Shown here: one piece after another, positions 1 through 64,000 of the stretch | How the letters are laid out: every line of letters begins with the position of its first letter | How positions within the stretch are numbered: position 1 is the first letter of the stretch | Origin: Longimicrobiales bacterium | GTDB taxonomy: Bacteria; Gemmatimonadota; Gemmatimonadetes; Longimicrobiales; Gaopeijiaceae | Direction: 5' to 3' | Length of the DNA stretch: 64,000 nt | Assembly (NCBI GenBank): GCA_965248195.1 | Contig: CBDFIQ010000002.1 | Span: 160,001 to 224,000, forward strand | The notes under the pieces: generated by a model | What the model was told of the DNA's origin: nothing | The model's input: the letters and a program-made list of their open reading frames with translations, nothing else | Database searches by the model: none | Position numbers and translations under genes: made by a program

Positions 1-599
1 GCCTCGCCGTGGACAATGCCAAGGCCGGCAACATGCCAGCGGAAAACATCACCCGGGCCATCAAGAAGGGCACGGGGGAGCTCGAGGGCGTCAGCTATGA
101 GGAAGTCGTTTACGAGGGGTACGGCCCGGGCGGGGTTGCCCTCTACATCGAGACGCTTACCGACAACCAGAACCGGACCGTGGCCGACGTGAGGCACGTC
201 CTGACCAAGCTCGGCGGTAGCTTGGGGACGACGGGCTCCGTGGGTTGGCAGTTCGACCGCAAAGGGCAGATCTACGTCGAGGCCTCGCGCAACTCCGAAG
301 AGTCGGTCTTCGAAGCCGCGATCGAGGCGGGCGCCGATGACGTCGAGCCGGTGGACGATGAGTTCATCGTCACGACCGAGGCCAGCTCGTTCCACGAGGT
401 GCAGGCGGGCATGAAGTCCGCGGGGATCGAGTTCGAGCGAGCCGAACTTACCTGGATTCCCCAGAACGAGATCCGAGTCGAGGGTAGGGACGCCGAGAAG
501 CTCATCAAGCTCATGGAAGCGCTGGAGGACATCGACGACGTTCAGCAGGTCTCGTCCAACGCGGATATCGACGAAGAGATCCTCGCCCAGGCGATGTAG
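1..599 (+). CDS. yebC: YebC/PmpR family regulatory protein (5' end outside window)
   Basis: Motifs MPxENIxRAIKK, YEGYGPGGVA, TDNxNRT, LEDxDDVQxVxxN; upstream of ruvC. Confidence 0.95.
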   Translation, partial: LAVDNAKAGNMPAENITRAIKKGTGELEGVSYEEVVYEGYGPGGVALYIETLTDNQNRTVADVRHVLTKLGGSLGTTGSVGWQFDRKGQIYVEASRNSEESVFEAAIEAGADDVEPVDDEFIVTTEASSFHEVQAGMKSAGIEFERAELTWIPQNEIRVEGRDAEKLIKLMEALEDIDDVQQVSSNADIDEEILAQAM

Positions 600-757
600 T
601 GTCCTGCCGCAGAAGCTCGCTGCATTCGACCTCCGCTGCATGCCGCCCTGCGGCGTTTCTCGTCGTCCGAAGGGCGGTGCCATTCCTCTTCCTCCCGCTT
701 CGCAGGATCGGGCGCATCGGAGCCCTCGGTACGACGCGAGCTTCCGCGGCAGGACAC
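599..757. mobile_element. 159-bp MITE-like element
   Basis: 22-bp terminal inverted repeats GTGTCCTGCCGCAGAAGCTCGC (599-620) and GCGAGCTTCCGCGGCAGGACAC (736-757), 21/22 match; TA on both sides (597-598, 758-759); no coding capacity. Confidence 0.75.
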
Positions 758-760
758 TAG

Positions 761-1249
761 GTGAGCACCGAGTTGATTCTCGGGATCGATCCCGGAACGG
801 CCGTCACTGGGTACGGCGTTGTCGCCAAGGAGGGCGGCGGCGCGGTTTCCTTGGTGGAGTGTGGGGTGGTGCGTACGTCGTCGGGTGAGGTGCTGGCGGT
901 GCGGATTCGAGAGATCTACGACGCGGTTACCGTCCTGATCACCCGCCATGCGCCGTCGATCGTCGTCGTGGAGGCCGTCTTCCAGGGAAAGAACGTACAG
1001 AGCGCCCTCAAGCTCGGACACGCCCGGGGGGCTATACTGCTCGCGGCGGCGCTCGGCGAGATTCCGATCGCCGAGTACTCACCGAGGGAGATCAAGAAGG
1101 CCGTAGTGGGCAACGGAAACGCGACCAAGGATCAGGTAGGCTTCATGGTGCAGCAGCAGCTTCGCCTCAAGGCTCCGCCCTCGCCGGCCGATGCAGCCGA
1201 CGGCGTCGCCGCGGCGCTCTGCCACTGTGTCATGGGGGCGTTCCGTTGA
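761..1249 (+). CDS. ruvC: Holliday junction endonuclease RuvC
   Basis: ILGIDPG, VVVE, LGHARG, IKKAVVGNGNATKDQV, DAADG motifs. Confidence 0.97.
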   Translation: MSTELILGIDPGTAVTGYGVVAKEGGGAVSLVECGVVRTSSGEVLAVRIREIYDAVTVLITRHAPSIVVVEAVFQGKNVQSALKLGHARGAILLAAALGEIPIAEYSPREIKKAVVGNGNATKDQVGFMVQQQLRLKAPPSPADAADGVAAALCHCVMGAFR

Positions 1250-1845
1250 TCAGCCGCCTCAGGGGCACGCTCATCTCCAGGGAGCTGGATCACATCGAGG
1301 TAGAGACCGCTGGGGGCCTTGTCTACGAGGTCCAGATCCCGCTGTTGATCCTCGAACGCCTGCCGAAGCCGCCGGCTCCCGACTTCGAGATCCGGACTCT
1401 CCAGGTGGTTCGTGAGGATTCGGTCACACTTTACGGCTTCATGGAGACGTTCGAGCGCGAACTCTTTTCGCGGCTCCTGGGGGCGTCGGGCGTGGGGCCC
1501 AAGGTGGCGCTGGCCATGCTCTCCACGTACTCGGCGCGGCGCCTCGCCCAAGCGTTGGCCGAGAAGGACGTGAACGCCCTCAAGCAGGTGAGCGGCGTGG
1601 GGAAGAAGACCGCTGAACGCATCGTGCTGGAGTTGGCCGACAAAGTGGAGGACCTGGCCGTAGGAGCCGCCGGACCGGACGGTGCCCGCGGCGGAGCGTC
1701 GCCTGGCGCCCAGGAGGCGGTCGGGGCACTCGTGGCGTTGGGGTATTCGTTCGTGGATGCGGACGCGGCCGTCCGGCGCTCATTGGCGGAGGGCGAGGCG
1801 GCGGGCACCGACGAGTTGGTGCGCCGGGCTTTGGCGAAGCGTTGA
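1246..1845 (+). CDS. ruvA: Holliday junction branch migration protein RuvA
   Basis: MISRLRG, VVREDSxTLYGF, SGVGPK, GVGKKTAERI, ALVALGY. Confidence 0.97.
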   Translation: MISRLRGTLISRELDHIEVETAGGLVYEVQIPLLILERLPKPPAPDFEIRTLQVVREDSVTLYGFMETFERELFSRLLGASGVGPKVALAMLSTYSARRLAQALAEKDVNALKQVSGVGKKTAERIVLELADKVEDLAVGAAGPDGARGGASPGAQEAVGALVALGYSFVDADAAVRRSLAEGEAAGTDELVRRALAKR

Positions 1846-1914
1846 AGAGGGGCGAAGATGGGCGATGGGTGAGCGACGGACGATGAGGGAGCGACCGACG
1901 ATGAGAGTTAGGCG

Positions 1915-2976
1915 ATGACCGGCAGGAGCGAAATCACCACCCCGGAGGTTCTCCAGGAAGACGTCGTGGCCGAGCCCTCGCTCCGGCCCCAGCGCCTCGA
2001 TGAGTTCATCGGCCAGGACAAAGTCTGCGAGGCTTTGAGCATCGCCATAGAGGCGGCCAAGCAGCGCCGGGAGCCATTGGACCACCTGCTCTTTCATGGT
2101 CCACCGGGGCTCGGAAAGACCACGCTGGCGTCGCTGATCGCGCGAGAAATGGGCGTGAACTTCAAGTCCACCTCGGGGCCCGTGCTGGAGAAACCGGCGG
2201 ACCTCGTGGGCATGCTCACCAATCAGCGTGAGGGAGACGTTCTCTTCATCGACGAGATCCACCGGCTCCGGCCCATCATCGAGGAGTTTCTGTATCCCGC
2301 CATGGAGGACTACCGGGTGGAGATCCGCCTAGCCGACGGTCCCCGGGCGCAGACCATGACCATGGACATCGAAGAGTTCACACTCGTGGGCGCGACCACA
2401 CGCTTCGGGCTCCTCACCGCGCCCATGCGGGCCCGCTTCGGCATCATCCAGCGGCTGAACTTCTATCCGCCCGAAGAGTTGGCGGTCGTCGTGTCGCGGA
2501 GCTCGGAGATTCTGGGCGTGGAGTGCTCGTCCGAGGGGGCGCAGATCCTGGCGCGCCGCGCGCGGGGAACGCCACGAGTGGCCAACCGGCTCCTCCGCCG
2601 GGTCCGCGACTTTGCCCAGGTGAGGGCCGAGGGCGTCATTACGGCAGTCGTGGCCGAGGAGGCGCTCAGGATGCTGGACGTCGATGAGTACGGCCTCGAC
2701 GAGATGGATGGCCGCGTGCTCCGCACCCTGATCGAGAAGTTCGAAGGCGGCCCCGCCGGGCTCGAGACGCTCGCCGTGGCGATGGGCGAGGACGCTTCCA
2801 CCCTGGAGGAGGTGTACGAGCCGTTCCTGATCCAGGAAGGCTTCCTCATGCGGACATCCCGTGGGCGGGTGGCGACGGTGAGGGCGTACGAGCGGTTTGG
2901 GTACGAGCCGCCCACCGACGGCGGAGCCGGGGCCGAGGGTGGAGCGGGAGGTGGGCAGTCGTCGCTCTTCGAGTGA
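1915..2976 (+). CDS. ruvB: Holliday junction helicase RuvB
   Basis: LRPxx[24 protein letters not shown], GATTRx[14 protein letters not shown]. Confidence 0.98.
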
Positions 2977-3031
2977 CGGGACTGGGCGTTCCCGCGGGAA
3001 CGCGTCTGGCCCTCTTAGGGCCTTCCAATGT

Positions 3032-3077
3032 GTCGATCGGCGGCTAGCCGGGTGGTCGATCGGCGGCTAAGCGGGTG
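3032..3077 (+). repeat. 23-bp tandem duplication ending in the queA start codon
   Basis: GTCGATCGGCGGCTAGCCGGGTG then GTCGATCGGCGGCTAAGCGGGTG. Confidence 0.8.
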
Positions 3078-4151
3078 AAGGACGGCTCGAGGGTCTCCGA
3101 CTACGAGTACGACCTCCCTCCCGGACGGATCGCGCAGTATCCGATCGAGCGCAGGGACCAGAGCCGGTTGTTGGTCGTGCCGCGAGGCGGTGAGTCGTTC
3201 GAGCATCGAGTGTTTTCGGATCTGGTCGACCTGCTGAACCCCGGCGACGTCCTGGTCGTGAACGAGAGCCGGGTAAGGCCAGCCAGGCTGCTGGGGCGAA
3301 AGCCCACCGGGGCGCCCTCCGAGATCCTGCTGTTGCGGCCCCGGACGGGTGGCGGGACCGCTACGGCCGCCGATCCGGAGTCCGACGAGACGACCCTCTG
3401 GGAGGCGCTGGTACGGCCCGGCGGGAAGCTCAAGCCCGGGCGGCTCGTGAACATCGCGCCGGGCTTCGACGTGGAGATCGTGGATGGCGCGCCGGGGGGC
3501 GGCCGGATCGTGAGGCTCGTCGTAGAGGGTTCCGTGCGTGAGGCACTCGAGGCGCATGGCCACATGCCACTCCCCCCCTATCTGGAGCGGGATGACGAGC
3601 CCCTGGACCGGGTACGCTACCAAACCGTGTACGCCCGTGTGCCGGGCTCGGTGGCGGCGCCCACGGCGGGACTGCACTTCACTCCGGAGCTGCTGGACAA
3701 GATCGACAAGAAGGGTGTGGAGCGCGTGGCGGTCACCCTGGATGTGGGGGTGGGGACGTTCCGCCCCGTGGAGGCCGAGGATCCGGCCGGGCACGACATG
3801 CACAGCGAGCGGTACTTCGTGTCTGGCGAGGCGTCAGGGGCGATCAACGTCGCGCGAGCGGAGGGGCGCCGCGTCTGGGCGGTGGGCACGACCGTGGTGC
3901 GCACGCTCGAGAGTGCAGCCCACGAGGGGGTTGTTGGGGTGGGGGGTGGGGTGACGGACCTGTTCGTCCGCCCGCCGTACCACTTTCAGGTGGTCGCCGG
4001 GCTGATCACCAACTTCCACTTGCCGCGGTCGACGCTCCTGATGCTGGTGGCCGCGTTCGGCGGGTACGAGAGGACGATGGAGGCGTACGGCGCGGCGATC
4101 CATGAGGGGTACCGGTTCTACTCATACGGGGATGCGATGGTGGTGGCGTGA
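3075..4151 (+). CDS. queA: SAM:tRNA ribosyltransferase-isomerase QueA
   Basis: IAQYP, MPLPPY, YQTVYA, AAPTAGLHFT, AVGTTVVRTLES, TNFHLP, YRFYSYGDAM. Confidence 0.97.
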   Translation: MKDGSRVSDYEYDLPPGRIAQYPIERRDQSRLLVVPRGGESFEHRVFSDLVDLLNPGDVLVVNESRVRPARLLGRKPTGAPSEILLLRPRTGGGTATAADPESDETTLWEALVRPGGKLKPGRLVNIAPGFDVEIVDGAPGGGRIVRLVVEGSVREALEAHGHMPLPPYLERDDEPLDRVRYQTVYARVPGSVAAPTAGLHFTPELLDKIDKKGVERVAVTLDVGVGTFRPVEAEDPAGHDMHSERYFVSGEASGAINVARAEGRRVWAVGTTVVRTLESAAHEGVVGVGGGVTDLFVRPPYHFQVVAGLITNFHLPRSTLLMLVAAFGGYERTMEAYGAAIHEGYRFYSYGDAMVVA

Positions 4152-4179
4152 GGGGCGGATGCGATCCGACGCTAGGCAA

Positions 4180-5781
4180 TCACCCTGTAACAAAGCCCCG
4201 GGCCTCTCCGACCCCGTCCCTCGCCGTATCCGCGTCTCCCGCAACCTCGAGTAGCTGCTCGTAATGAGCCCTCGCCTGTTCGGCATCTCCCATCTGACGC
4301 GCGGCGCGCGCCGCACCCAAGAGCGAGTGGTACCGCTTTGGCCAAATCTCAAGCGACACAGTAAACGCCTCTAACGCATCCGCCGGACGGTCGAGCGCTA
4401 GCAACAGGTCGCCCAGCGCCTCATATGGCGGATACAGCGCCCCCGGCGTGACCGGGTGCTTCTGTACGGATGCTTCTACTTCTCCCGCCTCACGCATTGC
4501 CGCAACCGCGCTCTCTGCATCGCCCTGCGCGTAGGCAATCCACCCGGCGAGCACGAGGCGATCCGTCTCGATGTACCACTTGAACCCCTCCTCGCCGGCG
4601 TCGTCCGCACGGTCAAGCAGAATCCGTATGGTAGCCTCCGCCTCGCGAGCCCCGGAAAGGTCGCCGGTGCGCACGGCGCCGAGTCCTTTGGCAAACCAGC
4701 TCATCGCCTCGGGCCACCAAAACTGATCCCACGGGAGATAAGGGTGGGCACGCAGTTCGACCGTCGCCGCTTCGCTCCACTCGCGACGCTCGATGGCGTA
4801 CCGGGCCGGCATTGCGGCGAGATGGAAAGCGGCGGTGAAGGTCCCCTGGTGAGGTGATTGCGGCAGCGTCTCGTCCATGACCGTGCGAGCTGCTTCATCG
4901 TCCCCACCTTGAAGGTAGGCATACATGAGGTAGTCCATCGCGTGCGCGAAATGGTGGGATATGGCATCGCCTGCCGGGAATTGCAGCGCCGCGTCCGCTG
5001 ACTTTCGGTTCCACTCGATCACATCAGGCCACTCACCAAGACGCACGAAGATGTGCGTCGGCATATGCAAGGCATGAGGCACACTCGGCGAGATGTCGTC
5101 GTAGCTCCTGACGATATCCAGGGACTCGTTCGCACGGCCCCGCACGTCGTTCGCGTGGATCGTGTAGTGGGCGGCACCCGGATGCAGTGGCTCACGGTCG
5201 TGAATACCGAGCAACACCTCCGCCGCGCGTGCCTGATGGAGCATTTGGTTCTCCGACACTGGCCCGACCGCGAGCTGCGACAACGCGTAGAGCGCACCGG
5301 TCTCGATATCGTCCTGTCGGGGAGCAAACGCTTCATCCATCGCATCGGCCCATCGACGGATGCGCGTCCACCAGTCGGCGCTCTCGGGTTCCCGATAAAA
5401 GGCTTCCGCCGCTGCGACGAGTGCAAGTTCCCGGTCAGTCGCGGGCTCCAACTCCATAGCCCGACGCACGGAGGCTTCACCACGACGGAGATCCTCCAGC
5501 GCCGGCCGGGTGGGCCACAGAGGCTGAAACAACGTCATCGCGACGCCCCAGTGCGCCATCGCACAACTAGGCGCTTGCTCCGCGACTTCCTCGAACGCCG
5601 CCCGCGATTCCACGTACATCATGTGGTGAAGGAGCGCGACTGCACTGTCGAAGTCGTCCCGTACCTCGGCGACGCACGAAACGTCGAAGTCTACGCTACC
5701 GAGTTCGTGGTCACCCTCGGCGGCGTTCCCGCACGCGACCGCTGGCAACAGTAAGAGCGGGAGGAGGAAAAATCGGCGCAT
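4180..5781 (-). CDS. TPR-like helical lipoprotein, function unknown
   Basis: Signal with lipobox AVAC; helical repeats; HPGAAHYTIH and PHALHMPTHIF motifs. Confidence 0.75.
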   Translation of the reverse strand: MRRFFLLPLLLLPAVACGNAAEGDHELGSVDFDVSCVAEVRDDFDSAVALLHHMMYVESRAAFEEVAEQAPSCAMAHWGVAMTLFQPLWPTRPALEDLRRGEASVRRAMELEPATDRELALVAAAEAFYREPESADWWTRIRRWADAMDEAFAPRQDDIETGALYALSQLAVGPVSENQMLHQARAAEVLLGIHDREPLHPGAAHYTIHANDVRGRANESLDIVRSYDDISPSVPHALHMPTHIFVRLGEWPDVIEWNRKSADAALQFPAGDAISHHFAHAMDYLMYAYLQGGDDEAARTVMDETLPQSPHQGTFTAAFHLAAMPARYAIERREWSEAATVELRAHPYLPWDQFWWPEAMSWFAKGLGAVRTGDLSGAREAEATIRILLDRADDAGEEGFKWYIETDRLVLAGWIAYAQGDAESAVAAMREAGEVEASVQKHPVTPGALYPPYEALGDLLLALDRPADALEAFTVSLEIWPKRYHSLLGAARAARQMGDAEQARAHYEQLLEVAGDADTARDGVGEARGFVTG

Positions 5782-5894
5782 GATCTGTCTCATTGAGTTC
5801 ACGGTTAGGGGGTGCATCATGCCTGCGAGGCACTGTGTCCGCAAGGAAAACCCGCCCGCCCGTAAGCTGCTGGATGCGGCGTGAGGGGGAGAAC

Positions 5895-6266
5895 TCTAAG
5901 TGGGGGGTTCCGGCGTTGCGCATCCATTGCCAGTGGAGCGACAACGAGCGGAAGATGCTACAGGAGATGGCGGTGCAGGCCGCCGAGATGCTGGAGTCGA
6001 TCGGAGGGCGCGACGTATCGTCACGTGTCGACGACAATCCGCCGGGGCTCACGATCCACGAAATGGGCACGGCACGGATGGGGCGCGACCCGGAGACTTC
6101 CGTCCTCAATGGCTGGAACCAGGCGTGGGATGTCCCGAACCTCTTCATGACGGACGGCGCTTGTATGACTTCCAGCGCGAATCAGAACCCGAGCATCACC
6201 TACATGGCGCTCACGGCGCGGGCCGCGAGCCATGCCGTCGATATGATTGACCGAGGAGAGCTTTGA
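5895..6266 (+). pseudogene. C-terminal fragment of a GMC oxidoreductase
   Basis: KWGVPALRI, IHEMGTARMG, NLFMTDGACM, QNPSITYMAL; FAD-binding N-terminus absent; start coordinate approximate. Confidence 0.85.
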
Positions 6267-7156
6267 TGCTCGGTCGACGAGAGGCATTACGACGGATGGG
6301 CGGGTTGGCGGCGGGGGCGGCGGGGGCCGCCGCGATGGGTTGTTCTGGGGCGACTGTTCCCGGTGAAGCCCCCCCGACCGCCGCAGGTAGCGGGTCCGGT
6401 ACGACGCGCCTCCAGCCGCTCGGTGTTCAGCTCTACACCCTACGCTCGGAGATGGAGGGAAGGGTCGAGCAGACGCTCGAGCGTGTGGCAGCGATCGGTT
6501 ACCAGGAGGTCGAGTTGGTACGATCTCAGTATTTCGGTCACTCGCCCACCGAGATCCGAGAGATGCTCGCGAGGACCGGGTTGCGTGCCCCGGCCTCCCA
6601 CATCGCCCCCAGCTTCGAGACCGACGCTTGGGAACGGATCCTGGATGACGCGAACGAGGTCGGGCACGAATACGTGGTGGTGGCGTCGATCCCTCTGAAC
6701 ATGAGGGCCAACCTCGACGATTGGCGACGTACGGCCGAGGCCATGACCGGGGCCGGTGAGCGAGCCCGGGCGGCAGGCCTACAGTACGCCTATCACAATC
6801 ACGACTTCGAGTTCATCGAGATGGATGGCCGTGTGGCCTTCGACGTGTTCTGCGAGGAGTCCGATCCCGAGCTGGTGCAGATCGAGTTGGACCTATACTG
6901 GATCATTCACGGTGGCGGTGACCCCGTGGCGTTCTTCAACCGGTGGCCTGGGCGCATCCCCTTGGTGCACGTGAAGGATCGCACTGGCGCAGGCGAAATG
7001 GCGGACGTAGGTGCGGGTGTCATCGACTGGGCGGGGCTCTTCCAACACATCGATCACGCGGGGATGAAACACTTCTTGGTCGAACATGACCGTCCGGACG
7101 GGGCCTTCCGATCCATCGAGGCCAGCTACCGGTACCTGAGTAGGCTCGAGGTCTGA
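6266..7156 (+). CDS. Tat-exported sugar phosphate isomerase/epimerase (xylose-isomerase-like TIM barrel)
   Basis: GRREALRR Tat signal; GVQLYTLR, YHNHDFEF, ELDLYW, VHVKD, VEHD. Confidence 0.9.
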   Translation: MLGRREALRRMGGLAAGAAGAAAMGCSGATVPGEAPPTAAGSGSGTTRLQPLGVQLYTLRSEMEGRVEQTLERVAAIGYQEVELVRSQYFGHSPTEIREMLARTGLRAPASHIAPSFETDAWERILDDANEVGHEYVVVASIPLNMRANLDDWRRTAEAMTGAGERARAAGLQYAYHNHDFEFIEMDGRVAFDVFCEESDPELVQIELDLYWIIHGGGDPVAFFNRWPGRIPLVHVKDRTGAGEMADVGAGVIDWAGLFQHIDHAGMKHFLVEHDRPDGAFRSIEASYRYLSRLEV

Positions 7157-7230
7157 TTGCGATGAAATGGGGGACCCACCGGCGGGGGCGGCCGGTGTCC
7201 GAGGGAGGCGAGTCGCCCCGTTAGGTGCTC

Positions 7231-8235
7231 CTAGTCGTCCCGTTGGAAGGCCGCGTCGAAGGCGGTCCCCGACGCCGGGAAATCCAGATCTCGTACGTAG
7301 CGACACGCCTCGGCGGCACCGTGCTCCCGCTCCATTCCCGCGTCCTCCCACTCCACGGAGAGAGGCCCCTGGTATCCCACGCGGTTGAGCGCCCGGATGA
7401 TTTCCTCGAAGGGCACACGCCCGTGACCTAGGGAACGGAAGTCCCAGAACCGGTCCTGGTCGCCGAACGGCAGGTGCCCGCCGAACACTCCCGACGGCAT
7501 GGGGGTGGAGGACCACCAGACGTCCTTCATGTGGGCGTGGAAGATGCGAGACTCGAAACGGAGGATGAACGCGACGCAGTCCACGCCCTGGTATGCGAGA
7601 TGGGACGGATCGTAGTTGAACCCGAAGGTGTCCCGGTATCCCACGGCCTCTAGCGCCCGCTCCGCGGTGACGATGTCGAAGGCGATTTCGGTGGGGTGCA
7701 CCTCCAAGGCGAAGCGCACCCCCACCTCGTCGAACACGTCCAGAATGGGGTTCCACAGCTCCGCGAACTCCTGGAAACCATGCTCGATGGTCTCTGGGCT
7801 CACAGGTGGGAACGAGTATAGGAATGGCCAGATGGGACTCCCGGTGAAGCCGTTCACCACTTCGACATCCATGTTGGCAGCCGCGCGGGCGGTCCGCTTC
7901 ATCTCCTCGGCCGCACGGGAACGTACGCCATCCGGATCTCCGTCCCCCCAGACGTGGGGTGGGAGGATGTCCTCGTGGCGGTCGTCCACCACGTCCGCCA
8001 CGGCCTGGCCCACGAGGTGGTTGCTGATGGCCCACACTCCGAGCCCGTGCGCTTCGAGCAGCAGCAGCCGCTCTTGGCAGTAGTCCGGGTCCTCCGCTCC
8101 TTGTGTCACGTCGAAGTGGTCACCCCAGCACGCCAACTCGAGCCCGTCGTATCCCCAGTCGGCCGCCTTGGGGCAGAGCTCCTCCAAGGGAAGATCGGCC
8201 CACTGTCCGGTGAAAAGTGTTACCGGTCGCGTCAT
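7231..8235 (-). CDS. sugar phosphate isomerase/epimerase (IolH-like TIM barrel)
   Basis: [42 protein letters not shown]. Confidence 0.9.
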
Positions 8236-8257
8236 GGGGCGCCCCAAGCTCGCATGG

Positions 8258-9442
8258 TCAAACCGCCGAGGCCGCAGCTTCGGCCGGGGGCTCGTATGAC
8301 GCGGAGACCCGTCCGCCCCGGCGACCGCTTTCCACCGCCGTTTCGATGAAGTGGACGCCTCGGGCGCCGTCCTGCACGGTGGGGAAGTCGCCGTCGAATG
8401 GACAGGGGTCCGCAGTCCCCTTCCTGACCTGAACGGTGCGGGCGACGTTCCGGTAGAGATTCGCGAACGCCTCGATGAAACCCTCCGGATGTCCGGCGGG
8501 GAGTCGAGTGTGCGCCTGGGTCCGTGCCGAAAGGTCCGAGCCCCCGACGTGGAGCAGCCGTTCGGATCCGTCCGCCGCCATCAGCCGGAGGCGGTCCGGA
8601 ATCTCCTGGTTCCAATCCAGCCCTCCCTCGGTCCCGTAGACCCGAAGGCGGAGGTGGTTGCGCTCGCCCACCGAGATCTGAGAAGCGAGCAGAACGCCTC
8701 TCGCACCGCCCTCGAAGTGGAGGAGCACCGCGGCATCGTCTTCGAGGGCCCGGCCCGGTACCAGGGTCCCGAGGTCGGCAAACAGGCTCTCGACCTCCAG
8801 GCCCGTGACATATCGGGTCAGGTTGTGGGCGTGGGATCCGATGTCTCCCAAAGCCGAAGAGATGCCTGCCCGGTTGGGGTCCGTCCGCCACTCGGCCTGC
8901 TTGTGCCCGTCCGCTTCCAGTAGGGTGGCGAGCCAGCCCTGCGAATACTCGACGACCACCTTGCGAACCGGCCCCAGGGAGCCGGAGCGCACCCGCTCTC
9001 GGGCCTCCTTGACCATCGGGTAACCCGTGTAGTTGTGCGTCACGGCGAAGATACGATCCCCTTCAGCAGCCATCCGGCACAGGGTCTCGGCATCCTCCAG
9101 GGTGGTTGTGAGGGGCTTGTCGCACGCCACATGGAAGCCCGCCTCGAGAAACAAGCGAGCCACCGGAAAGTGGAGGTGGTTAGGGGTCACGATCGACACG
9201 ATTTCGATACGCTCGTCGGGCGTGAGGGCCGCCTCGGCACGCACCATCTCCTCGTACGAGGCGTACGTCCGCGTGGGATCGAGTCCGAGTTCCTCCCCTG
9301 TTTGCCGTGAGCGCTCCCCATCCGACGAGAACGCACCTGCCGCCAACGTGAACTGGCCGTCTAGGGCCGCGGCCATCCGGTGGACGGGCCCGATGAACGC
9401 GTCAGGACCGCCGCCCACCATGCCGTAGCGGACGGCCGTCAA
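8258..9442 (-). CDS. Gfo/Idh/MocA family oxidoreductase
   Basis: [45 protein letters not shown]; start uncertain (ORF open to 9511). Confidence 0.92.
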
Positions 9443-9473
9443 CGCACGATCCGCTGTACTTCTCGCACAGCCT

Positions 9474-11015
9474 TTAGGCCTCGATCCGTTCGACGACATA
9501 TCCGCCGTCACGGCGGTCCCGCATGTACAGCGTGCCGAAGATCAACATGAGCACACCGCACAAGGGCACCACGTACCGGAACGATATGAGCCCACCATAG
9601 TTGTCCGCCGGCCCGAGCACAGATTGGGCCTCGGCCACCAGCTCCGGAGACGCGTCGGAGGCGATGATGGCGCGAAGCGCGTTCGCGGTGGCGGGCTGGG
9701 GTAACGATCCAGTATTCCCGTAGTCCGCCACCAGATCTCCGGCTGCTTGGGCCGCCGCTCGGGCGTCGATGTCGTCAACCCCACCCAACGTGGTGGTGCT
9801 CGATTCCAGGAGAGCCACCGTGGCCGCGACGGGAAGCCGCTCGTGGGCGTACCGGTCCGCGATCTGTCCCATCATGGGTGAAGTGACCAGTCCGACCGTG
9901 GCCATCCCGACCGTCCCCATGAGGCCCAGTCCCAGGGCGCCGCTCTTGGGCACCCGCTCCGAGACCACCCCCAGCATGGTGGGCCAGAAATAGCAGACCC
10001 CCACGGCGAAGACAGTGGCGGAGCCGAAGGTCGCCCAGCCGGCCCCGCCGAGGCTCAGGCCCAACAGGCCCACCCCCGACAGGGCGGCGGAAGCGAGAAG
10101 GACGCCGGTGGGGGAGAGTTGCTTCACCACGGGACCAGCGCGGTAGCGAAGCACAGCCATGAGGCCGTTGATCCACACGAGCACGAGGATCCCCGCCATG
10201 CCCCCCGCCTCCAACACGGCCGGGACCCAGCGATTGGGTCCCAGCTCCACCGAGGCGGTCATGGCCATGGCCACCAGCATCACCCACATGAGGGGCGTGT
10301 TGAAGGACGCCTTGAACATCTCGCCGACGCTGACCCCCGCCCGCACCCCCTCCGTAGCCGGAAACGGTTGGGTGAGCAGGAGCCATCCGTACGCCAGCGT
10401 CGGGACCAGGATGAGGCCCAGCTTGAGCTGCCAGGCCCCGATTCCTACAGCGTCCAGGCCGAAGCTGGCCAACCCGCCGAGAACCACTCCCCCGGGAAAC
10501 CACACGTGGAATTGGTTGAGCTTGACCGTCTTGTTCTCGGGATAAAGGCTCGCCACCAGCGGATTACACGCCGCTTCGACGAGGCCGTTGGCCATGGCGA
10601 TGACCAGCGCCCCAGTGAAGAGCGTCCAGAAGCCGCCGGCCCCGATCATGATCAGGGTGCCCGCTAGGTGTCCCAGGAACGAGAGCCGGAGCAGGAAGCG
10701 CATCCCCAGCGTATCGCACAGGGGCGCAAAGACGAGTTGCGACACCGCGAATCCCCAGAGGGCCGCGCCGCCGATCCACCCCACCTCCTGGTTGGTCAGC
10801 ACGAACTCCCTCTTGAGAGCGAGCATGATGGCGCCCACGGTGGCGAAGGCCACCGACGTGGCGATGAGAGCCACGCAGCTCCCGAAGAAGAGCCGCCCGT
10901 CGTGAACGGAGGGAGCGTCGGTGCCGGAAGGAGGGTCGGCGCCGGAGGGAGCGTCGGTAACGGAAGGAGAGCCGGTGCCGGAAGGAGAGCCGGTGCCCGA
11001 GGGGGAGTCGGTCAT
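9474..11015 (-). CDS. MFS sugar transporter
   Basis: Multiple TM helices; NGLVEAACNP, FHVWFPGG, WPTMLG motifs; in a sugar operon. Confidence 0.9.
   Translation of the reverse strand: MTDSPSGTGSPSGTGSPSVTDAPSGADPPSGTDAPSVHDGRLFFGSCVALIATSVAFATVGAIMLALKREFVLTNQEVGWIGGAALWGFAVSQLVFAPLCDTLGMRFLLRLSFLGHLAGTLIMIGAGGFWTLFTGALVIAMANGLVEAACNPLVASLYPENKTVKLNQFHVWFPGGVVLGGLASFGLDAVGIGAWQLKLGLILVPTLAYGWLLLTQPFPATEGVRAGVSVGEMFKASFNTPLMWVMLVAMAMTASVELGPNRWVPAVLEAGGMAGILVLVWINGLMAVLRYRAGPVVKQLSPTGVLLASAALSGVGLLGLSLGGAGWATFGSATVFAVGVCYFWPTMLGVVSERVPKSGALGLGLMGTVGMATVGLVTSPMMGQIADRYAHERLPVAATVALLESSTTTLGGVDDIDARAAAQAAGDLVADYGNTGSLPQPATANALRAIIASDASPELVAEAQSVLGPADNYGGLISFRYVVPLCGVLMLIFGTLYMRDRRDGGYVVERIEA
10899..11006 (-). 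repeat. six imperfect 18-bp coding repeats (xPSGTx) at the MFS N-terminus
   Basis: SPSGTG SPSGTG SPSVTD APSGAD PPSGTD APSVHD. Confidence 0.85.
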
Positions 11016-11017
11016 GA

Positions 11018-11731
11018 TCAAGCGAGTCCCAGAAACTCGAGGACCTCGGGAGGCGGTGGATCCCACCGCTCCAGCGGTACGTTGCCGATGTATTGGAGGT
11101 CCTGCATCCCCTCGTCGGTGGTCCAGAAAGCGCCGGCCGTGAGGTCACGGACGCGGGCGAAAAAGCGAGCGCCCGACTCAAATCTGGGCGCCGCGTCCGG
11201 TACGTGGGAGATGTCGGCGCAGACTTCGTCCTTGCGCTGGAGACTCAGATCCCGGAAGCGTGTGCCTCGGCCGAAGCGGCGGCCCGCCTCCCCGTCGAGC
11301 CACACGAGTCCTTCCCGGATGAGAATCCGGTCTCGGCCCATGGGCTCGTAAGGGGCGCTCACCCACTCGTCGATGTAGTGGTGAGTACCCAACTCGCTGG
11401 CCGAAGGGGAGCGCTCGTCGGCCGGAAGGATCACGTCGCAGAGAGAAGCGAGCGTTTCCAGCTCATCCTGAGTGAGAACGCGCTCCCAGGGGATGACCGG
11501 CGACAGGAGATCCGGGTCCCACAGCGTACCGGCGGGGAGGGCGTTGCGGATCAGAGCCGACCCATCGGCCCCCTCTTCCGCCCCGGTCCCGCATGACGCC
11601 AGACCGGGGGTCGCCGCTGCCACCGCCATGACCTTCAGGGCCATCCGCCGGTTCATGGGGAGGAGCACGGGGAGGGATTGCCCGCTGGTCTCACGCCGTT
11701 CCTCGCTCATCCGCGGCTCGTCCTTGCTCAT
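11018..11731 (-). CDS. gluconate 2-dehydrogenase subunit 3-like Tat-exported small subunit
   Basis: NRRMALK Tat motif; DVILPADERSPSA, FWTTxEGMxDLQYIGN; adjacent to GMC large subunit. Confidence 0.85.
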   Translation of the reverse strand: MSKDEPRMSEERRETSGQSLPVLLPMNRRMALKVMAVAAATPGLASCGTGAEEGADGSALIRNALPAGTLWDPDLLSPVIPWERVLTQDELETLASLCDVILPADERSPSASELGTHHYIDEWVSAPYEPMGRDRILIREGLVWLDGEAGRRFGRGTRFRDLSLQRKDEVCADISHVPDAAPRFESGARFFARVRDLTAGAFWTTDEGMQDLQYIGNVPLERWDPPPPEVLEFLGLA

Positions 11732-11747
11732 CCGTTGCTCTCCCTCT

Positions 11748-13529
11748 TCATCCGATGCTCCCGCGCTGGAGCTCGTCCACCAGATAATCCGTCGCGCGCC
11801 ACGCGACGGACATGATGCTCAAGGTGGGGTTCTTGTCTGCGTTGGACAGGAAACATCCGCCATCGGTCACGAAGAGGTTATCCACCTCCCACGACTGGCA
11901 GAATGAGTTGAGCACGGATCTCGACGGGTCGTCGCCCATGCACACGCCCCCCACTTCGTGAATGATCTCACCGGGCGGGGCGATGGCGTCGGCGCCGTCG
12001 TCGTGGATGGTACTGAGTACCCGACCGCCCATGGACTCGATGATCTCGGCGAACGTGTGCTCCATGTGCCGGGCCTGGTTCAGCTCGTGGTCCGACCACT
12101 TCCAGTGGAAACGAAGGACCGGGATGCCCCACTGATCCACAGTGTCCGGATCGAGCTCACAATAGCAGTCCTCGTTCGGAATCATCTCCCCCCGTCCGCT
12201 GAAGCCGACGAACGACCCGTAGTAGCGGCGGCAGTCCTCCTTGAACGCCTGTCCGTAGGATCCCTCCGTGAAGCGTTCCAGCCGATTGAAGGTGCCGCCG
12301 CCCGGCATGCGCCGTCCGCCTCCCAACTCGATGTGATAACCCCTCGCGAAGTCCAGACGACCCCGGGCCTGCTCCCCGTATAACCACCACGGCACATACA
12401 TATGCATGGCAGAGGCGCCGTCGGTGTTGTGGGGCGGCATGTTCTCCAACGCAGGGATCTGGCCCTGCACCCCGGCGCCCACCGTGTCCATGATGTATTT
12501 CCCCACCAGTCCGCTTCCGTTGGCCAGGCCGTCTGGAAACAGGTTGCTCTTGGAGTTGAGGAGGATCCGAGCGGACGAGAGGGCGCTCGCGGCGAGGACC
12601 ACAACTCGCGCGCTAACGTGTTCGTCGAGGCGGGTGTGCTTGTCGATGTAGTGGACCCCCGTGGCCCTTCCCCGCGCGTCGACCGTCACCTCACGCACCA
12701 TGGCGTCGGTGATGAGATCCACATTGCCCGTGGCCAGGGCCGGTGGGATCAGGACCGTGGGGGACTGGAAATTCGCCTTGATGGAGCAACCCCGGCCGCA
12801 CGGCGTGGCCCAGAAGCAGGCCGCCCGCGAGCGCATGGACTCGCTGAGCACGCGCTGGGCCAGCGGGTTGTTCGGATGGATGAGTCCCGGAAGCGTCTCG
12901 TGGTCCTGCACCTCGGACAGAATGGCGATGTGGGCCGGGATCACTGGAATTCCCAGTTCCGCACAGGCGCGCTGTTCAAACAGTTCGTGGGCGCGCGGGG
13001 CAGGCGGAGCCTGGAGGACCCCAGGGGACGAATCGGGCGTGTTCTCGAGCCCCTCGTTGGACCCGTACACGCCGATGAGCCTCTCGGTCTTGTCGTAGTA
13101 TGGGGCCATGTCCTCGTACGACATGGGCCAGTCGAAGCCCAGACCATCCCGTGAGAAGGGCTTGTAGTCGTACGGCCCCATGCGGAGCGAGATGCGGCCC
13201 CAATGGTTGGTGCGACCACCCAGCATGCGGGCCCTCCACCAGCGGAAGTTGGTGCCCTCGCCTGATGTGTACGGCTCGCCGGGGACCTGCCAGCCGCCAT
13301 CGACCGTGGCGTCATAGAAGCCGAAGGGCTTCTCGGGCGTCCCGGCTCCCCGGAGCGGTGCGTCCTTGGGGAGGTTGAACATGGGGGTCTCGGCAACCGG
13401 GTCGTAGTTCCTCCCCGCTTCGAGCAAGAGGACCTTCACTCCGGCCACGGCGAGGAGATAGGCACACATGCCACCAGCGGCGCCCGAGCCCACTACGATG
13501 ACGTCGTATTCCTGCTGGGCTTGGCTCAC
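11748..13529 (-). CDS. GMC family flavoprotein oxidoreductase (glycoside 3-dehydrogenase-like)
   Basis: VVGSGAAGG, LGGRTNHWGR, IHEVGG, NLFVTDGG, KNPTLSIM. Confidence 0.92.
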   Translation of the reverse strand: MSQAQQEYDVIVVGSGAAGGMCAYLLAVAGVKVLLLEAGRNYDPVAETPMFNLPKDAPLRGAGTPEKPFGFYDATVDGGWQVPGEPYTSGEGTNFRWWRARMLGGRTNHWGRISLRMGPYDYKPFSRDGLGFDWPMSYEDMAPYYDKTERLIGVYGSNEGLENTPDSSPGVLQAPPAPRAHELFEQRACAELGIPVIPAHIAILSEVQDHETLPGLIHPNNPLAQRVLSESMRSRAACFWATPCGRGCSIKANFQSPTVLIPPALATGNVDLITDAMVREVTVDARGRATGVHYIDKHTRLDEHVSARVVVLAASALSSARILLNSKSNLFPDGLANGSGLVGKYIMDTVGAGVQGQIPALENMPPHNTDGASAMHMYVPWWLYGEQARGRLDFARGYHIELGGGRRMPGGGTFNRLERFTEGSYGQAFKEDCRRYYGSFVGFSGRGEMIPNEDCYCELDPDTVDQWGIPVLRFHWKWSDHELNQARHMEHTFAEIIESMGGRVLSTIHDDGADAIAPPGEIIHEVGGVCMGDDPSRSVLNSFCQSWEVDNLFVTDGGCFLSNADKNPTLSIMSVAWRATDYLVDELQRGSIG

Positions 13530-14350
13530 GGCAGCCGCCGAATCTTGATGTTCCGGAAGGCGGCTCTATCTCCGTGATCTTGCAGCCCGATGTGGCCTCT
13601 GGACGCCTGTCCGTATTCAGGCCACTCGTTGAACTTGCTACCGGCGACGCGCTCCAACCAGTCGGCGCTGCCGAGCTCGTATTCCACGGTACGGACGCCG
13701 TTCAACCAGTGCTCCACGTGGTCGCCGTTCACGAGAATGCGCACGGAGTTCCACTCCCCGACGGGCCGCGCCAGGCCCCGGGGAGCTGGATGGAGTCCGA
13801 AGTTGGACCCCACCGACGTGAGGGCCGACTGACCGTCGGGGTGGTTGTTGTCGTCGAGGATCTGCATCTCGGGCGCGCCCATGTAGATTTGCTCGGAGCC
13901 TTCCACGGCATGGAAGAAAATGCCACTGTTCCCGCCGAGCTCCACCTTCCACTCCAGCGTCAGGTCGAAGTTCTCGAACTGCTCCTTGGTGATGACGTCC
14001 CGCCCCGGTCCAACAAGGGTGAGCTCTCCGTCCAGGACCCGCCACCCGTCGGGCACTCCGCTCATCATGTAGCCGCGCCACCCTTCCGTGCTGTGCCCGT
14101 CGAAGAGGAGCTCCCAGCCCGCCTCGCGCTCGGCGTCCGTCAGTGCGTTGATGGGCCGCTCGAGCAGCGGCGTCTGTTGTGCCCCGGCCGATCCCGAGAG
14201 TAGGAGCGGCCCGCATCCCAGCACCGCGACGCCAACAGCCGGGAGCAGGCAAGCGACCAAGCGTGCTCGTGCAGAGTCGCGTCGGGTCCAGTCTTGCGGG
14301 GCCGATGCAGGCCGAGCCCGGGATCCGGTAGTCTTCGTGGCCCCGGTCAC
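13526..14350 (-). CDS. DUF1080 (3-keto-disaccharide hydrolase family) exported protein
   Basis: [48 protein letters not shown] start overlaps upstream TGA. Confidence 0.9.
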
Positions 14351-15014
14351 ATCGACCATCCGGGCCGGTACTCGCGCGTCAGGTACTGATTGGCTTCCTC
14401 GACGTTGGTCACACGCATGTTCCCTCCATCGTAATGGATTTTCCGTCCCTGACCCGTACGCAGCGCCACGATCCCGAGGAGCATCACTTCGGTGAGTCGG
14501 GCCGCATAGTCGAAGGGCGTCGTCGCCGTCGCCTGCCCTTTGCAAGCGAGTGCCCAGTTCATCTCGTGGCTCTCCTCGATGCGCGCGTAGGTTTGAGGTA
14601 CCACCGCCGCCTCTTCCTGGAGCTCGCGGGTGTGGCGATGAGGACGGCATCGATGTCGCTCTGCTTCTCGAGCATCTCGCGGAAGTCACTGTACCGGGCG
14701 GCAGCCGCGAATTGCTCCTGCCACCGCACGACCTTGGAGCGCTCGTTCTCATCGCCATCCGTCGGGAGCTCGGCGACCTTGCTCGTCACGTAGTCGAAGT
14801 CCACGTCACAGACCGCGACGATGTTCTCGGTTCCCAGCTCCTGAGCATTCTCGCCGCCCATCCCGCCTGCTCCGACGACGGCGATGTTGAGCGTGTCGCT
14901 CGGAGCCTGATATCCCACCCCACCCAGGACGTGTCGCGGCACGATCATGCCGCCCAACGCGAGCTTCGAAGTGCCTTGGACGAAGTCCCGGCGGGTCAGT
15001 CCGTTCATCTTCAC
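14347..15014 (-). pseudogene. Tat-exported Gfo/Idh/MocA oxidoreductase with large internal deletion
   Basis: N-terminal part ([21 protein letters not shown]) joins out of frame near 14627 to the C-terminal part ([27 protein letters not shown]). Confidence 0.88.
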
Positions 15015-15212
15015 GGCGAGCTCTCCCTTGGAGCGGAAGTATCGTGATCTGCGCCGGAGCGCGATCGTCCCGGGACTCGCCCGACAACATACGCGGGTTC
15101 GGCCCCGCAGACACGGCACCAGCGCCCCGACCGTGCTCCTGCGCACCCGAGTGCCCCACATTTAGCCTACCGAAGTAAGCGACTATCCCCCGTCCCCGGG
15201 GTAGGATGCGCA

Positions 15213-16141
15213 ATGACCACTCACAAGCACCGAGTTATCCCGTGGCTTGCCTATCCGGGTGCGATGGTCAGCGCCTTCCTCGTGTACGCTTTGCTCGATG
15301 CGCAGAGCGTCTCCGTCATGGTGAGCGCGTACGTTGCGGTCGTGTTCGGCGCGGCTGCGGTGACCCTGCTGGAGTTCATCATCCCGTACGATCGGGCCTG
15401 GCAACCCGATCGCGGAGACGTGAAGAACGATCTGCTCTTCATGGTGGCGGAGACGTGAAGAACGATCTGCTCTTCATGGTGATGGTTCAGATGGTGTTGC
15501 CACCGCTCCTGGGACTGCTCGCAGGTGTCAGCCTCGTCAGGTACCTCCGTGTGGAGGAGTGGCCCATCACGCTGTGGCCGCAGGACCTGCCGTTAGCCGT
15601 CCAGGTCGTGCTCATGTTGCTCGTAGCAGAATTCTTCCGTTACTGGCTCCACATCACGGCTCACAACACCAAGCTGCTGTGGCGCTTTCACGCCGTGCAC
15701 CACTCCCCCCACAAGCTCTACTGGCTCAACGTGGGACGTTTTCATCCGATGGAGAAGGCGCTTCAATACATGCTGGACATGCTGCCCTTCATTCTCGTGG
15801 GAGTCACCGAGCCGGTGATCGCCCTGTACTTCGTATTCTATGCCGTTAACGGCTTCTTCCAGCACTCGAACGTCGACGCGAGATACGGAGTGTTGAACTA
15901 CGTGGTGAGTGGCGCAGAGCTGCACCGCTGGCATCACTCGAAGCTCGTCGAGGAGTCCAACCGCAACTACGGCAACAACCTGATCGTGTGGGATCTGGTT
16001 TTCGGAAGCTGGTTTCTGCCCCGGGATCGCCGAGTAGGGGACTTGGGGCTGATCAACAGGAGCTATCCGCTCGATTTCGCATCCCAGATGAAGACCCCGT
16101 TCTCCTCAGGCCTGGACAAGACAGACTCCTCCGACTCATGA
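15213..16141 (+). pseudogene. sterol desaturase/fatty acid hydroxylase family, frameshifted
   Basis: His boxes HITAH, HAVHH, HSN, HRWHH and NYG; N-terminus in a different frame because of a 35-bp duplication. Confidence 0.88.
15412..15481 (+). repeat. perfect 35-bp tandem duplication
   Basis: GCGGAGACGTGAAGAACGATCTGCTCTTCATGGTG twice. Confidence 0.95.
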
Positions 16142-17820
16142 GCCGCTCGCTGAACGCACTCCTTTGGGGGCGGATGCAGCTACTCAGGTGGACCAACTGG
16201 AGGCCGTTGGTTGCGGCCGCCCGGCATCCGCGGCGAACGCAGAACCAGTGGCTGCGGCGTCATCTCGCCCGCAACGCCGACACACGTTTCGGCCGCGAGC
16301 ACGACTTCCGGACGATCACATCGTACGAGGAGTTTGCAGCACGCGTACCGATCCAGACGTACGAGACTCTGCGACCCTACATCGAAGGGCAGGAGCAGCA
16401 CGGCGAGCCAGCGCTCAACGCTGATCCGCCCATCATGTACGCTCAAACGAGCGGAACCACGGGGAAGCCGAAGCTCATACCGATCCTCCAGTCCACGTTG
16501 GAGAATCACCGCCGGAGCCAGGGGAGTCAGGCCTTCATCCAGTTCTCGACCGTTCCGGGTGCCTATTCCGGCAGGCTTCTGCCCATCGTCAGTCCGGCCG
16601 TGGAGGGAACGCTTCCGTCGGGCACCCCCTACGGCTCCGCTTCGGGACACGTGTACAAGAACATGCCCACGCTCGCCCGAGCCAAGTACGTTCTGCCGCA
16701 CGAAGTCTTCGAAATCGAAGACTACGACCTCAAGTACCGCACGATTCTGCGATTGGCCGCGCCGGCTCGTGACATCACCTTCATGGCGAGCGCCAACCCC
16801 TCGACGTTCCTTCGCCTGTTGGACCTGCTAGCTGAGCACCGGCTAGAGCTCCTCGAGGACATCGCTTCGCAACGCTTCCGTCACCTCGACGAGCTTCCAA
16901 GCTCGATCGCCGACGCCGTGCTACCCCGCCTTCGGACATCGAAGGTGCGCGTCGCCGAGCTCGATTCGGTTCTCCGCCTTCCGGCCCCGGCCTTCAAGCA
17001 CCTGTGGCCCGACCTCCGACTCGTAACGACGTGGACCGGAGGCAGTTGCCGTCTCGCCCTCAGCAAGGTCGTCGACGCGTGCCCCGGGTTCACCCGCATC
17101 GGCGAGCTGGGCTACCTCTCCAGCGAGTTCCGCGGAACGATTACCGTCGATCTCGAGCGCAACCTCGGCATGCCGACCATCCATGAGAACTTTCTGGAGT
17201 TCGTGGAGCGCGATGATTGGGACTCGGGCGATCGTCATGCCGTGACGGTCGAATATCTCGAGCTGGGTCGCGAATACTACGTCATAGTCACCACCGACTC
17301 GGGCCTCTACCGATACTTCATGAATGATCTCGTCGAAGTAACCGGGCGTTTCCACGCGACTCCCACCACCCAGTTCGTGCGGAAGGGTAGGGGCGTCACG
17401 AGCATCACGGGGGAGAAGCTCTATGAGAACCAGGTCATCGAAGCGGTGCAGGCTACCGGAGACGAGCTCGGCCAGTCCACGGATTTTCTGCTCATGTTGG
17501 CTGATCCCGAGGAATCACGTTATCGCCTGGTGATCGAGCTGGACCTGGACCGAACTGCTGCAGAGCAGTGGGGTCGCTCAGTGGAGCGGGCACTGGGCGA
17601 GCGGAATCTCGAGTACGCGCAGAAGCGGAAAAGCGGTCGCCTTCGCGCTCTGCAGATCATCTCAGTGGCTTCCGGCACTGGGGAACTCTACAAGCGGCAC
17701 ATGTTAGCGAAGGGGCAGAGAGAGGGCCAATTCAAGCTCGTCGCTCTCCAATATGCGACCGACTGCACGTTCGACTTCACACGCGCGAGCCCGACACATG
17801 CCTCGCTCGACCCGACATGA
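16138..17820 (+). CDS. GH3 family acyl-acid amido synthetase-like protein (copy 1)
   Basis: TRFGREHDF, QTSGTTGKPKLIP, GYLSSE, GLYRYFMNDLV, TGEKL, QFKL; ATGA overlap with desaturase. Confidence 0.9.
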   Translation: MSRSLNALLWGRMQLLRWTNWRPLVAAARHPRRTQNQWLRRHLARNADTRFGREHDFRTITSYEEFAARVPIQTYETLRPYIEGQEQHGEPALNADPPIMYAQTSGTTGKPKLIPILQSTLENHRRSQGSQAFIQFSTVPGAYSGRLLPIVSPAVEGTLPSGTPYGSASGHVYKNMPTLARAKYVLPHEVFEIEDYDLKYRTILRLAAPARDITFMASANPSTFLRLLDLLAEHRLELLEDIASQRFRHLDELPSSIADAVLPRLRTSKVRVAELDSVLRLPAPAFKHLWPDLRLVTTWTGGSCRLALSKVVDACPGFTRIGELGYLSSEFRGTITVDLERNLGMPTIHENFLEFVERDDWDSGDRHAVTVEYLELGREYYVIVTTDSGLYRYFMNDLVEVTGRFHATPTTQFVRKGRGVTSITGEKLYENQVIEAVQATGDELGQSTDFLLMLADPEESRYRLVIELDLDRTAAEQWGRSVERALGERNLEYAQKRKSGRLRALQIISVASGTGELYKRHMLAKGQREGQFKLVALQYATDCTFDFTRASPTHASLDPT

Positions 17821-18935
17821 GCTCATTGGCCTTTTACCGCGTCGTCATACCCTTCCGGCAGCGGTTCAAGCATGGCTCGGCGGAGCGTACGCAGACACAG
17901 GCCGTTTGGGTCGAGGTCGATCGGGACGGAGTGACCGGCGTCGGCGAAGGCTGTCCGCGCGAGTACGTCACGGGGGAAAGCGTCGAGACTGCGGAGCGCT
18001 TCCTGACGGCGCACCGGCGTACGTGGGAGAGGGACTTCGAGACACTGGACGATATGACGAGATGGCTCGACGAGAGCGAGGGCATCGTGGACGCAAACCC
18101 GGCGGCGTGGTGCGCCGTCGAGCTCGCGTACCTCGACCTGTTCGGAAGGGAGCGTGCGCAATCCGTCGAGGAGCTCACGGGTGTCCCTCCGCTGCGGGGC
18201 TCTTTTTGCTACACGGCAGTCGTGGGGGACAGCGACGCTGAGACCTTTGATGCCATCGTGGGCCAATACCGGCGAATGGGCTTTTCTGACTTCAAGCTCA
18301 AGCTCTGCGGCGACATGGACCGGGATCGAGAGAAGCTGGCGCTCCTGCGCAAGCACGGAGTGCCCGAGAGCCACGTGCGGGTGGACGCCAACAACCTGTG
18401 GGACGATACCGGGGAAGCGATTCGGCATCTGACGGCGCTCGACTTCGCGTTCTTCGGCATCGAGGAGCCCTTGACGGCCGAGCAGCTGGATGCCCTACGA
18501 GAGGTCAGCAAATCGACCGGTTGCCAGATCATCCTCGACGAGAGCCTCGTGCGTGCCCGTCAGCTCGAGCTGCTCCTGCCGGACCCGGAGACTTGGATCC
18601 TGAACGTGCGGGTGTCGAAGATGGGTGGGGTCGTTCGGTCGCTCGACTTGCTCGGGCGTGCCAGCGAGTTAGGGCTCCCCGTGATCGTCGGCGCGCAGGT
18701 TGGCGAAACGAGCCTGCTTACCCGCGCTGGGCTCCTGGTGGCTGCCGCTGCTGGCGACTCTCTCCTGGGCCAGGAAGGAGCCTTCGGGACTTTCCTGCTG
18801 GAGCAGGACGTCTGCGAACCGCCCCTCATGTTCGGCGCGGGTGGAACGCTCGACGCGGACGCCTTGGGCCTCGCCTCACGGCCGGGACTAGGGATCGACG
18901 TCACGACCGCTCGGTCGATCTTCCAACCGTTGTGA
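17817..18935 (+). CDS. enolase superfamily protein (muconate lactonizing/dipeptide epimerase subgroup)
   Basis: GVGEGCPREYVTGE, FKLK, RVDAN, IEEPL, LDES, NVRVSKMGG; ATGA overlap with GH3. Confidence 0.88.
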   Translation: MSSLAFYRVVIPFRQRFKHGSAERTQTQAVWVEVDRDGVTGVGEGCPREYVTGESVETAERFLTAHRRTWERDFETLDDMTRWLDESEGIVDANPAAWCAVELAYLDLFGRERAQSVEELTGVPPLRGSFCYTAVVGDSDAETFDAIVGQYRRMGFSDFKLKLCGDMDRDREKLALLRKHGVPESHVRVDANNLWDDTGEAIRHLTALDFAFFGIEEPLTAEQLDALREVSKSTGCQIILDESLVRARQLELLLPDPETWILNVRVSKMGGVVRSLDLLGRASELGLPVIVGAQVGETSLLTRAGLLVAAAAGDSLLGQEGAFGTFLLEQDVCEPPLMFGAGGTLDADALGLASRPGLGIDVTTARSIFQPL

Positions 18936-20671
18936 CTCGCTGGCGTCCATCCCGGCCATTCAAGCGCATCGCTCCAGTACGAGGCCATGCGTTCTGCAGC
19001 TACCTCGACGGCGGGTCGTCGGGGTGAAAATAGCTCACTCCGGTTGAGTGCGTCCCACTGGTGCATGACATACGCCCACTTGTATTGTGCGTCGCGCTGG
19101 CCACGGCTGACGTCGGAGCGTTGCCTTCGCTGCGCCCAACCGGGGCGCATCCGCCGCAGCCTCGGCCCGGCGAGACGACTGGACTCACGTTTGGCCGCGT
19201 ACTCGACGTTGAGCTGGGCTAGCTCGGCGTCGAGCTCGACCCGGAACGCCTCCAGCGTAGTTTCGTCTGCCCCGGTCTCGACGAGCACGTCGTAGCCGCA
19301 GCGTTCGGTGTCGGGGATCAACTGCACACGGTCGAGCGGCATTCCCACGCGCTCCATCGCGTGGCAGGCGGCCTGCGCGACCTGATCTCCGTGGAGCTTT
19401 TCGCCGGTGAGATTGGTCATGTCGGCGCCTTTGTGCACGAACTTGACCAGGGGCATTTCGCCGTGCATCGCGGTCACTTCCACCACGTCGGAGATGTCGT
19501 AGCGGTACAGCCCGGCCCGTGTAGTCAGCAGGACGTAGTAGCGCCGGCCGACCTCGAGCTCGTGGGCGAGTAATGTGCGTGGGTGGTCACCGCCGTGTTC
19601 CTCTTCCGGAATGAACTCGAAGAAGTTGTCGTGCAGCGTGAGCGCGCCGGCTGCCGTGGAGTCACTCAACGGTACCGCGATAGTCGCCTCGGTTGCCCGC
19701 AGCCCCAGGTCGCGAAGGGCGGCGTCCCCATAGTAGGCGCCTAACTTGCGTGCAAACACGCCAGCGCTCCCACCGAGCCAGCAGCCGATGACCGTCAGAT
19801 TCGGCCAGACGTGCTTGGGCAACAGGGAACCGTGTTGCTCGATCGAGCGCTCCAGCTGTTGGGCGCGGCCAGGGTTCCGCGTCAGCCGCTCCTCAATCAG
19901 CGCGAGTCTCGAACGATCTTCGGTCTCCCTCGGCGACAAGCGACCGAGACCTCCATCGTGGATGGCCGCGATGATGGCTTCGGCGTTCTGCGCGCCGACT
20001 TCGGCAAGGCGGAGCAGTGTCGTCGGGTTTGGAATCCCGACGAGCGAGACGTTGGCTTCGAGCATGAGCCGTGCTGCGACGAGATAGCGCGTGTCGTAGT
20101 TCATGATCTCCCCAACCTCGCCGGGCATCACGTAGTTGCGTTTCACGAGTGCAGACACGCGCTGGTACGTCAGGGCGGAGATCGAGCCACAGGGGATCCC
20201 GCTCTCGGACCGGGACTCCGCTGCCGAGCCGACGAAGCTCAGCGCCTTGCCATCGAAGAGCCCGGGGTGGGCGCGACCCGCCCGGGCCAGCCACAGGCGC
20301 ATCGCCATGGACAGGCCGCCGCACCAGCTCTTGGTCACCGGCACACGCTTCGCTTGACCCGTGGTGCCGGAAGTGGTCCCGAAGAAAAGTGGACTCTCCC
20401 GCGTCAGCACGTGTTCTTCCCCAGCCAACATCCGGTCGACGTAGGGGCGGAACGCTTCATAATCGCGGACGGGAACGGCGTCGGCATAACTCGCAGGGTC
20501 ACTCAGGTCAGCGAAGCCGTGTCGCCTCCCGAACTCGCAAGGAACGTTGGTGCTCAAGATCTGCGAGAGCGTTCGGAGCTGAACCCCCTTTGGGTCGGCG
20601 CTCGCCTGGGCGATCCGCCGATCGGGCTCGCGGCCCCGCGCGGCCACAAAGGCGCTGCAGAGCGTGCTCAT
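18560..20671 (-). CDS. GH3 family protein (copy 2); C-terminus runs antisense into the enolase gene
   Basis: CEFGRRHGF, TTSGTTGQAKRVP, GLRATE, GLYRYDISDVV, TGEKL, AQYK. Confidence 0.88.
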   Translation of the reverse strand: MSTLCSAFVAARGREPDRRIAQASADPKGVQLRTLSQILSTNVPCEFGRRHGFADLSDPASYADAVPVRDYEAFRPYVDRMLAGEEHVLTRESPLFFGTTSGTTGQAKRVPVTKSWCGGLSMAMRLWLARAGRAHPGLFDGKALSFVGSAAESRSESGIPCGSISALTYQRVSALVKRNYVMPGEVGEIMNYDTRYLVAARLMLEANVSLVGIPNPTTLLRLAEVGAQNAEAIIAAIHDGGLGRLSPRETEDRSRLALIEERLTRNPGRAQQLERSIEQHGSLLPKHVWPNLTVIGCWLGGSAGVFARKLGAYYGDAALRDLGLRATEATIAVPLSDSTAAGALTLHDNFFEFIPEEEHGGDHPRTLLAHELEVGRRYYVLLTTRAGLYRYDISDVVEVTAMHGEMPLVKFVHKGADMTNLTGEKLHGDQVAQAACHAMERVGMPLDRVQLIPDTERCGYDVLVETGADETTLEAFRVELDAELAQLNVEYAAKRESSRLAGPRLRRMRPGWAQRRQRSDVSRGQRDAQYKWAYVMHQWDALNRSELFSPRRPAVEVAAERMASYWSDALEWPGWTPASHNGWKIDRAVVTSIPSPGREARPKASASSVPPAPNMRGGSQTSCSSRKVPKAPSWPRRESPAAAATRSPARVSRLVSPTCAPTITGSPNSLARPSKSSDRTTPPIFDTRTFRIQVSGSGRSSSS

Positions 20672-20745
20672 GACAGGCTCCACTCGCTCTCGGCGGATCT
20701 GTCGAGCCGCTTGTGAACCACTTCGACCAACTTGGGCGTATTCAT
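20668..20745 (-). CDS. putative 25-aa peptide MNTPKLVEVVHKRLDRSAESEWSLS
   Basis: AAGGGAG RBS 8 nt upstream of ATG; stop overlaps GH3-2 start (ATGA); below the ORF-track cutoff. Confidence 0.45.
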   Translation of the reverse strand: MNTPKLVEVVHKRLDRSAESEWSLS

Positions 20746-20906
20746 GTGGGTTTCTCCCTTTACCGACCTCCTGCGCGTCTAGTCAACAACAAGATGTGGC
20801 AGACCGGGAGAGTTCTTTATACGTCGGATGACGTAGCAATAGCCGTCAGATTACGTAGCGGTGCACCCACGTATTTCTGCGACTTGCCGAATGGCAGGGG
20901 GGGGCT

Positions 20907-21308
20907 TCAACTGCGAAACGTCCAGCGCTTGAAGAGGATGAAGGCGACAGGAGTCACGATCAGCAGCGCCAGCGCCTGACCGAACGTCGGGTGGAGACCC
21001 GCCACATCGACGAGGACCACCAGCACGGCGACTGTCAGCCCGGCAACGGCGAGGCCCACGATCAGGTAGCGGACGTAGGCGCTCCAGAAGCCGGCGTGCC
21101 CGAGGCGAAACGTGAAGTACCGGTTTCCGAAGTACATCAGAACGTTCGAGATGAAGTAGGCGGCGACCGAGGCGACGACGTACCGCACTCCGCCCTCGAA
21201 GAGCGCCGCGAAGGCGAGGAGATTCACCACATAGCCGCCCACTCCGACCAGCACGAACTTCAACGGCTGGCCGACTCGGGTGCCAAGCTGCGGAATGGAC
21301 TCTTTCAT
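20907..21308 (-). CDS. GtrA family membrane protein
   Basis: KFVLVG, NRYFTF, KRWTF, four TM helices, 133 aa. Confidence 0.85.
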   Translation of the reverse strand: MKESIPQLGTRVGQPLKFVLVGVGGYVVNLLAFAALFEGGVRYVVASVAAYFISNVLMYFGNRYFTFRLGHAGFWSAYVRYLIVGLAVAGLTVAVLVVLVDVAGLHPTFGQALALLIVTPVAFILFKRWTFRS

Positions 21309-22435
21309 CGGGCGCCCCGGCGCAGATAACTCTCGACCTGACGGGCGAGGCGCCGGGAGTCGCGATTCGCCTCGAACAGCGCCCCGCGCGGCGTCTCGTT
21401 GAAGCCGATGAAGAACAGGCCCGGCACCGGGTCGGAGCTGCGCGGGTATGCGCGCTCGTCGAGGGCTTCTCGCGCATCGAGAAGCTCATCGAGGCCACTG
21501 CGGAAGCCTGTCGCCGCGACGATGGCGTCGAACTCCTCGGTGCGCCCGTCGGCGAAGACGACACCGCGCTCCGTGAGCCGGCTTGGGTCCGGGAGCACGT
21601 CGATCTTCCCGTTCTTGAGCTGCGTCAGGAAACCGACGTCGATGACGGGCGGTCGGCGCGCGGTGAACGGGCCCCAGGCTTCCGGGCCGATCCCGTAAAC
21701 ACTCAGGTCGCCGTTGGAGAACCGCCGCAAGGCCGCCCCGAGCCGATCGACCAGCTTCGGTGGAAACGGCGCGAGCAGGATTCCGAGCATCTGAACCGGA
21801 ATGCCGACGATCTCCCGCGAGGTGATCGCGGGCGACGTCCGAACCGCGATAGCGACGCGGGCTGCTCCCGACTCGACGAGGTCCGCCGCGATCTCCGCGC
21901 CGCTGTTTCCGATTCCGACGACGAGCACGCGCTTTCCGGCGTACAGCTCGCCACACCGGTAGTCGGCGGAATGTTCGATCGTGCCGCGGAAGGTCTCCGT
22001 TCCCGGCCAGGATGGCAGACGCGGGATTCTGTGCTTCCCCGTGGCGACGACGACGGCGCGGGCCTCCAGATTGCCGCCGTGCATTTGGAGGGCCCAGCCC
22101 GGGCCGTCTCCAGCTCGCCGGATTTTGGCGAGCTTCCGGTTGAGCACAACCCGCAGCCCGTGGTGCCGCGCGTAATCCGCGAGATAGAGCGCATAGTCGT
22201 CCTTGGGGACGTAGCGCGGCAGGTTGCGCGGCAGCGGGTGGTACGGCAAACCGGACAGTGCACGGGTCGTGTGCAGGTGCAGCCTGTCATAGCGCCGAGC
22301 CCAGGTGCCGCCGATCCGCCCGTCACCCTCGAGGATCAAGGGGTCGAGCCCGCGTCGCTTCATAGCGGCGCCGGCGGCCAGGCCCGAGGCGCCTGCCCCG
22401 AGGACCGCCACGTCGACGTGCTCAGTAGGAGGCAT
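21305..22435 (-). CDS. flavin-containing monooxygenase, YUCCA-like
   Basis: GAGASG (FAD), WxxRYDRLHLH, VVATG, FRGTIEHSADY (FMO motif), GIGNSG (NADPH), ATGF. Confidence 0.88.
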   Translation of the reverse strand: MPPTEHVDVAVLGAGASGLAAGAAMKRRGLDPLILEGDGRIGGTWARRYDRLHLHTTRALSGLPYHPLPRNLPRYVPKDDYALYLADYARHHGLRVVLNRKLAKIRRAGDGPGWALQMHGGNLEARAVVVATGKHRIPRLPSWPGTETFRGTIEHSADYRCGELYAGKRVLVVGIGNSGAEIAADLVESGAARVAIAVRTSPAITSREIVGIPVQMLGILLAPFPPKLVDRLGAALRRFSNGDLSVYGIGPEAWGPFTARRPPVIDVGFLTQLKNGKIDVLPDPSRLTERGVVFADGRTEEFDAIVAATGFRSGLDELLDAREALDERAYPRSSDPVPGLFFIGFNETPRGALFEANRDSRRLARQVESYLRRGAR

Positions 22436-22925
22436 GGTAGCTCCCGAGCGTGTGGACGAACGCTGCCAGAACGAAATGGAAGACGATCGGAATGGCACCG
22501 CCCGACCAGCGCTGCTCCGGCCTTCTTCCCATGCGGACGGCGTACCGAATGACCATGGCACCGACGTACACGTAGCTGAACCAGATGAGCGAGAAGCCCA
22601 GGACGCCGTGCGGCTGGGCCAAGAATCCGGCGTCCCGCGTCAGGTCCCGGGCGATCCAGCCCATCACGGCCAAGAAGAGAATCTGGGTCGGAAGCAGAAG
22701 CCGGTACGGCGTGAGGTTCCACTGCTCCATCGGCGGCAGCCAGCGCGGGGCACGGACGACGACGACGACCTGCCCGAGGACCCGTAGCAGGAAGAGAGCG
22801 AGGAAAATCCAGAGGAACATGCCGGCAAATCGCGGGTCGACCTCTGACGCGACGGTTCGGATGCGGAAGACCGCCACCGCGCAGGCCGTGAACACGAGCG
22901 TGGCGAGGAGCACCGCCTCGGTCAC
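22422..22925 (-). CDS. hypothetical membrane protein
   Basis: About 5 hydrophobic helices; overlaps the FMO start. Confidence 0.7.
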   Translation of the reverse strand: MTEAVLLATLVFTACAVAVFRIRTVASEVDPRFAGMFLWIFLALFLLRVLGQVVVVVRAPRWLPPMEQWNLTPYRLLLPTQILFLAVMGWIARDLTRDAGFLAQPHGVLGFSLIWFSYVYVGAMVIRYAVRMGRRPEQRWSGGAIPIVFHFVLAAFVHTLGSYHASY

Positions 22926-22965
22926 GCGCGGTGAAGCCTCGGCGCCTCGATCAAAAAAAGATCGG

Positions 22966-23685
22966 TCAGTCGTGATCGCGGTTTCTCGAGTCGATTTCTT
23001 CCATCGTCACCCACGCCAGGGCCTTCGCCGCGGCGTACCGGTACGCCCGTTCCCGAAACGCTTGGAAGCTCACTGCAGAGGCCAGCAGGCTCACCATGAA
23101 CACCTGAGAGCGGATGATCGGGAAGGGTCCGAAGGACCCGGCGCCGTCGAGGGCGGCGACGGGAGCCCAGAACGGGAGGATGAAAGCCAGGACTGCCAAC
23201 GGGATAATGAATCCCCGAGCCATTCGGTACTGTTCGCGATACACCTGGATCGTCTCGTAGACGTGGGGTGCGCGGATCATAACCTGGTACTCCACGCCGT
23301 GCATGAACATACCTGCCCTCCACGCGCGGTTGTGAATGCCTTCCTCTTCGTCCCACAGGTCCGCATAGGTGGGTCCCCCCGGCGAGGGATAAATCCCGCC
23401 CAGGGCCGCCAGGCGGTTTTCCACCGCCCCGCTCGCCAAGACGTCCAGGGTCCACTGATTCTTCTGCTTGTGGAGGAGCCCTCGCGAGATCGTGTGCATG
23501 ACGATCCCCAGCGCGAACGACACCGTCAGGAGGGTCACGAGGACGAACACTGCCTGACTCCCGGTCCATGCCGGGATCTCTTCGACGTTGAACGTCGGTG
23601 ACCATACATCGGCCAGCACCAGCAAGACCATCGAAGTGAACAGGCCAGGGACCAGCGTCGTGACAGCCAGATAGAATGGTCGCAT
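22966..23685 (-). CDS. hypothetical membrane protein
   Basis: Four hydrophobic segments; GGAG RBS before ATG 23685. Confidence 0.65.
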   Translation of the reverse strand: MRPFYLAVTTLVPGLFTSMVLLVLADVWSPTFNVEEIPAWTGSQAVFVLVTLLTVSFALGIVMHTISRGLLHKQKNQWTLDVLASGAVENRLAALGGIYPSPGGPTYADLWDEEEGIHNRAWRAGMFMHGVEYQVMIRAPHVYETIQVYREQYRMARGFIIPLAVLAFILPFWAPVAALDGAGSFGPFPIIRSQVFMVSLLASAVSFQAFRERAYRYAAAKALAWVTMEEIDSRNRDHD

Positions 23686-23873
23686 CGATCGGACTCCGAA
23701 GAGGGGTGGCGAAGTCTGCTCAGTAGGCCGCGAGGCCTCGAACTTCATGGACTCGCATGCCATAGATCTACTATAGGCCTGAGGCCGCCGATGCCGAAAT
23801 AGTTTCTTCCTCTAACCACTTCCTCTCAACGTCCGTAGCCCTCACGTAGTCTCTGTGGAAATCGAGAGAATCT

Positions 23874-24896
23874 CTACCCCTCGAGTTCCTCTCCGGGCGC
23901 TCTGTCCTCCCGGTGCCTCTCGATGAAGTCATCCGTCCCGGCGGGGAGCAGGAGGCTGTCTGCAATCGCCGCGATCTCTTCGGCTTCCTCCCACGCCCGC
24001 TCGAGCCGCCACAGCTCGCCGTCGAGCGCGCGCCGCTCCTGCTCCTCGTGGAGGGCCATCTCCAGGGCGAGCTTCGTGGGTCCGGGCATCTTGTTCACGT
24101 ATCCCGGAATGCCCTTCTTGTCCTTGTAGCGGTTTCCGGAAACCACGTAGGAGAGGAAGTCGTCGGGGTGACCGTGATGCTCGATCTCCGAGACCGCAGT
24201 CTGGACCGTCTCCCTCTTGCCGCCTCTGCGGTTCATCTTCGGGATGATCTGGCCGATGAGGCGCTCCGCCTCCTCCCCCTCGAACCACTCCTTCTTCTTG
24301 CCTCGGCGTATCTCTAGGGAGAAGCCGTGCCCGTCGGTATCCGAGCGGAGACGCGTACCCAGTAGGTCGGGATTCTTTAGCTTGATGACCCGGCCGCCGT
24401 CGGTGCGGAGCTTGGCCAGTGTGCGCCCGTTCACCCACAGGTTCACGAAGTTACCGCTCTGTGCCAGCAGCGCGCCGCTGAGCACGCCAGCCACAGCGCC
24501 GCCGACGACGATCCCGCCGATCACCACGGCACCACCCACGCCGTAGATCATTGCACGTTTGCGACGGCGGCCAAACTGATCTCCGTAGCGCCAAGCCGCG
24601 AACTCCGGCCTCATGGGCCGGCCGATCCGCACGAGTTCGAGCCCCTCCGGGTGCTTTGCCAGGCCCACGTTCTCCGTCGACACGCGAATTCGAGTGTCCC
24701 TGAAGAGCCGCTCGCAAGTCTCCACGGCCTCCCACCGCTCCTCGAGCGGGGAGAGGTTCCAGCGCTCGCACTTGCGGCAGACGACCCAGAGACGGCCCCG
24801 CCCCGCGTCGAAGGCCAACCGACGACCTACGGGGAAATGCTCGACCACCTCGTTCGTACCGAGTGGGCGGTTGCAAAACATGCAGGTCTTGTACAT
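23874..24896 (-). CDS. hypothetical protein with N-terminal CxxC...CxxC zinc ribbon and one TM
   Basis: CMFC, CRKC, central Gly-rich hydrophobic helix, high-GC codon usage. Confidence 0.75.
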   Translation of the reverse strand: MYKTCMFCNRPLGTNEVVEHFPVGRRLAFDAGRGRLWVVCRKCERWNLSPLEERWEAVETCERLFRDTRIRVSTENVGLAKHPEGLELVRIGRPMRPEFAAWRYGDQFGRRRKRAMIYGVGGAVVIGGIVVGGAVAGVLSGALLAQSGNFVNLWVNGRTLAKLRTDGGRVIKLKNPDLLGTRLRSDTDGHGFSLEIRRGKKKEWFEGEEAERLIGQIIPKMNRRGGKRETVQTAVSEIEHHGHPDDFLSYVVSGNRYKDKKGIPGYVNKMPGPTKLALEMALHEEQERRALDGELWRLERAWEEAEEIAAIADSLLLPAGTDDFIERHREDRAPGEELEG

Positions 24897-25131
24897 CGCG
24901 GGTCCGAGAGAGAGGGGTGACGATCACCTCTACTACAGAGCCGAAGGCACGAGTGTTCACCACGTCCGAAGTCAACGGCGACCCTGGGGTATGACACGTC
25001 GGAATCGCCACTCGCGTGATGGAGCCTGCTCGGAGACACCTTGGATCTTCGACCTACTTTATTCTCCGCGTTGCGGGTCCTGACGCGATTTTCTCGTGCA
25101 GCACCCCCCCCGCCGTTGGTATATTTTAAAG

Positions 25132-26805
25132 ATGCCCAAGCGCACTCCACCGCACACGACTGTCGTCGACCAGGTCCCCAAGGCATTCCGCCTGGAGAGC
25201 ATCAAGAGCCGGATCGTGGGCCTCGCCTTGCTGGCCACGCTGATTCCGTCTCTGGGCATGGCCTGGATCTCGTACGTCCAGAACCGCGCGGCCCTGACCG
25301 ACAAGATCGCCGAAGAGCTGCGGAGCGTGGGTGCGCAGACCGCACGCGAGCTCGACCTCTGGTTCAAAGAGCGACTCTATGACGTCCGGGTCTTCGCGAG
25401 CTCCTACGAGGTAACCGAGAACATCGAGCGCGCTCGACAGACGGACGGGGGCGGTCAAGCGGGCGCTCGGCTAAACAACTACGTCACGTCGGTCGGGGAG
25501 CGGTTTCCGGACTACGAGGAGTTGATCGTCATCGACCGGGAAGGCCAGCCGCTCGCAACGAGCGCCGAGCACGCGGGCGACGTTCATCTCCCCCCCGGCT
25601 GGCTCGATCGTGTGGCGGGAGGCCAGGTGGTGGTCGCGGATGCATACTGGGACGAGCGGCTCGGCCAATCGCTCATGACCATTGCGGTCCCGGTCACCGC
25701 TGACGACCGCAACTTCGTGGGCGCGCTCGTCGCCAACGTTTCGTACCGGGCCGTGCTGACCACCCTGCTGGTCTTCGCGCCGGGCGATTCGGGCGACTTA
25801 TACGTGATCGCCCCGGAGGGCGCCGAGATCGTCAGCTCACGTGGTGACGAGCGGCCGCGCGCCGGGCGGAGGCTCTCGTCCGCCACGACGGAGCTCCTTT
25901 TCGCCAACGAGAGCAGTCCCGTCAGATACGCCAATCGTGAGGGAAGCGAGGTCATCGGAACCCTGGAGCGGGTTCCGAGCTTAGAGTGGGCGGTCGTGGC
26001 GGAGATCACGGCGGAAGAGGCCTACGCACAGGTCAAGCAGCTACGCGACATGACTGCCCTACTCGTGATGGGGCTCCTGGTCGTGGTCGGCTTCATCGCG
26101 TACTGGCTGGGCCTGCTGATCGTGCGCCCGCTGGATCGGCTGACCACGGGAGCCACGGAGGTTGCGGAGGGAGACCTCGACGTGGATCTGCCCGTGGGCA
26201 GGGGTGAGGTCGGGTACCTCACCGAAGTGTTCAACGGGATGGTCGACCGCCTGAGAGAGGGACGGCAGCAACTCGAAGAGCTGCTGGTCACCGATCCACT
26301 CACCGGGATCTCCAACCGCCGGCACCTGATGGAGACGATGAAGAATGAAGCGCGCCGCTCGCGCCGTTCGAAAAAGTCTTTCGCGATCCTCATGGTGGAT
26401 GTCGACCATTTCAAGAAGTTCAACGACACGCACGACCATATCGCGGGAGACGAGGCCCTCAAGGCCGTTGCAGAGGTCCTGCAGGGGGGGACGCACGAGA
26501 TCGATCACGTGGCACGTTACGGAGGTGAAGAATTCCTGGTCGTGCTGCCGGACACGGACATCGCCGGCGCGGTCAGGGCAGCCGAGCGGATCCGGGAGCG
26601 GCTTGCCAAGCGCAGCGTGGCCGTCGGGGAGCGGTCGGTCAAGCTGACCGTGAGCACCGGCGTCGCCCAGTTTCCCATCGACGGGGATTCACCCGAAGAT
26701 TTGGTCCTTTCGGCAGACACGGCGCTCTACCAGGCCACCCGGAACCTGTCAACGACAATGGGACACTCTACGGGATTAATTAGAGAGCAATATCCTGTGT
26801 GGTGA
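25132..26805 (+). pseudogene. sensor diguanylate cyclase (TM-dCache-TM-HAMP-GGDEF) interrupted by an IS at 26737
   Basis: DPLTG..NRR, DVDHFKxFND, RYGGEEF, ADTALYQA, then IS-derived sequence. Confidence 0.92.
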
Positions 26806-27787
26806 GGGAAGGGATGGGAGGATTGATGTAGACGGCCTCCGGGAGCGGTTTGGGCTTCGGCACACCTGTGACGAAGCGTTCGGGATGAGCGGCCCATGCT
26901 TCGCGGAGCACGGATTTCCTGCCGGCAATGACCTGATCGGCGTTCCCGAAGTGGACCTGCTCGGGGGTTAGCATCGAGATACCGCCATGGCGGTGCTCGG
27001 CATTGTACCAGCGGAAGAACGATCGACACAACGTCTTGGCCTGGCCCTGATCCCCGAACCGCCCGGGAAACGAGGGATGGTACTTCAAGGTTTTGAACTG
27101 AGCCTCGGAAAACGGGTTGTCATCCGACACCTGAGGCCGGCTCAACGAGCGAGTCACGCCGAGGTCAGCGAGAAGTTGAGCGGTGCATTGGCTCGTCATT
27201 GGAGCTCCCCGATCCGAGTGCAGGGTCAGGACCCGGGGCTGGACGCCATGCTTCAGGCAGCTCTGCTGGATCAACCGGCCGGCCAGGGCCGAGTTCTCCC
27301 GGTCCGCCACCATCCAGCCCACGACGTAGCGGCTGTAGATGTCCATGATGACGTAGAGGTAGTAATAGCTCCACTTCTTCGGCCCGAGTAGCCGCGTGAT
27401 ATCCCAGGACCACACCTGGTTCGGCGCCGTGGCCATCAACTCGGGCTTCTTGTACTCGGGATGGGTGCGCTGCGCCCGGCGTTCCTGAACCGGCACCTCG
27501 GAGGCCAGAACACGATACATCGTGCGTTCGCTGCACAGGTAGACCTCTTCGTCGAGCAGCGTGGCCACCACCTCGGCGGGTGAGCGGTCCACGAACCGCT
27601 CCGAACACAGCGTGTCGAAGACCTCGCCTCGTTCCGTCTCGCTCAATGCCCGGGCGGGCGTCGGGCGGGGCTGCCGTTGCCCGGTCGATGGGCCTCGACG
27701 ACGGTAGAACGTCGATCGGGAGACCTCGAGAGCCGCGCACGCCGGTTTTACACCGACGTGCTTAGCCAGCTCATCGGCCGCCTTCAA
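26780..27787 (-). CDS. IS3-family transposase OrfB (rve/DDE)
   Basis: WSWDIT, HSDRG, DNPFSEAQFKTLK, WYNxxHRH. Confidence 0.95.
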   Translation of the reverse strand: MKAADELAKHVGVKPACAALEVSRSTFYRRRGPSTGQRQPRPTPARALSETERGEVFDTLCSERFVDRSPAEVVATLLDEEVYLCSERTMYRVLASEVPVQERRAQRTHPEYKKPELMATAPNQVWSWDITRLLGPKKWSYYYLYVIMDIYSRYVVGWMVADRENSALAGRLIQQSCLKHGVQPRVLTLHSDRGAPMTSQCTAQLLADLGVTRSLSRPQVSDDNPFSEAQFKTLKYHPSFPGRFGDQGQAKTLCRSFFRWYNAEHRHGGISMLTPEQVHFGNADQVIAGRKSVLREAWAAHPERFVTGVPKPKPLPEAVYINPPIPSLTTQDIAL

Positions 27788-28233
27788 GAGTTCGTCCCGT
27801 CGTCGAGGCTTATCCCCAGCAGCCCCGCAACTTTTCCCTGCACGTCGATGATCAGGTGTGCCTTCCTGAGCTCATTCTCGAGCCGTGCGTTTTGCCGCTC
27901 CAGCTTGCGTACCTTCTCATCCAGCGGATTCCGCTCCGGCTTGCGGCCGCGTTTCTTCGACAGGGCCTTCAGCGACCCGCTATGCGCCGCCTTGCGCCAC
28001 GTCGTCAGGTGCGACGAGTACAGGCCCTCGCGCCGCAGGAGCTGACCCACCTCGCCGGGCTCGGTGCACCGGTCCGCTTCTTCGACGATCCGCAGCTTGT
28101 ACGATGGACTGAACCGCCGGCGTAGCGGCCTATCTACTACCTCCGGGTCCGCAGGAGCTGCCGCGCTTCGCTTGGCCTCCCCGATTCCAGGGGCACTACC
28201 ATTCTCTTCCATTCTCTCTCGCAGTCCCAACAT
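27784..28233 (-). CDS. IS3-family transposase OrfA
   Basis: RRRFSxxYKLRI, LLRREGLYSSHL, coiled coil; overlaps orfB by 4 nt. Confidence 0.9.
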   Translation of the reverse strand: MLGLRERMEENGSAPGIGEAKRSAAAPADPEVVDRPLRRRFSPSYKLRIVEEADRCTEPGEVGQLLRREGLYSSHLTTWRKAAHSGSLKALSKKRGRKPERNPLDEKVRKLERQNARLENELRKAHLIIDVQGKVAGLLGISLDDGTNS

Positions 28234-28306
28234 GTTCGTTTTCTCTGCCTTCGCCCTACTCTAATTCTTTGCGTGCTCCGTGTCTCACGTACGTTGGCAG
28301 AGAGGG

Positions 28307-28540
28307 AAACGGCGCGGACGTGACCGGGTGGTGCGTGTGAGTCGCCGCCGATCGACGACTGGAGCAACGGCACCGAAGAAGGCATCGAGGAAGACTTCGA
28401 CGAAAAGTCGGACGAAGAGTACGACGAAAGGTACGACGAACAGTACGACGAAACGTACGACGAAACGTACGACGAGGAGTAAGAAGAAGGCTGCGACGAA
28501 GAGGACGAGAAAGACTACGAAGGCAAAAAAAAGGTTCTGA
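28307..28540 (+). pseudogene. displaced 3' end of the diguanylate cyclase with Lys/Thr/Arg-rich tail
   Basis: KRRGRDRVV continues ALYQA; 12-bp repeats (GTACGACGAAAC-like) encode xTTK units. Confidence 0.85.
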
Positions 28541-28545
28541 CGTAA

Positions 28546-29295
28546 CTACCGGCCACCGTCGCTCGGGCTCGTAACGAGGTTGTGGAAAATCCAGCCATCC
28601 CGTCCCTCGTCGTCCGTGATCCGCACCCACTGCTGCGTATACGAGTGCCCCACCAGCGGCGTTGCAGGATCGAGCGTAAAGAGCACACGAAATCCGAGCC
28701 CCGGCCCCGTGCGCACGTTGCTGCGCCGCGCCGTTGCCAGCGGCACCGGCAACGCGAACAGTACTTCCGTGGGCCGCCGGTCCCCCTGCCTTTCGCTGGT
28801 GAGCCGGAACTCTCCCGCACGGGCCGCGCTGCGGGCCTGGCTCGCCAGGTAAAGCGCACCACCGTAGTTCTCATCGCCGAACTCGGTTGCGCTGAGCATT
28901 AGGAGGTGGCGCGCCTCGATGGATTCAGGCACGTCGTCATCCCCCGCAGCATCGGTAACGGCCTGCACTCCGATTTCGGCTTCCGCCATTGCCGACGCCG
29001 CTTCGGCACGACTGGCCAAGGTCTGCAATCGCGCCATGGCGCGCACGGCTTCTCGTCGCGCCGCATCGAGTTGACGTTGGAGGTTTTCCACCTGGGCCGT
29101 GCGCTCCAGGAGTTGGAGCTGCCCGGTGGCGACGCGCTGTTGGAGCTCCGGATCCGCGCGAACCTCTACGGTGTCGACCACCACCCTCTCGGGTGCCCGT
29201 GTCCCTAGCCGTGCGCCGCTGGCGCACGCCGCCAAGGATACGCTGCACGCGCTGCACAGCACCCATCGGAATCGAAAAGCCAGGTGGTTCCTCAT
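28546..29295 (-). CDS. lipoprotein with coiled coil and C-terminal SH3b domain
   Basis: LAAC lipobox; NVRTGPG...WVRI...GWI. Confidence 0.8.
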   Translation of the reverse strand: MRNHLAFRFRWVLCSACSVSLAACASGARLGTRAPERVVVDTVEVRADPELQQRVATGQLQLLERTAQVENLQRQLDAARREAVRAMARLQTLASRAEAASAMAEAEIGVQAVTDAAGDDDVPESIEARHLLMLSATEFGDENYGGALYLASQARSAARAGEFRLTSERQGDRRPTEVLFALPVPLATARRSNVRTGPGLGFRVLFTLDPATPLVGHSYTQQWVRITDDEGRDGWIFHNLVTSPSDGGR

Positions 29296-29661
29296 AACAA
29301 AAAGATGTGCACGCCCGGCCCACACCGCCATGAAATTGTTTCGCTTGGACGAGCCGAGCGGTGAGATCGAAAACAACTCGAGGCCGCCCGTTGGCCGCCA
29401 ACCGGCCTCCGATTGGCTAAATCGTTTGGCCAAACCGTGCCGATTTGGTCACTTTTCCCGATCCTTGTCGGGCGGAAGAGGCCGAAAGCTCCTGATTCGC
29501 CCCCGATTTCAGCTTTTTTCGGGGTTCCAGACCCCACCGTGCCTGGCACGAGCTTTGCGATGAGTTAGATGACGGCTCTCCGAGGGGGTGTGCAAGCGAA
29601 CGCGCCTCGAACGTCCCCCTCTGAGATAGCAGCAAAGATAATTAGGGACCTGGAGGCGACG

Positions 29662-30270
29662 GTGCGGAAGATCTATCTACTGGGACTGCTCTACGTTGGC
29701 TTGAGCTTGGTGTACCTCATGGCGGCCGGGGACCCAGATGTGGTCCTTGATGATCCTCCCTTCACGGTCACCATCAACGTCCAGGGCGGGTCCAACGAGG
29801 GCCCCGTGGAACCCGTGGACGCCGTGGGCTGGTTCCGCACCATGAAGGCCTACTGTAACCCGGTGGAGGTGGATACCCGGCTCACATGGAGTCCGGCTCC
29901 CTCATCCGCCGACGGCACCGCGTACGAGGCCGCTTGTTTTGCACTCGCCGGGCGCATCGACTCGGCCCGGGACCGGATTCTCCAACTGCCCGAGGATCAG
30001 CGGTGGAACGCGGCCGGGGTGGTATTCAATGTCGGACATCCGGTTGCGGACGCCGGTGACGACCGTGCCGCCGGCCCCATCATGGAGCTGGTGGTGGAGT
30101 TTTGGCCTAACCATTACATGGCCCTCTATCACGCGGGGGCCGCACGCTACGCCCTGGGCGATCATTCGCCCGCCCATCGGTACCTCGTGAGCTTCCTCGA
30201 GCACTACGCATCCGACGATGGCTGGCGTCGGAATGCCCTGAGCATGATCGCGGAGATCGAGGCCCGATGA
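29662..30270 (+). CDS. membrane-anchored TPR-like protein
   Basis: GGAGG RBS before GTG; N-terminal TM; PNHYMALYHAGAARYALG. Confidence 0.65.
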   Translation: MRKIYLLGLLYVGLSLVYLMAAGDPDVVLDDPPFTVTINVQGGSNEGPVEPVDAVGWFRTMKAYCNPVEVDTRLTWSPAPSSADGTAYEAACFALAGRIDSARDRILQLPEDQRWNAAGVVFNVGHPVADAGDDRAAGPIMELVVEFWPNHYMALYHAGAARYALGDHSPAHRYLVSFLEHYASDDGWRRNALSMIAEIEAR

Positions 30271-31262
30271 GGGATGCCCCGACTTCAGTGAGGGAGGTCG
30301 GCTCCTGCGTTCTTTGCAGCGGTCCCGACAGCCTCGACCTTGCGGTCTGCCTCGATTGCGCGAGTCGCACGGGGGACGGCCTCGTGTTCGTGCGTCAATC
30401 CATCCGGAAGGCTGAGCGCGCGAGGATCGTCGAGCATCTACACGGAATCCTACCGCCAGGGGTCGAGTGGGAAGAGTTCAAGTTGGCTGCCAAGGGCTAT
30501 TTGCCGCTGGCTTCGGTGCCTTTCCCTGCTGCCAAGCAGGTTCTCGAGGCCTTCGCCCGCAAAAGTGTGCCGGCCCAACTCATTCCGAGGCGTTGGGGGG
30601 TGGCTCCGATTCCGCCGGGCCTCGGACTCGTGCTCTTGTCCGTGTTGATGGCGGGCACCCTGGTAGGTCTCGTTTCGGGTCAACTACTCTTCTTTGGGAG
30701 CGCCCTTTACGCCGGCCTTCTCTGGATTCTGGCCCAAATCCATCTCCGGAGACCGGCCGCGTGCGCGGGCAAAAGCGATCCTTGGCTTCCCCGCGACGTC
30801 GAGGAGCGCTTGGTGACGGCTCTCATGAGCTTGCCCGTGGGGACCCCGCGCACGCTCCTTTCGGATGCGGTTCGCCTCGGACGTCTCCTGTGGGAGAGAG
30901 CGAGGGTGACCGAGGACGTCGACATCGTACAGGACACATCCGAGCTCCTGGCTCTCGCCGCCGACGCCGCCACGGATCTGGCGCGGGTCGAGGAGGCCCG
31001 CCGGGTCATGGCGGGCCAGAGAGCCGAGGGCGCGACGGCACCCGTCTCAGATACAGGGGCCCTGCAGGCCATCGAAGCCTCTCGTCAGCGGCTCCACGAC
31101 CTCCTCCTCGACACGGTTCGGGCCATGGGCGGCGCCAACCGACGTCTGCCCGAAGCCGGGGGCCAAGCCGCCGAGCTGGCCCACCTGGCCGACGCCATCG
31201 AGACCAGTCGCGTTGCCCAGGCGGGAGCCGTCGCCGAAGTGGAGCGGCTGCTGGTGTCCTGA
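30267..31262 (+). CDS. hypothetical membrane protein with N-terminal CxxC/CxxC and helical C-terminus
   Basis: CVLC...CLDC, two TM helices, ATGA coupling. Confidence 0.65.
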   Translation: MRDAPTSVREVGSCVLCSGPDSLDLAVCLDCASRTGDGLVFVRQSIRKAERARIVEHLHGILPPGVEWEEFKLAAKGYLPLASVPFPAAKQVLEAFARKSVPAQLIPRRWGVAPIPPGLGLVLLSVLMAGTLVGLVSGQLLFFGSALYAGLLWILAQIHLRRPAACAGKSDPWLPRDVEERLVTALMSLPVGTPRTLLSDAVRLGRLLWERARVTEDVDIVQDTSELLALAADAATDLARVEEARRVMAGQRAEGATAPVSDTGALQAIEASRQRLHDLLLDTVRAMGGANRRLPEAGGQAAELAHLADAIETSRVAQAGAVAEVERLLVS

Positions 31263-31392
31263 GTCAGAATTCCAGCGAGTTTGGTGGGGATTTGCCATCG
31301 CGTGTTTCAAGGCTGTAATGTGTGGGTCCCGTCACGCGAATCCGAGTGGATCGATCCTCCATTCCCCTACACAACGACGCAAGGAGTCAGTG

Positions 31393-31968
31393 ATGAGCAG
31401 CCCTGAGATGAGCTCTAGCGATACCCCCATCGACAACGGCGTGAACGTCCAAGCGCTGCTCGACGCACGGAAAGCGCTGGCCGAGGCGCCTGAGGCCGCC
31501 GAGTTCCAGTGGCGGGCGAAGTGTGAGTGGGTGGAGGGCACCCGCAGTCGCTCCACAGTGGAGGGATTCTTCGGACTCGGCGAGGAGCAGAATCACAAGA
31601 GTGAATTCACCTTCGACGCCGACCACCCCGAGGTCTTCGCGTCGGAAGACCGTGGTGCGACGCCGGTCGAGATCGTGCTGGCCGGCCTGGCGAGCTGCCT
31701 CACTGCCGGCATCGCGTCCGTCGCCCAGCTTCGTGAGATCCAGCTGCATTCCGTCACCGCGACCGTCGAGGGTGGGATGGACATCCAGGGCATCCTCGGC
31801 ATGGACAGCGACGTACGGAACGGTTTCCACGGTATCAAGGTGACCTACACGATCGACGCAGACGCAACATCCGACGAGATCAAGGCGATCGTCGCCCAGT
31901 CGCAGAAGCGGTCGGCCGTCTTCGACGCGATCACGAACCCAACGAACGTCACGATGGTGTCCCGCTGA
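31393..31968 (+). CDS. OsmC/Ohr family protein (last 4 residues replaced by IS256)
   Basis: NGVNV, ADHP, TPVE..LAGLASCLT, SQKRSAVFDAITNP. Confidence 0.9.
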   Translation: MSSPEMSSSDTPIDNGVNVQALLDARKALAEAPEAAEFQWRAKCEWVEGTRSRSTVEGFFGLGEEQNHKSEFTFDADHPEVFASEDRGATPVEIVLAGLASCLTAGIASVAQLREIQLHSVTATVEGGMDIQGILGMDSDVRNGFHGIKVTYTIDADATSDEIKAIVAQSQKRSAVFDAITNPTNVTMVSR

Positions 31969-33409
31969 CAGTTGAAGGTGGTGGCTCCGGAGAGTCTCCT
32001 TGTTAGCCTGCCTTTCTCATTTCGGCAACCGGTTCATGGTCGTCGAGGTGGGCCCTGAGCATCCAGAGCTGGTCGTAGCCGATGATCCTCCGGTAGCTCT
32101 TCTCGGTCTCCACGAACGAGGCCGCAGCCCAGCGCAAGGCCATCGCTCCGTTCTTCCAGTTGGTCACCCTGCGGGTCTTCTGTCTTACGCCCGAGTGGGT
32201 GCTGTCGATCAGGTTGGTCGAGCCCAGGCACTTCCTCAGCCGCGGCGGGAGGCCGAGCCGGTTGATCGTGAACATCTCGCTGAGGCCTTCGCGTAGGCTG
32301 GCCGAGGCCGAGGGGTGGTCGCGCTCGAGCCATCGGGCGAGCTGCTCGAGCTTCTGCTCGCCCTGCTTCGCGTCCAGCTTCATCGCCGCCCGGAACGCCG
32401 CCTTCACCTGAGGATGCTGATCCTTCGGCAGATGACCCAGCACGTTGCGGAGCTTGTGGTTGCGGCAGCGCTGGATGGGGTGACGTTGGCCGAACACCTT
32501 CTCGATCGCCTTCCTGAGCGCTTTCGAGCCATCGATCACGAACAGCCGCCGCCTGCCCGGGTCCAGGCCGCGCTCGACCAGATCCTCTAGGAGCGCGCTG
32601 GTCACCTCGGCGTTCTCACTCGCTCCTTCCCTCACGCCCAGCACGTGCTTCTTTCCGTCTGAGTCCACGCCTACCGCAGCAAGCACGTGGTGCGAGCCCA
32701 TCTGGATCCCGTCCAGGTAGATCACCAGGAGGTCCCACGCATCCAGCCGGCGCTCCATCAGCTCCTTCAGCACGCGCTCCGAGGCCTCGACCGTCTCACG
32801 GCTCACCGCCGACTTGCTCACCCCGACCGTGTCGGCCATCTCACCGATCACACGGCCGTACTTCCGCGTGCTCACCCCCGCCATCAGGACCTCGAGCATC
32901 CGATCCGCCACGGCGCCCGGTCTCCGCATCGCTGCGTACGCCGGCACCTCGACCTCGCCACCCTCCCCGGCGCCCCGGCGCCTGAGCCGTGGCCGCTCCA
33001 CACGCACCTTCCGGTCCGACAGGTAAACCACACCACCCTGCCGGCCATACCACACCGTGTCGTCTTCCGCTCGTGACCGACCTGCCTGCTTCACGCCTGC
33101 CACACCCTCGGCGCTCATCTCCAGCACCGCTTCGATCGTCGCTCGTCCCATCACCTGGATGACTTCGTCGATCGCGACCTCCGTCTGCTCCACGAGCTCA
33201 AGCATCGGAAGCAGAAACTGCCCCTCCCGCTTCAGGAACTCCCTGATCGCGCGCTTGTCCGCCCGATCCCTTACCTCGTACGTTCTCTTCATCGTGGTGG
33301 CTCCGTGTTGGGGTTTTTGCCTACCCGAGCCTATCGGCCCGGGACCCCCGGAGCCACCACTTTTCTTTCTCCCCTATCAGGAACCTTCAACTACGGTTGG
33401 GACAGCTTC
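31953..33409 (-). mobile_element. IS256-family insertion sequence (1457 bp)
   Basis: 8-bp TSD AACGTCAC at 31945-31952 and 33410-33417; 27-bp imperfect IRs GATGGTGTCCC...AGTTGAAGGT / GAAGCTGTCCC...AGTTGAAGGT. Confidence 0.95.
32003..33292 (-). CDS. IS256-family (Mutator) transposase
   Basis: GVSTR, IYLDG, VIDGSKAL, QRCRNHKLRN, STNLIDS. Confidence 0.95.
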   Translation of the reverse strand: MKRTYEVRDRADKRAIREFLKREGQFLLPMLELVEQTEVAIDEVIQVMGRATIEAVLEMSAEGVAGVKQAGRSRAEDDTVWYGRQGGVVYLSDRKVRVERPRLRRRGAGEGGEVEVPAYAAMRRPGAVADRMLEVLMAGVSTRKYGRVIGEMADTVGVSKSAVSRETVEASERVLKELMERRLDAWDLLVIYLDGIQMGSHHVLAAVGVDSDGKKHVLGVREGASENAEVTSALLEDLVERGLDPGRRRLFVIDGSKALRKAIEKVFGQRHPIQRCRNHKLRNVLGHLPKDQHPQVKAAFRAAMKLDAKQGEQKLEQLARWLERDHPSASASLREGLSEMFTINRLGLPPRLRKCLGSTNLIDSTHSGVRQKTRRVTNWKNGAMALRWAAASFVETEKSYRRIIGYDQLWMLRAHLDDHEPVAEMRKAG

Positions 33410-33429
33410 AACGTCACGGTCGAAGTCAA

Positions 33430-34743
33430 CTGACCCGGGAAAGCGGGATTCGAGGACAGGGTCCCGCCCGCACAACTACGGTCGTCATCGGGGCTGGCCA
33501 CGCCGGTTTGGCCATGAGCCGCTGCCTCGCCGACCGCTCGATCGACCATGTGGTCCTCGAGCGGGGTGAGGTGGCCAACACCTGGAAGACCGAGCGGTGG
33601 GACTCGCTGCGGCTACTGACGCCCAACTGGCAGAGTCGATTGCCGGGCTACGGATACGAGGGCGACGATCCTGACGGCTTCCGCACCATGCCCGAGACGA
33701 TCGACTTCATCGAGCGGTACGCCGAGGTGATTTCGGCCCCGGTCCACGCCGGAACCACCGTGACCGCGGTGCGCGGTAGCGGCGAGGGCTACATCGTCGC
33801 CACCGACCAGGGCGATTGGCGATGCCGGACGGTCGTTATCGCTAGCGGAGCGTTTGCCATCCCGCGAATCCCGGCGGTCGCGGAGGCGGTGCCGTTCTCG
33901 ATCGCGACGCTCACGCCGAAGGAGTACCACAACCCGGACCAGCTCGAGCAGGGTGGCGTGCTGATCGTCGGCGCCTCGGCAAGCGGCACACAGATTGCCT
34001 CAGAGATCCACCGCTCGGGTCGGCCCGTGACACTCGCCCTGGGCGAGCACATCCGGGCGCCCCGCGTCTATCGGGGAAAAGACATCAAATGGTGGATGGA
34101 CGGAGCCGGGGTGCTGGACGAGTTCTATACCGAGGTCGACAACATCGACCGGGTTCGGAACGTGCCATCGCTTCAGCTCACGGGCTCCGACGACCGTCGC
34201 ACCCTCGATCTCAACTCCCTGACGGACATCGGCGTGAAGCTCATAGGTCGTCTTGCCGGCATCAACGACGGTATGGCCCAGTTTTCGGGTGCGCTGCGGA
34301 ACCTGTGCGAGATGTCGGACCTCAAAATGAACAGGTTGCTCGACAGGATCGACGATTGGGCGACCGAAAACTCCCTCGACGACGCGGTCGATCCACCGCA
34401 CCGCCTCGAACCCACCAGGGTCGAGGCTTCGCCGCCGCTCGGTATGGACCTCACGAGCGGCGAGATCCGGACCATCCTTTGGGCGACCGGGTTCCGCCCC
34501 GACCACTCCTGGCTCGACGTCCCAGTTCTCGACCGCAAGGGCCGCATCCGGCACGACGGTGGCGTGGTTGAGGCTGCCGGGATGTATTTGATGGGCGTTC
34601 CGTTCCTCCGGCGTCGCAAATCGAGTCTCATCGACGGCGCCAGCGACGATGCCCGTGACTTGAGCGCCCACCTGGCGGCCTACCTCGATGGGAAATCTCC
34701 AGGCGCCGCTGTGCCTGAAGACAGAGTCTCGGCCGTCGGCTAG
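33430..34743 (+). CDS. FAD/NAD(P)-dependent flavoprotein (FMO-like)
   Basis: VIGAGHAG, ERWDSLRLLTPNW, VGASASGTQIA, WATGFRPD; start codon unclear. Confidence 0.85.
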   Translation: MTRESGIRGQGPARTTTVVIGAGHAGLAMSRCLADRSIDHVVLERGEVANTWKTERWDSLRLLTPNWQSRLPGYGYEGDDPDGFRTMPETIDFIERYAEVISAPVHAGTTVTAVRGSGEGYIVATDQGDWRCRTVVIASGAFAIPRIPAVAEAVPFSIATLTPKEYHNPDQLEQGGVLIVGASASGTQIASEIHRSGRPVTLALGEHIRAPRVYRGKDIKWWMDGAGVLDEFYTEVDNIDRVRNVPSLQLTGSDDRRTLDLNSLTDIGVKLIGRLAGINDGMAQFSGALRNLCEMSDLKMNRLLDRIDDWATENSLDDAVDPPHRLEPTRVEASPPLGMDLTSGEIRTILWATGFRPDHSWLDVPVLDRKGRIRHDGGVVEAAGMYLMGVPFLRRRKSSLIDGASDDARDLSAHLAAYLDGKSPGAAVPEDRVSAVG

Positions 34744-34757
34744 GCCACGGCGGGCGG

Positions 34758-35946
34758 CTACACCACAGCGGGCGGGGCCACGAACTCCTGGTCCAAGGTG
34801 CGCAGCAGGCCGACCTCGGCGTTCATCTCTCGGCTTAGGACCAGATGGTCCTCCTTGGCTTCATCCAGATCCCACTCGAACGAGGCGATGTGGTCCGTGA
34901 CGTCGAGCAGACCCTTCACCAGGCCGTCCCGGGTTTCTTGATAACCGGCTAACGCGCCCTCACCGCCGTCCACCACGGCCCGGGCTAGAAGCTCGGCGTC
35001 ACGCAGGGCATCGGTGATCCCGTGCGCGGTAATGGGATCCTTGAAGTAGCCTGCGTCACCGACCAGAGTCCATCCAGGTCCGGAAGCGCGTCGGAGGAAG
35101 CCGGTCGTGCCCGCGAAAGCTCGCAGCTTGCCGGAGGCCTCGCTTGCGTTGACGCTGCGCGCCAGTTCGCGAGACTTCGCTCAGCACGGCGTGGTAAAGG
35201 GCGTCGAGGCCATTCCTTCGCTCCTCTTCGAAGCGAGTCGGCGGAAGCGAAGCGAAGACGCACGTATCCCCATCATTCGTCGGGATGGATCCCACGGCGC
35301 CGCCTATGTTGTAGAGCCAGTGGAATCCCTCCCACCCCAGATCTTTCCAGTAGCCGTAGATGGAGGCGGTCGTGTGGAGGACGGTGTAGTCGAGCTCGGC
35401 TTCCAGAATCCGTGCGACGCGCGATCGGACACCGTCGGCCCCGATGACGAGATCGGCGGCCACATCGATCACGTGTTGGTCGGCTCCGGCGATGTTCGCA
35501 CCGCGGATGCGGCCGTGGGAATCCCGAAGGACATCGACGACGGAGTAGCCGTAGATCACCTCGGCACCGGCTGCCAGAGCGGCGTCGCAAAGTATCGTGT
35601 CCAGGACGGTCCGACGCGGAGCATACAACCCGTCTACATCGTCCCGCTCCTTGATCGAGACTTCGATGGCCTCCTCACCGTAATGGAAGGTGGTCGTCCG
35701 GATGGTGGGGGTCTCGGCCGCCCGGATCGCATCCAGCAGGCCCCAGCGGTGCAGTTGGAGCACGCCGCCCCGCATGAGCGCGTGGGTCGACAAGGTGTCG
35801 CTGCCTCGGCTGGTAGGGTCGACCACGAGGACCCGCATCCCCTGACGGGCGAGGAGCATCGCGGTGGACGCGCCCGCGCATCGCGCGCCGGCGATGACAA
35901 CGTCATAGCGGTTCCGCGTGATCGGCGACTGCACGGTGGAGGCCAT
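34758..35946 (-). pseudogene. FAD-dependent oxidoreductase (geranylgeranyl-reductase-like), frameshifted near 35170
   Basis: GARCAG, IGADGVRS; after the shift LVGDAGYFKDPITAHGITDALRD, reading to 34758. Confidence 0.85.
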
Positions 35947-36002
35947 AGGCCGCAACATGCGGGTCGGCTACACGGGCATCAAGCTCCGTCCACCGCCTGA
36001 TC

Positions 36003-36722
36003 TCAGCCCGGCGTCCTGTCCCGAGTCGGGTCGGATCCCTGGGGAACGGGCCGCGCATTGGGCCGTCGGTCGGGACCCCCGGGTCTCCCGTCGTGGCGCA
36101 CGCGGCGGAGTGACACACCATCCCTCATGGCCCGGAGCATTTGTCCTGCGGCGTCCGGGGCCAGAGCCCCCTCACGCACCAGTCGGCGCAGTGCGGTGGG
36201 TACGTCGAGCAAGCCCTCCTCGCCGGTGGTCCTCACGAACGCTTCCCGCATCACCTCCATGGCCCGTCCCGCGGAAACCCCGGCATCCAGCAGATCGCCC
36301 ATGACCACGAGCGCCATGGGTGTCCGTGTGCCCGCTTCTCGCCCGATCGACGTCAGGGCGTCCGCCGCGACTCCGCGACGCAGGGCGTCGGCCCCGGCCA
36401 CGACCCATGCCGCATCAGGGGTGCCGCCCAGGAGGCCCTGAGCCCGCTGCATCCGTCCCGAAAACTCTCGGAGCGCCGGCATGACCCGTGCGGCGGGGAC
36501 CCGCTTCGCGGCCCCTTCGAGCGCCTTGTCGTACAGAGGGCCGACCGGAACTCCGTTGCGCCCGGCCTGCTCCACGACAGCTTCGATCTGTGCCGCCGCC
36601 TCGAGGGAGTAGGCCTGCCGGAGGCGGGCCACCTGATCCTGTGCGAGCAGAGCGTTCGCCGAGCTAGCGGCCAAAACCGCCGCCAGGATGAGGCTTCTCT
36701 TTACCGTCATTTCGTAAATCAT
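36003..36722 (-). CDS. hypothetical secreted helical protein
   Basis: RBS, signal peptide ending LLA-Q, KALEGAAK motif; last gene of the ECF operon. Confidence 0.7.
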   Translation of the reverse strand: MIYEMTVKRSLILAAVLAASSANALLAQDQVARLRQAYSLEAAAQIEAVVEQAGRNGVPVGPLYDKALEGAAKRVPAARVMPALREFSGRMQRAQGLLGGTPDAAWVVAGADALRRGVAADALTSIGREAGTRTPMALVVMGDLLDAGVSAGRAMEVMREAFVRTTGEEGLLDVPTALRRLVREGALAPDAAGQMLRAMRDGVSLRRVRHDGRPGGPDRRPNARPVPQGSDPTRDRTPG

Positions 36723-36736
36723 CTTGAGTCCCCCCT

Positions 36737-37919
36737 TCACGGGACAACGATTGTAGCGTTCATCTGTCCCCAGTCGTCGCTCACTTGACCCGGGGCCCCC
36801 TCCGGCACGAACCACTCACCGTCGACCAGGAAGCCGAAGTGGTACGTACCGGCCGCCAACGGAATCTCCAGGACCCACGCCCGACCATCTTGGACCATGG
36901 CTTGGGGCTCCCAGCCCGAGAAATCACCTAGGACCTCTATGCGTTGAAGCAGGCCGGTCTTCCACACGGAATTGGGCCGCGGCTCCTCCTGACGTCGACC
37001 GTAACGCCACCACCGGTGTCGCCCCGCGCGGACCGAACCGGACCAGACGGCGACCGATGACCAGGCCTCCCTGTCCACCGGGCTCGCTTCGCACCAGCGG
37101 ATCCGGGTCGGTGCGGCCGCCCACCAACCGGGCGAACCAGTTGGGACCACCCAGCGGCAACGTCACCGAGATGATTCCCGTGGTTTCGCTTCCCAGCGGC
37201 GTGTCCCACACGCTGAGGGTGGCTGTGATGAGGGAACGGTCCGTGCCGGCGCGGACCTGGAGCTCGCTCCTTCGATACGTCCCGGTCTCCGTCTCCAGGA
37301 CGCCATAGGACGCCGACGTCAGCGTCCTTCCGAGCCGTAACTGCAGCTCGGGCCCCCAACCGTGGTGCCAGAGGTCTTGTGAGAACACCCTCACCGCATC
37401 AAGCCGTCGCAGCTCGACCGTGGACGTTCCCTTGCCTCCCTCGCCATAAAGGACGATGGCGACCGGTCCCACGGGAATGCGCACTTCTGGCCGCGCCACC
37501 ATGGTCAGAGCCTGATAGGTGTACGGCTCGCCGACGGCAAAGCCGTACATGGACGCCGACAAGCTGAGCTGGACCGGTCCACCCGCACCGGTCACCGCCT
37601 CTCCGCCGAGAGCGAAGCTCCCCCAATCCCCGCCTATGGCGCCGGTGGTCATCCCTCCGAAGACGCCCGCGAAGACCCCACTTCCCGAGGGCGTCCAGCG
37701 ATCCACCTGCAGCCCGGCCGTGAGGTAGGTCGCGGCCGGGATGTCGGTGCCCGACGGGGCAAATGCTCGGGAGCCCCCGACCTCGATGCGCACCTCACCC
37801 CCCTGGCCGAACGCACCGGCAGGGCGCAATGCGAGCGCCAGGAGAATCGCTCCCGCCGTCCGGCTGAAACATGCCCCGAGGGCGAGGCGGGCTCCGCGGG
37901 CGGAGGGTCGGGTACGCAT
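36737..37919 (-). pseudogene. exported (possible outer-membrane) protein with C-terminal CBM48/AMPK-type glycogen-binding domain, frameshifted near 36947
   Basis: Signal peptide and amphipathic beta-strands; shifted frame gives IEVLGDFSGW...GTYHFGFLVDG...DDWG. Confidence 0.78.
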
Positions 37920-37921
37920 GC

Positions 37922-38536
37922 TCACAGCGTCGTCGGCGGAGCGACGGCCAAGACGGCGTTTTGGTTGCCGAAGCCGTCGTCCGCGTAGCGCTGGGCTCCG
38001 GGATCGGTGACCCAATCGGTGCCGTCGATGACGAACATGTACTTGTGGAGGCCGGGCGTGATCGGGACTCGTCCGGTCCAGATCCCATCGCCATCAGCGT
38101 CCTCGAGGACGAAGTCGCTCTCCCATCCACTGAAGTCACCGGCCACGGCAACCGTCGTGGCTCCGGGGGCTTCGAGGGAAAACTCCACCAGGATCTCGGT
38201 GACGGCGACGGGCCCGAGCTGCTGCTCGACCGGTGTTCTGTTCGGTAACAGCACGACCACGGCTACGGCCGCAGCGGCCATGGCCAGGCTCGTCAGCGGG
38301 GAGAGACGGATGTTGCGCGGCCTGAGCAGCCAGTCGAAAACGCTCTCCCTGGGTGCGCTGGCCAACGCGATCTCGCTCATGACCGCATTCTCCATCCATG
38401 GCGGGGCCTGTTTCGGCTCGTCGGCCTTCATCTCTCCGGTGAGCCTTCGCCAGGCTTCAGCCTCGGCCTGAGCTTCGGGGCTGAGCTCTTCAAGCTCCCG
38501 TTCCCCGTCCATGTAGTCATTCAGTTCATTGTTCAT
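37922..38536 (-). CDS. putative anti-sigma factor with extracytoplasmic CBM48/glycogen-binding domain
   Basis: LNDYMDGE N-terminus, single TM, VAVAGDFSGW...KYMFVIDGTDWVTDP...DGFGNQN; coupled to the sigma gene. Confidence 0.85.
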   Translation of the reverse strand: MNNELNDYMDGERELEELSPEAQAEAEAWRRLTGEMKADEPKQAPPWMENAVMSEIALASAPRESVFDWLLRPRNIRLSPLTSLAMAAAAVAVVVLLPNRTPVEQQLGPVAVTEILVEFSLEAPGATTVAVAGDFSGWESDFVLEDADGDGIWTGRVPITPGLHKYMFVIDGTDWVTDPGAQRYADDGFGNQNAVLAVAPPTTL

Positions 38537-39103
38537 TGGTACACCTTCAACAATGTCTGCAGCTCGTCTCGAGCGCGTAGCACCCTCATTTTCAGAGCCG
38601 ACTTAGAGGCGCCCAGCAGGGTGGCCATCTCGCCGTACGATCGGCCTTCCAAGTGCTTCAACACAAAGGCCTCACGCTGTTCAGGGCTCAGCCTCTCCAA
38701 CGCCTGCTGAACCCGGTCCCTCAACTCCTCTCGCTCCAGGTCCGCGTCCGGCCTCGACCCTTTTCGCCTCTCGAGGGCCAATGCCAGCTTTGCCGACGCT
38801 CCCTCTAGCGAGAGGTCGGCCCTGCGTGGACTCTTCAAGAAATCCTTACAGAGGTTCGCGGCGATCCGGAAGAGCCAGCCACCCACCCACCCGTTCGGGG
38901 TCACGGCAGCGATTCAGCTTCTGAAAGCCGCTCACCAGGGTCTTCTGCACGATGTCGGACGCGTCGTCCGGCTGGCCCACCATCCGGTAGGCGTGTCTGT
39001 ACAGAACATCCTGATACCGGCGGACCAGCACGCGATACATCTCGTGCCGCCCACCCAGGACCTCCCGGACCACCTCGCCGTCGCTGAGTTCTTCCATTGA
39101 CAT
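38533..39103 (-). pseudogene. ECF sigma-70 factor with a 4-bp slippage frameshift
   Basis: Region 2 (LVRRYQ, DDASDIVQ, GGWLFRIAANLC) and region 4 (LSPEQREAFVL, SYGEMATLLG, LKMRVLRAR) are split across frames at 38873-38892. Confidence 0.9.
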
Positions 39104-39133
39104 TAAGAGAAAGTTACCGGGACCTCATACGTA

Positions 39134-39163
39134 AGACGAGGGAAACGTGCCGGGGGTCACATT
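39134..39163 (-). promoter_or_regulatory. predicted ECF promoter upstream of the sigma gene
   Basis: AATGTGACCCCCGGCACGTTTCCCTCGTCT; TGTGAC-N17-CGTC; 24/30 identical to 40454-40483. Confidence 0.7.
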
Positions 39164-39312
39164 CGTTTTCGGGGCGGGAGACGGACGGTGCACCCGAACG
39201 CCCCTGGGGAGGTTGGGAAACGGCGAACGCCGGAGGGGCTTTTCGCCCCCCCGGCGCTGCCGGTGGCGTCGGATGGTCGACGACACTGTGCCGCTCTCGG
39301 CGATATGCGGCT

Positions 39313-40404
39313 TCAGCCGACGATTACCGCTCCAACGACTGCGGCTCTCCAGATCAGCTGGATGCCTCTCGGATGGCCGTTCTCTATGTGCTTGACACCG
39401 GTTTCGAATGCGGCTACGGCCCGTGTCAGCAACTTCTCGAAGAACTCGTTGGGGTTGAGCTCCAACGCAGCCCTGGCGGCCTCGAGCTCGGTTTTGGCCA
39501 GGTCGATGAGGACCTGGAACTCTGAGCTGGCCACATCGGTGAGGGCACGGATTCTGTCATCCGTCACCCGATCAGGCCGGATCACCGCAGTCAGCGACAC
39601 GCTCACGGCCTTGTGGCCGAAGATGATGGCCCGTCGGAAGTGACCGTTCTGGAAGGCTTCCGCAGACGCCGCAGCCAGGCGCGCGGCCGTGTCCAAGAGG
39701 TGCTGCTGGCGCTCGCTGATGTCCGTCCCGCTCAGGAGACGGTTCGCGAGCTCGACCGCCTTGTCGGCCATAGCTACCACCAACCGGGCCCCCTTCTCCG
39801 GATCGGCGTCATGACGCCTGACACGGCTCCGGTCGGTGCGCCGATGCGCATCGATGACCCGCTTACCCGCGGTCACGTCGTCGCCGCGATCGCGTGCGTC
39901 CGTCGCGTCGTCCAAGAACCGATCGACGTCTCTCGCCAAATCACTGGGTCGATCGAAGTCGTCAGTATCACCCGCCGCGAGCAGCCGGCGCACGTCCCGT
40001 ACACGATCGATGAAGTCGTCCAGGCTGGAGCGGTCCCGTCCCTTCGCAAGAGCCCGGCCCAGCGCGTCCCGCGCCCGGTCGCCGAGCGAACGAACCCGCT
40101 CATAATCGCCCCGCGTCAGCTCGACGCGGGCCTCGTTGAATAAGCTATCGGCCGTAAAGATCTCGACGGAGGCCGCGGCCGTCATGTTGGCACTCATGGA
40201 GCTGGATACGTCTTGGATGAGGGCCGCGGTCAGATCGGGATCTGTAGCCATCTCGATCTGCACGTCCTCCATCGGAGGTATTTCGTCGAAGCCCAGATCG
40301 CTGGGCGTATCGGTGCACCCGCTGACGAAGAGTGCTCCCCATAAGAGGAAGATCAACATCAGGAATCCGGTGGCTCCGTTGCTGGAAGCTGGCGCTCTGT
40401 ACAT
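39313..40404 (-). CDS. hypothetical helical lipoprotein
   Basis: AAGGAG RBS; lipobox VSGC; helical repeats. Confidence 0.75.
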   Translation of the reverse strand: MYRAPASSNGATGFLMLIFLLWGALFVSGCTDTPSDLGFDEIPPMEDVQIEMATDPDLTAALIQDVSSSMSANMTAAASVEIFTADSLFNEARVELTRGDYERVRSLGDRARDALGRALAKGRDRSSLDDFIDRVRDVRRLLAAGDTDDFDRPSDLARDVDRFLDDATDARDRGDDVTAGKRVIDAHRRTDRSRVRRHDADPEKGARLVVAMADKAVELANRLLSGTDISERQQHLLDTAARLAAASAEAFQNGHFRRAIIFGHKAVSVSLTAVIRPDRVTDDRIRALTDVASSEFQVLIDLAKTELEAARAALELNPNEFFEKLLTRAVAAFETGVKHIENGHPRGIQLIWRAAVVGAVIVG

Positions 40405-40453
40405 GGTTCTCTCCTTAAAAAAGCAGTGTGTTTCCGAATCGAGGCTGGGAACT

Positions 40454-40483
40454 AGACGAGGGAGGGGTGCTAAGGGTCACATT
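40454..40483 (-). promoter_or_regulatory. predicted ECF promoter upstream of the lipoprotein gene
   Basis: AATGTGACCCTTAGCACCCCTCCCTCGTCT. Confidence 0.7.
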
Positions 40484-40516
40484 AGGGCAGCGCGGAACGC
40501 GGGCCTGGGCCCTAAC

Positions 40517-40563
40517 GTTGAGCGGTGCTCGGATCCTCCATGTTGAGCGGTGCTGGGATCCTC
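40517..40563. repeat. 22-bp direct repeat, period 25, in a divergent intergenic region
   Basis: GTTGAGCGGTGCT(C/G)GGATCCTC twice. Confidence 0.8.
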
Positions 40564-40632
40564 AGCCCCCGTCGGGGTATTGGCTTATCGCGGCGACACG
40601 CTTCTTCACCCACTGATACGTACAGGCCGATC

Positions 40633-43038
40633 ATGTCCACGCCTTCACCGATAGAAGAGTTTCCGTTCGGGACCCGCCTGAGCCTGGCGCACCTCGTCGA
40701 TTTCTGGGAGCGCCAGGACGGGGACCCGAGCTCATTACATGCGCCCCTGGCCCGGGTGATCGTCGAGCAGCTCGAAGAAGCTTCGGAGCTCAGAGGGATC
40801 ATCGACGACGACGCGGTGCTGGACAAACACCGGGAGCTCATCGACCTCATGATGACCGCCATGGTCCCGGCGGGTCGGCGCGAGGACTATTACGCCGCGG
40901 CCGGCGAACCCTTCAAGACACTCTCCCGCTGTTTCTACGAGACGCCGGCGTGGCGGCGGCTAGGGCTTGGCGAGGCCGAGCGCGTCAAGCATCAGCTCAA
41001 CATGGCGCCGGAGCAGTTCGCCTTTGGAAAGCTCATGTGGGCCTACGAGTTTCTGCTCCAGGAGTGGGTGGGCGTCGAGGCGAATCTACAGCCCGGCCTC
41101 GTCATGACCGTACACGACGAGGAGGTCGGGCTGGACAGGCACTTCTCGTTGGACGTCGACCCTCGCTTCACGTCCGTGAGGCTCGTTCGGGACATCGAGA
41201 AGCCGTCCTCGGAGGATGTCGCACGCCTGCTGGCCGAGCCCACTGACATCGACCTCTGGACCGAGGTGCTCCCTCCGGATGCCTTCGAGTTCGATGGCAT
41301 GACGGTGATCACGGCAGTGGACGTCACGCCCCACGAGGTGATCTCGCGACTCAAGAACGACCTCATCGAGAAGGATTCGATGGCGTCACCCGAGAAGATC
41401 GATCGGCTCCAGCATCAGCTCCGTAATCTCCTGGGTTGCCCCGAGCTCAGCCTCGGGCTGATCGCCTTCGACCGGCGGGCCGACGTCGAGGCGATCGAGG
41501 GGGCGAGGGCCGTGGGCAAGAGCCTGCTCCTCTGCGACGAGTGCGCCCCCACCTGCCCGAACCGGGCCAACTCCAGCTATGCGGGAATCTTCGAAGGCAC
41601 GGACCCCGTCATCGTTCAAGACCTTAAGACGTCGGAGTTACGCACCGGCTACGAACACCATCTGCGGAAGCACAGGCACCGTAGTCTCCTTCTCTACCCG
41701 CTCCACGCCGGCGACCAACTGGTCGGGCTCATGGAGCTCGCGTCGCCCAGGCCGGGAGACCTCAACGCCTTCAACGCCCGGCGACTGGCGGATGTCGTTC
41801 CGCTCTTCGCCACCACACTCAAGCACAACCAGGACGAGCTCGAGGATCATGTGCAGGCGGTCATCAAGCGGAAGTACACGGCGATCCACTCGTCTGTCGA
41901 GTGGCGTTTCCGCGATGCCGCCTTGCGTTACCTGGAGGAAAAGGAGAGCGGTGAGGTGAGCCCCGAGCTCGAGCAGATCGTCTTCCATGACGTGTACCCG
42001 CTCTACGGGCTGGTCGACATGCGCGACTCGTCGCGGATACGGAACGAAGCGATTCGGGGGGACCTCAGCGAACAACTCCAACTGGCTCTGGACGTGATCA
42101 ATGCCGCCGGGCAGATACGACCGCTTCTCGCGCTGGAAGAGGTGGGATACCGACTGGCGCAGCATCTCGACCGGATCGAATCCGAGCTCCGCTCAGACGA
42201 CGAATCAGGCATCTTGGAGCTCCTCCGGCGTGACGTGGAGCCGCTATTTGGGCAACTCGACACCTATGGGAGTGATGTGGCGGAGCGCGTGACCTCCTAT
42301 CGCGGGGCGCTCGACGCGGAACTGCAGCTCGTCTATCGCCGCCGCAAGGAATTCGAGCAGAGCGTGGCGGCTTTGAACGACGCCATTTCGATGACGCTGG
42401 ACGCGGAGGAGGAGCGGGCCCAGACCATGTTCCCCCACTTCTTCGAGAAGTTCAGGACGGATGGGGTGGACCACAGTATCTACATCGGCGCTGAGCTCCA
42501 CGAGGACGGGCTGTTCGATGAGCTCTATCTGCGTAATCTCCGGATCTGGCAACTCATGACGACCTGCCGGATCGAGTGGGAGCTCGCCCGGGTCAAGACC
42601 GACATGCCCGTTCCCCTCGAAGCGACCCACCTGATCCTCGTCCAGCATCAGCCGCTCTCGATCCGCTTCCGCATCGACGAGAAGCGCTTCGACGTGGACG
42701 GGGCGTACGACATCCGCTACGAGATCGTCAAGAAGCGCATCGACAAGGCGCGGGTCCGAGGGTCGAGCGAACGCATAACCCAGCCGGGGCAGCTCGCCAT
42801 CGTGTACTCGACGGCCGGTGAGGCTGCCGAGTACAGGAGATACATCGAGTTCCTTCAAAGCAGGGGCTACTTCTCCCCAGGGCTGGAGGAGCTCGAGCTG
42901 GAGGACCTCCCGGGCATCTCCGGGCTCAGGGCGCTGCGAGTCACCATCGCGAGCAGGGGCAAGGCCGACCAGTCGGCCCTGCCGGCTCGACCCTCAGAGG
43001 GCGAGATCGAGGCGGTCCTCACCGGAGAGCAGGCCTAA
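40633..43038 (+). CDS. large GAF domain-containing protein, function unknown
   Basis: GAF-like SLLLYPLHAGDQLVGLMEL; TAIHSSVEWRF, YPLYG, FEKFRTDGVDH, FDVDGAYDIRYEIVKKRIDKA. Confidence 0.8.
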   Translation: MSTPSPIEEFPFGTRLSLAHLVDFWERQDGDPSSLHAPLARVIVEQLEEASELRGIIDDDAVLDKHRELIDLMMTAMVPAGRREDYYAAAGEPFKTLSRCFYETPAWRRLGLGEAERVKHQLNMAPEQFAFGKLMWAYEFLLQEWVGVEANLQPGLVMTVHDEEVGLDRHFSLDVDPRFTSVRLVRDIEKPSSEDVARLLAEPTDIDLWTEVLPPDAFEFDGMTVITAVDVTPHEVISRLKNDLIEKDSMASPEKIDRLQHQLRNLLGCPELSLGLIAFDRRADVEAIEGARAVGKSLLLCDECAPTCPNRANSSYAGIFEGTDPVIVQDLKTSELRTGYEHHLRKHRHRSLLLYPLHAGDQLVGLMELASPRPGDLNAFNARRLADVVPLFATTLKHNQDELEDHVQAVIKRKYTAIHSSVEWRFRDAALRYLEEKESGEVSPELEQIVFHDVYPLYGLVDMRDSSRIRNEAIRGDLSEQLQLALDVINAAGQIRPLLALEEVGYRLAQHLDRIESELRSDDESGILELLRRDVEPLFGQLDTYGSDVAERVTSYRGALDAELQLVYRRRKEFEQSVAALNDAISMTLDAEEERAQTMFPHFFEKFRTDGVDHSIYIGAELHEDGLFDELYLRNLRIWQLMTTCRIEWELARVKTDMPVPLEATHLILVQHQPLSIRFRIDEKRFDVDGAYDIRYEIVKKRIDKARVRGSSERITQPGQLAIVYSTAGEAAEYRRYIEFLQSRGYFSPGLEELELEDLPGISGLRALRVTIASRGKADQSALPARPSEGEIEAVLTGEQA

Positions 43039-43058
43039 GCGATCCGAGCGTCGCGCGG

Positions 43059-44546
43059 TCAGTCCCCGCCGGTCCAGTGCCCTCGCAGTCCCTCGCGGTC
43101 AACCTCGCGGCCTCGGAGGTAGACTCGAGAGATGGTACGCGTGTTTCGGATGTCTTCGAGTGGGTTCGCGTCGAGAATTACGAAATCTGCGGTCTTTCCG
43201 GGGGCGATCGTGCCCATCTCGAACAGTCCGAGTCGTTGCGCGGGGCGGCTGGTGGCCGCAACGATCGCCTGCATCGGCGTCATGCCCAGCCGAACGAAGA
43301 TCTCCAGCTCCCGGTGGCCCGTGTAGCCGAAGAAGTGGTCCGGAACAGCGCCCGCGTCGGTTCCGAGCACGATGTCCACGTCTGCCGCCAAGAGGCGGGA
43401 AAAGGCCTCACTCAACTCCCGTTCCCGTTCCGAAGCCCTCGCGGCCACTCCTTGTGCGGCGGTGCCCCCCTGCACGGTGGCGCCCGCTGGCTGCCGTGCG
43501 TCGTAGGCTTCGCCGAGCCGAGCGGCCACCTCCGGAAGAGTCGCCTCCTGCAGGAATGGATCGTCCCCCACTCGCTCGCGGCGCAGTTCACCCAGGCCGA
43601 GATTGGGGACCAGGAAGGCTCCGGAGTCGCGGATCTGGGCGGCTAAACCGTCGTCCATCGCCGGACCGAGACGCCCGTGAAGGAACCCGGCCACGCCCGC
43701 CTCGAGCAGATCCGGCATGTCCTCAGCGTTCTGCTGGTGGACAATGACCTCGATGCCATGCGCCTGCGCTTCGTCGATGATCGCACGATAGACGTCCCGC
43801 GGCAGTTTCTTCTGGCTCCCCCCCCGATCGTCGACCCAGATCTTGATGAAGGGGATCTCCTTTGCCGAAACTTCGCGGACCGCCGTGCGACCCTCTTCCT
43901 CGGAGGCGACCCCCCTCAGAACGGTCATCCCGGTCTCCTCGGCGATGGCCAATGCATGGCCCAGGAACTGGTTGTTCGGCCCCTGCCCGGGCGGCGCCAT
44001 ACCGGCGCCGAAGAGGAAACGGGCGCCCTCGACCTCCCCCTCCCGCTGCGCTCGTTGGATCTTGATCGCGAGGTCTTCGGGGTCGCTACCGGCCGAGAAG
44101 ACCGCGCCGAACCCGTAGTAGGCATAGCGCTCGAGGTGTTCGATCAGATTCTCGCGCGAGTAGTTTTCGGATCCCCAGCTTGTGTACCCCTCGTAACCCA
44201 GGTGCGCGTGGGCATCGATCAAGGCCGGAATGACCGTCTTTCCAGCAAGGTCGATCGAGGTGGCTCCCGGAGGCGCCGCGACCCCTCCGGTGCGCCCGAC
44301 CTCGAGGATCCGGTCGCCCTCCACGAGGAGGGCCCCGTTCTCGATCATGCCGCCGTCTCCGAGGATCAGCCTGGCTCTCTCGAAGAGGAGCGTCGCGCCG
44401 GGCTGGGTGGGCACCGAAGATGCCGGGGATGCGGCCGTTCCTTCAGGGCCTGGACCGGAATCGGAGGGGGTACATCCTGCCGCAACGCACGCTGCGAGGC
44501 CGATCCCAACCAACAGGTCCCAGTTCGCCGGATTCTTACGTCTCAT
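43059..44546 (-). CDS. amidohydrolase family lipoprotein
   Basis: AAGC lipobox; IDAHAH, IKIWVD, LHG, GTDAG, GKTADFVIL. Confidence 0.9.
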   Translation of the reverse strand: MRRKNPANWDLLVGIGLAACVAAGCTPSDSGPGPEGTAASPASSVPTQPGATLLFERARLILGDGGMIENGALLVEGDRILEVGRTGGVAAPPGATSIDLAGKTVIPALIDAHAHLGYEGYTSWGSENYSRENLIEHLERYAYYGFGAVFSAGSDPEDLAIKIQRAQREGEVEGARFLFGAGMAPPGQGPNNQFLGHALAIAEETGMTVLRGVASEEEGRTAVREVSAKEIPFIKIWVDDRGGSQKKLPRDVYRAIIDEAQAHGIEVIVHQQNAEDMPDLLEAGVAGFLHGRLGPAMDDGLAAQIRDSGAFLVPNLGLGELRRERVGDDPFLQEATLPEVAARLGEAYDARQPAGATVQGGTAAQGVAARASERERELSEAFSRLLAADVDIVLGTDAGAVPDHFFGYTGHRELEIFVRLGMTPMQAIVAATSRPAQRLGLFEMGTIAPGKTADFVILDANPLEDIRNTRTISRVYLRGREVDREGLRGHWTGGD

Positions 44547-44747
44547 GCTGGGCTCCCCCTTGCGCGCTATACCGTGGACCACGTGCCGCCACTACTGCAT
44601 CCCTTCACGCCCACCCTATGCCACGGTCTCGCGTGGAGCAATCCCGCCTCATTTTACACGAAGGCGCTTGCCAGCCACCAAGCATCTTCTCCTGAGCCGC
44701 CCTCCATCTTATACTGTCTCTGCGTAATTCCAATCCAGGAGAGAGTC

Positions 44748-45380
44748 ATGATCCGTCGAATCCCTCTATTCGCCCTCGCGTTCTTCATCGCCGCGCCGCT
44801 GGCAGCTCAGACGCCCGTCGGGCTCCAGCTGCGTCTCGACCACAGCCTGAATGCGGAGGATCCGGACGACGTTCCAAACGTGACCGTGACCAGGTCGGGC
44901 GATGGTTTCCAAGTACGCACTGGACCTGCGGTCACGGCATGGATTTCCGACAACACGGCCATGGGCGCGTACACCCTCTCGGGTACCTTCACTCTCCTGG
45001 AGCCGAGCGGCCATGTAAATTACTACGGCCTCCTCTACGGTGGCGGTGACCTGGAGGGTTCGGGACAGAACTATCTGTACTTCCTGGTCGCGCAGGACGG
45101 AAGCTATCTGGTCAAGCACCGTGCCGGGAATGAAACCACGCACGACATCCAGGGACGTACGACCCACTCGGCCGTTGTGGTGCCGGACGCCAACGGGCGC
45201 TCCGTCAACGCCCTCGAGGTGCGCGTCGGCACGGACACTACCGATTTCGTTGTGAACGGCGTCGTGGTGCATTCGGCTGCCCAGAGCGGGATGGCCGGGC
45301 GCACCGACGGGATCTGGGGTGTACGGGTCAACCACGTGCTTCCTGGCATCCTCGTGGAAGGGCTGGGCATCACGCAGTAG
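44748..45380 (+). CDS. secreted beta-sandwich protein (lectin/DUF1080-like fold possible)
   Basis: AGGAG RBS, signal peptide PLAA-Q, beta-rich sequence. Confidence 0.7.
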   Translation: MIRRIPLFALAFFIAAPLAAQTPVGLQLRLDHSLNAEDPDDVPNVTVTRSGDGFQVRTGPAVTAWISDNTAMGAYTLSGTFTLLEPSGHVNYYGLLYGGGDLEGSGQNYLYFLVAQDGSYLVKHRAGNETTHDIQGRTTHSAVVVPDANGRSVNALEVRVGTDTTDFVVNGVVVHSAAQSGMAGRTDGIWGVRVNHVLPGILVEGLGITQ

Positions 45381-45483
45381 CGCGGTTCTCGCCCCTGGCT
45401 CGTAGGTCGACGGCACACCGGAGATAGCCCCAGGCACGAAGGGGATTAGCGGAGAAGGTCCCTCGGGCCATTCTCCCACCGCC

Positions 45484-47982
45484 CTACTCGTACCGCAGCG
45501 CCTCCATTGGATCGATCCTGGACGTGCGCTGAGCCGGGACGTAGCCCGCTGCCAGCGCCACCCCGACGAGCAACACCGCCACCGCGATGGAGACGAAGGG
45601 ATCGGATCCGTCTAGCCCGAACAGAAGAGATTCCGCCGCTCTCCCCAGGAACGACGCCGCTACCAGACCGAGCGCCCCTCCTACGAGGGTCATACGGCCT
45701 ACTTGTTTGAGCACCATCCCCCTCACTCGGGGCCCGCCGGCCCCCAGTGCCATGCGGAGACCGATTTCCCTGGTGCGCTGCGTTACGGTGTAGGCCAGGA
45801 CGCCGTAGAGGCCGACCGTGGCCAGCAGCGTGGCGAGGACCGCGAATGCCGCGGACAAGATGCTGATGAACCGGTCCAAGACCACGCTCTCCTTCACCTG
45901 CCGCTCGAGGGTCTTCAAGCCCTCCACCGGCAGATTCGGATCGAGTCGGCCCATCAAAGGAGGGATCGCGGCGAGGATCTGATTGGGCTCGAGCGACGTT
46001 CGCACATAGAAATTGATCGAACCCAACCCGTCGTCCTGGCGGTAGGGCCTGAAGAAGACCGGGGGCACCTCGCGTTTCACGTCCGCGTATTTGGCGTCCT
46101 GGACCACGCCCACGATCTGGGTGTCGAGCTCATCGCCCCGTCCGGACCCCATGAAACGGCCGACCGCGTCGCGGCTGTCCAGTCCGAACTTCCGGGTAAA
46201 CGCCTCGTTTACGATGGCGACCTTAGGGGCGTTAGCCCCGTCCGATACCGTAAACTCCCGACCTGCCAGAAGCGGCATCCCTAGCGTGCTGAAGTAGCTC
46301 GGCCCGATCTCGTTGAGGCGCGAGCTAGCGTCGATGTCGGGGCCCGACTCGAAACCCTCCACCCGCACTCCGCTGCCCCAACTGCTGCCGGCCAGGACAG
46401 GCACGAGCGCGGCCGAGACACCCGCCACCCCCGGGATCGCCGCCAACTCTTCCTCGGTTCTTTCGAAAAAAGCCAGCGAACGCTCGGGCTCGTAGCCGTT
46501 GAGCTCCGGTGAGATCGCGAAGGTGACTACGTTCCCCGTGCGGAGCCCGAGATCGATCTGGCTAACGTTCACGAGGCTCTTGATGAACAACCCCGCCGAC
46601 GCGAGGAGCGTCATTGAAAGGGCGAGTTGAGCCGTTACCAACGCGCTCCGGAATCGGGCTGCGCCGCGGGCGCCGGAGGGCTGGCCGGTGTTGGCCTTCA
46701 GCATCGTCACGAGATCGGGGCGCGTGCTGTGTAGCGCGGGATAGAGGCCGAAGAGGAGGCCGGTACCCAACGACAGGACCCCGGTGAAGACCAGCACCGC
46801 CGGACTCAACTCCAGGGCCAACATGTTGGCGCCTTCCGGAGGAAGGAGGGTGCCGATAAGCGCGAGCGTGGCTTGAGCCACAAATAGGCTGGCCACACCT
46901 CCAAGCATGGCGAGCAGGAGCGACTCCGTAAGAAGCTGCGCCAAAAGGTGACGGCGTCCGGCACCGAGTGAGCCGCGAATCGCCATCTCCTGGCCGCGGG
47001 CAGCCCCCCGGGCCAGCAATAGGTTCGCGATGTTCGCACACGCGATCAGGAGCACGACGCCGGTGATGGCCAGGAGCAGATTGAGGGGGGTCCCCGCCTC
47101 ACCTTGGATCTGGCTCTGCCCCCGGGCCCCCGGTGCCAGCGTGATCTGTTTGGCCCGGAAACGCTCAAGCGTCGGAGCACTCATGCCGTCCTGGAGGGGT
47201 GCCTCGACCTCATCGAGGATGGCCGAATAGGTGGTGTTGATCTCCGTGGCCGCACGCTCGATCGTGACCCCGGGATTCAACCTGGCGAAGAGGTATGCCC
47301 AATAACTGCGCCGGTTGTCGAAGCCGGTGAAGCCCGGGTTCATGAGTCCCCGCATCGAAATCGGTACGAACACGTCCGATTCCAAGCCGAGCGTCGTCCC
47401 GTCGAATCCACGAGGGGCCACACCGACGATCGTCATCGCGTGTCCGTTAATGATGATCGATTGGTTGAGCACTCCCGGATCGGAGCCGAGCCGATTCACC
47501 CAATAATCGTGGCTCAGAACCGTCACGAAGTTCTCGCCGACGGTCTCGTCGTCTCCTGGATCGAGCAGGCGGCCCAACGCCGCTCGAAGGCCGAGCACCG
47601 GAAAGTAGGATCCGGACACGAGCATTCCCTGTCCGCTCGAGGTCTGACTCGAATGCGCCAGGTTCGCGTCGAAATCTCGATGGGCCGCGATCCCCGAGAA
47701 TCCGCTCTGGGCGCGCTCGAGGTCACGGAACATCTCGTAGCTGAAGATCTCCTCGCAGGCGCCTGCCTGGCTACACGAGGTCATGCCCGGGTTGGGGCCG
47801 GGGGCGGCCAGGTTGACGAGCTGCCCCGGTGCTTCGACGGGCAGGGGCCTCAGCAGAATCTGATCAAAGAGCGAGAAGATCGCCGCGTTCGCGCCAATTC
47901 CCAAAGCGAGCGACAGTACCGCCACGGCCGTGACGAAGGGCGTCTTGGTGACCGAGCGCAGAGCGAGCTTCAGCTGAGACAT
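45484..47982 (-). CDS. duplicated ABC-type permease (MacB/FtsX, ADOP-like)
   Basis: LALGIGANAAIFS, LIACANIANLLLAR, QRTREIGLRMALGA, DPMEALRYE. Confidence 0.92.
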   Translation of the reverse strand: MSQLKLALRSVTKTPFVTAVAVLSLALGIGANAAIFSLFDQILLRPLPVEAPGQLVNLAAPGPNPGMTSCSQAGACEEIFSYEMFRDLERAQSGFSGIAAHRDFDANLAHSSQTSSGQGMLVSGSYFPVLGLRAALGRLLDPGDDETVGENFVTVLSHDYWVNRLGSDPGVLNQSIIINGHAMTIVGVAPRGFDGTTLGLESDVFVPISMRGLMNPGFTGFDNRRSYWAYLFARLNPGVTIERAATEINTTYSAILDEVEAPLQDGMSAPTLERFRAKQITLAPGARGQSQIQGEAGTPLNLLLAITGVVLLIACANIANLLLARGAARGQEMAIRGSLGAGRRHLLAQLLTESLLLAMLGGVASLFVAQATLALIGTLLPPEGANMLALELSPAVLVFTGVLSLGTGLLFGLYPALHSTRPDLVTMLKANTGQPSGARGAARFRSALVTAQLALSMTLLASAGLFIKSLVNVSQIDLGLRTGNVVTFAISPELNGYEPERSLAFFERTEEELAAIPGVAGVSAALVPVLAGSSWGSGVRVEGFESGPDIDASSRLNEIGPSYFSTLGMPLLAGREFTVSDGANAPKVAIVNEAFTRKFGLDSRDAVGRFMGSGRGDELDTQIVGVVQDAKYADVKREVPPVFFRPYRQDDGLGSINFYVRTSLEPNQILAAIPPLMGRLDPNLPVEGLKTLERQVKESVVLDRFISILSAAFAVLATLLATVGLYGVLAYTVTQRTREIGLRMALGAGGPRVRGMVLKQVGRMTLVGGALGLVAASFLGRAAESLLFGLDGSDPFVSIAVAVLLVGVALAAGYVPAQRTSRIDPMEALRYE

Positions 47983-48181
47983 CAAGAACCTCTTGGAGCG
48001 TTGGGAATCGGAGCGCGCTAACAGGTTAGACGGGTAAGTAGCTCGGAGGGTTTCAAGTGTACTTCGGACTGCGGGCTGCTAACGCTGCCGAAAATGACAT
48101 TCACCGCCGGACGGCGTACAACGGTTCTATGATCTGTGGATTTCGCGAAGGTGGCGTCTGGCAAATGGCTCTTTCTAACGT

Positions 48182-51004
48182 CTACAAGTTCAGCCAGTAA
48201 TTCATCTTGATCAGGAAGATGTCGTCGGAGGGGAGCCCGAAAAGCTCCCGGGCGTCGTAGCCGAGGTCGAAGAGCCCGACGTCGAGGGCGCCCGTTTCGT
48301 CGAATTCGGATGCCCGGACCCTGACCGCCCGGCTCTGTTGCCAGACCAGGAAGAGCGTCGAGCCCGGGCTCCACTCCCAGCGCAGGACGGCGTTTCCGAG
48401 AAGGCTTCTGAAGTTGAAACTCCGGTCGCTGACCGTGAACGGCGGGGCCGCGCCCGGGCCGTCGGGGTCGATCAGGTAGTCCCCGTCGGGCTGACGGACG
48501 CTGGTGCCGATTTCCTCACCGTACGTCGAGAATCTATACGTGTCGGGCTCACGGAATTCTGCCAGGTCCCCATAGTCACCGCTGGAGATGAGCGGCTGTA
48601 CGTATATCTGCAGGGTCAGCCTCGGTGAGAACGTGACGTTCATGCGGGTCTCCAGTGCGACCGTCGTTTGATCGAGGGGCGCGAAGACGTAGCGCTCTCC
48701 GAAGGTGCTCGTGGCCAGGGGATCGCTTGTCGAGGTGACGTACTGCGCCTGCGTACGACTGCGCGTCAAGGAGGGACCCAGCCGTAGCTCCAGCTTCTCA
48801 CCGGACCTGTAGGTGAAGTCGATCGATCCCCTGTGCTGCCAGGAACCCGCGGCGCCGCTCGACCCGTCGTATCGCGTCCGGACGCTCAACGCCTTGCGGG
48901 AATCCGAGTTGAGACTCGCTCTCCACGCGCCTGAAGCGGGCCTCCGGGCCATCGGCCCTCCCCTGGTGAGGCGATCGTCATGCGTCGCTGGCTGGTAATC
49001 CCCGCGCACGGATCCGCCCCAGTAATTGAGCCAACGCCAATTGGCCAGGAGATTGAAATTACTGAAGACCCGGTCGCCTGATGTGTTCCACTTGTTGTCG
49101 GGACCACCAGCCACGCTCCAGTTCCGGAAGTAGCTGCCGGGTCGAGGCTGGGTCCACTGAAAATGTGTATCCAGAATCAGCCGTTCGGTCTCGGTCTGGA
49201 ACCCGAGGTCGTTCACCTCGTAGCCGGGGCTCAGATAGGCCGTGCCGATCCTACCCGTAAACGAGCCGGCCTGCTTGTTGAGCTCCCCCATGGCGTACAA
49301 TCCACCCATCGATGTAGCGGACGGGTCGACACTCAGGTGGGTCGCGTCCGGCCGTTGCAGGTATCGGGCCGAAGACTCCTGGGCACTCAGGATCGCAGCG
49401 GCGTCTCCCTGGATGTAACTCGACGCAAACGCGCCGCTGACCTTCCAGCCTCGATTGGCCCACTCGTGTACGAGATCGACTCCCGTGACGTAGGCCGCCG
49501 AGCGAAGCTGCCTGACGAGCTCCGGGTCTTCGAGGTCGCGGTGCACGGCGGTGGCGATCATGCCGAGCTGCGTTTCCCCTGCGCGCGTATCCCTGCGAAC
49601 TCTCCCAGCCAGGTAGTTCGTGGCGGGCTCCAAGACGCTCCGGCCGTCCACTTCAGCTGCGTCCACATAGGGAGCGTACTCCCGGCCCGTCACCGCGTCG
49701 AGAAAACCGACCGACCAACCGTCTCCCACCCTTCCGGTGATTTTCGCGGCGCCAAGGATGGTGGTGGACACGGGCGCATCGGAAAACACGGCTGCCGACG
49801 ACACGCTGCCCTGAGGCCTACGACCCACTCGCCGCGAGTACAGGACCTGGGGTGGCGGTCCCGAGCTGCCCCTGGGACCGCCCCGGCCGTACGCGAAGAT
49901 CTCGGCTCCCTCCACGAAGAACGGACGTCGCTCTTCGAAGCGCGTCTCGAAGGCGGTCAGGTTGATGACGGCCGGATCCACCTCGACCTGCCCGAAGTCC
50001 GGGTTCACCGCGCCGTCCAGGGTGAGGTTCGAGCCGAGGCGATACTTGAGATCCACGCCCATGCGGCCGAAGTAGTCGGAGCCCGACCGAAAGGGATTGT
50101 TGAACGACACCTCCGAGCTGGGTTCCTGAAAAATGTACTCCGCGCTCATTCCGACGTAAGGAAGCACCTCCAGCTTCTGTCCCCCACCGATGCCGCGGAG
50201 CCCCGTGAGATGCCCGTACCGCGCGACACCACCCCGCTCCAGTTTGGGGGTAAAGGAAAAGACCGCCGTCTCCTCGATGCGCCGAATGTTCCGCTCCACC
50301 TGAATGCCCCAGAGCATCTCGTCTCCGGGGCTGAACCGAAGCTGACTGAAGGGGATGCGCATCTCGGTGAACCATCCCTCCTCCGTGATCACCGAGGCCA
50401 CGTCCCATATTGGGTCCCAGGAGGAATCCCCGCGGCCACCGCCGCCACCAAAACCAAAACTCCGTCCACTCGTCACCGTCGCGTCCCGCTTCAACCCCGA
50501 CGGGTTGGTCGTGAAGCGATATGAAGTCTGATGGTCGTGGTAGCTGTCGATGGAAATCGTGAAGAGGTCCGAGTCGGAGACGCCGGCGTCCCGACGCGCC
50601 AAGCGGGTCATGATGGGGCCGGAGTCGTAGAACCGTCCTCCGATGTAGAGGGCGTCGTCGTCAAATAGAAAGCGAACGTCTGTAGGCTGGCTGACCGGTT
50701 CGCCTTCATTAGGGTCGATCTGTGTGAAGACCGTCATGGGCATCGCCGACGCCCAAGCGGCCTCATCGGGCATTCCGTCGATCTGGATGCTCGAGGAGGT
50801 CCGGACCGCACCGACCACGGGGGTTTCGGAGTGGGGGAGGATCGCGGTGCTCGAATCGGAAACGAGGCGATCAGCCTCCTGTGCGGAGATAGACGGAGCC
50901 CACAGCAGCAGGGTTCCCAGCACGGTGGCTGAGGAGCGGGCGAGAGCACGGTATACGGTCGGCGTCGTCACCCGGGAGGGTGGACCCGATCGGAGAATAC
51001 GCAT
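48182..51004 (-). CDS. CBM9-like + DUF5916 outer-membrane protein
   Basis: IDGMPDEAAW, EMRIPFSQLRF, NPDFGQVEVD, ERRPFFVEG, YSRRVG, C-terminal KMNYW. Confidence 0.85.
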   Translation of the reverse strand: MRILRSGPPSRVTTPTVYRALARSSATVLGTLLLWAPSISAQEADRLVSDSSTAILPHSETPVVGAVRTSSSIQIDGMPDEAAWASAMPMTVFTQIDPNEGEPVSQPTDVRFLFDDDALYIGGRFYDSGPIMTRLARRDAGVSDSDLFTISIDSYHDHQTSYRFTTNPSGLKRDATVTSGRSFGFGGGGGRGDSSWDPIWDVASVITEEGWFTEMRIPFSQLRFSPGDEMLWGIQVERNIRRIEETAVFSFTPKLERGGVARYGHLTGLRGIGGGQKLEVLPYVGMSAEYIFQEPSSEVSFNNPFRSGSDYFGRMGVDLKYRLGSNLTLDGAVNPDFGQVEVDPAVINLTAFETRFEERRPFFVEGAEIFAYGRGGPRGSSGPPPQVLYSRRVGRRPQGSVSSAAVFSDAPVSTTILGAAKITGRVGDGWSVGFLDAVTGREYAPYVDAAEVDGRSVLEPATNYLAGRVRRDTRAGETQLGMIATAVHRDLEDPELVRQLRSAAYVTGVDLVHEWANRGWKVSGAFASSYIQGDAAAILSAQESSARYLQRPDATHLSVDPSATSMGGLYAMGELNKQAGSFTGRIGTAYLSPGYEVNDLGFQTETERLILDTHFQWTQPRPGSYFRNWSVAGGPDNKWNTSGDRVFSNFNLLANWRWLNYWGGSVRGDYQPATHDDRLTRGGPMARRPASGAWRASLNSDSRKALSVRTRYDGSSGAAGSWQHRGSIDFTYRSGEKLELRLGPSLTRSRTQAQYVTSTSDPLATSTFGERYVFAPLDQTTVALETRMNVTFSPRLTLQIYVQPLISSGDYGDLAEFREPDTYRFSTYGEEIGTSVRQPDGDYLIDPDGPGAAPPFTVSDRSFNFRSLLGNAVLRWEWSPGSTLFLVWQQSRAVRVRASEFDETGALDVGLFDLGYDARELFGLPSDDIFLIKMNYWLNL

Positions 51005-51069
51005 CGTCAAAATTTCAGCACGATGGCTACCGGTTTGCAAGAATTTTCAGGGAATCCACGACACCCACA

Positions 51070-52029
51070 CTACCCGGGGAATAACCCGGTCACGGCGGGA
51101 AGCGAATCGTTCTTGCTCCACTCGTTCCAGGAGCCGTCGTAGAGCCGCACGTCATACCCGAGATGTTTGGCGATGAGATACGTATAACTGGAACGCATTC
51201 CTACGTAGCAGTAGTTCACCACGATCGCCCCGTAATCTGCCCCGGCTCCCAGGAACTGGAGCTGGATATCCGTGAAATCACGCAAGACCGGGTTCGCCGA
51301 CGACACGAGAAGGTCTTCCCAGTAGAGATTGCGAGCGCCGGGGATGTGACCCGCCCGTCCTCCAATCCGAGTCGGGATACGTCCGGTGTATTCACCCTCG
51401 GGCCGTGAGTCGATGAGTGCGATGCCGGGGCCGTAGAGCCGCTCTTCGATCCATTCGGCCGAGACGAGCACATCGTCTCGGACCCTCGGTATGAACAGCC
51501 CTCGAGGGCCCTGCGTCGGGCTGGCTTCGACCGCATGGTCGGCCGCCTTCCATGCGTCCAGACCGCCGTCCAACACCACCGTGCGGGCACCATGCCCGAG
51601 ATAGTCGAGCGTGACATATGCCCGTGCAGGGAGGTGGGCGGGAGAGCCGTAGAGTACGACCAGCGCTTCGTCCGAGACCCCGGCCACCTCCAAGCGCTCG
51701 ATCAGTTCATCGATCGGGGGCACCTCCACGATCAGGCTGTCCCTAACTTGGACGATCTCCTGATAATTCAGGAACCGGGCGCCCGGAATGAACTCACCGG
51801 AGGAACGCGCCGTCGCCATACCGACATGAAGCAGAACCATCGAAGAATCCTGGAGGTGCTCGGCGAGCCAATCTACGGAGACGAGGACCCCGGGTGCGTC
51901 CTGGGCTGGGGTGGTTGGCTGCAGTGAGATCGACCCCCGGGCCGGCCGGGCTGCCAGGATCAGACAGGCCGTCAGGGCCAGGGTCATCCAAGGCGGGGGG
52001 CGGTGCGTCCATCGCGGCCCGAGCGTCAT
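51070..52029 (-). CDS. exported tandem-rhodanese sulfurtransferase
   Basis: LVSVDWL, LDGGLDAW, GHIPGA, YCYVGMRS, LYDGSWNEWS; signal peptide. Confidence 0.9.
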   Translation of the reverse strand: MTLGPRWTHRPPPWMTLALTACLILAARPARGSISLQPTTPAQDAPGVLVSVDWLAEHLQDSSMVLLHVGMATARSSGEFIPGARFLNYQEIVQVRDSLIVEVPPIDELIERLEVAGVSDEALVVLYGSPAHLPARAYVTLDYLGHGARTVVLDGGLDAWKAADHAVEASPTQGPRGLFIPRVRDDVLVSAEWIEERLYGPGIALIDSRPEGEYTGRIPTRIGGRAGHIPGARNLYWEDLLVSSANPVLRDFTDIQLQFLGAGADYGAIVVNYCYVGMRSSYTYLIAKHLGYDVRLYDGSWNEWSKNDSLPAVTGLFPG

Positions 52030-52156
52030 CTTCCGTGCTTCATCCTGAATTCTGCTCTTCCTTTGCTTACGCGTGCCGGCTACATGTGCCCGCCGGAGCT
52101 ACGATGTGCCTGGCCCGGCCATGATGTCCCCGAATGACCAAACAGAACTATCATAG

Positions 52157-53344
<1,188 letters not shown>

Positions 53345-53368
53345 TGCAACAGAGATCGGAGACCGGTT

Positions 53369-53719
53369 TTGGCTGAAGCCCTACTGGCAGTTGTAATGGC
53401 CCCCCGACAGGGGGCGAATGGCACGTTCGTGTTCTTCCTGAACATGACCGCCGTGGTCCTCATCTTCTACTTCTTGCTCATTCGCCCGCAGCGAAAGGAG
53501 CAAGAACGACAGAAACAGATGATCGCGGCTATCACAAAGGGTGATGAGATCGTGACCACGGGCGGGATCATCGGCACCGTGATCCGAGCCGAGGAAGACC
53601 GCCTGATCATCAAGACTGGTGGCGAGACCAAGATCACCGTCGAGCGGACCCGGGTCGCCCACAAGGTCTCGGCGGACGGAAAGGGAGCATCAGCCCGGTC
53701 GGGTGCGGCGGCGAAGTAG
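53369..53719 (+). CDS. yajC: preprotein translocase subunit YajC
   Basis: FYFLLIRPQ, KGDEIVTTGGIIG. Confidence 0.95.
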   Translation: MAEALLAVVMAPRQGANGTFVFFLNMTAVVLIFYFLLIRPQRKEQERQKQMIAAITKGDEIVTTGGIIGTVIRAEEDRLIIKTGGETKITVERTRVAHKVSADGKGASARSGAAAK

Positions 53720-53721
53720 CA

Positions 53722-54243
53722 ATGGCGGTTCGTAGGATCTTGCTGCTCGGCGAAAAGGTTCTTCGCGTGCCGGGTGTGGAGGTGGTTGAGTTCGACGACG
53801 AGTTGCGCGCACTGGTCGCGGACATGCTCGAGACCATGTACTACGCTGAGGGAATCGGCCTGGCGGCTCCACAGATCGGCGTCTCGCTCCGGGTGTGCGT
53901 GCTCGACCTCCATGACGAAGACGACCCCGACGGCGGGCGTTGGGTCTTCGTCAATCCGGTCATCGTCGAGTCCAGCGACGAAGAGGAAAAGGCGGCCGAG
54001 GGTTGCCTGAGCATCCCCGAGATGGAGGATGTCGTCACGAGGCCGGCGCGTGTCACGGTCCGCGGCTTCGACGCCGAGGGGGAGGCCATCGAGGTCGAGG
54101 CGGAAGGGTTGTTGGCCCGAGCGCTCCAGCACGAGATCGACCACCTTGACGGGGTTCTGTTCATCGACCGGCTGAGCGCGTTCAAACGGCGCGCGCTGCT
54201 CAAGAAGTGGAAGAAAAGCCAACAGGAGGGGGCGAAGAGGTGA
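53722..54243 (+). CDS. def: peptide deformylase
   Basis: GIGLAAPQIG, EGCLS, QHEIDHLDG. Confidence 0.97.
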   Translation: MAVRRILLLGEKVLRVPGVEVVEFDDELRALVADMLETMYYAEGIGLAAPQIGVSLRVCVLDLHDEDDPDGGRWVFVNPVIVESSDEEEKAAEGCLSIPEMEDVVTRPARVTVRGFDAEGEAIEVEAEGLLARALQHEIDHLDGVLFIDRLSAFKRRALLKKWKKSQQEGAKR

Positions 54244-55175
54244 GGATCCTCTTCTGGGGAACGCCGGCCTTTGCGGTCCCTTCTCTTCGCGCGCTCGACG
54301 AGGAGGGCCACGAGATCGTGGGCGTCGTGACCCAGCCGGACCGGCCCGCTGGGAGGGGCAGGGAGCTTCGAGCGGCGGCGGTCAAGGAGGAGGCTCTCGA
54401 CCAAAGCTTCAGAATCCTCGAGCCCGAGTCCGCACGCTCTGATGACTTTGTCGAGGAGATCGCAACCCTCGGGGCGGAGCTGTCGGTCGTCGTCGCGTAC
54501 GGACAGATCCTGTCTCTCGAAGTCTTGAGCATCCCCCCCAAGGGTTCGGTGAATCTGCACGCCTCGCTTCTCCCTGCGCTGCGTGGGGCGGCACCCATCA
54601 ATTGGTCCATCGTCGGGGGCGACACGGTGACGGGTGTCACGGTCATGCGGATGGTCGAGCAGATGGATGCGGGACCGATCCTCTTCCAGGCGGAGGAGCC
54701 GATCGCACGGGAAGAGACGGCCAGCGACCTCAGGATACGGCTTTCTGAGATTGGCGCCGAGGCCCTGGTGGAGGCGCTCGTGCTCTTGGAGGCGGGCTTG
54801 ATCGAGGAGCGGGAACAGGACGAATCGCGGGCTACCTACGCGCCCAAGGTCGATCGCGCCACGGCCCGGATCGAGTGGTCCCGCCCATCGGTCGTCGTGG
54901 AGAACTTCATTCGAGGTATGGATGCCGTACCGGGTGCGTGGTCGGAGCTCGAGGGCCAACCGGTCAAGCTCTTCCGGCCAGTGGCCGGCGCGGAGATCAT
55001 CCCCGAGGGTCGACCGGGAACCATCGTGGAGGCCGACCGCGACACGGGGCTGCTGGTGGCGACGGCCGAGGGAGCCGTGTGCATACGCGAGGTCCAACCA
55101 CAGGGGAAGCGACGGATGGACGCGGGCGCGTGGATTCTGGGGCGCGGCGCCACTACCGGACAACGCTTCGAGTGA
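54240..55175 (+). CDS. fmt: methionyl-tRNA formyltransferase
   Basis: FWGTPAFA, TQPDRPAGRG, NLHASLLP, MDAGP. Confidence 0.96.
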   Translation: MRILFWGTPAFAVPSLRALDEEGHEIVGVVTQPDRPAGRGRELRAAAVKEEALDQSFRILEPESARSDDFVEEIATLGAELSVVVAYGQILSLEVLSIPPKGSVNLHASLLPALRGAAPINWSIVGGDTVTGVTVMRMVEQMDAGPILFQAEEPIAREETASDLRIRLSEIGAEALVEALVLLEAGLIEEREQDESRATYAPKVDRATARIEWSRPSVVVENFIRGMDAVPGAWSELEGQPVKLFRPVAGAEIIPEGRPGTIVEADRDTGLLVATAEGAVCIREVQPQGKRRMDAGAWILGRGATTGQRFE

Positions 55176-55876
55176 TCCCGCGGTTACACGTCGTCACCGA
55201 CGACGAGATCCTGGCCCGGCCCGATTTCGAGACCCGCGCTCGCGAGCTGTGCGAAAATCTTGGGATACGCGAGTCGGCCGATGGGAGTGTAGTGGGTGGC
55301 TCGTTGGCGTTCCATATCCGGGGGGCCCGCACGACGGGGCGGAGGCTCACTCGATTGGCGCGGACTCTGTGTGAGCCCGCGGCCGCGTCGGGGATCACGC
55401 TTCTAGTGAACGATCGCCTGGACATTGCCCTGGCTGTCGGAGCGGCGGGGGTCCACCTCGGCACCCGCTCGATGCCGCCCTCCGAGGCACGACGATTGTT
55501 GGGAGGGGGTCGACTCTTGGGTGTGTCGGTGCACAGCGCCGGCGCGGCGGTGGAGGCGGCCGAGTCGGGAGCGGACTATCTGTTCGTGGGCAGGCTCTTC
55601 GAGACGCTCTCGCACCCTGGAGCGGCCCCGAGGGGACTTGAATTCATGCGCTTAGTGGCGTCGCGAGCCGCCCTGCCTCTGGTTGGAATCGGCGGGGTGA
55701 CCCCGGAGCGGGCGGCCGAGGTCCTCGCCTCCGGCGGACACGGGGTGGCAGCCATAAGAGGCATCTGGGACGCCCCCTCTCCGCCGGACGCCGTCCAGGC
55801 TTATCTTGATGCCGTGAAGGCCGGCGATCCGGGAGAAACGGACGATCCGGGAAAACGAGCGCACCGGGAGGCATAA
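55172..55876 (+). CDS. thiamine phosphate synthase (ThiE)/TenI family
   Basis: VNDRLDIA, GVHLG, SVHS, ADYL, IGGVT; upstream of thiS-thiG. Confidence 0.85.
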   Translation: MIPRLHVVTDDEILARPDFETRARELCENLGIRESADGSVVGGSLAFHIRGARTTGRRLTRLARTLCEPAAASGITLLVNDRLDIALAVGAAGVHLGTRSMPPSEARRLLGGGRLLGVSVHSAGAAVEAAESGADYLFVGRLFETLSHPGAAPRGLEFMRLVASRAALPLVGIGGVTPERAAEVLASGGHGVAAIRGIWDAPSPPDAVQAYLDAVKAGDPGETDDPGKRAHREA

Positions 55877-55886
55877 TCGGATTGCC

Positions 55887-56105
55887 ATGAGTGAGCGAGG
55901 CAGTATTCAGGTACACGTGAATGGGACGGAGCGGGAAGTCCAGTCTGGGCTCTCGGTCCATGAACTCGTGGAATCCTTCGACCTCGACCCCATGCTCATA
56001 GTGGTCGAGCTCAATCGGGAGATTCTCACCCGCGACCAGTTCAAGGAGATCCGGGTCTCGGATGGGGACGCGGTTGAATTGGTCCACTTCGTCGGAGGAG
56101 GCTGA
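55887..56105 (+). CDS. thiS: sulfur carrier protein ThiS
   Basis: VNG, VVELNREI, ELVHFVGGG C-terminus. Confidence 0.95.
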   Translation: MSERGSIQVHVNGTEREVQSGLSVHELVESFDLDPMLIVVELNREILTRDQFKEIRVSDGDAVELVHFVGGG

Positions 56106-56106
56106 A

Positions 56107-56925
56107 ATGGGAAGTAGCGAAGTCGCTGTCGGAGGCGCCGTCGAAGGGGCGCTGACTGAGCCTCTGCGCATCGCCGATCAGGAGTTCGATTCCCGCCTCT
56201 TCGTCGGCACGGGGAAGTATCCCGATAACGAGACGATGGTCGAGGCTATCCGGGCTTCTGGCACGGCGATGGTCACGGTGGCGGTGCGTAGGGTCGACTT
56301 GGACCGTACCCAGAGCGAGGGTATCCTCTTCCACCTCGACCCCGAGGAGTTCTTTCTGCTTCCCAACACAGCCGGGTGTTACACGGCCGAGGACGCAATC
56401 CGATACGCCCGGCTCGCCCGCGCTGCAGGCTTCAACGAGTGGCTCAAGCTCGAGGTCATCGGCGACGAGACCACGCTCGTACCAGACACACAGGCCACCC
56501 TTGAAGCCGCGGAGACGCTGGTGGCGGAGGGCTTCAACGTGATGGCCTATACGAACGATGATCTCGTGACCGCCCTCCGTCTGGAGGACGCAGGCTGTGT
56601 AGCCGTCATGCCCCTCGCGAGTCCGATCGGCAGTGGGCTCGGGATCGTGAACCCCTACTTCATCCGCGAGATCAAGCGGCGGTGCGACGTGCCGATCATA
56701 GTGGACGCGGGGGTCGGGACCGCCTCCGATGCGTGTGTCGCGATGGAACAGGGTGTGGACGGAGTGCTCATGAATACCGCCATCGCCACCGCTACCGATC
56801 CGGTGGCGATGGCTCACGCGATGCGGCTTGCGACCCAGTCCGGACGGCTCGCGTACTTGGCCGGCCGCATGGAGGCCCGAGAGATCGGGATTCCATCGTC
56901 GCCCATGCGAGGGATGTTGGACTGA
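56107..56925 (+). CDS. thiG: thiazole synthase
   Basis: GTGKY, LPNTAGC, KLEVIGD, MPLASPIGSG, DAGVG. Confidence 0.97.
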   Translation: MGSSEVAVGGAVEGALTEPLRIADQEFDSRLFVGTGKYPDNETMVEAIRASGTAMVTVAVRRVDLDRTQSEGILFHLDPEEFFLLPNTAGCYTAEDAIRYARLARAAGFNEWLKLEVIGDETTLVPDTQATLEAAETLVAEGFNVMAYTNDDLVTALRLEDAGCVAVMPLASPIGSGLGIVNPYFIREIKRRCDVPIIVDAGVGTASDACVAMEQGVDGVLMNTAIATATDPVAMAHAMRLATQSGRLAYLAGRMEAREIGIPSSPMRGMLD

Positions 56926-58247
56926 GCGCCGCGTCCGCCACGGGGGGGCGACTCGCCGCTTCGGATGTTCTCGCGGCGGTGGCCCGCGGGCGGAGGCTCG
57001 ACCGGGCCTTTGCGGCCGCTACTCGTTCACTCGACGCCCGTGATCGTGCGTGGTGCCGAGAGTTGGTGTTCGGCATTCAGCGACTCCGGGGTCGGCTCGA
57101 TTACCTGCTCGATCGGAGGGTGAAGCGGGGTCTCGAAAGCGTAAAGCCCGGCGTGCGGGACTCACTTCGGATCGGCCTTTACGAGATGCTTTATATGGGC
57201 GGCGTGCCCGAGTACGCTAGTGTGTCCCAGGCGGTCGATCTCGCCCAGTCCAAGGGCGGCCGGGGTGTCGCCGGATTCGCGAACGCTGTACTTCGAGGCA
57301 TTGCGCGGGATGGCGGTGGCCCGGAGAACTTTCCCGACCCCGAAACCCATCCGGTGGAGTTCTTGTCCTCGTGGGGTTCGCATCCCAGGTGGCTGGTGGA
57401 GCGGTGGCTCACACGTTGGTCCTTCGTAGATGTGCGGAAGCTGGTCGAAGCGAACAACAGCGTCCCTCCCATATCCCTTCGGTGCCTCTGGGACCGCCCG
57501 GAGGAGGCTGTGGAGGCGCTGGAAGCCGAGCAGATTACTGCCGCCGTTGTCGGTTCTGGCACGGGATGTGTAATGATTCATGGGCATGCGTCACTGGAAG
57601 AGGCGATGAGGGTGGTTCCAGCCGTGGTACAGGACCCCGCGGCCGCCTTGGTGGTCTCGTATTCCGATCCTGACGCCGATGCCCGCATCGCGGACCTTTG
57701 TGCGGCGCCGGGCGGCAAGACGTTGGCGCTCGCGGCGCGAGGCAATCTGGTCTTGGCGGCGGATCGGTCGATCGAGCGCCTGCGCCTCGTTCGGGAGAAC
57801 GTAAACAGGGTGAGAGAACAGGGTGAACGCCGGATTCGGGTAAGTACGGTGCAGGCGGATGCGCTCACACCACCGGTCAGCCGGCCCGACATGCTGTTGT
57901 TGGACGTTCCCTGCACAGGTACGGGGACACTGAGGCGGAACCCGGATATACGCTGGAGGCTCACGCCGGATCGGCTGGATGAGATGGTGGCCTTTCAAGG
58001 CCGTCTTCTGGACGTGTGCGCCGACGTAGTACCGAAGGGAGGTGTGTTGGTGTACGCAACGTGCAGCCTCGAGCCCGAAGAAAACGAGGAACAGATCGAG
58101 GCCTTCACGGCCCGACGGCCGGAGTTCCATATGGATCACGGCGAAGGGGTGAACGGAGAGTTCTTGGACGATCGGGGTTATCTCTATGTCCTGCCGCAGG
58201 CATTCGGCTTCGACGGAGCGTTCGCAGCCCGTCTGAGGAGGGTGTAA
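56922..58247 (+). CDS. rsmB: 16S rRNA m5C967 methyltransferase
   Basis: NusB-like N-domain, SHPxWL, QD, DLCAAPGGKT, DVPCTGTG, YATCSLEPEEN; start codon uncertain (CTG?). Confidence 0.93.
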   Translation: MSAASATGGRLAASDVLAAVARGRRLDRAFAAATRSLDARDRAWCRELVFGIQRLRGRLDYLLDRRVKRGLESVKPGVRDSLRIGLYEMLYMGGVPEYASVSQAVDLAQSKGGRGVAGFANAVLRGIARDGGGPENFPDPETHPVEFLSSWGSHPRWLVERWLTRWSFVDVRKLVEANNSVPPISLRCLWDRPEEAVEALEAEQITAAVVGSGTGCVMIHGHASLEEAMRVVPAVVQDPAAALVVSYSDPDADARIADLCAAPGGKTLALAARGNLVLAADRSIERLRLVRENVNRVREQGERRIRVSTVQADALTPPVSRPDMLLLDVPCTGTGTLRRNPDIRWRLTPDRLDEMVAFQGRLLDVCADVVPKGGVLVYATCSLEPEENEEQIEAFTARRPEFHMDHGEGVNGEFLDDRGYLYVLPQAFGFDGAFAARLRRV

Positions 58248-58309
58248 CAGTGTGGTTCCGACGGACGTGAGCGAGGAGCGCACGTGGAGACGAGGCGAGA
58301 GACGTTGAC

Positions 58310-59149
58310 ATGAGACTGGGAAGCTCGATTCGGCGGCGCCGATTCCGCAGTGACGGGCGCTTCGAGTGGCCGAAGGCGTGGCGGCCGTTGAGTCTCGGCT
58401 CGCTCAACCCTTCCAGAGATGCCGTTGTCGTGGCGGGGGGGGTTCTGGTCTTCGGCTTGGTCTTCGGCTACCTGGTGACCACTCGTCTACTCTTTCCGAT
58501 GCCGGCGCGGCCACAAGATCTCTTCGAGGTGCCCGATGTCCGGGGACTCGACCGTGCGGCGGCTCTGGACATGATGGAGAGGGCCGGAATTCCCGCCGTC
58601 GTGACGGATTCGTTTCGGCATCCCACAGCGTTGAGGGATGAAGTTTTGGGTCAGGCGCCCCTCGCCGGGCAACTTTCTACGGCGACGAACACAGTCGCCT
58701 TGACCGTGAGCTTGGGCCCGGTGCGGAGGCCAGTGCCGGATGTGGTCCGGCTCGGCCTGAACTCAGCCAGGACGGTTCTCGAAGCGAGCGGCTTCACAGT
58801 CGTCGTGGACACGCTGTTAGCTGAGCTACCGGCAGGCCAGGTGGTGGAGATAATCCCTGAGGCTGGTACCGACGTGGATCTTCCTATGGAGGTCATAGTT
58901 CTTGTGAGCATCGGGCCTCCGTTGGTCCCTATGCCGCTCCTTCTCGGGATCGAACAGGCGAATGCCGAAGTCCTGCTCGATTCCCTCCAGTTCGAGCTAG
59001 CCGAAATCGAGTATCGGTTCCGGTTCGGGCGGGATCAGGGGCGGGTCGTTGAGCAGTTTCCGCCGGCGGACAGCCTCGTGGCCCCCGGGAGTCGGGTGAG
59101 CTTGGTCGTCGGGAGGCGATCCTCGGCCCGGCGCGGCGGCAGAAACTAG
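58310..59149 (+). CDS. PASTA domain-containing membrane protein
   Basis: TM followed by three VPDV/MP...Q.P..G...V.L.VS repeats. Confidence 0.88.
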   Translation: MRLGSSIRRRRFRSDGRFEWPKAWRPLSLGSLNPSRDAVVVAGGVLVFGLVFGYLVTTRLLFPMPARPQDLFEVPDVRGLDRAAALDMMERAGIPAVVTDSFRHPTALRDEVLGQAPLAGQLSTATNTVALTVSLGPVRRPVPDVVRLGLNSARTVLEASGFTVVVDTLLAELPAGQVVEIIPEAGTDVDLPMEVIVLVSIGPPLVPMPLLLGIEQANAEVLLDSLQFELAEIEYRFRFGRDQGRVVEQFPPADSLVAPGSRVSLVVGRRSSARRGGRN

Positions 59150-59215
59150 CTCATATCCGGATACATAAGTTAAATTAGAGTCCGATCCTCTAGTTCTACA
59201 CAGGCTTTTTGGCAC

Positions 59216-59797
59216 ATGACGGTTGAACCGACACCGAGTACCCGATATTCGAATCGACCTTACGCGTATGCCTTGGTTGGGGTCGTTCTGCTCATCATTT
59301 TCGCCTGGTCGAACCAAGATCGCGTTCAGCCGGTGACCGTGGGAACCGTCGCTCCCGAATTCGAGGTCAATGATCTCGATGGCGGTCTCGCTCGCCTCAG
59401 CGACCACAACGGTGAGGTCGTATTGGTCAACATCTGGGCAACGTGGTGCCTCCCCTGCCGGGTTGAAATGCCCTCTATGGAGCGCCTCTATCAGGAAATC
59501 GGTGAGGACGGGTTCGAGATCATGGCGGTCAGCATCGATGCCGAACTGGGCGGATTCGACCTTGCCGGCCGTCCTGGAGGGGACATTCAGGTCTTCGCTG
59601 ACTCGCTCGGGCTGACGTTTCCGATGCTCCACGATCCCTCAGGGGGGATCGAGCGTCTGTATCGCACCACGGGCGTACCGGAGACGTTTCTGATCGGTCG
59701 GGACGGAATCATTTACAAGAAGGTGGCGGGCGGGACCGAGTGGCACGCGCCGCAGCACAAGGCTCTCATCCAGCGTCTACTGGCTGCTCCCAAGTGA
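59216..59797 (+). CDS. TlpA/ResA-family thiol-disulfide oxidoreductase
   Basis: N-terminal TM, NIWATWCLPCRVEMP, GVPETF. Confidence 0.92.
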   Translation: MTVEPTPSTRYSNRPYAYALVGVVLLIIFAWSNQDRVQPVTVGTVAPEFEVNDLDGGLARLSDHNGEVVLVNIWATWCLPCRVEMPSMERLYQEIGEDGFEIMAVSIDAELGGFDLAGRPGGDIQVFADSLGLTFPMLHDPSGGIERLYRTTGVPETFLIGRDGIIYKKVAGGTEWHAPQHKALIQRLLAAPK

Positions 59798-59827
59798 TTC
59801 CGCGTCCCTTGCGCAAGACTGGTTGAA

Positions 59828-60787
59828 ATGCCCCCCCAGCCTTTGTTGGGCCGCCTGGCCCGCGACGGCCGACTCAAGGTGGCGTCCTTAGGGCTGGCTC
59901 TTTTCCTCTGGGTTCTGGTCCGGCTTGGTGCCCCGGGCGAGCGTGATCTCATGGTTCCGATCAATATCCGGCTGGACGATCCGGCCTGGGTCGTGCGGGG
60001 GGATCCGGTTCCGGCCACCGTGCTCGTCCGCTTCCGCGGCCCTCCAACCGAGATCTTCCGTCTCACCGGGTTGGCCGGTATGTCGGTGGCCGTGCCTATC
60101 ACGGAAGTGTCGGGGGAGGAGATGGTGATCCCGCTCCAACCGGGGTGGGTGCCGGTGGACGGATACCGGGGTGTGCAGGTGGAGGACATCGTTCCCAGCG
60201 CGATCAACCTTTCTCTCGATCGGTTGGTAACGAGGAACATTCCGGTTCGCGTCAGCACCCGCGGAAGATTGCCGGAGCACCTTGCTCTGGCCCGTGCGCC
60301 CTCCTTGACGCCCAGCCTTGTTCGGGTGAACGGACCGGCGAGACTCGTAGAGAACCTCGACACTTTGGACATTGTCCCCGTGGCCCTCGGCGAGCTCGAC
60401 GAGCAGGCCACCGTGGAGACCGTCGTGGATACGGCGGGAATGGGCCGAGTGACGGTCGAGCCCTACGTCCTCACACTGAGAATCCCGGCGGAGGAAACCA
60501 TTGAGCGGGTGTTTGCCGGAGTTCCGGTCATCACCGACCGGCTCTTGGGATATGGGCCGATCGAGGTTTTCCCCGAGTCCGTACAGGTCACCGTGACGGG
60601 TGCGCGCAGCCGCGTGTTAGCGACAGAGCCAAATTTCTTGAGAGCCGTGGTACCGGCCTCCGCGATTCAGGATCTCACTGAGGTTGAAATGCGCCGGGTT
60701 CCGATCGTGGTGGAGGGGGTTCCCCCCTACGTGTCTGTGGTGACGGGAGTCGACACGGTTGCGGTTCGCAGGCGGCTCGGGCTGTGA
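59828..60787 (+). CDS. YbbR/CdaR-like domain protein
   Basis: LKVASLGLALFLW anchor; repeated P..V.V.(F/V).G motifs. Confidence 0.8.
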   Translation: MPPQPLLGRLARDGRLKVASLGLALFLWVLVRLGAPGERDLMVPINIRLDDPAWVVRGDPVPATVLVRFRGPPTEIFRLTGLAGMSVAVPITEVSGEEMVIPLQPGWVPVDGYRGVQVEDIVPSAINLSLDRLVTRNIPVRVSTRGRLPEHLALARAPSLTPSLVRVNGPARLVENLDTLDIVPVALGELDEQATVETVVDTAGMGRVTVEPYVLTLRIPAEETIERVFAGVPVITDRLLGYGPIEVFPESVQVTVTGARSRVLATEPNFLRAVVPASAIQDLTEVEMRRVPIVVEGVPPYVSVVTGVDTVAVRRRLGL

Positions 60788-61836
60788 GCGGTCCGCTCAT
60801 TCTGGGCCTTGAGACCAGTTGTGACGAAACCTCCGCAGCGGTCTTGAAGGCCCCCGACACCCTCAAGGGCCATGTGATCTACTCTCAGGACGAGCACGCC
60901 TTGTATGGCGGTGTCGTTCCGGAGATTGCGGCGCGTGCCCACGTGCAGCGTATCGACGATGTGGTCGATCGGGCGCTGAGGGAGGCGGGTTGCGTCATGA
61001 GCGACTTAGACGCTGTGGCCGTCACGGCGGGCCCCGGGCTCATCGGCGCACTCTTGGTGGGTGTCTGCTGGGCGAAGGCTGCCGCCTTCGCTCTGGCGAG
61101 GCCACTCGTGACCGTCCACCACATGGAGGCCCATCTCTTCGCCCCCTCCCTTGAAAACCCTGAAGCTGTGCCGCCGTTCGTGGCGTTGCTCGTCTCGGGG
61201 GGTCATACCTTACTCCTTTACGTGCCGGAGTGGGGCACCTACCACTTGTTGGGGGAAACCCGGGATGACGCGGCCGGTGAGGCTTTCGACAAGGTCGCGA
61301 GGCTTCTCGGCATGCCGTACCCCGGTGGACCGGCCATAGAAGCAGCGGCATCCGGGGGTGACCAGGCACGCTACCACCTTCCTCGGCCGATGCTACGACG
61401 GAATCAGAGTCCCGGCGACGACGATTTCTACGATTTCTCGTTCAGTGGGTTGAAGACGGCCGTGGTGACCCTGGTCGGTGAGATCGAGGCAGATCGGCCG
61501 CTCGACCCTGAGAGGGACGACGTTGCGGCGTCATTCCAGGAGGCGGTAGCAGATGTCCTGACCGAGAAGACCATGCGTGCGGTGGAAGAAAAGGACTGCG
61601 CACGCGTACTTCTCGGGGGTGGGGTGGCAGCCAACGGGAGACTGCGTGAAGCGTTGGCAAGGCGGCTCGAGCCAGATGGCTTGCTCCTAAATGCGTCTCC
61701 ACGGCTTTCACTGGACAATGGTGCGATGGTGGCGAAGGCAGGGGCGTTTCGCCTGGAGCGAGGAGAGGTGGCGTCGCTGGACGCCTCGGCGGATCCTAAC
61801 TTGCCCTTCCCCGGATTGATGAAGGCTTCCGCCTGA
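60784..61836 (+). CDS. tsaD: t6A37 threonylcarbamoyltransferase TsaD
   Basis: LGLETSCDET, GGVVPE, HHMEAH, VSGGHT, DDAAGEAFDK, FSGLKT, DNGAM. Confidence 0.97.
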   Translation: MSGPLILGLETSCDETSAAVLKAPDTLKGHVIYSQDEHALYGGVVPEIAARAHVQRIDDVVDRALREAGCVMSDLDAVAVTAGPGLIGALLVGVCWAKAAAFALARPLVTVHHMEAHLFAPSLENPEAVPPFVALLVSGGHTLLLYVPEWGTYHLLGETRDDAAGEAFDKVARLLGMPYPGGPAIEAAASGGDQARYHLPRPMLRRNQSPGDDDFYDFSFSGLKTAVVTLVGEIEADRPLDPERDDVAASFQEAVADVLTEKTMRAVEEKDCARVLLGGGVAANGRLREALARRLEPDGLLLNASPRLSLDNGAMVAKAGAFRLERGEVASLDASADPNLPFPGLMKASA

Positions 61837-61883
61837 GCGTGCCCTCGGACCCGAACCCCGAACCCTGAACTAGGACGCTGAGC

Positions 61884-62741
61884 TTGTATCCGATCTTCTT
61901 CCGTCTCCCGAGTTGGCTGCCCTTCATGGGCGGGGAGCCGATCACATCCTTCGGCGTGTTCATGTTCCTTTCCTTCCTTACAGGGGGCGTGCTGCTGCGA
62001 TCCGAGATGGAGCGCACAGGACATGATCCGGAGCGAGCCTGGGATCTGGTGTTCATGGCGGTCCTGGGGGGCGTCATTGGAGCCAAGATCTACTACGTGC
62101 TCCTCAACTACGAGGCGCTTCTGGCCAATCCGTTTTCGGCCATTTTTTCACGGGGTGGAATGGTGTGGTACGGGGGATTCGCGGGGGCGCTTCTTCTCAT
62201 CGTCTACGAGATCAAGCGGAGGGCTTTGCCACTCGGAAAGATGGCGGACCTCTGTTCCCCGACACTCGCCATCGGGTATGCCGTTGGCCGGATGGGTTGT
62301 TTCCTGGTCGGAGACGACTACGGGCGTCCCACCGCCTCCTGGTTCGGGATCGCGTTTCCGCGCGGCACGCCACCCACACGAGTGGAGGAGTTCGAGAGCC
62401 ACTTCGGTGTTCAAGTCGATCCGACCATCGTTGAACGCTTCGGGCAGGTCGTTCCGGTGCACCCCACCCAACTTTACGAGATTGCGATGGCCTCCCTCAT
62501 CTTTCTCGTTCTCTGGAAGCTCCGGGTCCACAACCACGGAGCGGGATGGCTCTGGTGGATTTGTTTGACGCTGCTCAGCGCCGAGCGCTTCCTTGTGGAG
62601 TTCGTTCGGGTCAAGGACGACCGCTTTCTCGGTCCCCTCACTCTTGCTCAGGGCATCGCGTTTATGCTCGCGCTCCTCGGTCTATGGGGGGTCGGCCGAA
62701 CCTGGTCCGCAGGAGGAAAGTCCAAAGGAGTCGAAGCCTGA
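61884..62741 (+). CDS. lgt: prolipoprotein diacylglyceryl transferase
   Basis: GGMVWYGG, GRMGCF..GDDYG, HPTQLYE, RFLVEFVR. Confidence 0.95.
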   Translation: MYPIFFRLPSWLPFMGGEPITSFGVFMFLSFLTGGVLLRSEMERTGHDPERAWDLVFMAVLGGVIGAKIYYVLLNYEALLANPFSAIFSRGGMVWYGGFAGALLLIVYEIKRRALPLGKMADLCSPTLAIGYAVGRMGCFLVGDDYGRPTASWFGIAFPRGTPPTRVEEFESHFGVQVDPTIVERFGQVVPVHPTQLYEIAMASLIFLVLWKLRVHNHGAGWLWWICLTLLSAERFLVEFVRVKDDRFLGPLTLAQGIAFMLALLGLWGVGRTWSAGGKSKGVEA

Positions 62742-62765
62742 CGAATCGGGCAGGATGAGGCAAGA

Positions 62766-63581
62766 ATGCTGACGGTCCTACACGGGTCGGACGTACACTT
62801 TGGCAAACCTCATCGCCCGAGCGTAGCCACCGCCTTTCTCGAGATGGCGCGCACTGTGGCGCCCGATGTGATCGTCTTGGCGGGAGACTTCACGCAGCGG
62901 GCGAAGGTGCGAGAGTATGAGCAGGCCCGAACCTTCCTCCGGCAGGTTCAGGATGTGCCCGTTGTCGTCACGCCGGGGAACCACGACATCCCGCTCTACC
63001 GGGTCCTCGAGCGCCTTTTTGCTCCATTTCGGAATTACCGGGCGTTCATCTCGGAGGAACTCGATACCGCCACCCGGGTCGGCGCAGCGGTTCTCGTGGC
63101 GTTGAACTCCGCGGAACCTCACCGAAGACTCGTCAACGGACGCATCGAGGATCGTCAACTTCGATTTCTCGCACGCATCTTTCGGGAAACATTTGATGCG
63201 GATGTCCGTATCGTAGTGACGCACCATGCGTTTGCCCCTCCGCCGGACGGTGGATGGGACGCGCCCCTCCCGGGAGGCGGCGCCATCCTGGACCGGTTCC
63301 GGGAGTTGGGAGTGGATTTGGTTCTCAGTGGGCATTTTCATCGCGGCTTTGTGACGCGTTCGTCCGATGTGAGGCCGGGCCATCGGGGCCACGGCGATAT
63401 CGCGATCGTCCACAGCGGAACCGCTGCCTCTAGCCGGGGCCGAGCGGCCGAGAAAGGGGAAAACAGTGTGAACGTGTTGAAGGTCGACCGAGAAAAAATC
63501 GAAGTGATTCCTCACTGGTTCGAGAAAGACAGATCGGGGTTCGCGGCGCGCGAGCCCATCACCATCTGGCGCATCGAATGA
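62766..63581 (+). CDS. calcineurin-like metallophosphoesterase
   Basis: SDVH, GDFTQ, PGNHD, THH, SGHFH. Confidence 0.92.
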   Translation: MLTVLHGSDVHFGKPHRPSVATAFLEMARTVAPDVIVLAGDFTQRAKVREYEQARTFLRQVQDVPVVVTPGNHDIPLYRVLERLFAPFRNYRAFISEELDTATRVGAAVLVALNSAEPHRRLVNGRIEDRQLRFLARIFRETFDADVRIVVTHHAFAPPPDGGWDAPLPGGGAILDRFRELGVDLVLSGHFHRGFVTRSSDVRPGHRGHGDIAIVHSGTAASSRGRAAEKGENSVNVLKVDREKIEVIPHWFEKDRSGFAAREPITIWRIE

Positions 63582-63778
63582 CCAGATTCTTCGTGCGGAG
63601 GGAGGCGGGAATCCACGAAACGGTGGGGGCGCTGGCCGTCGCCTTGGGTATCGGCGGCTTGTCTTTCTATCTGGCCCGGATGCTTCTCGCTCGCGATGAT
63701 TTGGAATCCAAAGCTCCGCCGCACGTGGCCGGGGACTCCGAACGTCTCCGGCCCGCTGGAAGCGAGGGGGCTAGGTAA
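63578..63778 (+). CDS. small single-TM protein
   Basis: ATGA coupling, hydrophobic helix. Confidence 0.55.
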   Translation: MTRFFVRREAGIHETVGALAVALGIGGLSFYLARMLLARDDLESKAPPHVAGDSERLRPAGSEGAR

Positions 63779-63785
63779 AGAGCGC

Positions 63786-64000
63786 ATGCGGATCTCGTTC
63801 GCCCGCATCTTGTTGATCCTGCTGGTGGCTCGGGCACCCCTCCTCGGCCAGGCGCCCCCCCTCGAGGTCTTGAGCATCGACTTTCTGGGTAACGAGGCGT
63901 TTCCGGCGGATTCGCTCGCGCGCACGATCGTCAATCGTGAGACGAGGTGCCGTTCCTTCTCGGTGTTCGGGCTCTTCTGTCCCTTTGGTGCCCAGCGCGA
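63786..64000 (+). CDS. POTRA-containing BamA/TamA-like protein (partial)
   Basis: Signal peptide MRISFARILL..., then VLSIDFLGNEAF POTRA start; runs off the window. Confidence 0.65.
   Translation, partial: MRISFARILLILLVARAPLLGQAPPLEVLSIDFLGNEAFPADSLARTIVNRETRCRSFSVFGLFCPFGAQR

Follow-up and report, generated by a model that had tools for sequence, protein, structure and literature searches.

What would an ECF sigma factor respond to when the gene downstream of it encodes a membrane protein with an external glycogen-binding type of domain (CBM48)? Such a pair was found in a 64,000-nt stretch of DNA (the window; contig CBDFIQ010000002.1) from a Longimicrobiales bacterium of the Gemmatimonadota, and the original prediction for it was a system that senses alpha-glucans or works through contacts between CBMs.

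Gene order and conservation

Five genes, all on the minus strand and all confirmed in the window sequence, lie within positions 36,003–40,483. They encode a helical lipoprotein, the ECF sigma factor, a predicted class I anti-sigma factor, a predicted outer-membrane beta-barrel with a C-terminal CBM48 and a secreted protein of ten helices (36,003–36,722, minus strand; 239 aa, intact; hereafter the helical protein). From the sigma gene onward, the genes are joined by a 4-nt overlap, a second 4-nt overlap and a 14-nt gap; the second overlap uses a GTG start, and an ATG start lies 2 nt beyond the stop. These junctions and the open reading frames bear out the co-orientation and close spacing noticed originally.

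Locus counts were taken from the best 80 of 434 confirmed genome loci. The sigma gene stood directly upstream of the anti-sigma-like gene in all 80, and the helical gene lay downstream of the latter in all 69 loci whose flank reached 2 kb or more, making it a core part of the unit. The barrel gene (present in 61/69 loci) and the lipoprotein gene (upstream in 45/70) are optional parts. This gene arrangement is far beyond chance. The helical protein occurred in 186 of 301 genomes of the phylum, all of which belong to the 199 genomes that gave an anti-sigma/CBM match. Among metagenome loci (34–74% GC, including Nitrospirota relatives), it was present in 26 of the 27 with enough flank. Judged by sequence, conservation of the unit extends throughout Gemmatimonadota and to other lineages.

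The window's copy is a decaying one and is probably inactive, since its sigma and barrel genes are both frameshifted; close kin of the window genome are also losing the unit. The sigma frameshift lies in a 4-nt repeat at about 38,873–38,888 that has one unit more than in 6/6 close relatives. The window allele was not seen across 38,888 in the contigs of X1, X2 and X8, so an assembly error is possible. The barrel-gene frameshift, one extra base at 36,947, recurs in the contigs of X1 and part of X2.

The sigma factor and its predicted promoters

The sigma gene (38,533–39,103, minus strand) is split into a 5' piece (38,846–39,103) matching Sigma70_r2 (E 8.5e-10) and a 3' piece (38,533–38,904) matching Sigma70_r4_2 (E 6e-15), both over the Pfam cut-off. 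With regions 2 and 4 only, and intact orthologues of 182 aa, it belongs to the ECF (group 4) sigma factors. Its nearest solved relatives are of the AlgU/RpoE/SigW type, with AlgU and RpoE the best matches (E 4e-36 to 2e-34). A quick tree placed the Gemmatimonadota sigma factors in one clade (SH-aLRT 99), a support value that does not extend to the join with other triad-bearing sigma factors.

Two ECF promoters were predicted on the minus strand. Promoter 1 (TGTGAC-N17-CGTCTA; 40,453–40,481) lies upstream of the lipoprotein gene, and the 4.86-Mb genome has just one other site that fits the strict motif; the lipoprotein is a predicted regulon member. Promoter 2 (TGTGAC-N17-CGTCTT; 39,133–39,161) precedes the sigma gene, from which autoregulation is predicted; it is kept in 7/7 aligned close relatives, window included. 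The motif stood upstream of the operon in 66/67 relatives (antisense, 2; reversed, 0), a CGTTAC variant of the −35 element occurring beside the GTGAC form, and directly before the helical gene in 15/71 loci.

The conserved motif also stands before envelope genes. Pfam matches among the 43 ORFs downstream of motif sites include CarboxypepD_reg, FecR/DUF6600, an OMP barrel and DUF4382; one candidate target is a sugar transferase, and 30 have no Pfam family. Several sites fall inside genes, which is put down to chance, and other ECF sigma factors may read the same motif; these two points, the sugar transferase and the targets without a family weigh against the envelope reading.

The anti-sigma-like protein and its CBM48

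The anti-sigma-like protein (37,922–38,536, minus strand; 204 aa, intact) has one hydrophobic segment at about residues 79–97, followed by a domain matching AMPK1_CBM (E 5.3e-10) and CBM_48 (E 3.4e-7) above the Pfam cut-offs. Lys and Arg residues flanking the segment total 339 before and 81 after it, the former prevailing in 75/77 homologues. The predicted layout is a cytoplasmic N-terminal domain, one transmembrane helix and a periplasmic CBM48, in agreement with the external position first proposed. The match to the anti-sigma model NF052375 (E 1.4e-7, 31.7 bits) lies below its 100-bit cut-off. A zf-HC2 zinc-finger anti-sigma domain (E 2.3e-9) is present in distant full-length homologues, and a profile match over the full length (probability 100, 202 columns) covers a set that includes zf-HC2 proteins; the zinc ligands are absent from the window's protein. 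Together with the distribution of Lys and Arg, these homologues uphold the prediction of an ECF/single-transmembrane anti-sigma module with an external CBM48 in a diderm.

If the CBM48 bound glycogen or starch fragments directly, in the manner of SigI/RsgI, the helical protein would be a mere regulated output. The domain assignments suit such a sensor, as do the nearest solved relatives of the CBM, namely a pullulanase CBM, AMPK beta and branching enzymes, and glycogen sensing has been proposed in the text on ECF278 subgroup s1 (PMC7826278). In AMPK, the sugar is contacted by W100, K126, W133, L146 and T148 (PMC2642990), and glycogen binding is abolished by K126Q and lowered by K126A (PMC6274970, PMC2642990). 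The window's CBM shares the AMPK beta fold but has M167 at the K126 position, aligned with the Lys of AMPK beta2 QYKF, 27 residues after the first Trp. Lys was found at this column in 0/69 anti-sigma-like rows (55 distinct representatives and 14 near-duplicates; 2 rows gapped) against 312/374 other CBM domains; the frequency of Met itself is biased in the locus-derived alignments, as the search patterns required M or V. The barrel CBM has Gly at this position in 62/63 sequences, and the second CBMs of metagenome loci (n = 28) have Lys in 1, Arg in 3 and His in 3. The AMPK-type glycogen site is not preserved: the Trp pair is in place, but K126 is replaced by Met or Gly. Both Trp are invariant (77/77 in the anti-sigma; 62–63 of 63 in the barrel CBM) and the D-G-aromatic-G loop is fully retained, which leaves room for a weak affinity for glucans or for competition by sugars. 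Polymeric starch is kept out of the periplasm. This, the lost lysine, the strict co-occurrence with the helical gene in different lineages and the strong predicted occupancy of the site by a protein make a direct glucan sensor quite improbable.

The helical protein and its predicted complex with the CBM

The helical protein matched no Pfam family, no PDB sequence and no clear fold, and its nearest clusters are unnamed Gemmatimonadota. Its model is all-helical, with ten helices and an invariant K-x-x-E-G-x-A-K motif; (E/Q)Gx(A/S)K is retained in 52/52 metagenome rows that cover the motif. A complex of CBM residues 108–204 and helical residues 1–185 was modelled on orthologue L031, whose proteins are 88% and 83% identical to those of the window. 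The ipSAE was 0.86 in 3/3 runs, while the best of three controls gave 0.00; the mark applied is reached by 116/157 solved complexes and 2/215 mismatched pairs, and is only a rough guide for models built, as here, on the pair's own alignments. The runs shared at least 95% of contacts, with a partner pLDDT of 91. Recall of a similar complex is unlikely, given that neither a solved relative nor a clear fold match was found for the helical protein.

In the model, the helical protein is predicted to bind the sugar face of the CBM through its EGxAK motif. The best-resolved contacts join W138, M167, W175 and D187–F189 to K44, E47, G48, A50 and K51, each of the latter five being invariant in 69/69 sequences; Lys51 is predicted to sit among the two conserved Trp, the Met and Asp187 of the CBM. 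The model thus has the helical protein, and not another CBM as suggested originally, occupying the site.

That the predicted interface is the sugar face itself, with its invariant Trp pair, also suits a sensor in which the helical protein plugs the CBM48 and is displaced when maltodextrins or cyclodextrins pass in through the barrel, freeing the sigma factor. This sugar competition keeps an alpha-glucan signal yet requires the helical partner. The lost K126-equivalent lysine speaks against it.

The barrel protein and the lipoprotein

The beta-rich exported protein (36,737–37,925, minus strand; frameshifted) ends in an AMPK1_CBM match (E 3.1e-10). An AlphaFold2 model of the intact orthologue L034 has 14 long strands over residues 6–262 (pLDDT 93), from which we predict a barrel of 14 strands in the outer membrane, with a periplasmic C-terminal CBM48. 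The top fold matches of the barrel, which share its 14-strand fold, were CymA (Z 19.9, rmsd 3.6 over 247 aa; 11% sequence identity) and OmpG (Z 18.4, rmsd 3.9 over 230 aa; 6%). The C-terminal domain matched the AMPK beta CBM (Z 12.4, rmsd 1.5 over 82 aa), and no solved barrel–CBM48 fusion was found among 50 fold-match rows. CymA is a cyclodextrin channel, and as the top match it counts towards sugar competition and against a non-sugar reading; however, OmpG scored nearly as well, so that the shared number of strands alone may account for the match. As the barrel is missing from 8/69 loci, it cannot be the sole input.

The CBMs of the barrel and of the lipoproteins retain the same predicted interface residues as the anti-sigma CBM. 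This, and the same complex model, would also suit a helical protein that acts as an activator released from the outer-membrane CBM to the anti-sigma on damage, or that, as in cell-surface signalling, bridges the periplasm between the CBMs of both membranes. We consider either improbable: each helical chain has only one EGxAK motif and one predicted site, the barrel is absent from 8/69 loci, and the extra promoter before the helical gene in 15/71 loci fits a feedback brake, as which RseB serves in its own system.

The window lipoprotein (39,313–40,404, minus strand; 363 aa) has a hydrophobic leader and Cys30. It belongs to no known family, with no Pfam match over the cut-off and no NCBIfam match; its nearest Atlas clusters, unnamed Gemmatimonadota with a score of 0.89, are a lead only.

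Glucan enzymes in genomes with the module

GH13 genes occurred in 18/24 genomes bearing the module and in 0/20 module-lacking genomes of the window's family, a contrast that favours sugar competition but is confounded because the genomes compared are kin. In the same direction, the module is being lost in the very lineage that lacks glucan enzymes. However, no GH13, GH57, phosphorylase or full glycogen synthase was found in five module-bearing genomes (G000, G301, G302, G135 and G179), and the modules of G301 and G302 are intact. The 43 ORFs downstream of motif sites contained no amylase, glycogen-enzyme or sugar-ABC family, and none of these candidate targets was a gene for taking up or breaking down glucans. 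We regard sugar competition as unlikely. With the lysine lost, the site predicted filled and the module persisting where no alpha-glucan enzymes were found, the alpha-glucan signal of the original prediction is disfavoured.

A proposed envelope switch

The reading we lean towards, at slightly better than even probability, is a self-inducing envelope switch resembling RpoE–RseA–RseB, in which the CBM48 is a dock for the helical protein and not mainly a starch receptor. The system would monitor the envelope, not starch, because the sugar lysine is lost and the CBM is predicted to clasp the helical protein. The N-terminal domain of the anti-sigma would hold the sigma factor, and the helical protein would cap the CBM, protecting the anti-sigma against cleavage at site 1. 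Competition for the cap may come from another CBM that presents the same surface and is anchored in the outer membrane (barrel-fused here, on a small lipoprotein elsewhere). On loss of the cap, an RseP-type protease would free the sigma factor, which would then transcribe its own operon, the cap, outer-membrane proteins and lipoproteins. An M50 (RseP-type) protease was present in 4/4 genomes tested; no site-1 protease was identified, which counts against this reading. Whether the cap protects or triggers, and what the physical signal is, are guesses.

More tentatively, as a possibility we rather doubt, the same logic might span the envelope in several phyla. The CBM48 would serve as a lysine-reading dock, and one helical protein would be shared by the inner-membrane anti-sigma CBM and an outer-membrane CBM, barrel-fused or on a lipoprotein; its seat would report outer-membrane assembly and set sigma activity, possibly with maltodextrins as competitors.

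If the envelope switch is right, about 60% of the sampled Gemmatimonadota (186/301), as well as Nitrospirota and other lineages, have an unstudied system of this kind, and the window's own decaying copy matters less. The glycogen-sensing label of ECF278s1, and database names such as 'glycoside hydrolase family 13', would be misleading. The CBM would illustrate cleanly how a carbohydrate-binding fold can turn to protein binding, with the lost lysine then supplied by the partner. A new protein family would gain a role, within a small and directly testable set of sigma factor, anti-sigma factor and partner.

Comparison with known systems

RpoE–RseA–RseB and AlgU–MucA–MucB comprise an autoregulated ECF sigma factor, a single-pass class I anti-sigma factor, a co-encoded periplasmic partner and envelope targets, all of which are predicted here. 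The module differs in that a folded CBM48 forms the periplasmic part of the anti-sigma, a second outer-membrane-anchored CBM48 is usual and the promoter is another. RseB is beta-rich, whereas the partner here is all-helical and has no solved relative. Homology of the helical protein to RseB/MucB was rejected, given its all-helical model and the lack of Pfam or PDB sequence matches; this leaves the claim that it works like RseB unaffected. Bacillus SigW–RsiW, a zinc-finger class I anti-sigma system, resembles the distant homologues with their zf-HC2 domain, whose loci have TGAAAC/TGTAAC...CGTATT motifs. In contrast, the anti-sigma in the window lacks zinc ligands, and SigW–RsiW has neither the CBM48 nor the helical partner.

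Clostridial SigI/RsgI likewise pairs an alternative sigma factor with a membrane anti-sigma that senses polysaccharide (PMC6852018) through an external carbohydrate-module fold. Here, the sigma factor is of the ECF type, the anti-sigma class I-like, the host a diderm and the module periplasmic, with the sugar lysine lost and no glycoside hydrolase regulon found. Membership of SigI/RsgI was rejected, as the sigma factor fits ECF models and no RsgI-type Pfam or NCBIfam match appeared at E up to 0.05.

The closest described architecture is that of ECF278s1 from Desulfovibrio and Syntrophobacter, with an anti-sigma at +1 that has one transmembrane helix and a periplasmic AMPK glycogen-recognition domain (Casas-Pastor 2021, PMC7826278). 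The lack of a known characterisation, as originally stated, thus held in part: the same anti-sigma architecture had been described in silico with glycogen sensing as its proposed role, and no experimental study of such an ECF/AMPK-CBM anti-sigma system was found in the literature, the ECF278s1 text mentioning no studied member. The predicted promoters agree in the −35 GTGAC and differ in the −10, which is CGTCT(A/T) here and GTATA there. The ECF278s1 text mentions no helical partner, barrel-CBM or lipoprotein, all of which are present here. It does not list Gemmatimonadetes for ECF278, naming them only in ECF19, 25, 41, 56 and 248. The glycogen sensing proposed there is disfavoured by the evidence here. 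The idea of an anti-sigma factor with a glycogen domain is not new; the evidence that leads away from glucan sensing is.

Gene content and distribution of the module

All five co-oriented genes of the original prediction were found on the minus strand at 36003–40483, encoding a lipoprotein (39313–40404), an ECF sigma factor (38533–39103), an anti-sigma-like, single-TM protein with a CBM48 domain (37922–38536), a beta-rich protein with a C-terminal CBM48 (the barrel gene, 36737–37925) and a secreted helical protein (36003–36722). The two CBM48 domains of the module were the only AMPK1_CBM matches in the whole genome. The module was adjoined, in the window as in close kin, by a divergent gene (40525–43038, plus strand) for an 837-aa protein that has a GAF domain but no recognised output domain. 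Elsewhere in the same genome, 17 tRNA genes were arrayed within 2.2 kb (G000:C1:1071378–1073597).

Relatives carrying a name belonged to the Longimicrobiales and other Gemmatimonadota. An anti-sigma match was present in 199 of 301 genomes of the phylum (CBM-only matches included), and the helical protein in 186, all of which fell inside the 199. Of 434 loci, the 80 best all had the sigma gene upstream of the anti-sigma gene (80/80). The helical gene was present in all 69 of these loci with enough flank (71/80 overall), the barrel gene in 61/69 and the lipoprotein gene in 45/70, while any further neighbour was shared by at most 14 loci, opposite-strand shadows of module genes aside. The core of the module is the sigma factor, the anti-sigma protein and the helical protein. 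A DUF4382-type lipoprotein recurred in the flanks of about a dozen loci (including L057:1533–2708, L251 and L264) and was encoded upstream of the sigma gene in two loci without the helical lipoprotein, L057 and L102.

A metagenome search seeded with 12 mostly distant representatives yielded 80 loci (best of 561) with 34–74% GC. Of the 27 with enough flank, 26 contained the helical gene, and the (E/Q)Gx(A/S)K motif of its product was kept in 52/52 covering rows (two rows were without coverage). The second CBM in these loci was either fused to the barrel or part of a small lipoprotein. Some of the loci were Nitrospirota, going by named cluster members; homologue and cluster look-ups named only Gemmatimonadota, Nitrospirota/Thermodesulfovibrionales and one betaproteobacterial MAG label. 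A search of a plasmid collection gave no module match. Six metagenome loci with 36% GC (L170, L171, L175, L177, L236 and L237) had a zinc-finger anti-sigma domain and carried the promoter motif described below between sigma and anti-sigma and again past the helical gene.

Anti-sigma protein and CBM48 sugar site

The anti-sigma protein has a single hydrophobic segment. Counted over its homologues, 339 Lys/Arg residues stood before versus 81 after this segment, with an excess before it in 75/77. This bias places the CBM outside, in agreement with the external domain originally proposed. The N-terminus matched an antisigma model under the cut-off, and the family aligned full-length with distant members, some of them with zf-HC2. 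We infer that the protein binds the sigma factor.

In a profile alignment, Y-M-F of the anti-sigma CBM stood opposite Y-K-F of AMPK beta2; spacing from the first Trp identifies the Met column with K126, the AMPK beta lysine for glycogen binding. Glycogen binding is reported to be abolished by K126Q and reduced by K126A (PMC6274970, PMC2642990). Among the hits of an index-free search, Lys occupied this column in 312/374 other CBM domains versus 0/69 anti-sigma-like rows (55 distinct, 14 near-duplicates). Met was found in 77/77 sequences of the locus alignment, a figure partly forced by the search pattern. The barrel CBM had Gly at this position in 62/63 sequences, and only 1/28 second CBMs of the metagenome loci had Lys. 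Both Trp residues and the D-G-aromatic-G loop of the sugar site were still present. In four large proteins (P0121–P0124), where as many as 18 CBM48 repeats stand in tandem, the lysine was mostly kept.

Predicted partner of the anti-sigma CBM48 and model of the barrel

Complex prediction with the CBM (residues 108–204) and helical protein (residues 1–185) of L031, a relative's locus, gave an ipSAE of 0.86 in three runs, against 0.00 for the best control. The ipSAE mark was reached by 116/157 solved complexes and 2/215 mismatched pairs, a calibration that is rough here because our own alignments were used. The runs shared at least 95% of contacts, with a partner pLDDT of 91. The predicted interface comprises the sugar face of the CBM (W138, M167, W175, D187–F189) and, on the partner side, five invariant residues (K44, E47, G48, A50, K51), with the modelled K51 contacting W138, W175, M167 and D187. 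The model supports binding of the helical protein to the anti-sigma CBM.

The helical protein was modelled with 10 helices. Neither it nor the lipoprotein matched a Pfam or NCBIfam family over the cut-off or a PDB sequence; fold searches returned designed helical repeats only (Z at most 9.9), Foldseek gave nothing with E < 0.001, and Atlas matches were unnamed clusters. This lack of family or fold matches does not show a new fold.

The AlphaFold2 model of an intact barrel orthologue (locus L034, 63-row alignment; pLDDT 93) had 14 long strands followed by the C-terminal CBM. Its top fold match was CymA (Z 19.9, rmsd 3.6, 247 aa), a cyclodextrin channel, and it also matched OmpG (Z 18.4, rmsd 3.9, 230 aa). 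An even strand number places the C-terminal CBM of the barrel in the periplasm.

Promoter, candidate targets and proposed switch

The motif GT(G/T)AC-N16/17-CGTC(T/C/A)(A/T) was found upstream of the operon in 66/67 loci, versus 2 antisense and 0 reversed; as it was derived from the same loci, it is these controls that carry weight. It also preceded the helical gene in 15/71 loci. The only strict matches in the window's genome were the two module sites (40453–40481 and 39133–39161, minus strand). A loose motif gave 34 sites versus 32 expected by chance, so that no further target can be put forward in this genome. No sigma-70 promoter was found, terminator matches were at chance level and Rfam gave no match in 30000–46000. 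A GC-rich hairpin between the lipoprotein and sigma genes (39228–39264), present in 6/7 aligned sequences, is a possible terminator, not called by the terminator scan.

In other genomes, motif sites versus reversed controls numbered 41 vs 16, 17 vs 2 and 32 vs 5 (the last in 151 genomes), and the motif may be read by other sigma factors too. Of 109 candidate frames lying downstream, 43 that looked non-module and plausible were selected by eye and scanned. Thirteen of the 43 had a Pfam family: carboxypeptidase-regulatory-like (3), DUF4382 (2), FecR/DUF6600, OMP barrel, beta-lactamase-like, a further ECF sigma and four among which chance sites are likely (ceramidase, oxidoreductase, glycosyltransferase, sugar transferase). 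Several of the 30 frames without one resembled lipoproteins or barrels. Amylases, glycogen enzymes and components of sugar ABC systems were absent from the 43. DUF4382 genes recurred both in module flanks and after promoter sites elsewhere.

We lean, with reservations, towards a switch resembling RseA/RseB. The helical protein would cap the anti-sigma CBM, the outer-membrane CBM would compete for the helical protein, and the uncapped anti-sigma would release the sigma factor, so that envelope proteins and more cap would be made. The protease step and the direction of the switch would follow known systems by analogy; an RseP-type protease was found in 4/4 genomes tested. GH13 was encoded in 18/24 module-bearing versus 0/20 module-lacking genomes, all of the latter from one family, which counts against this envelope switch. 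Displacement of the cap by a sugar at the CBM, whose sugar face forms the predicted interface, appears doubtful. A direct glucan sensor is very unlikely. No GH13, GH57, phosphorylase or full glycogen synthase was found in the window's genome (92% complete) or in G301, G302, G135 and G179, and the module is intact in G301 and G302. A reverse or bridging logic of the helical protein would fit the same predicted complex and is unlikely.

Decay of the module in the window's lineage

The window's sigma gene has one extra 4-nt repeat unit compared with 6/6 close relatives, and its barrel gene has one extra base at 36947. Alleles were checked in contigs from 4 of 23 sequencing runs (X1, X2, X5, X8). 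RNA runs contained just 6–16% of the sequence words. The extra barrel base was present at full depth in X1 (0 of 8.2 lacked it) and partly in X2; contigs of X5 and X8 were without it. Sigma contigs without the extra four letters were present in all four runs, and the window's sigma allele was not seen in any contig spanning 38888 in X1, X2 and X8, leaving the sigma break unconfirmed. A general assembly error appears unlikely, as 20/21 non-module stretches compared with kin formed one reading frame and the sole exception adjoins the module and is common to L031. Phase variation was likewise rejected, since a tract of three units versus two is too short and kin are broken otherwise.

In G224, a genome of the same genus, a single deletion of ~4.8 kb removed the sigma, anti-sigma, barrel and helical genes and left the lipoprotein gene and both promoters. 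The sigma gene of L032 has a stop codon, the barrel gene of L033 is split, and the helical gene was present in only 4/47 sampled genomes of the window's family. The decay of the module in this lineage is real; the window copy is degenerate and likely inactive.

Other changes were observed nearby. The G224 deletion (L270; G224:C1:1952000–1964000) joins the orphan sigma promoter to a flavoprotein gene fragment, with the lipoprotein still there. In L033, ~2 kb of unrelated DNA (7386–9400), perhaps a mobile element, separates the lipoprotein from the sigma promoter. A frameshift in the window's FAD-dependent oxidoreductase gene (35056–35958, minus strand) leaves 300 aa, versus 400 aa in L032; as the 300-aa form is common to the window and L031, the break is inherited. 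A 429-aa ORF between OsmC-like and flavoprotein genes (32003–33292, minus strand), which resembles an IS256/mutator-type transposase, is missing from the matching G224 stretch.

Comparison with known systems

The closest described group is ECF278s1 (ECF group 278, subgroup s1; Casas-Pastor 2021), for which the accessible part of the paper gives an anti-sigma at +1 with one TM and a periplasmic AMPK glycogen-recognition site, the promoter GTGAC/GTATA and a proposed role in glycogen sensing (PMC7826278). As far as that text goes, the window module has the same architecture and −35 but differs in −10 and taxa. In a quick tree, the sigma factors of Gemmatimonadota formed one clade (support 99). 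The main text of PMC7406223, in its accessible part, mentions neither ECF278 nor glycogen. A literature search confined to papers outside subscription found neither an experimental study of the module nor a CBM48 turned protein-binder. The glucan-sensing idea of the original prediction is already in print for ECF278s1, as far as the accessible text goes. The missing K126 lysine and the absence of amylase genes among the 43 scanned frames speak against it here, and the idea of a glycogen sensor is probably wrong or incomplete. The module is a multi-phylum, uncharacterised variant of the scheme of ECF sigma factor, anti-sigma and periplasmic partner, in which the predicted repurposing of CBM48 is what is new and testable.
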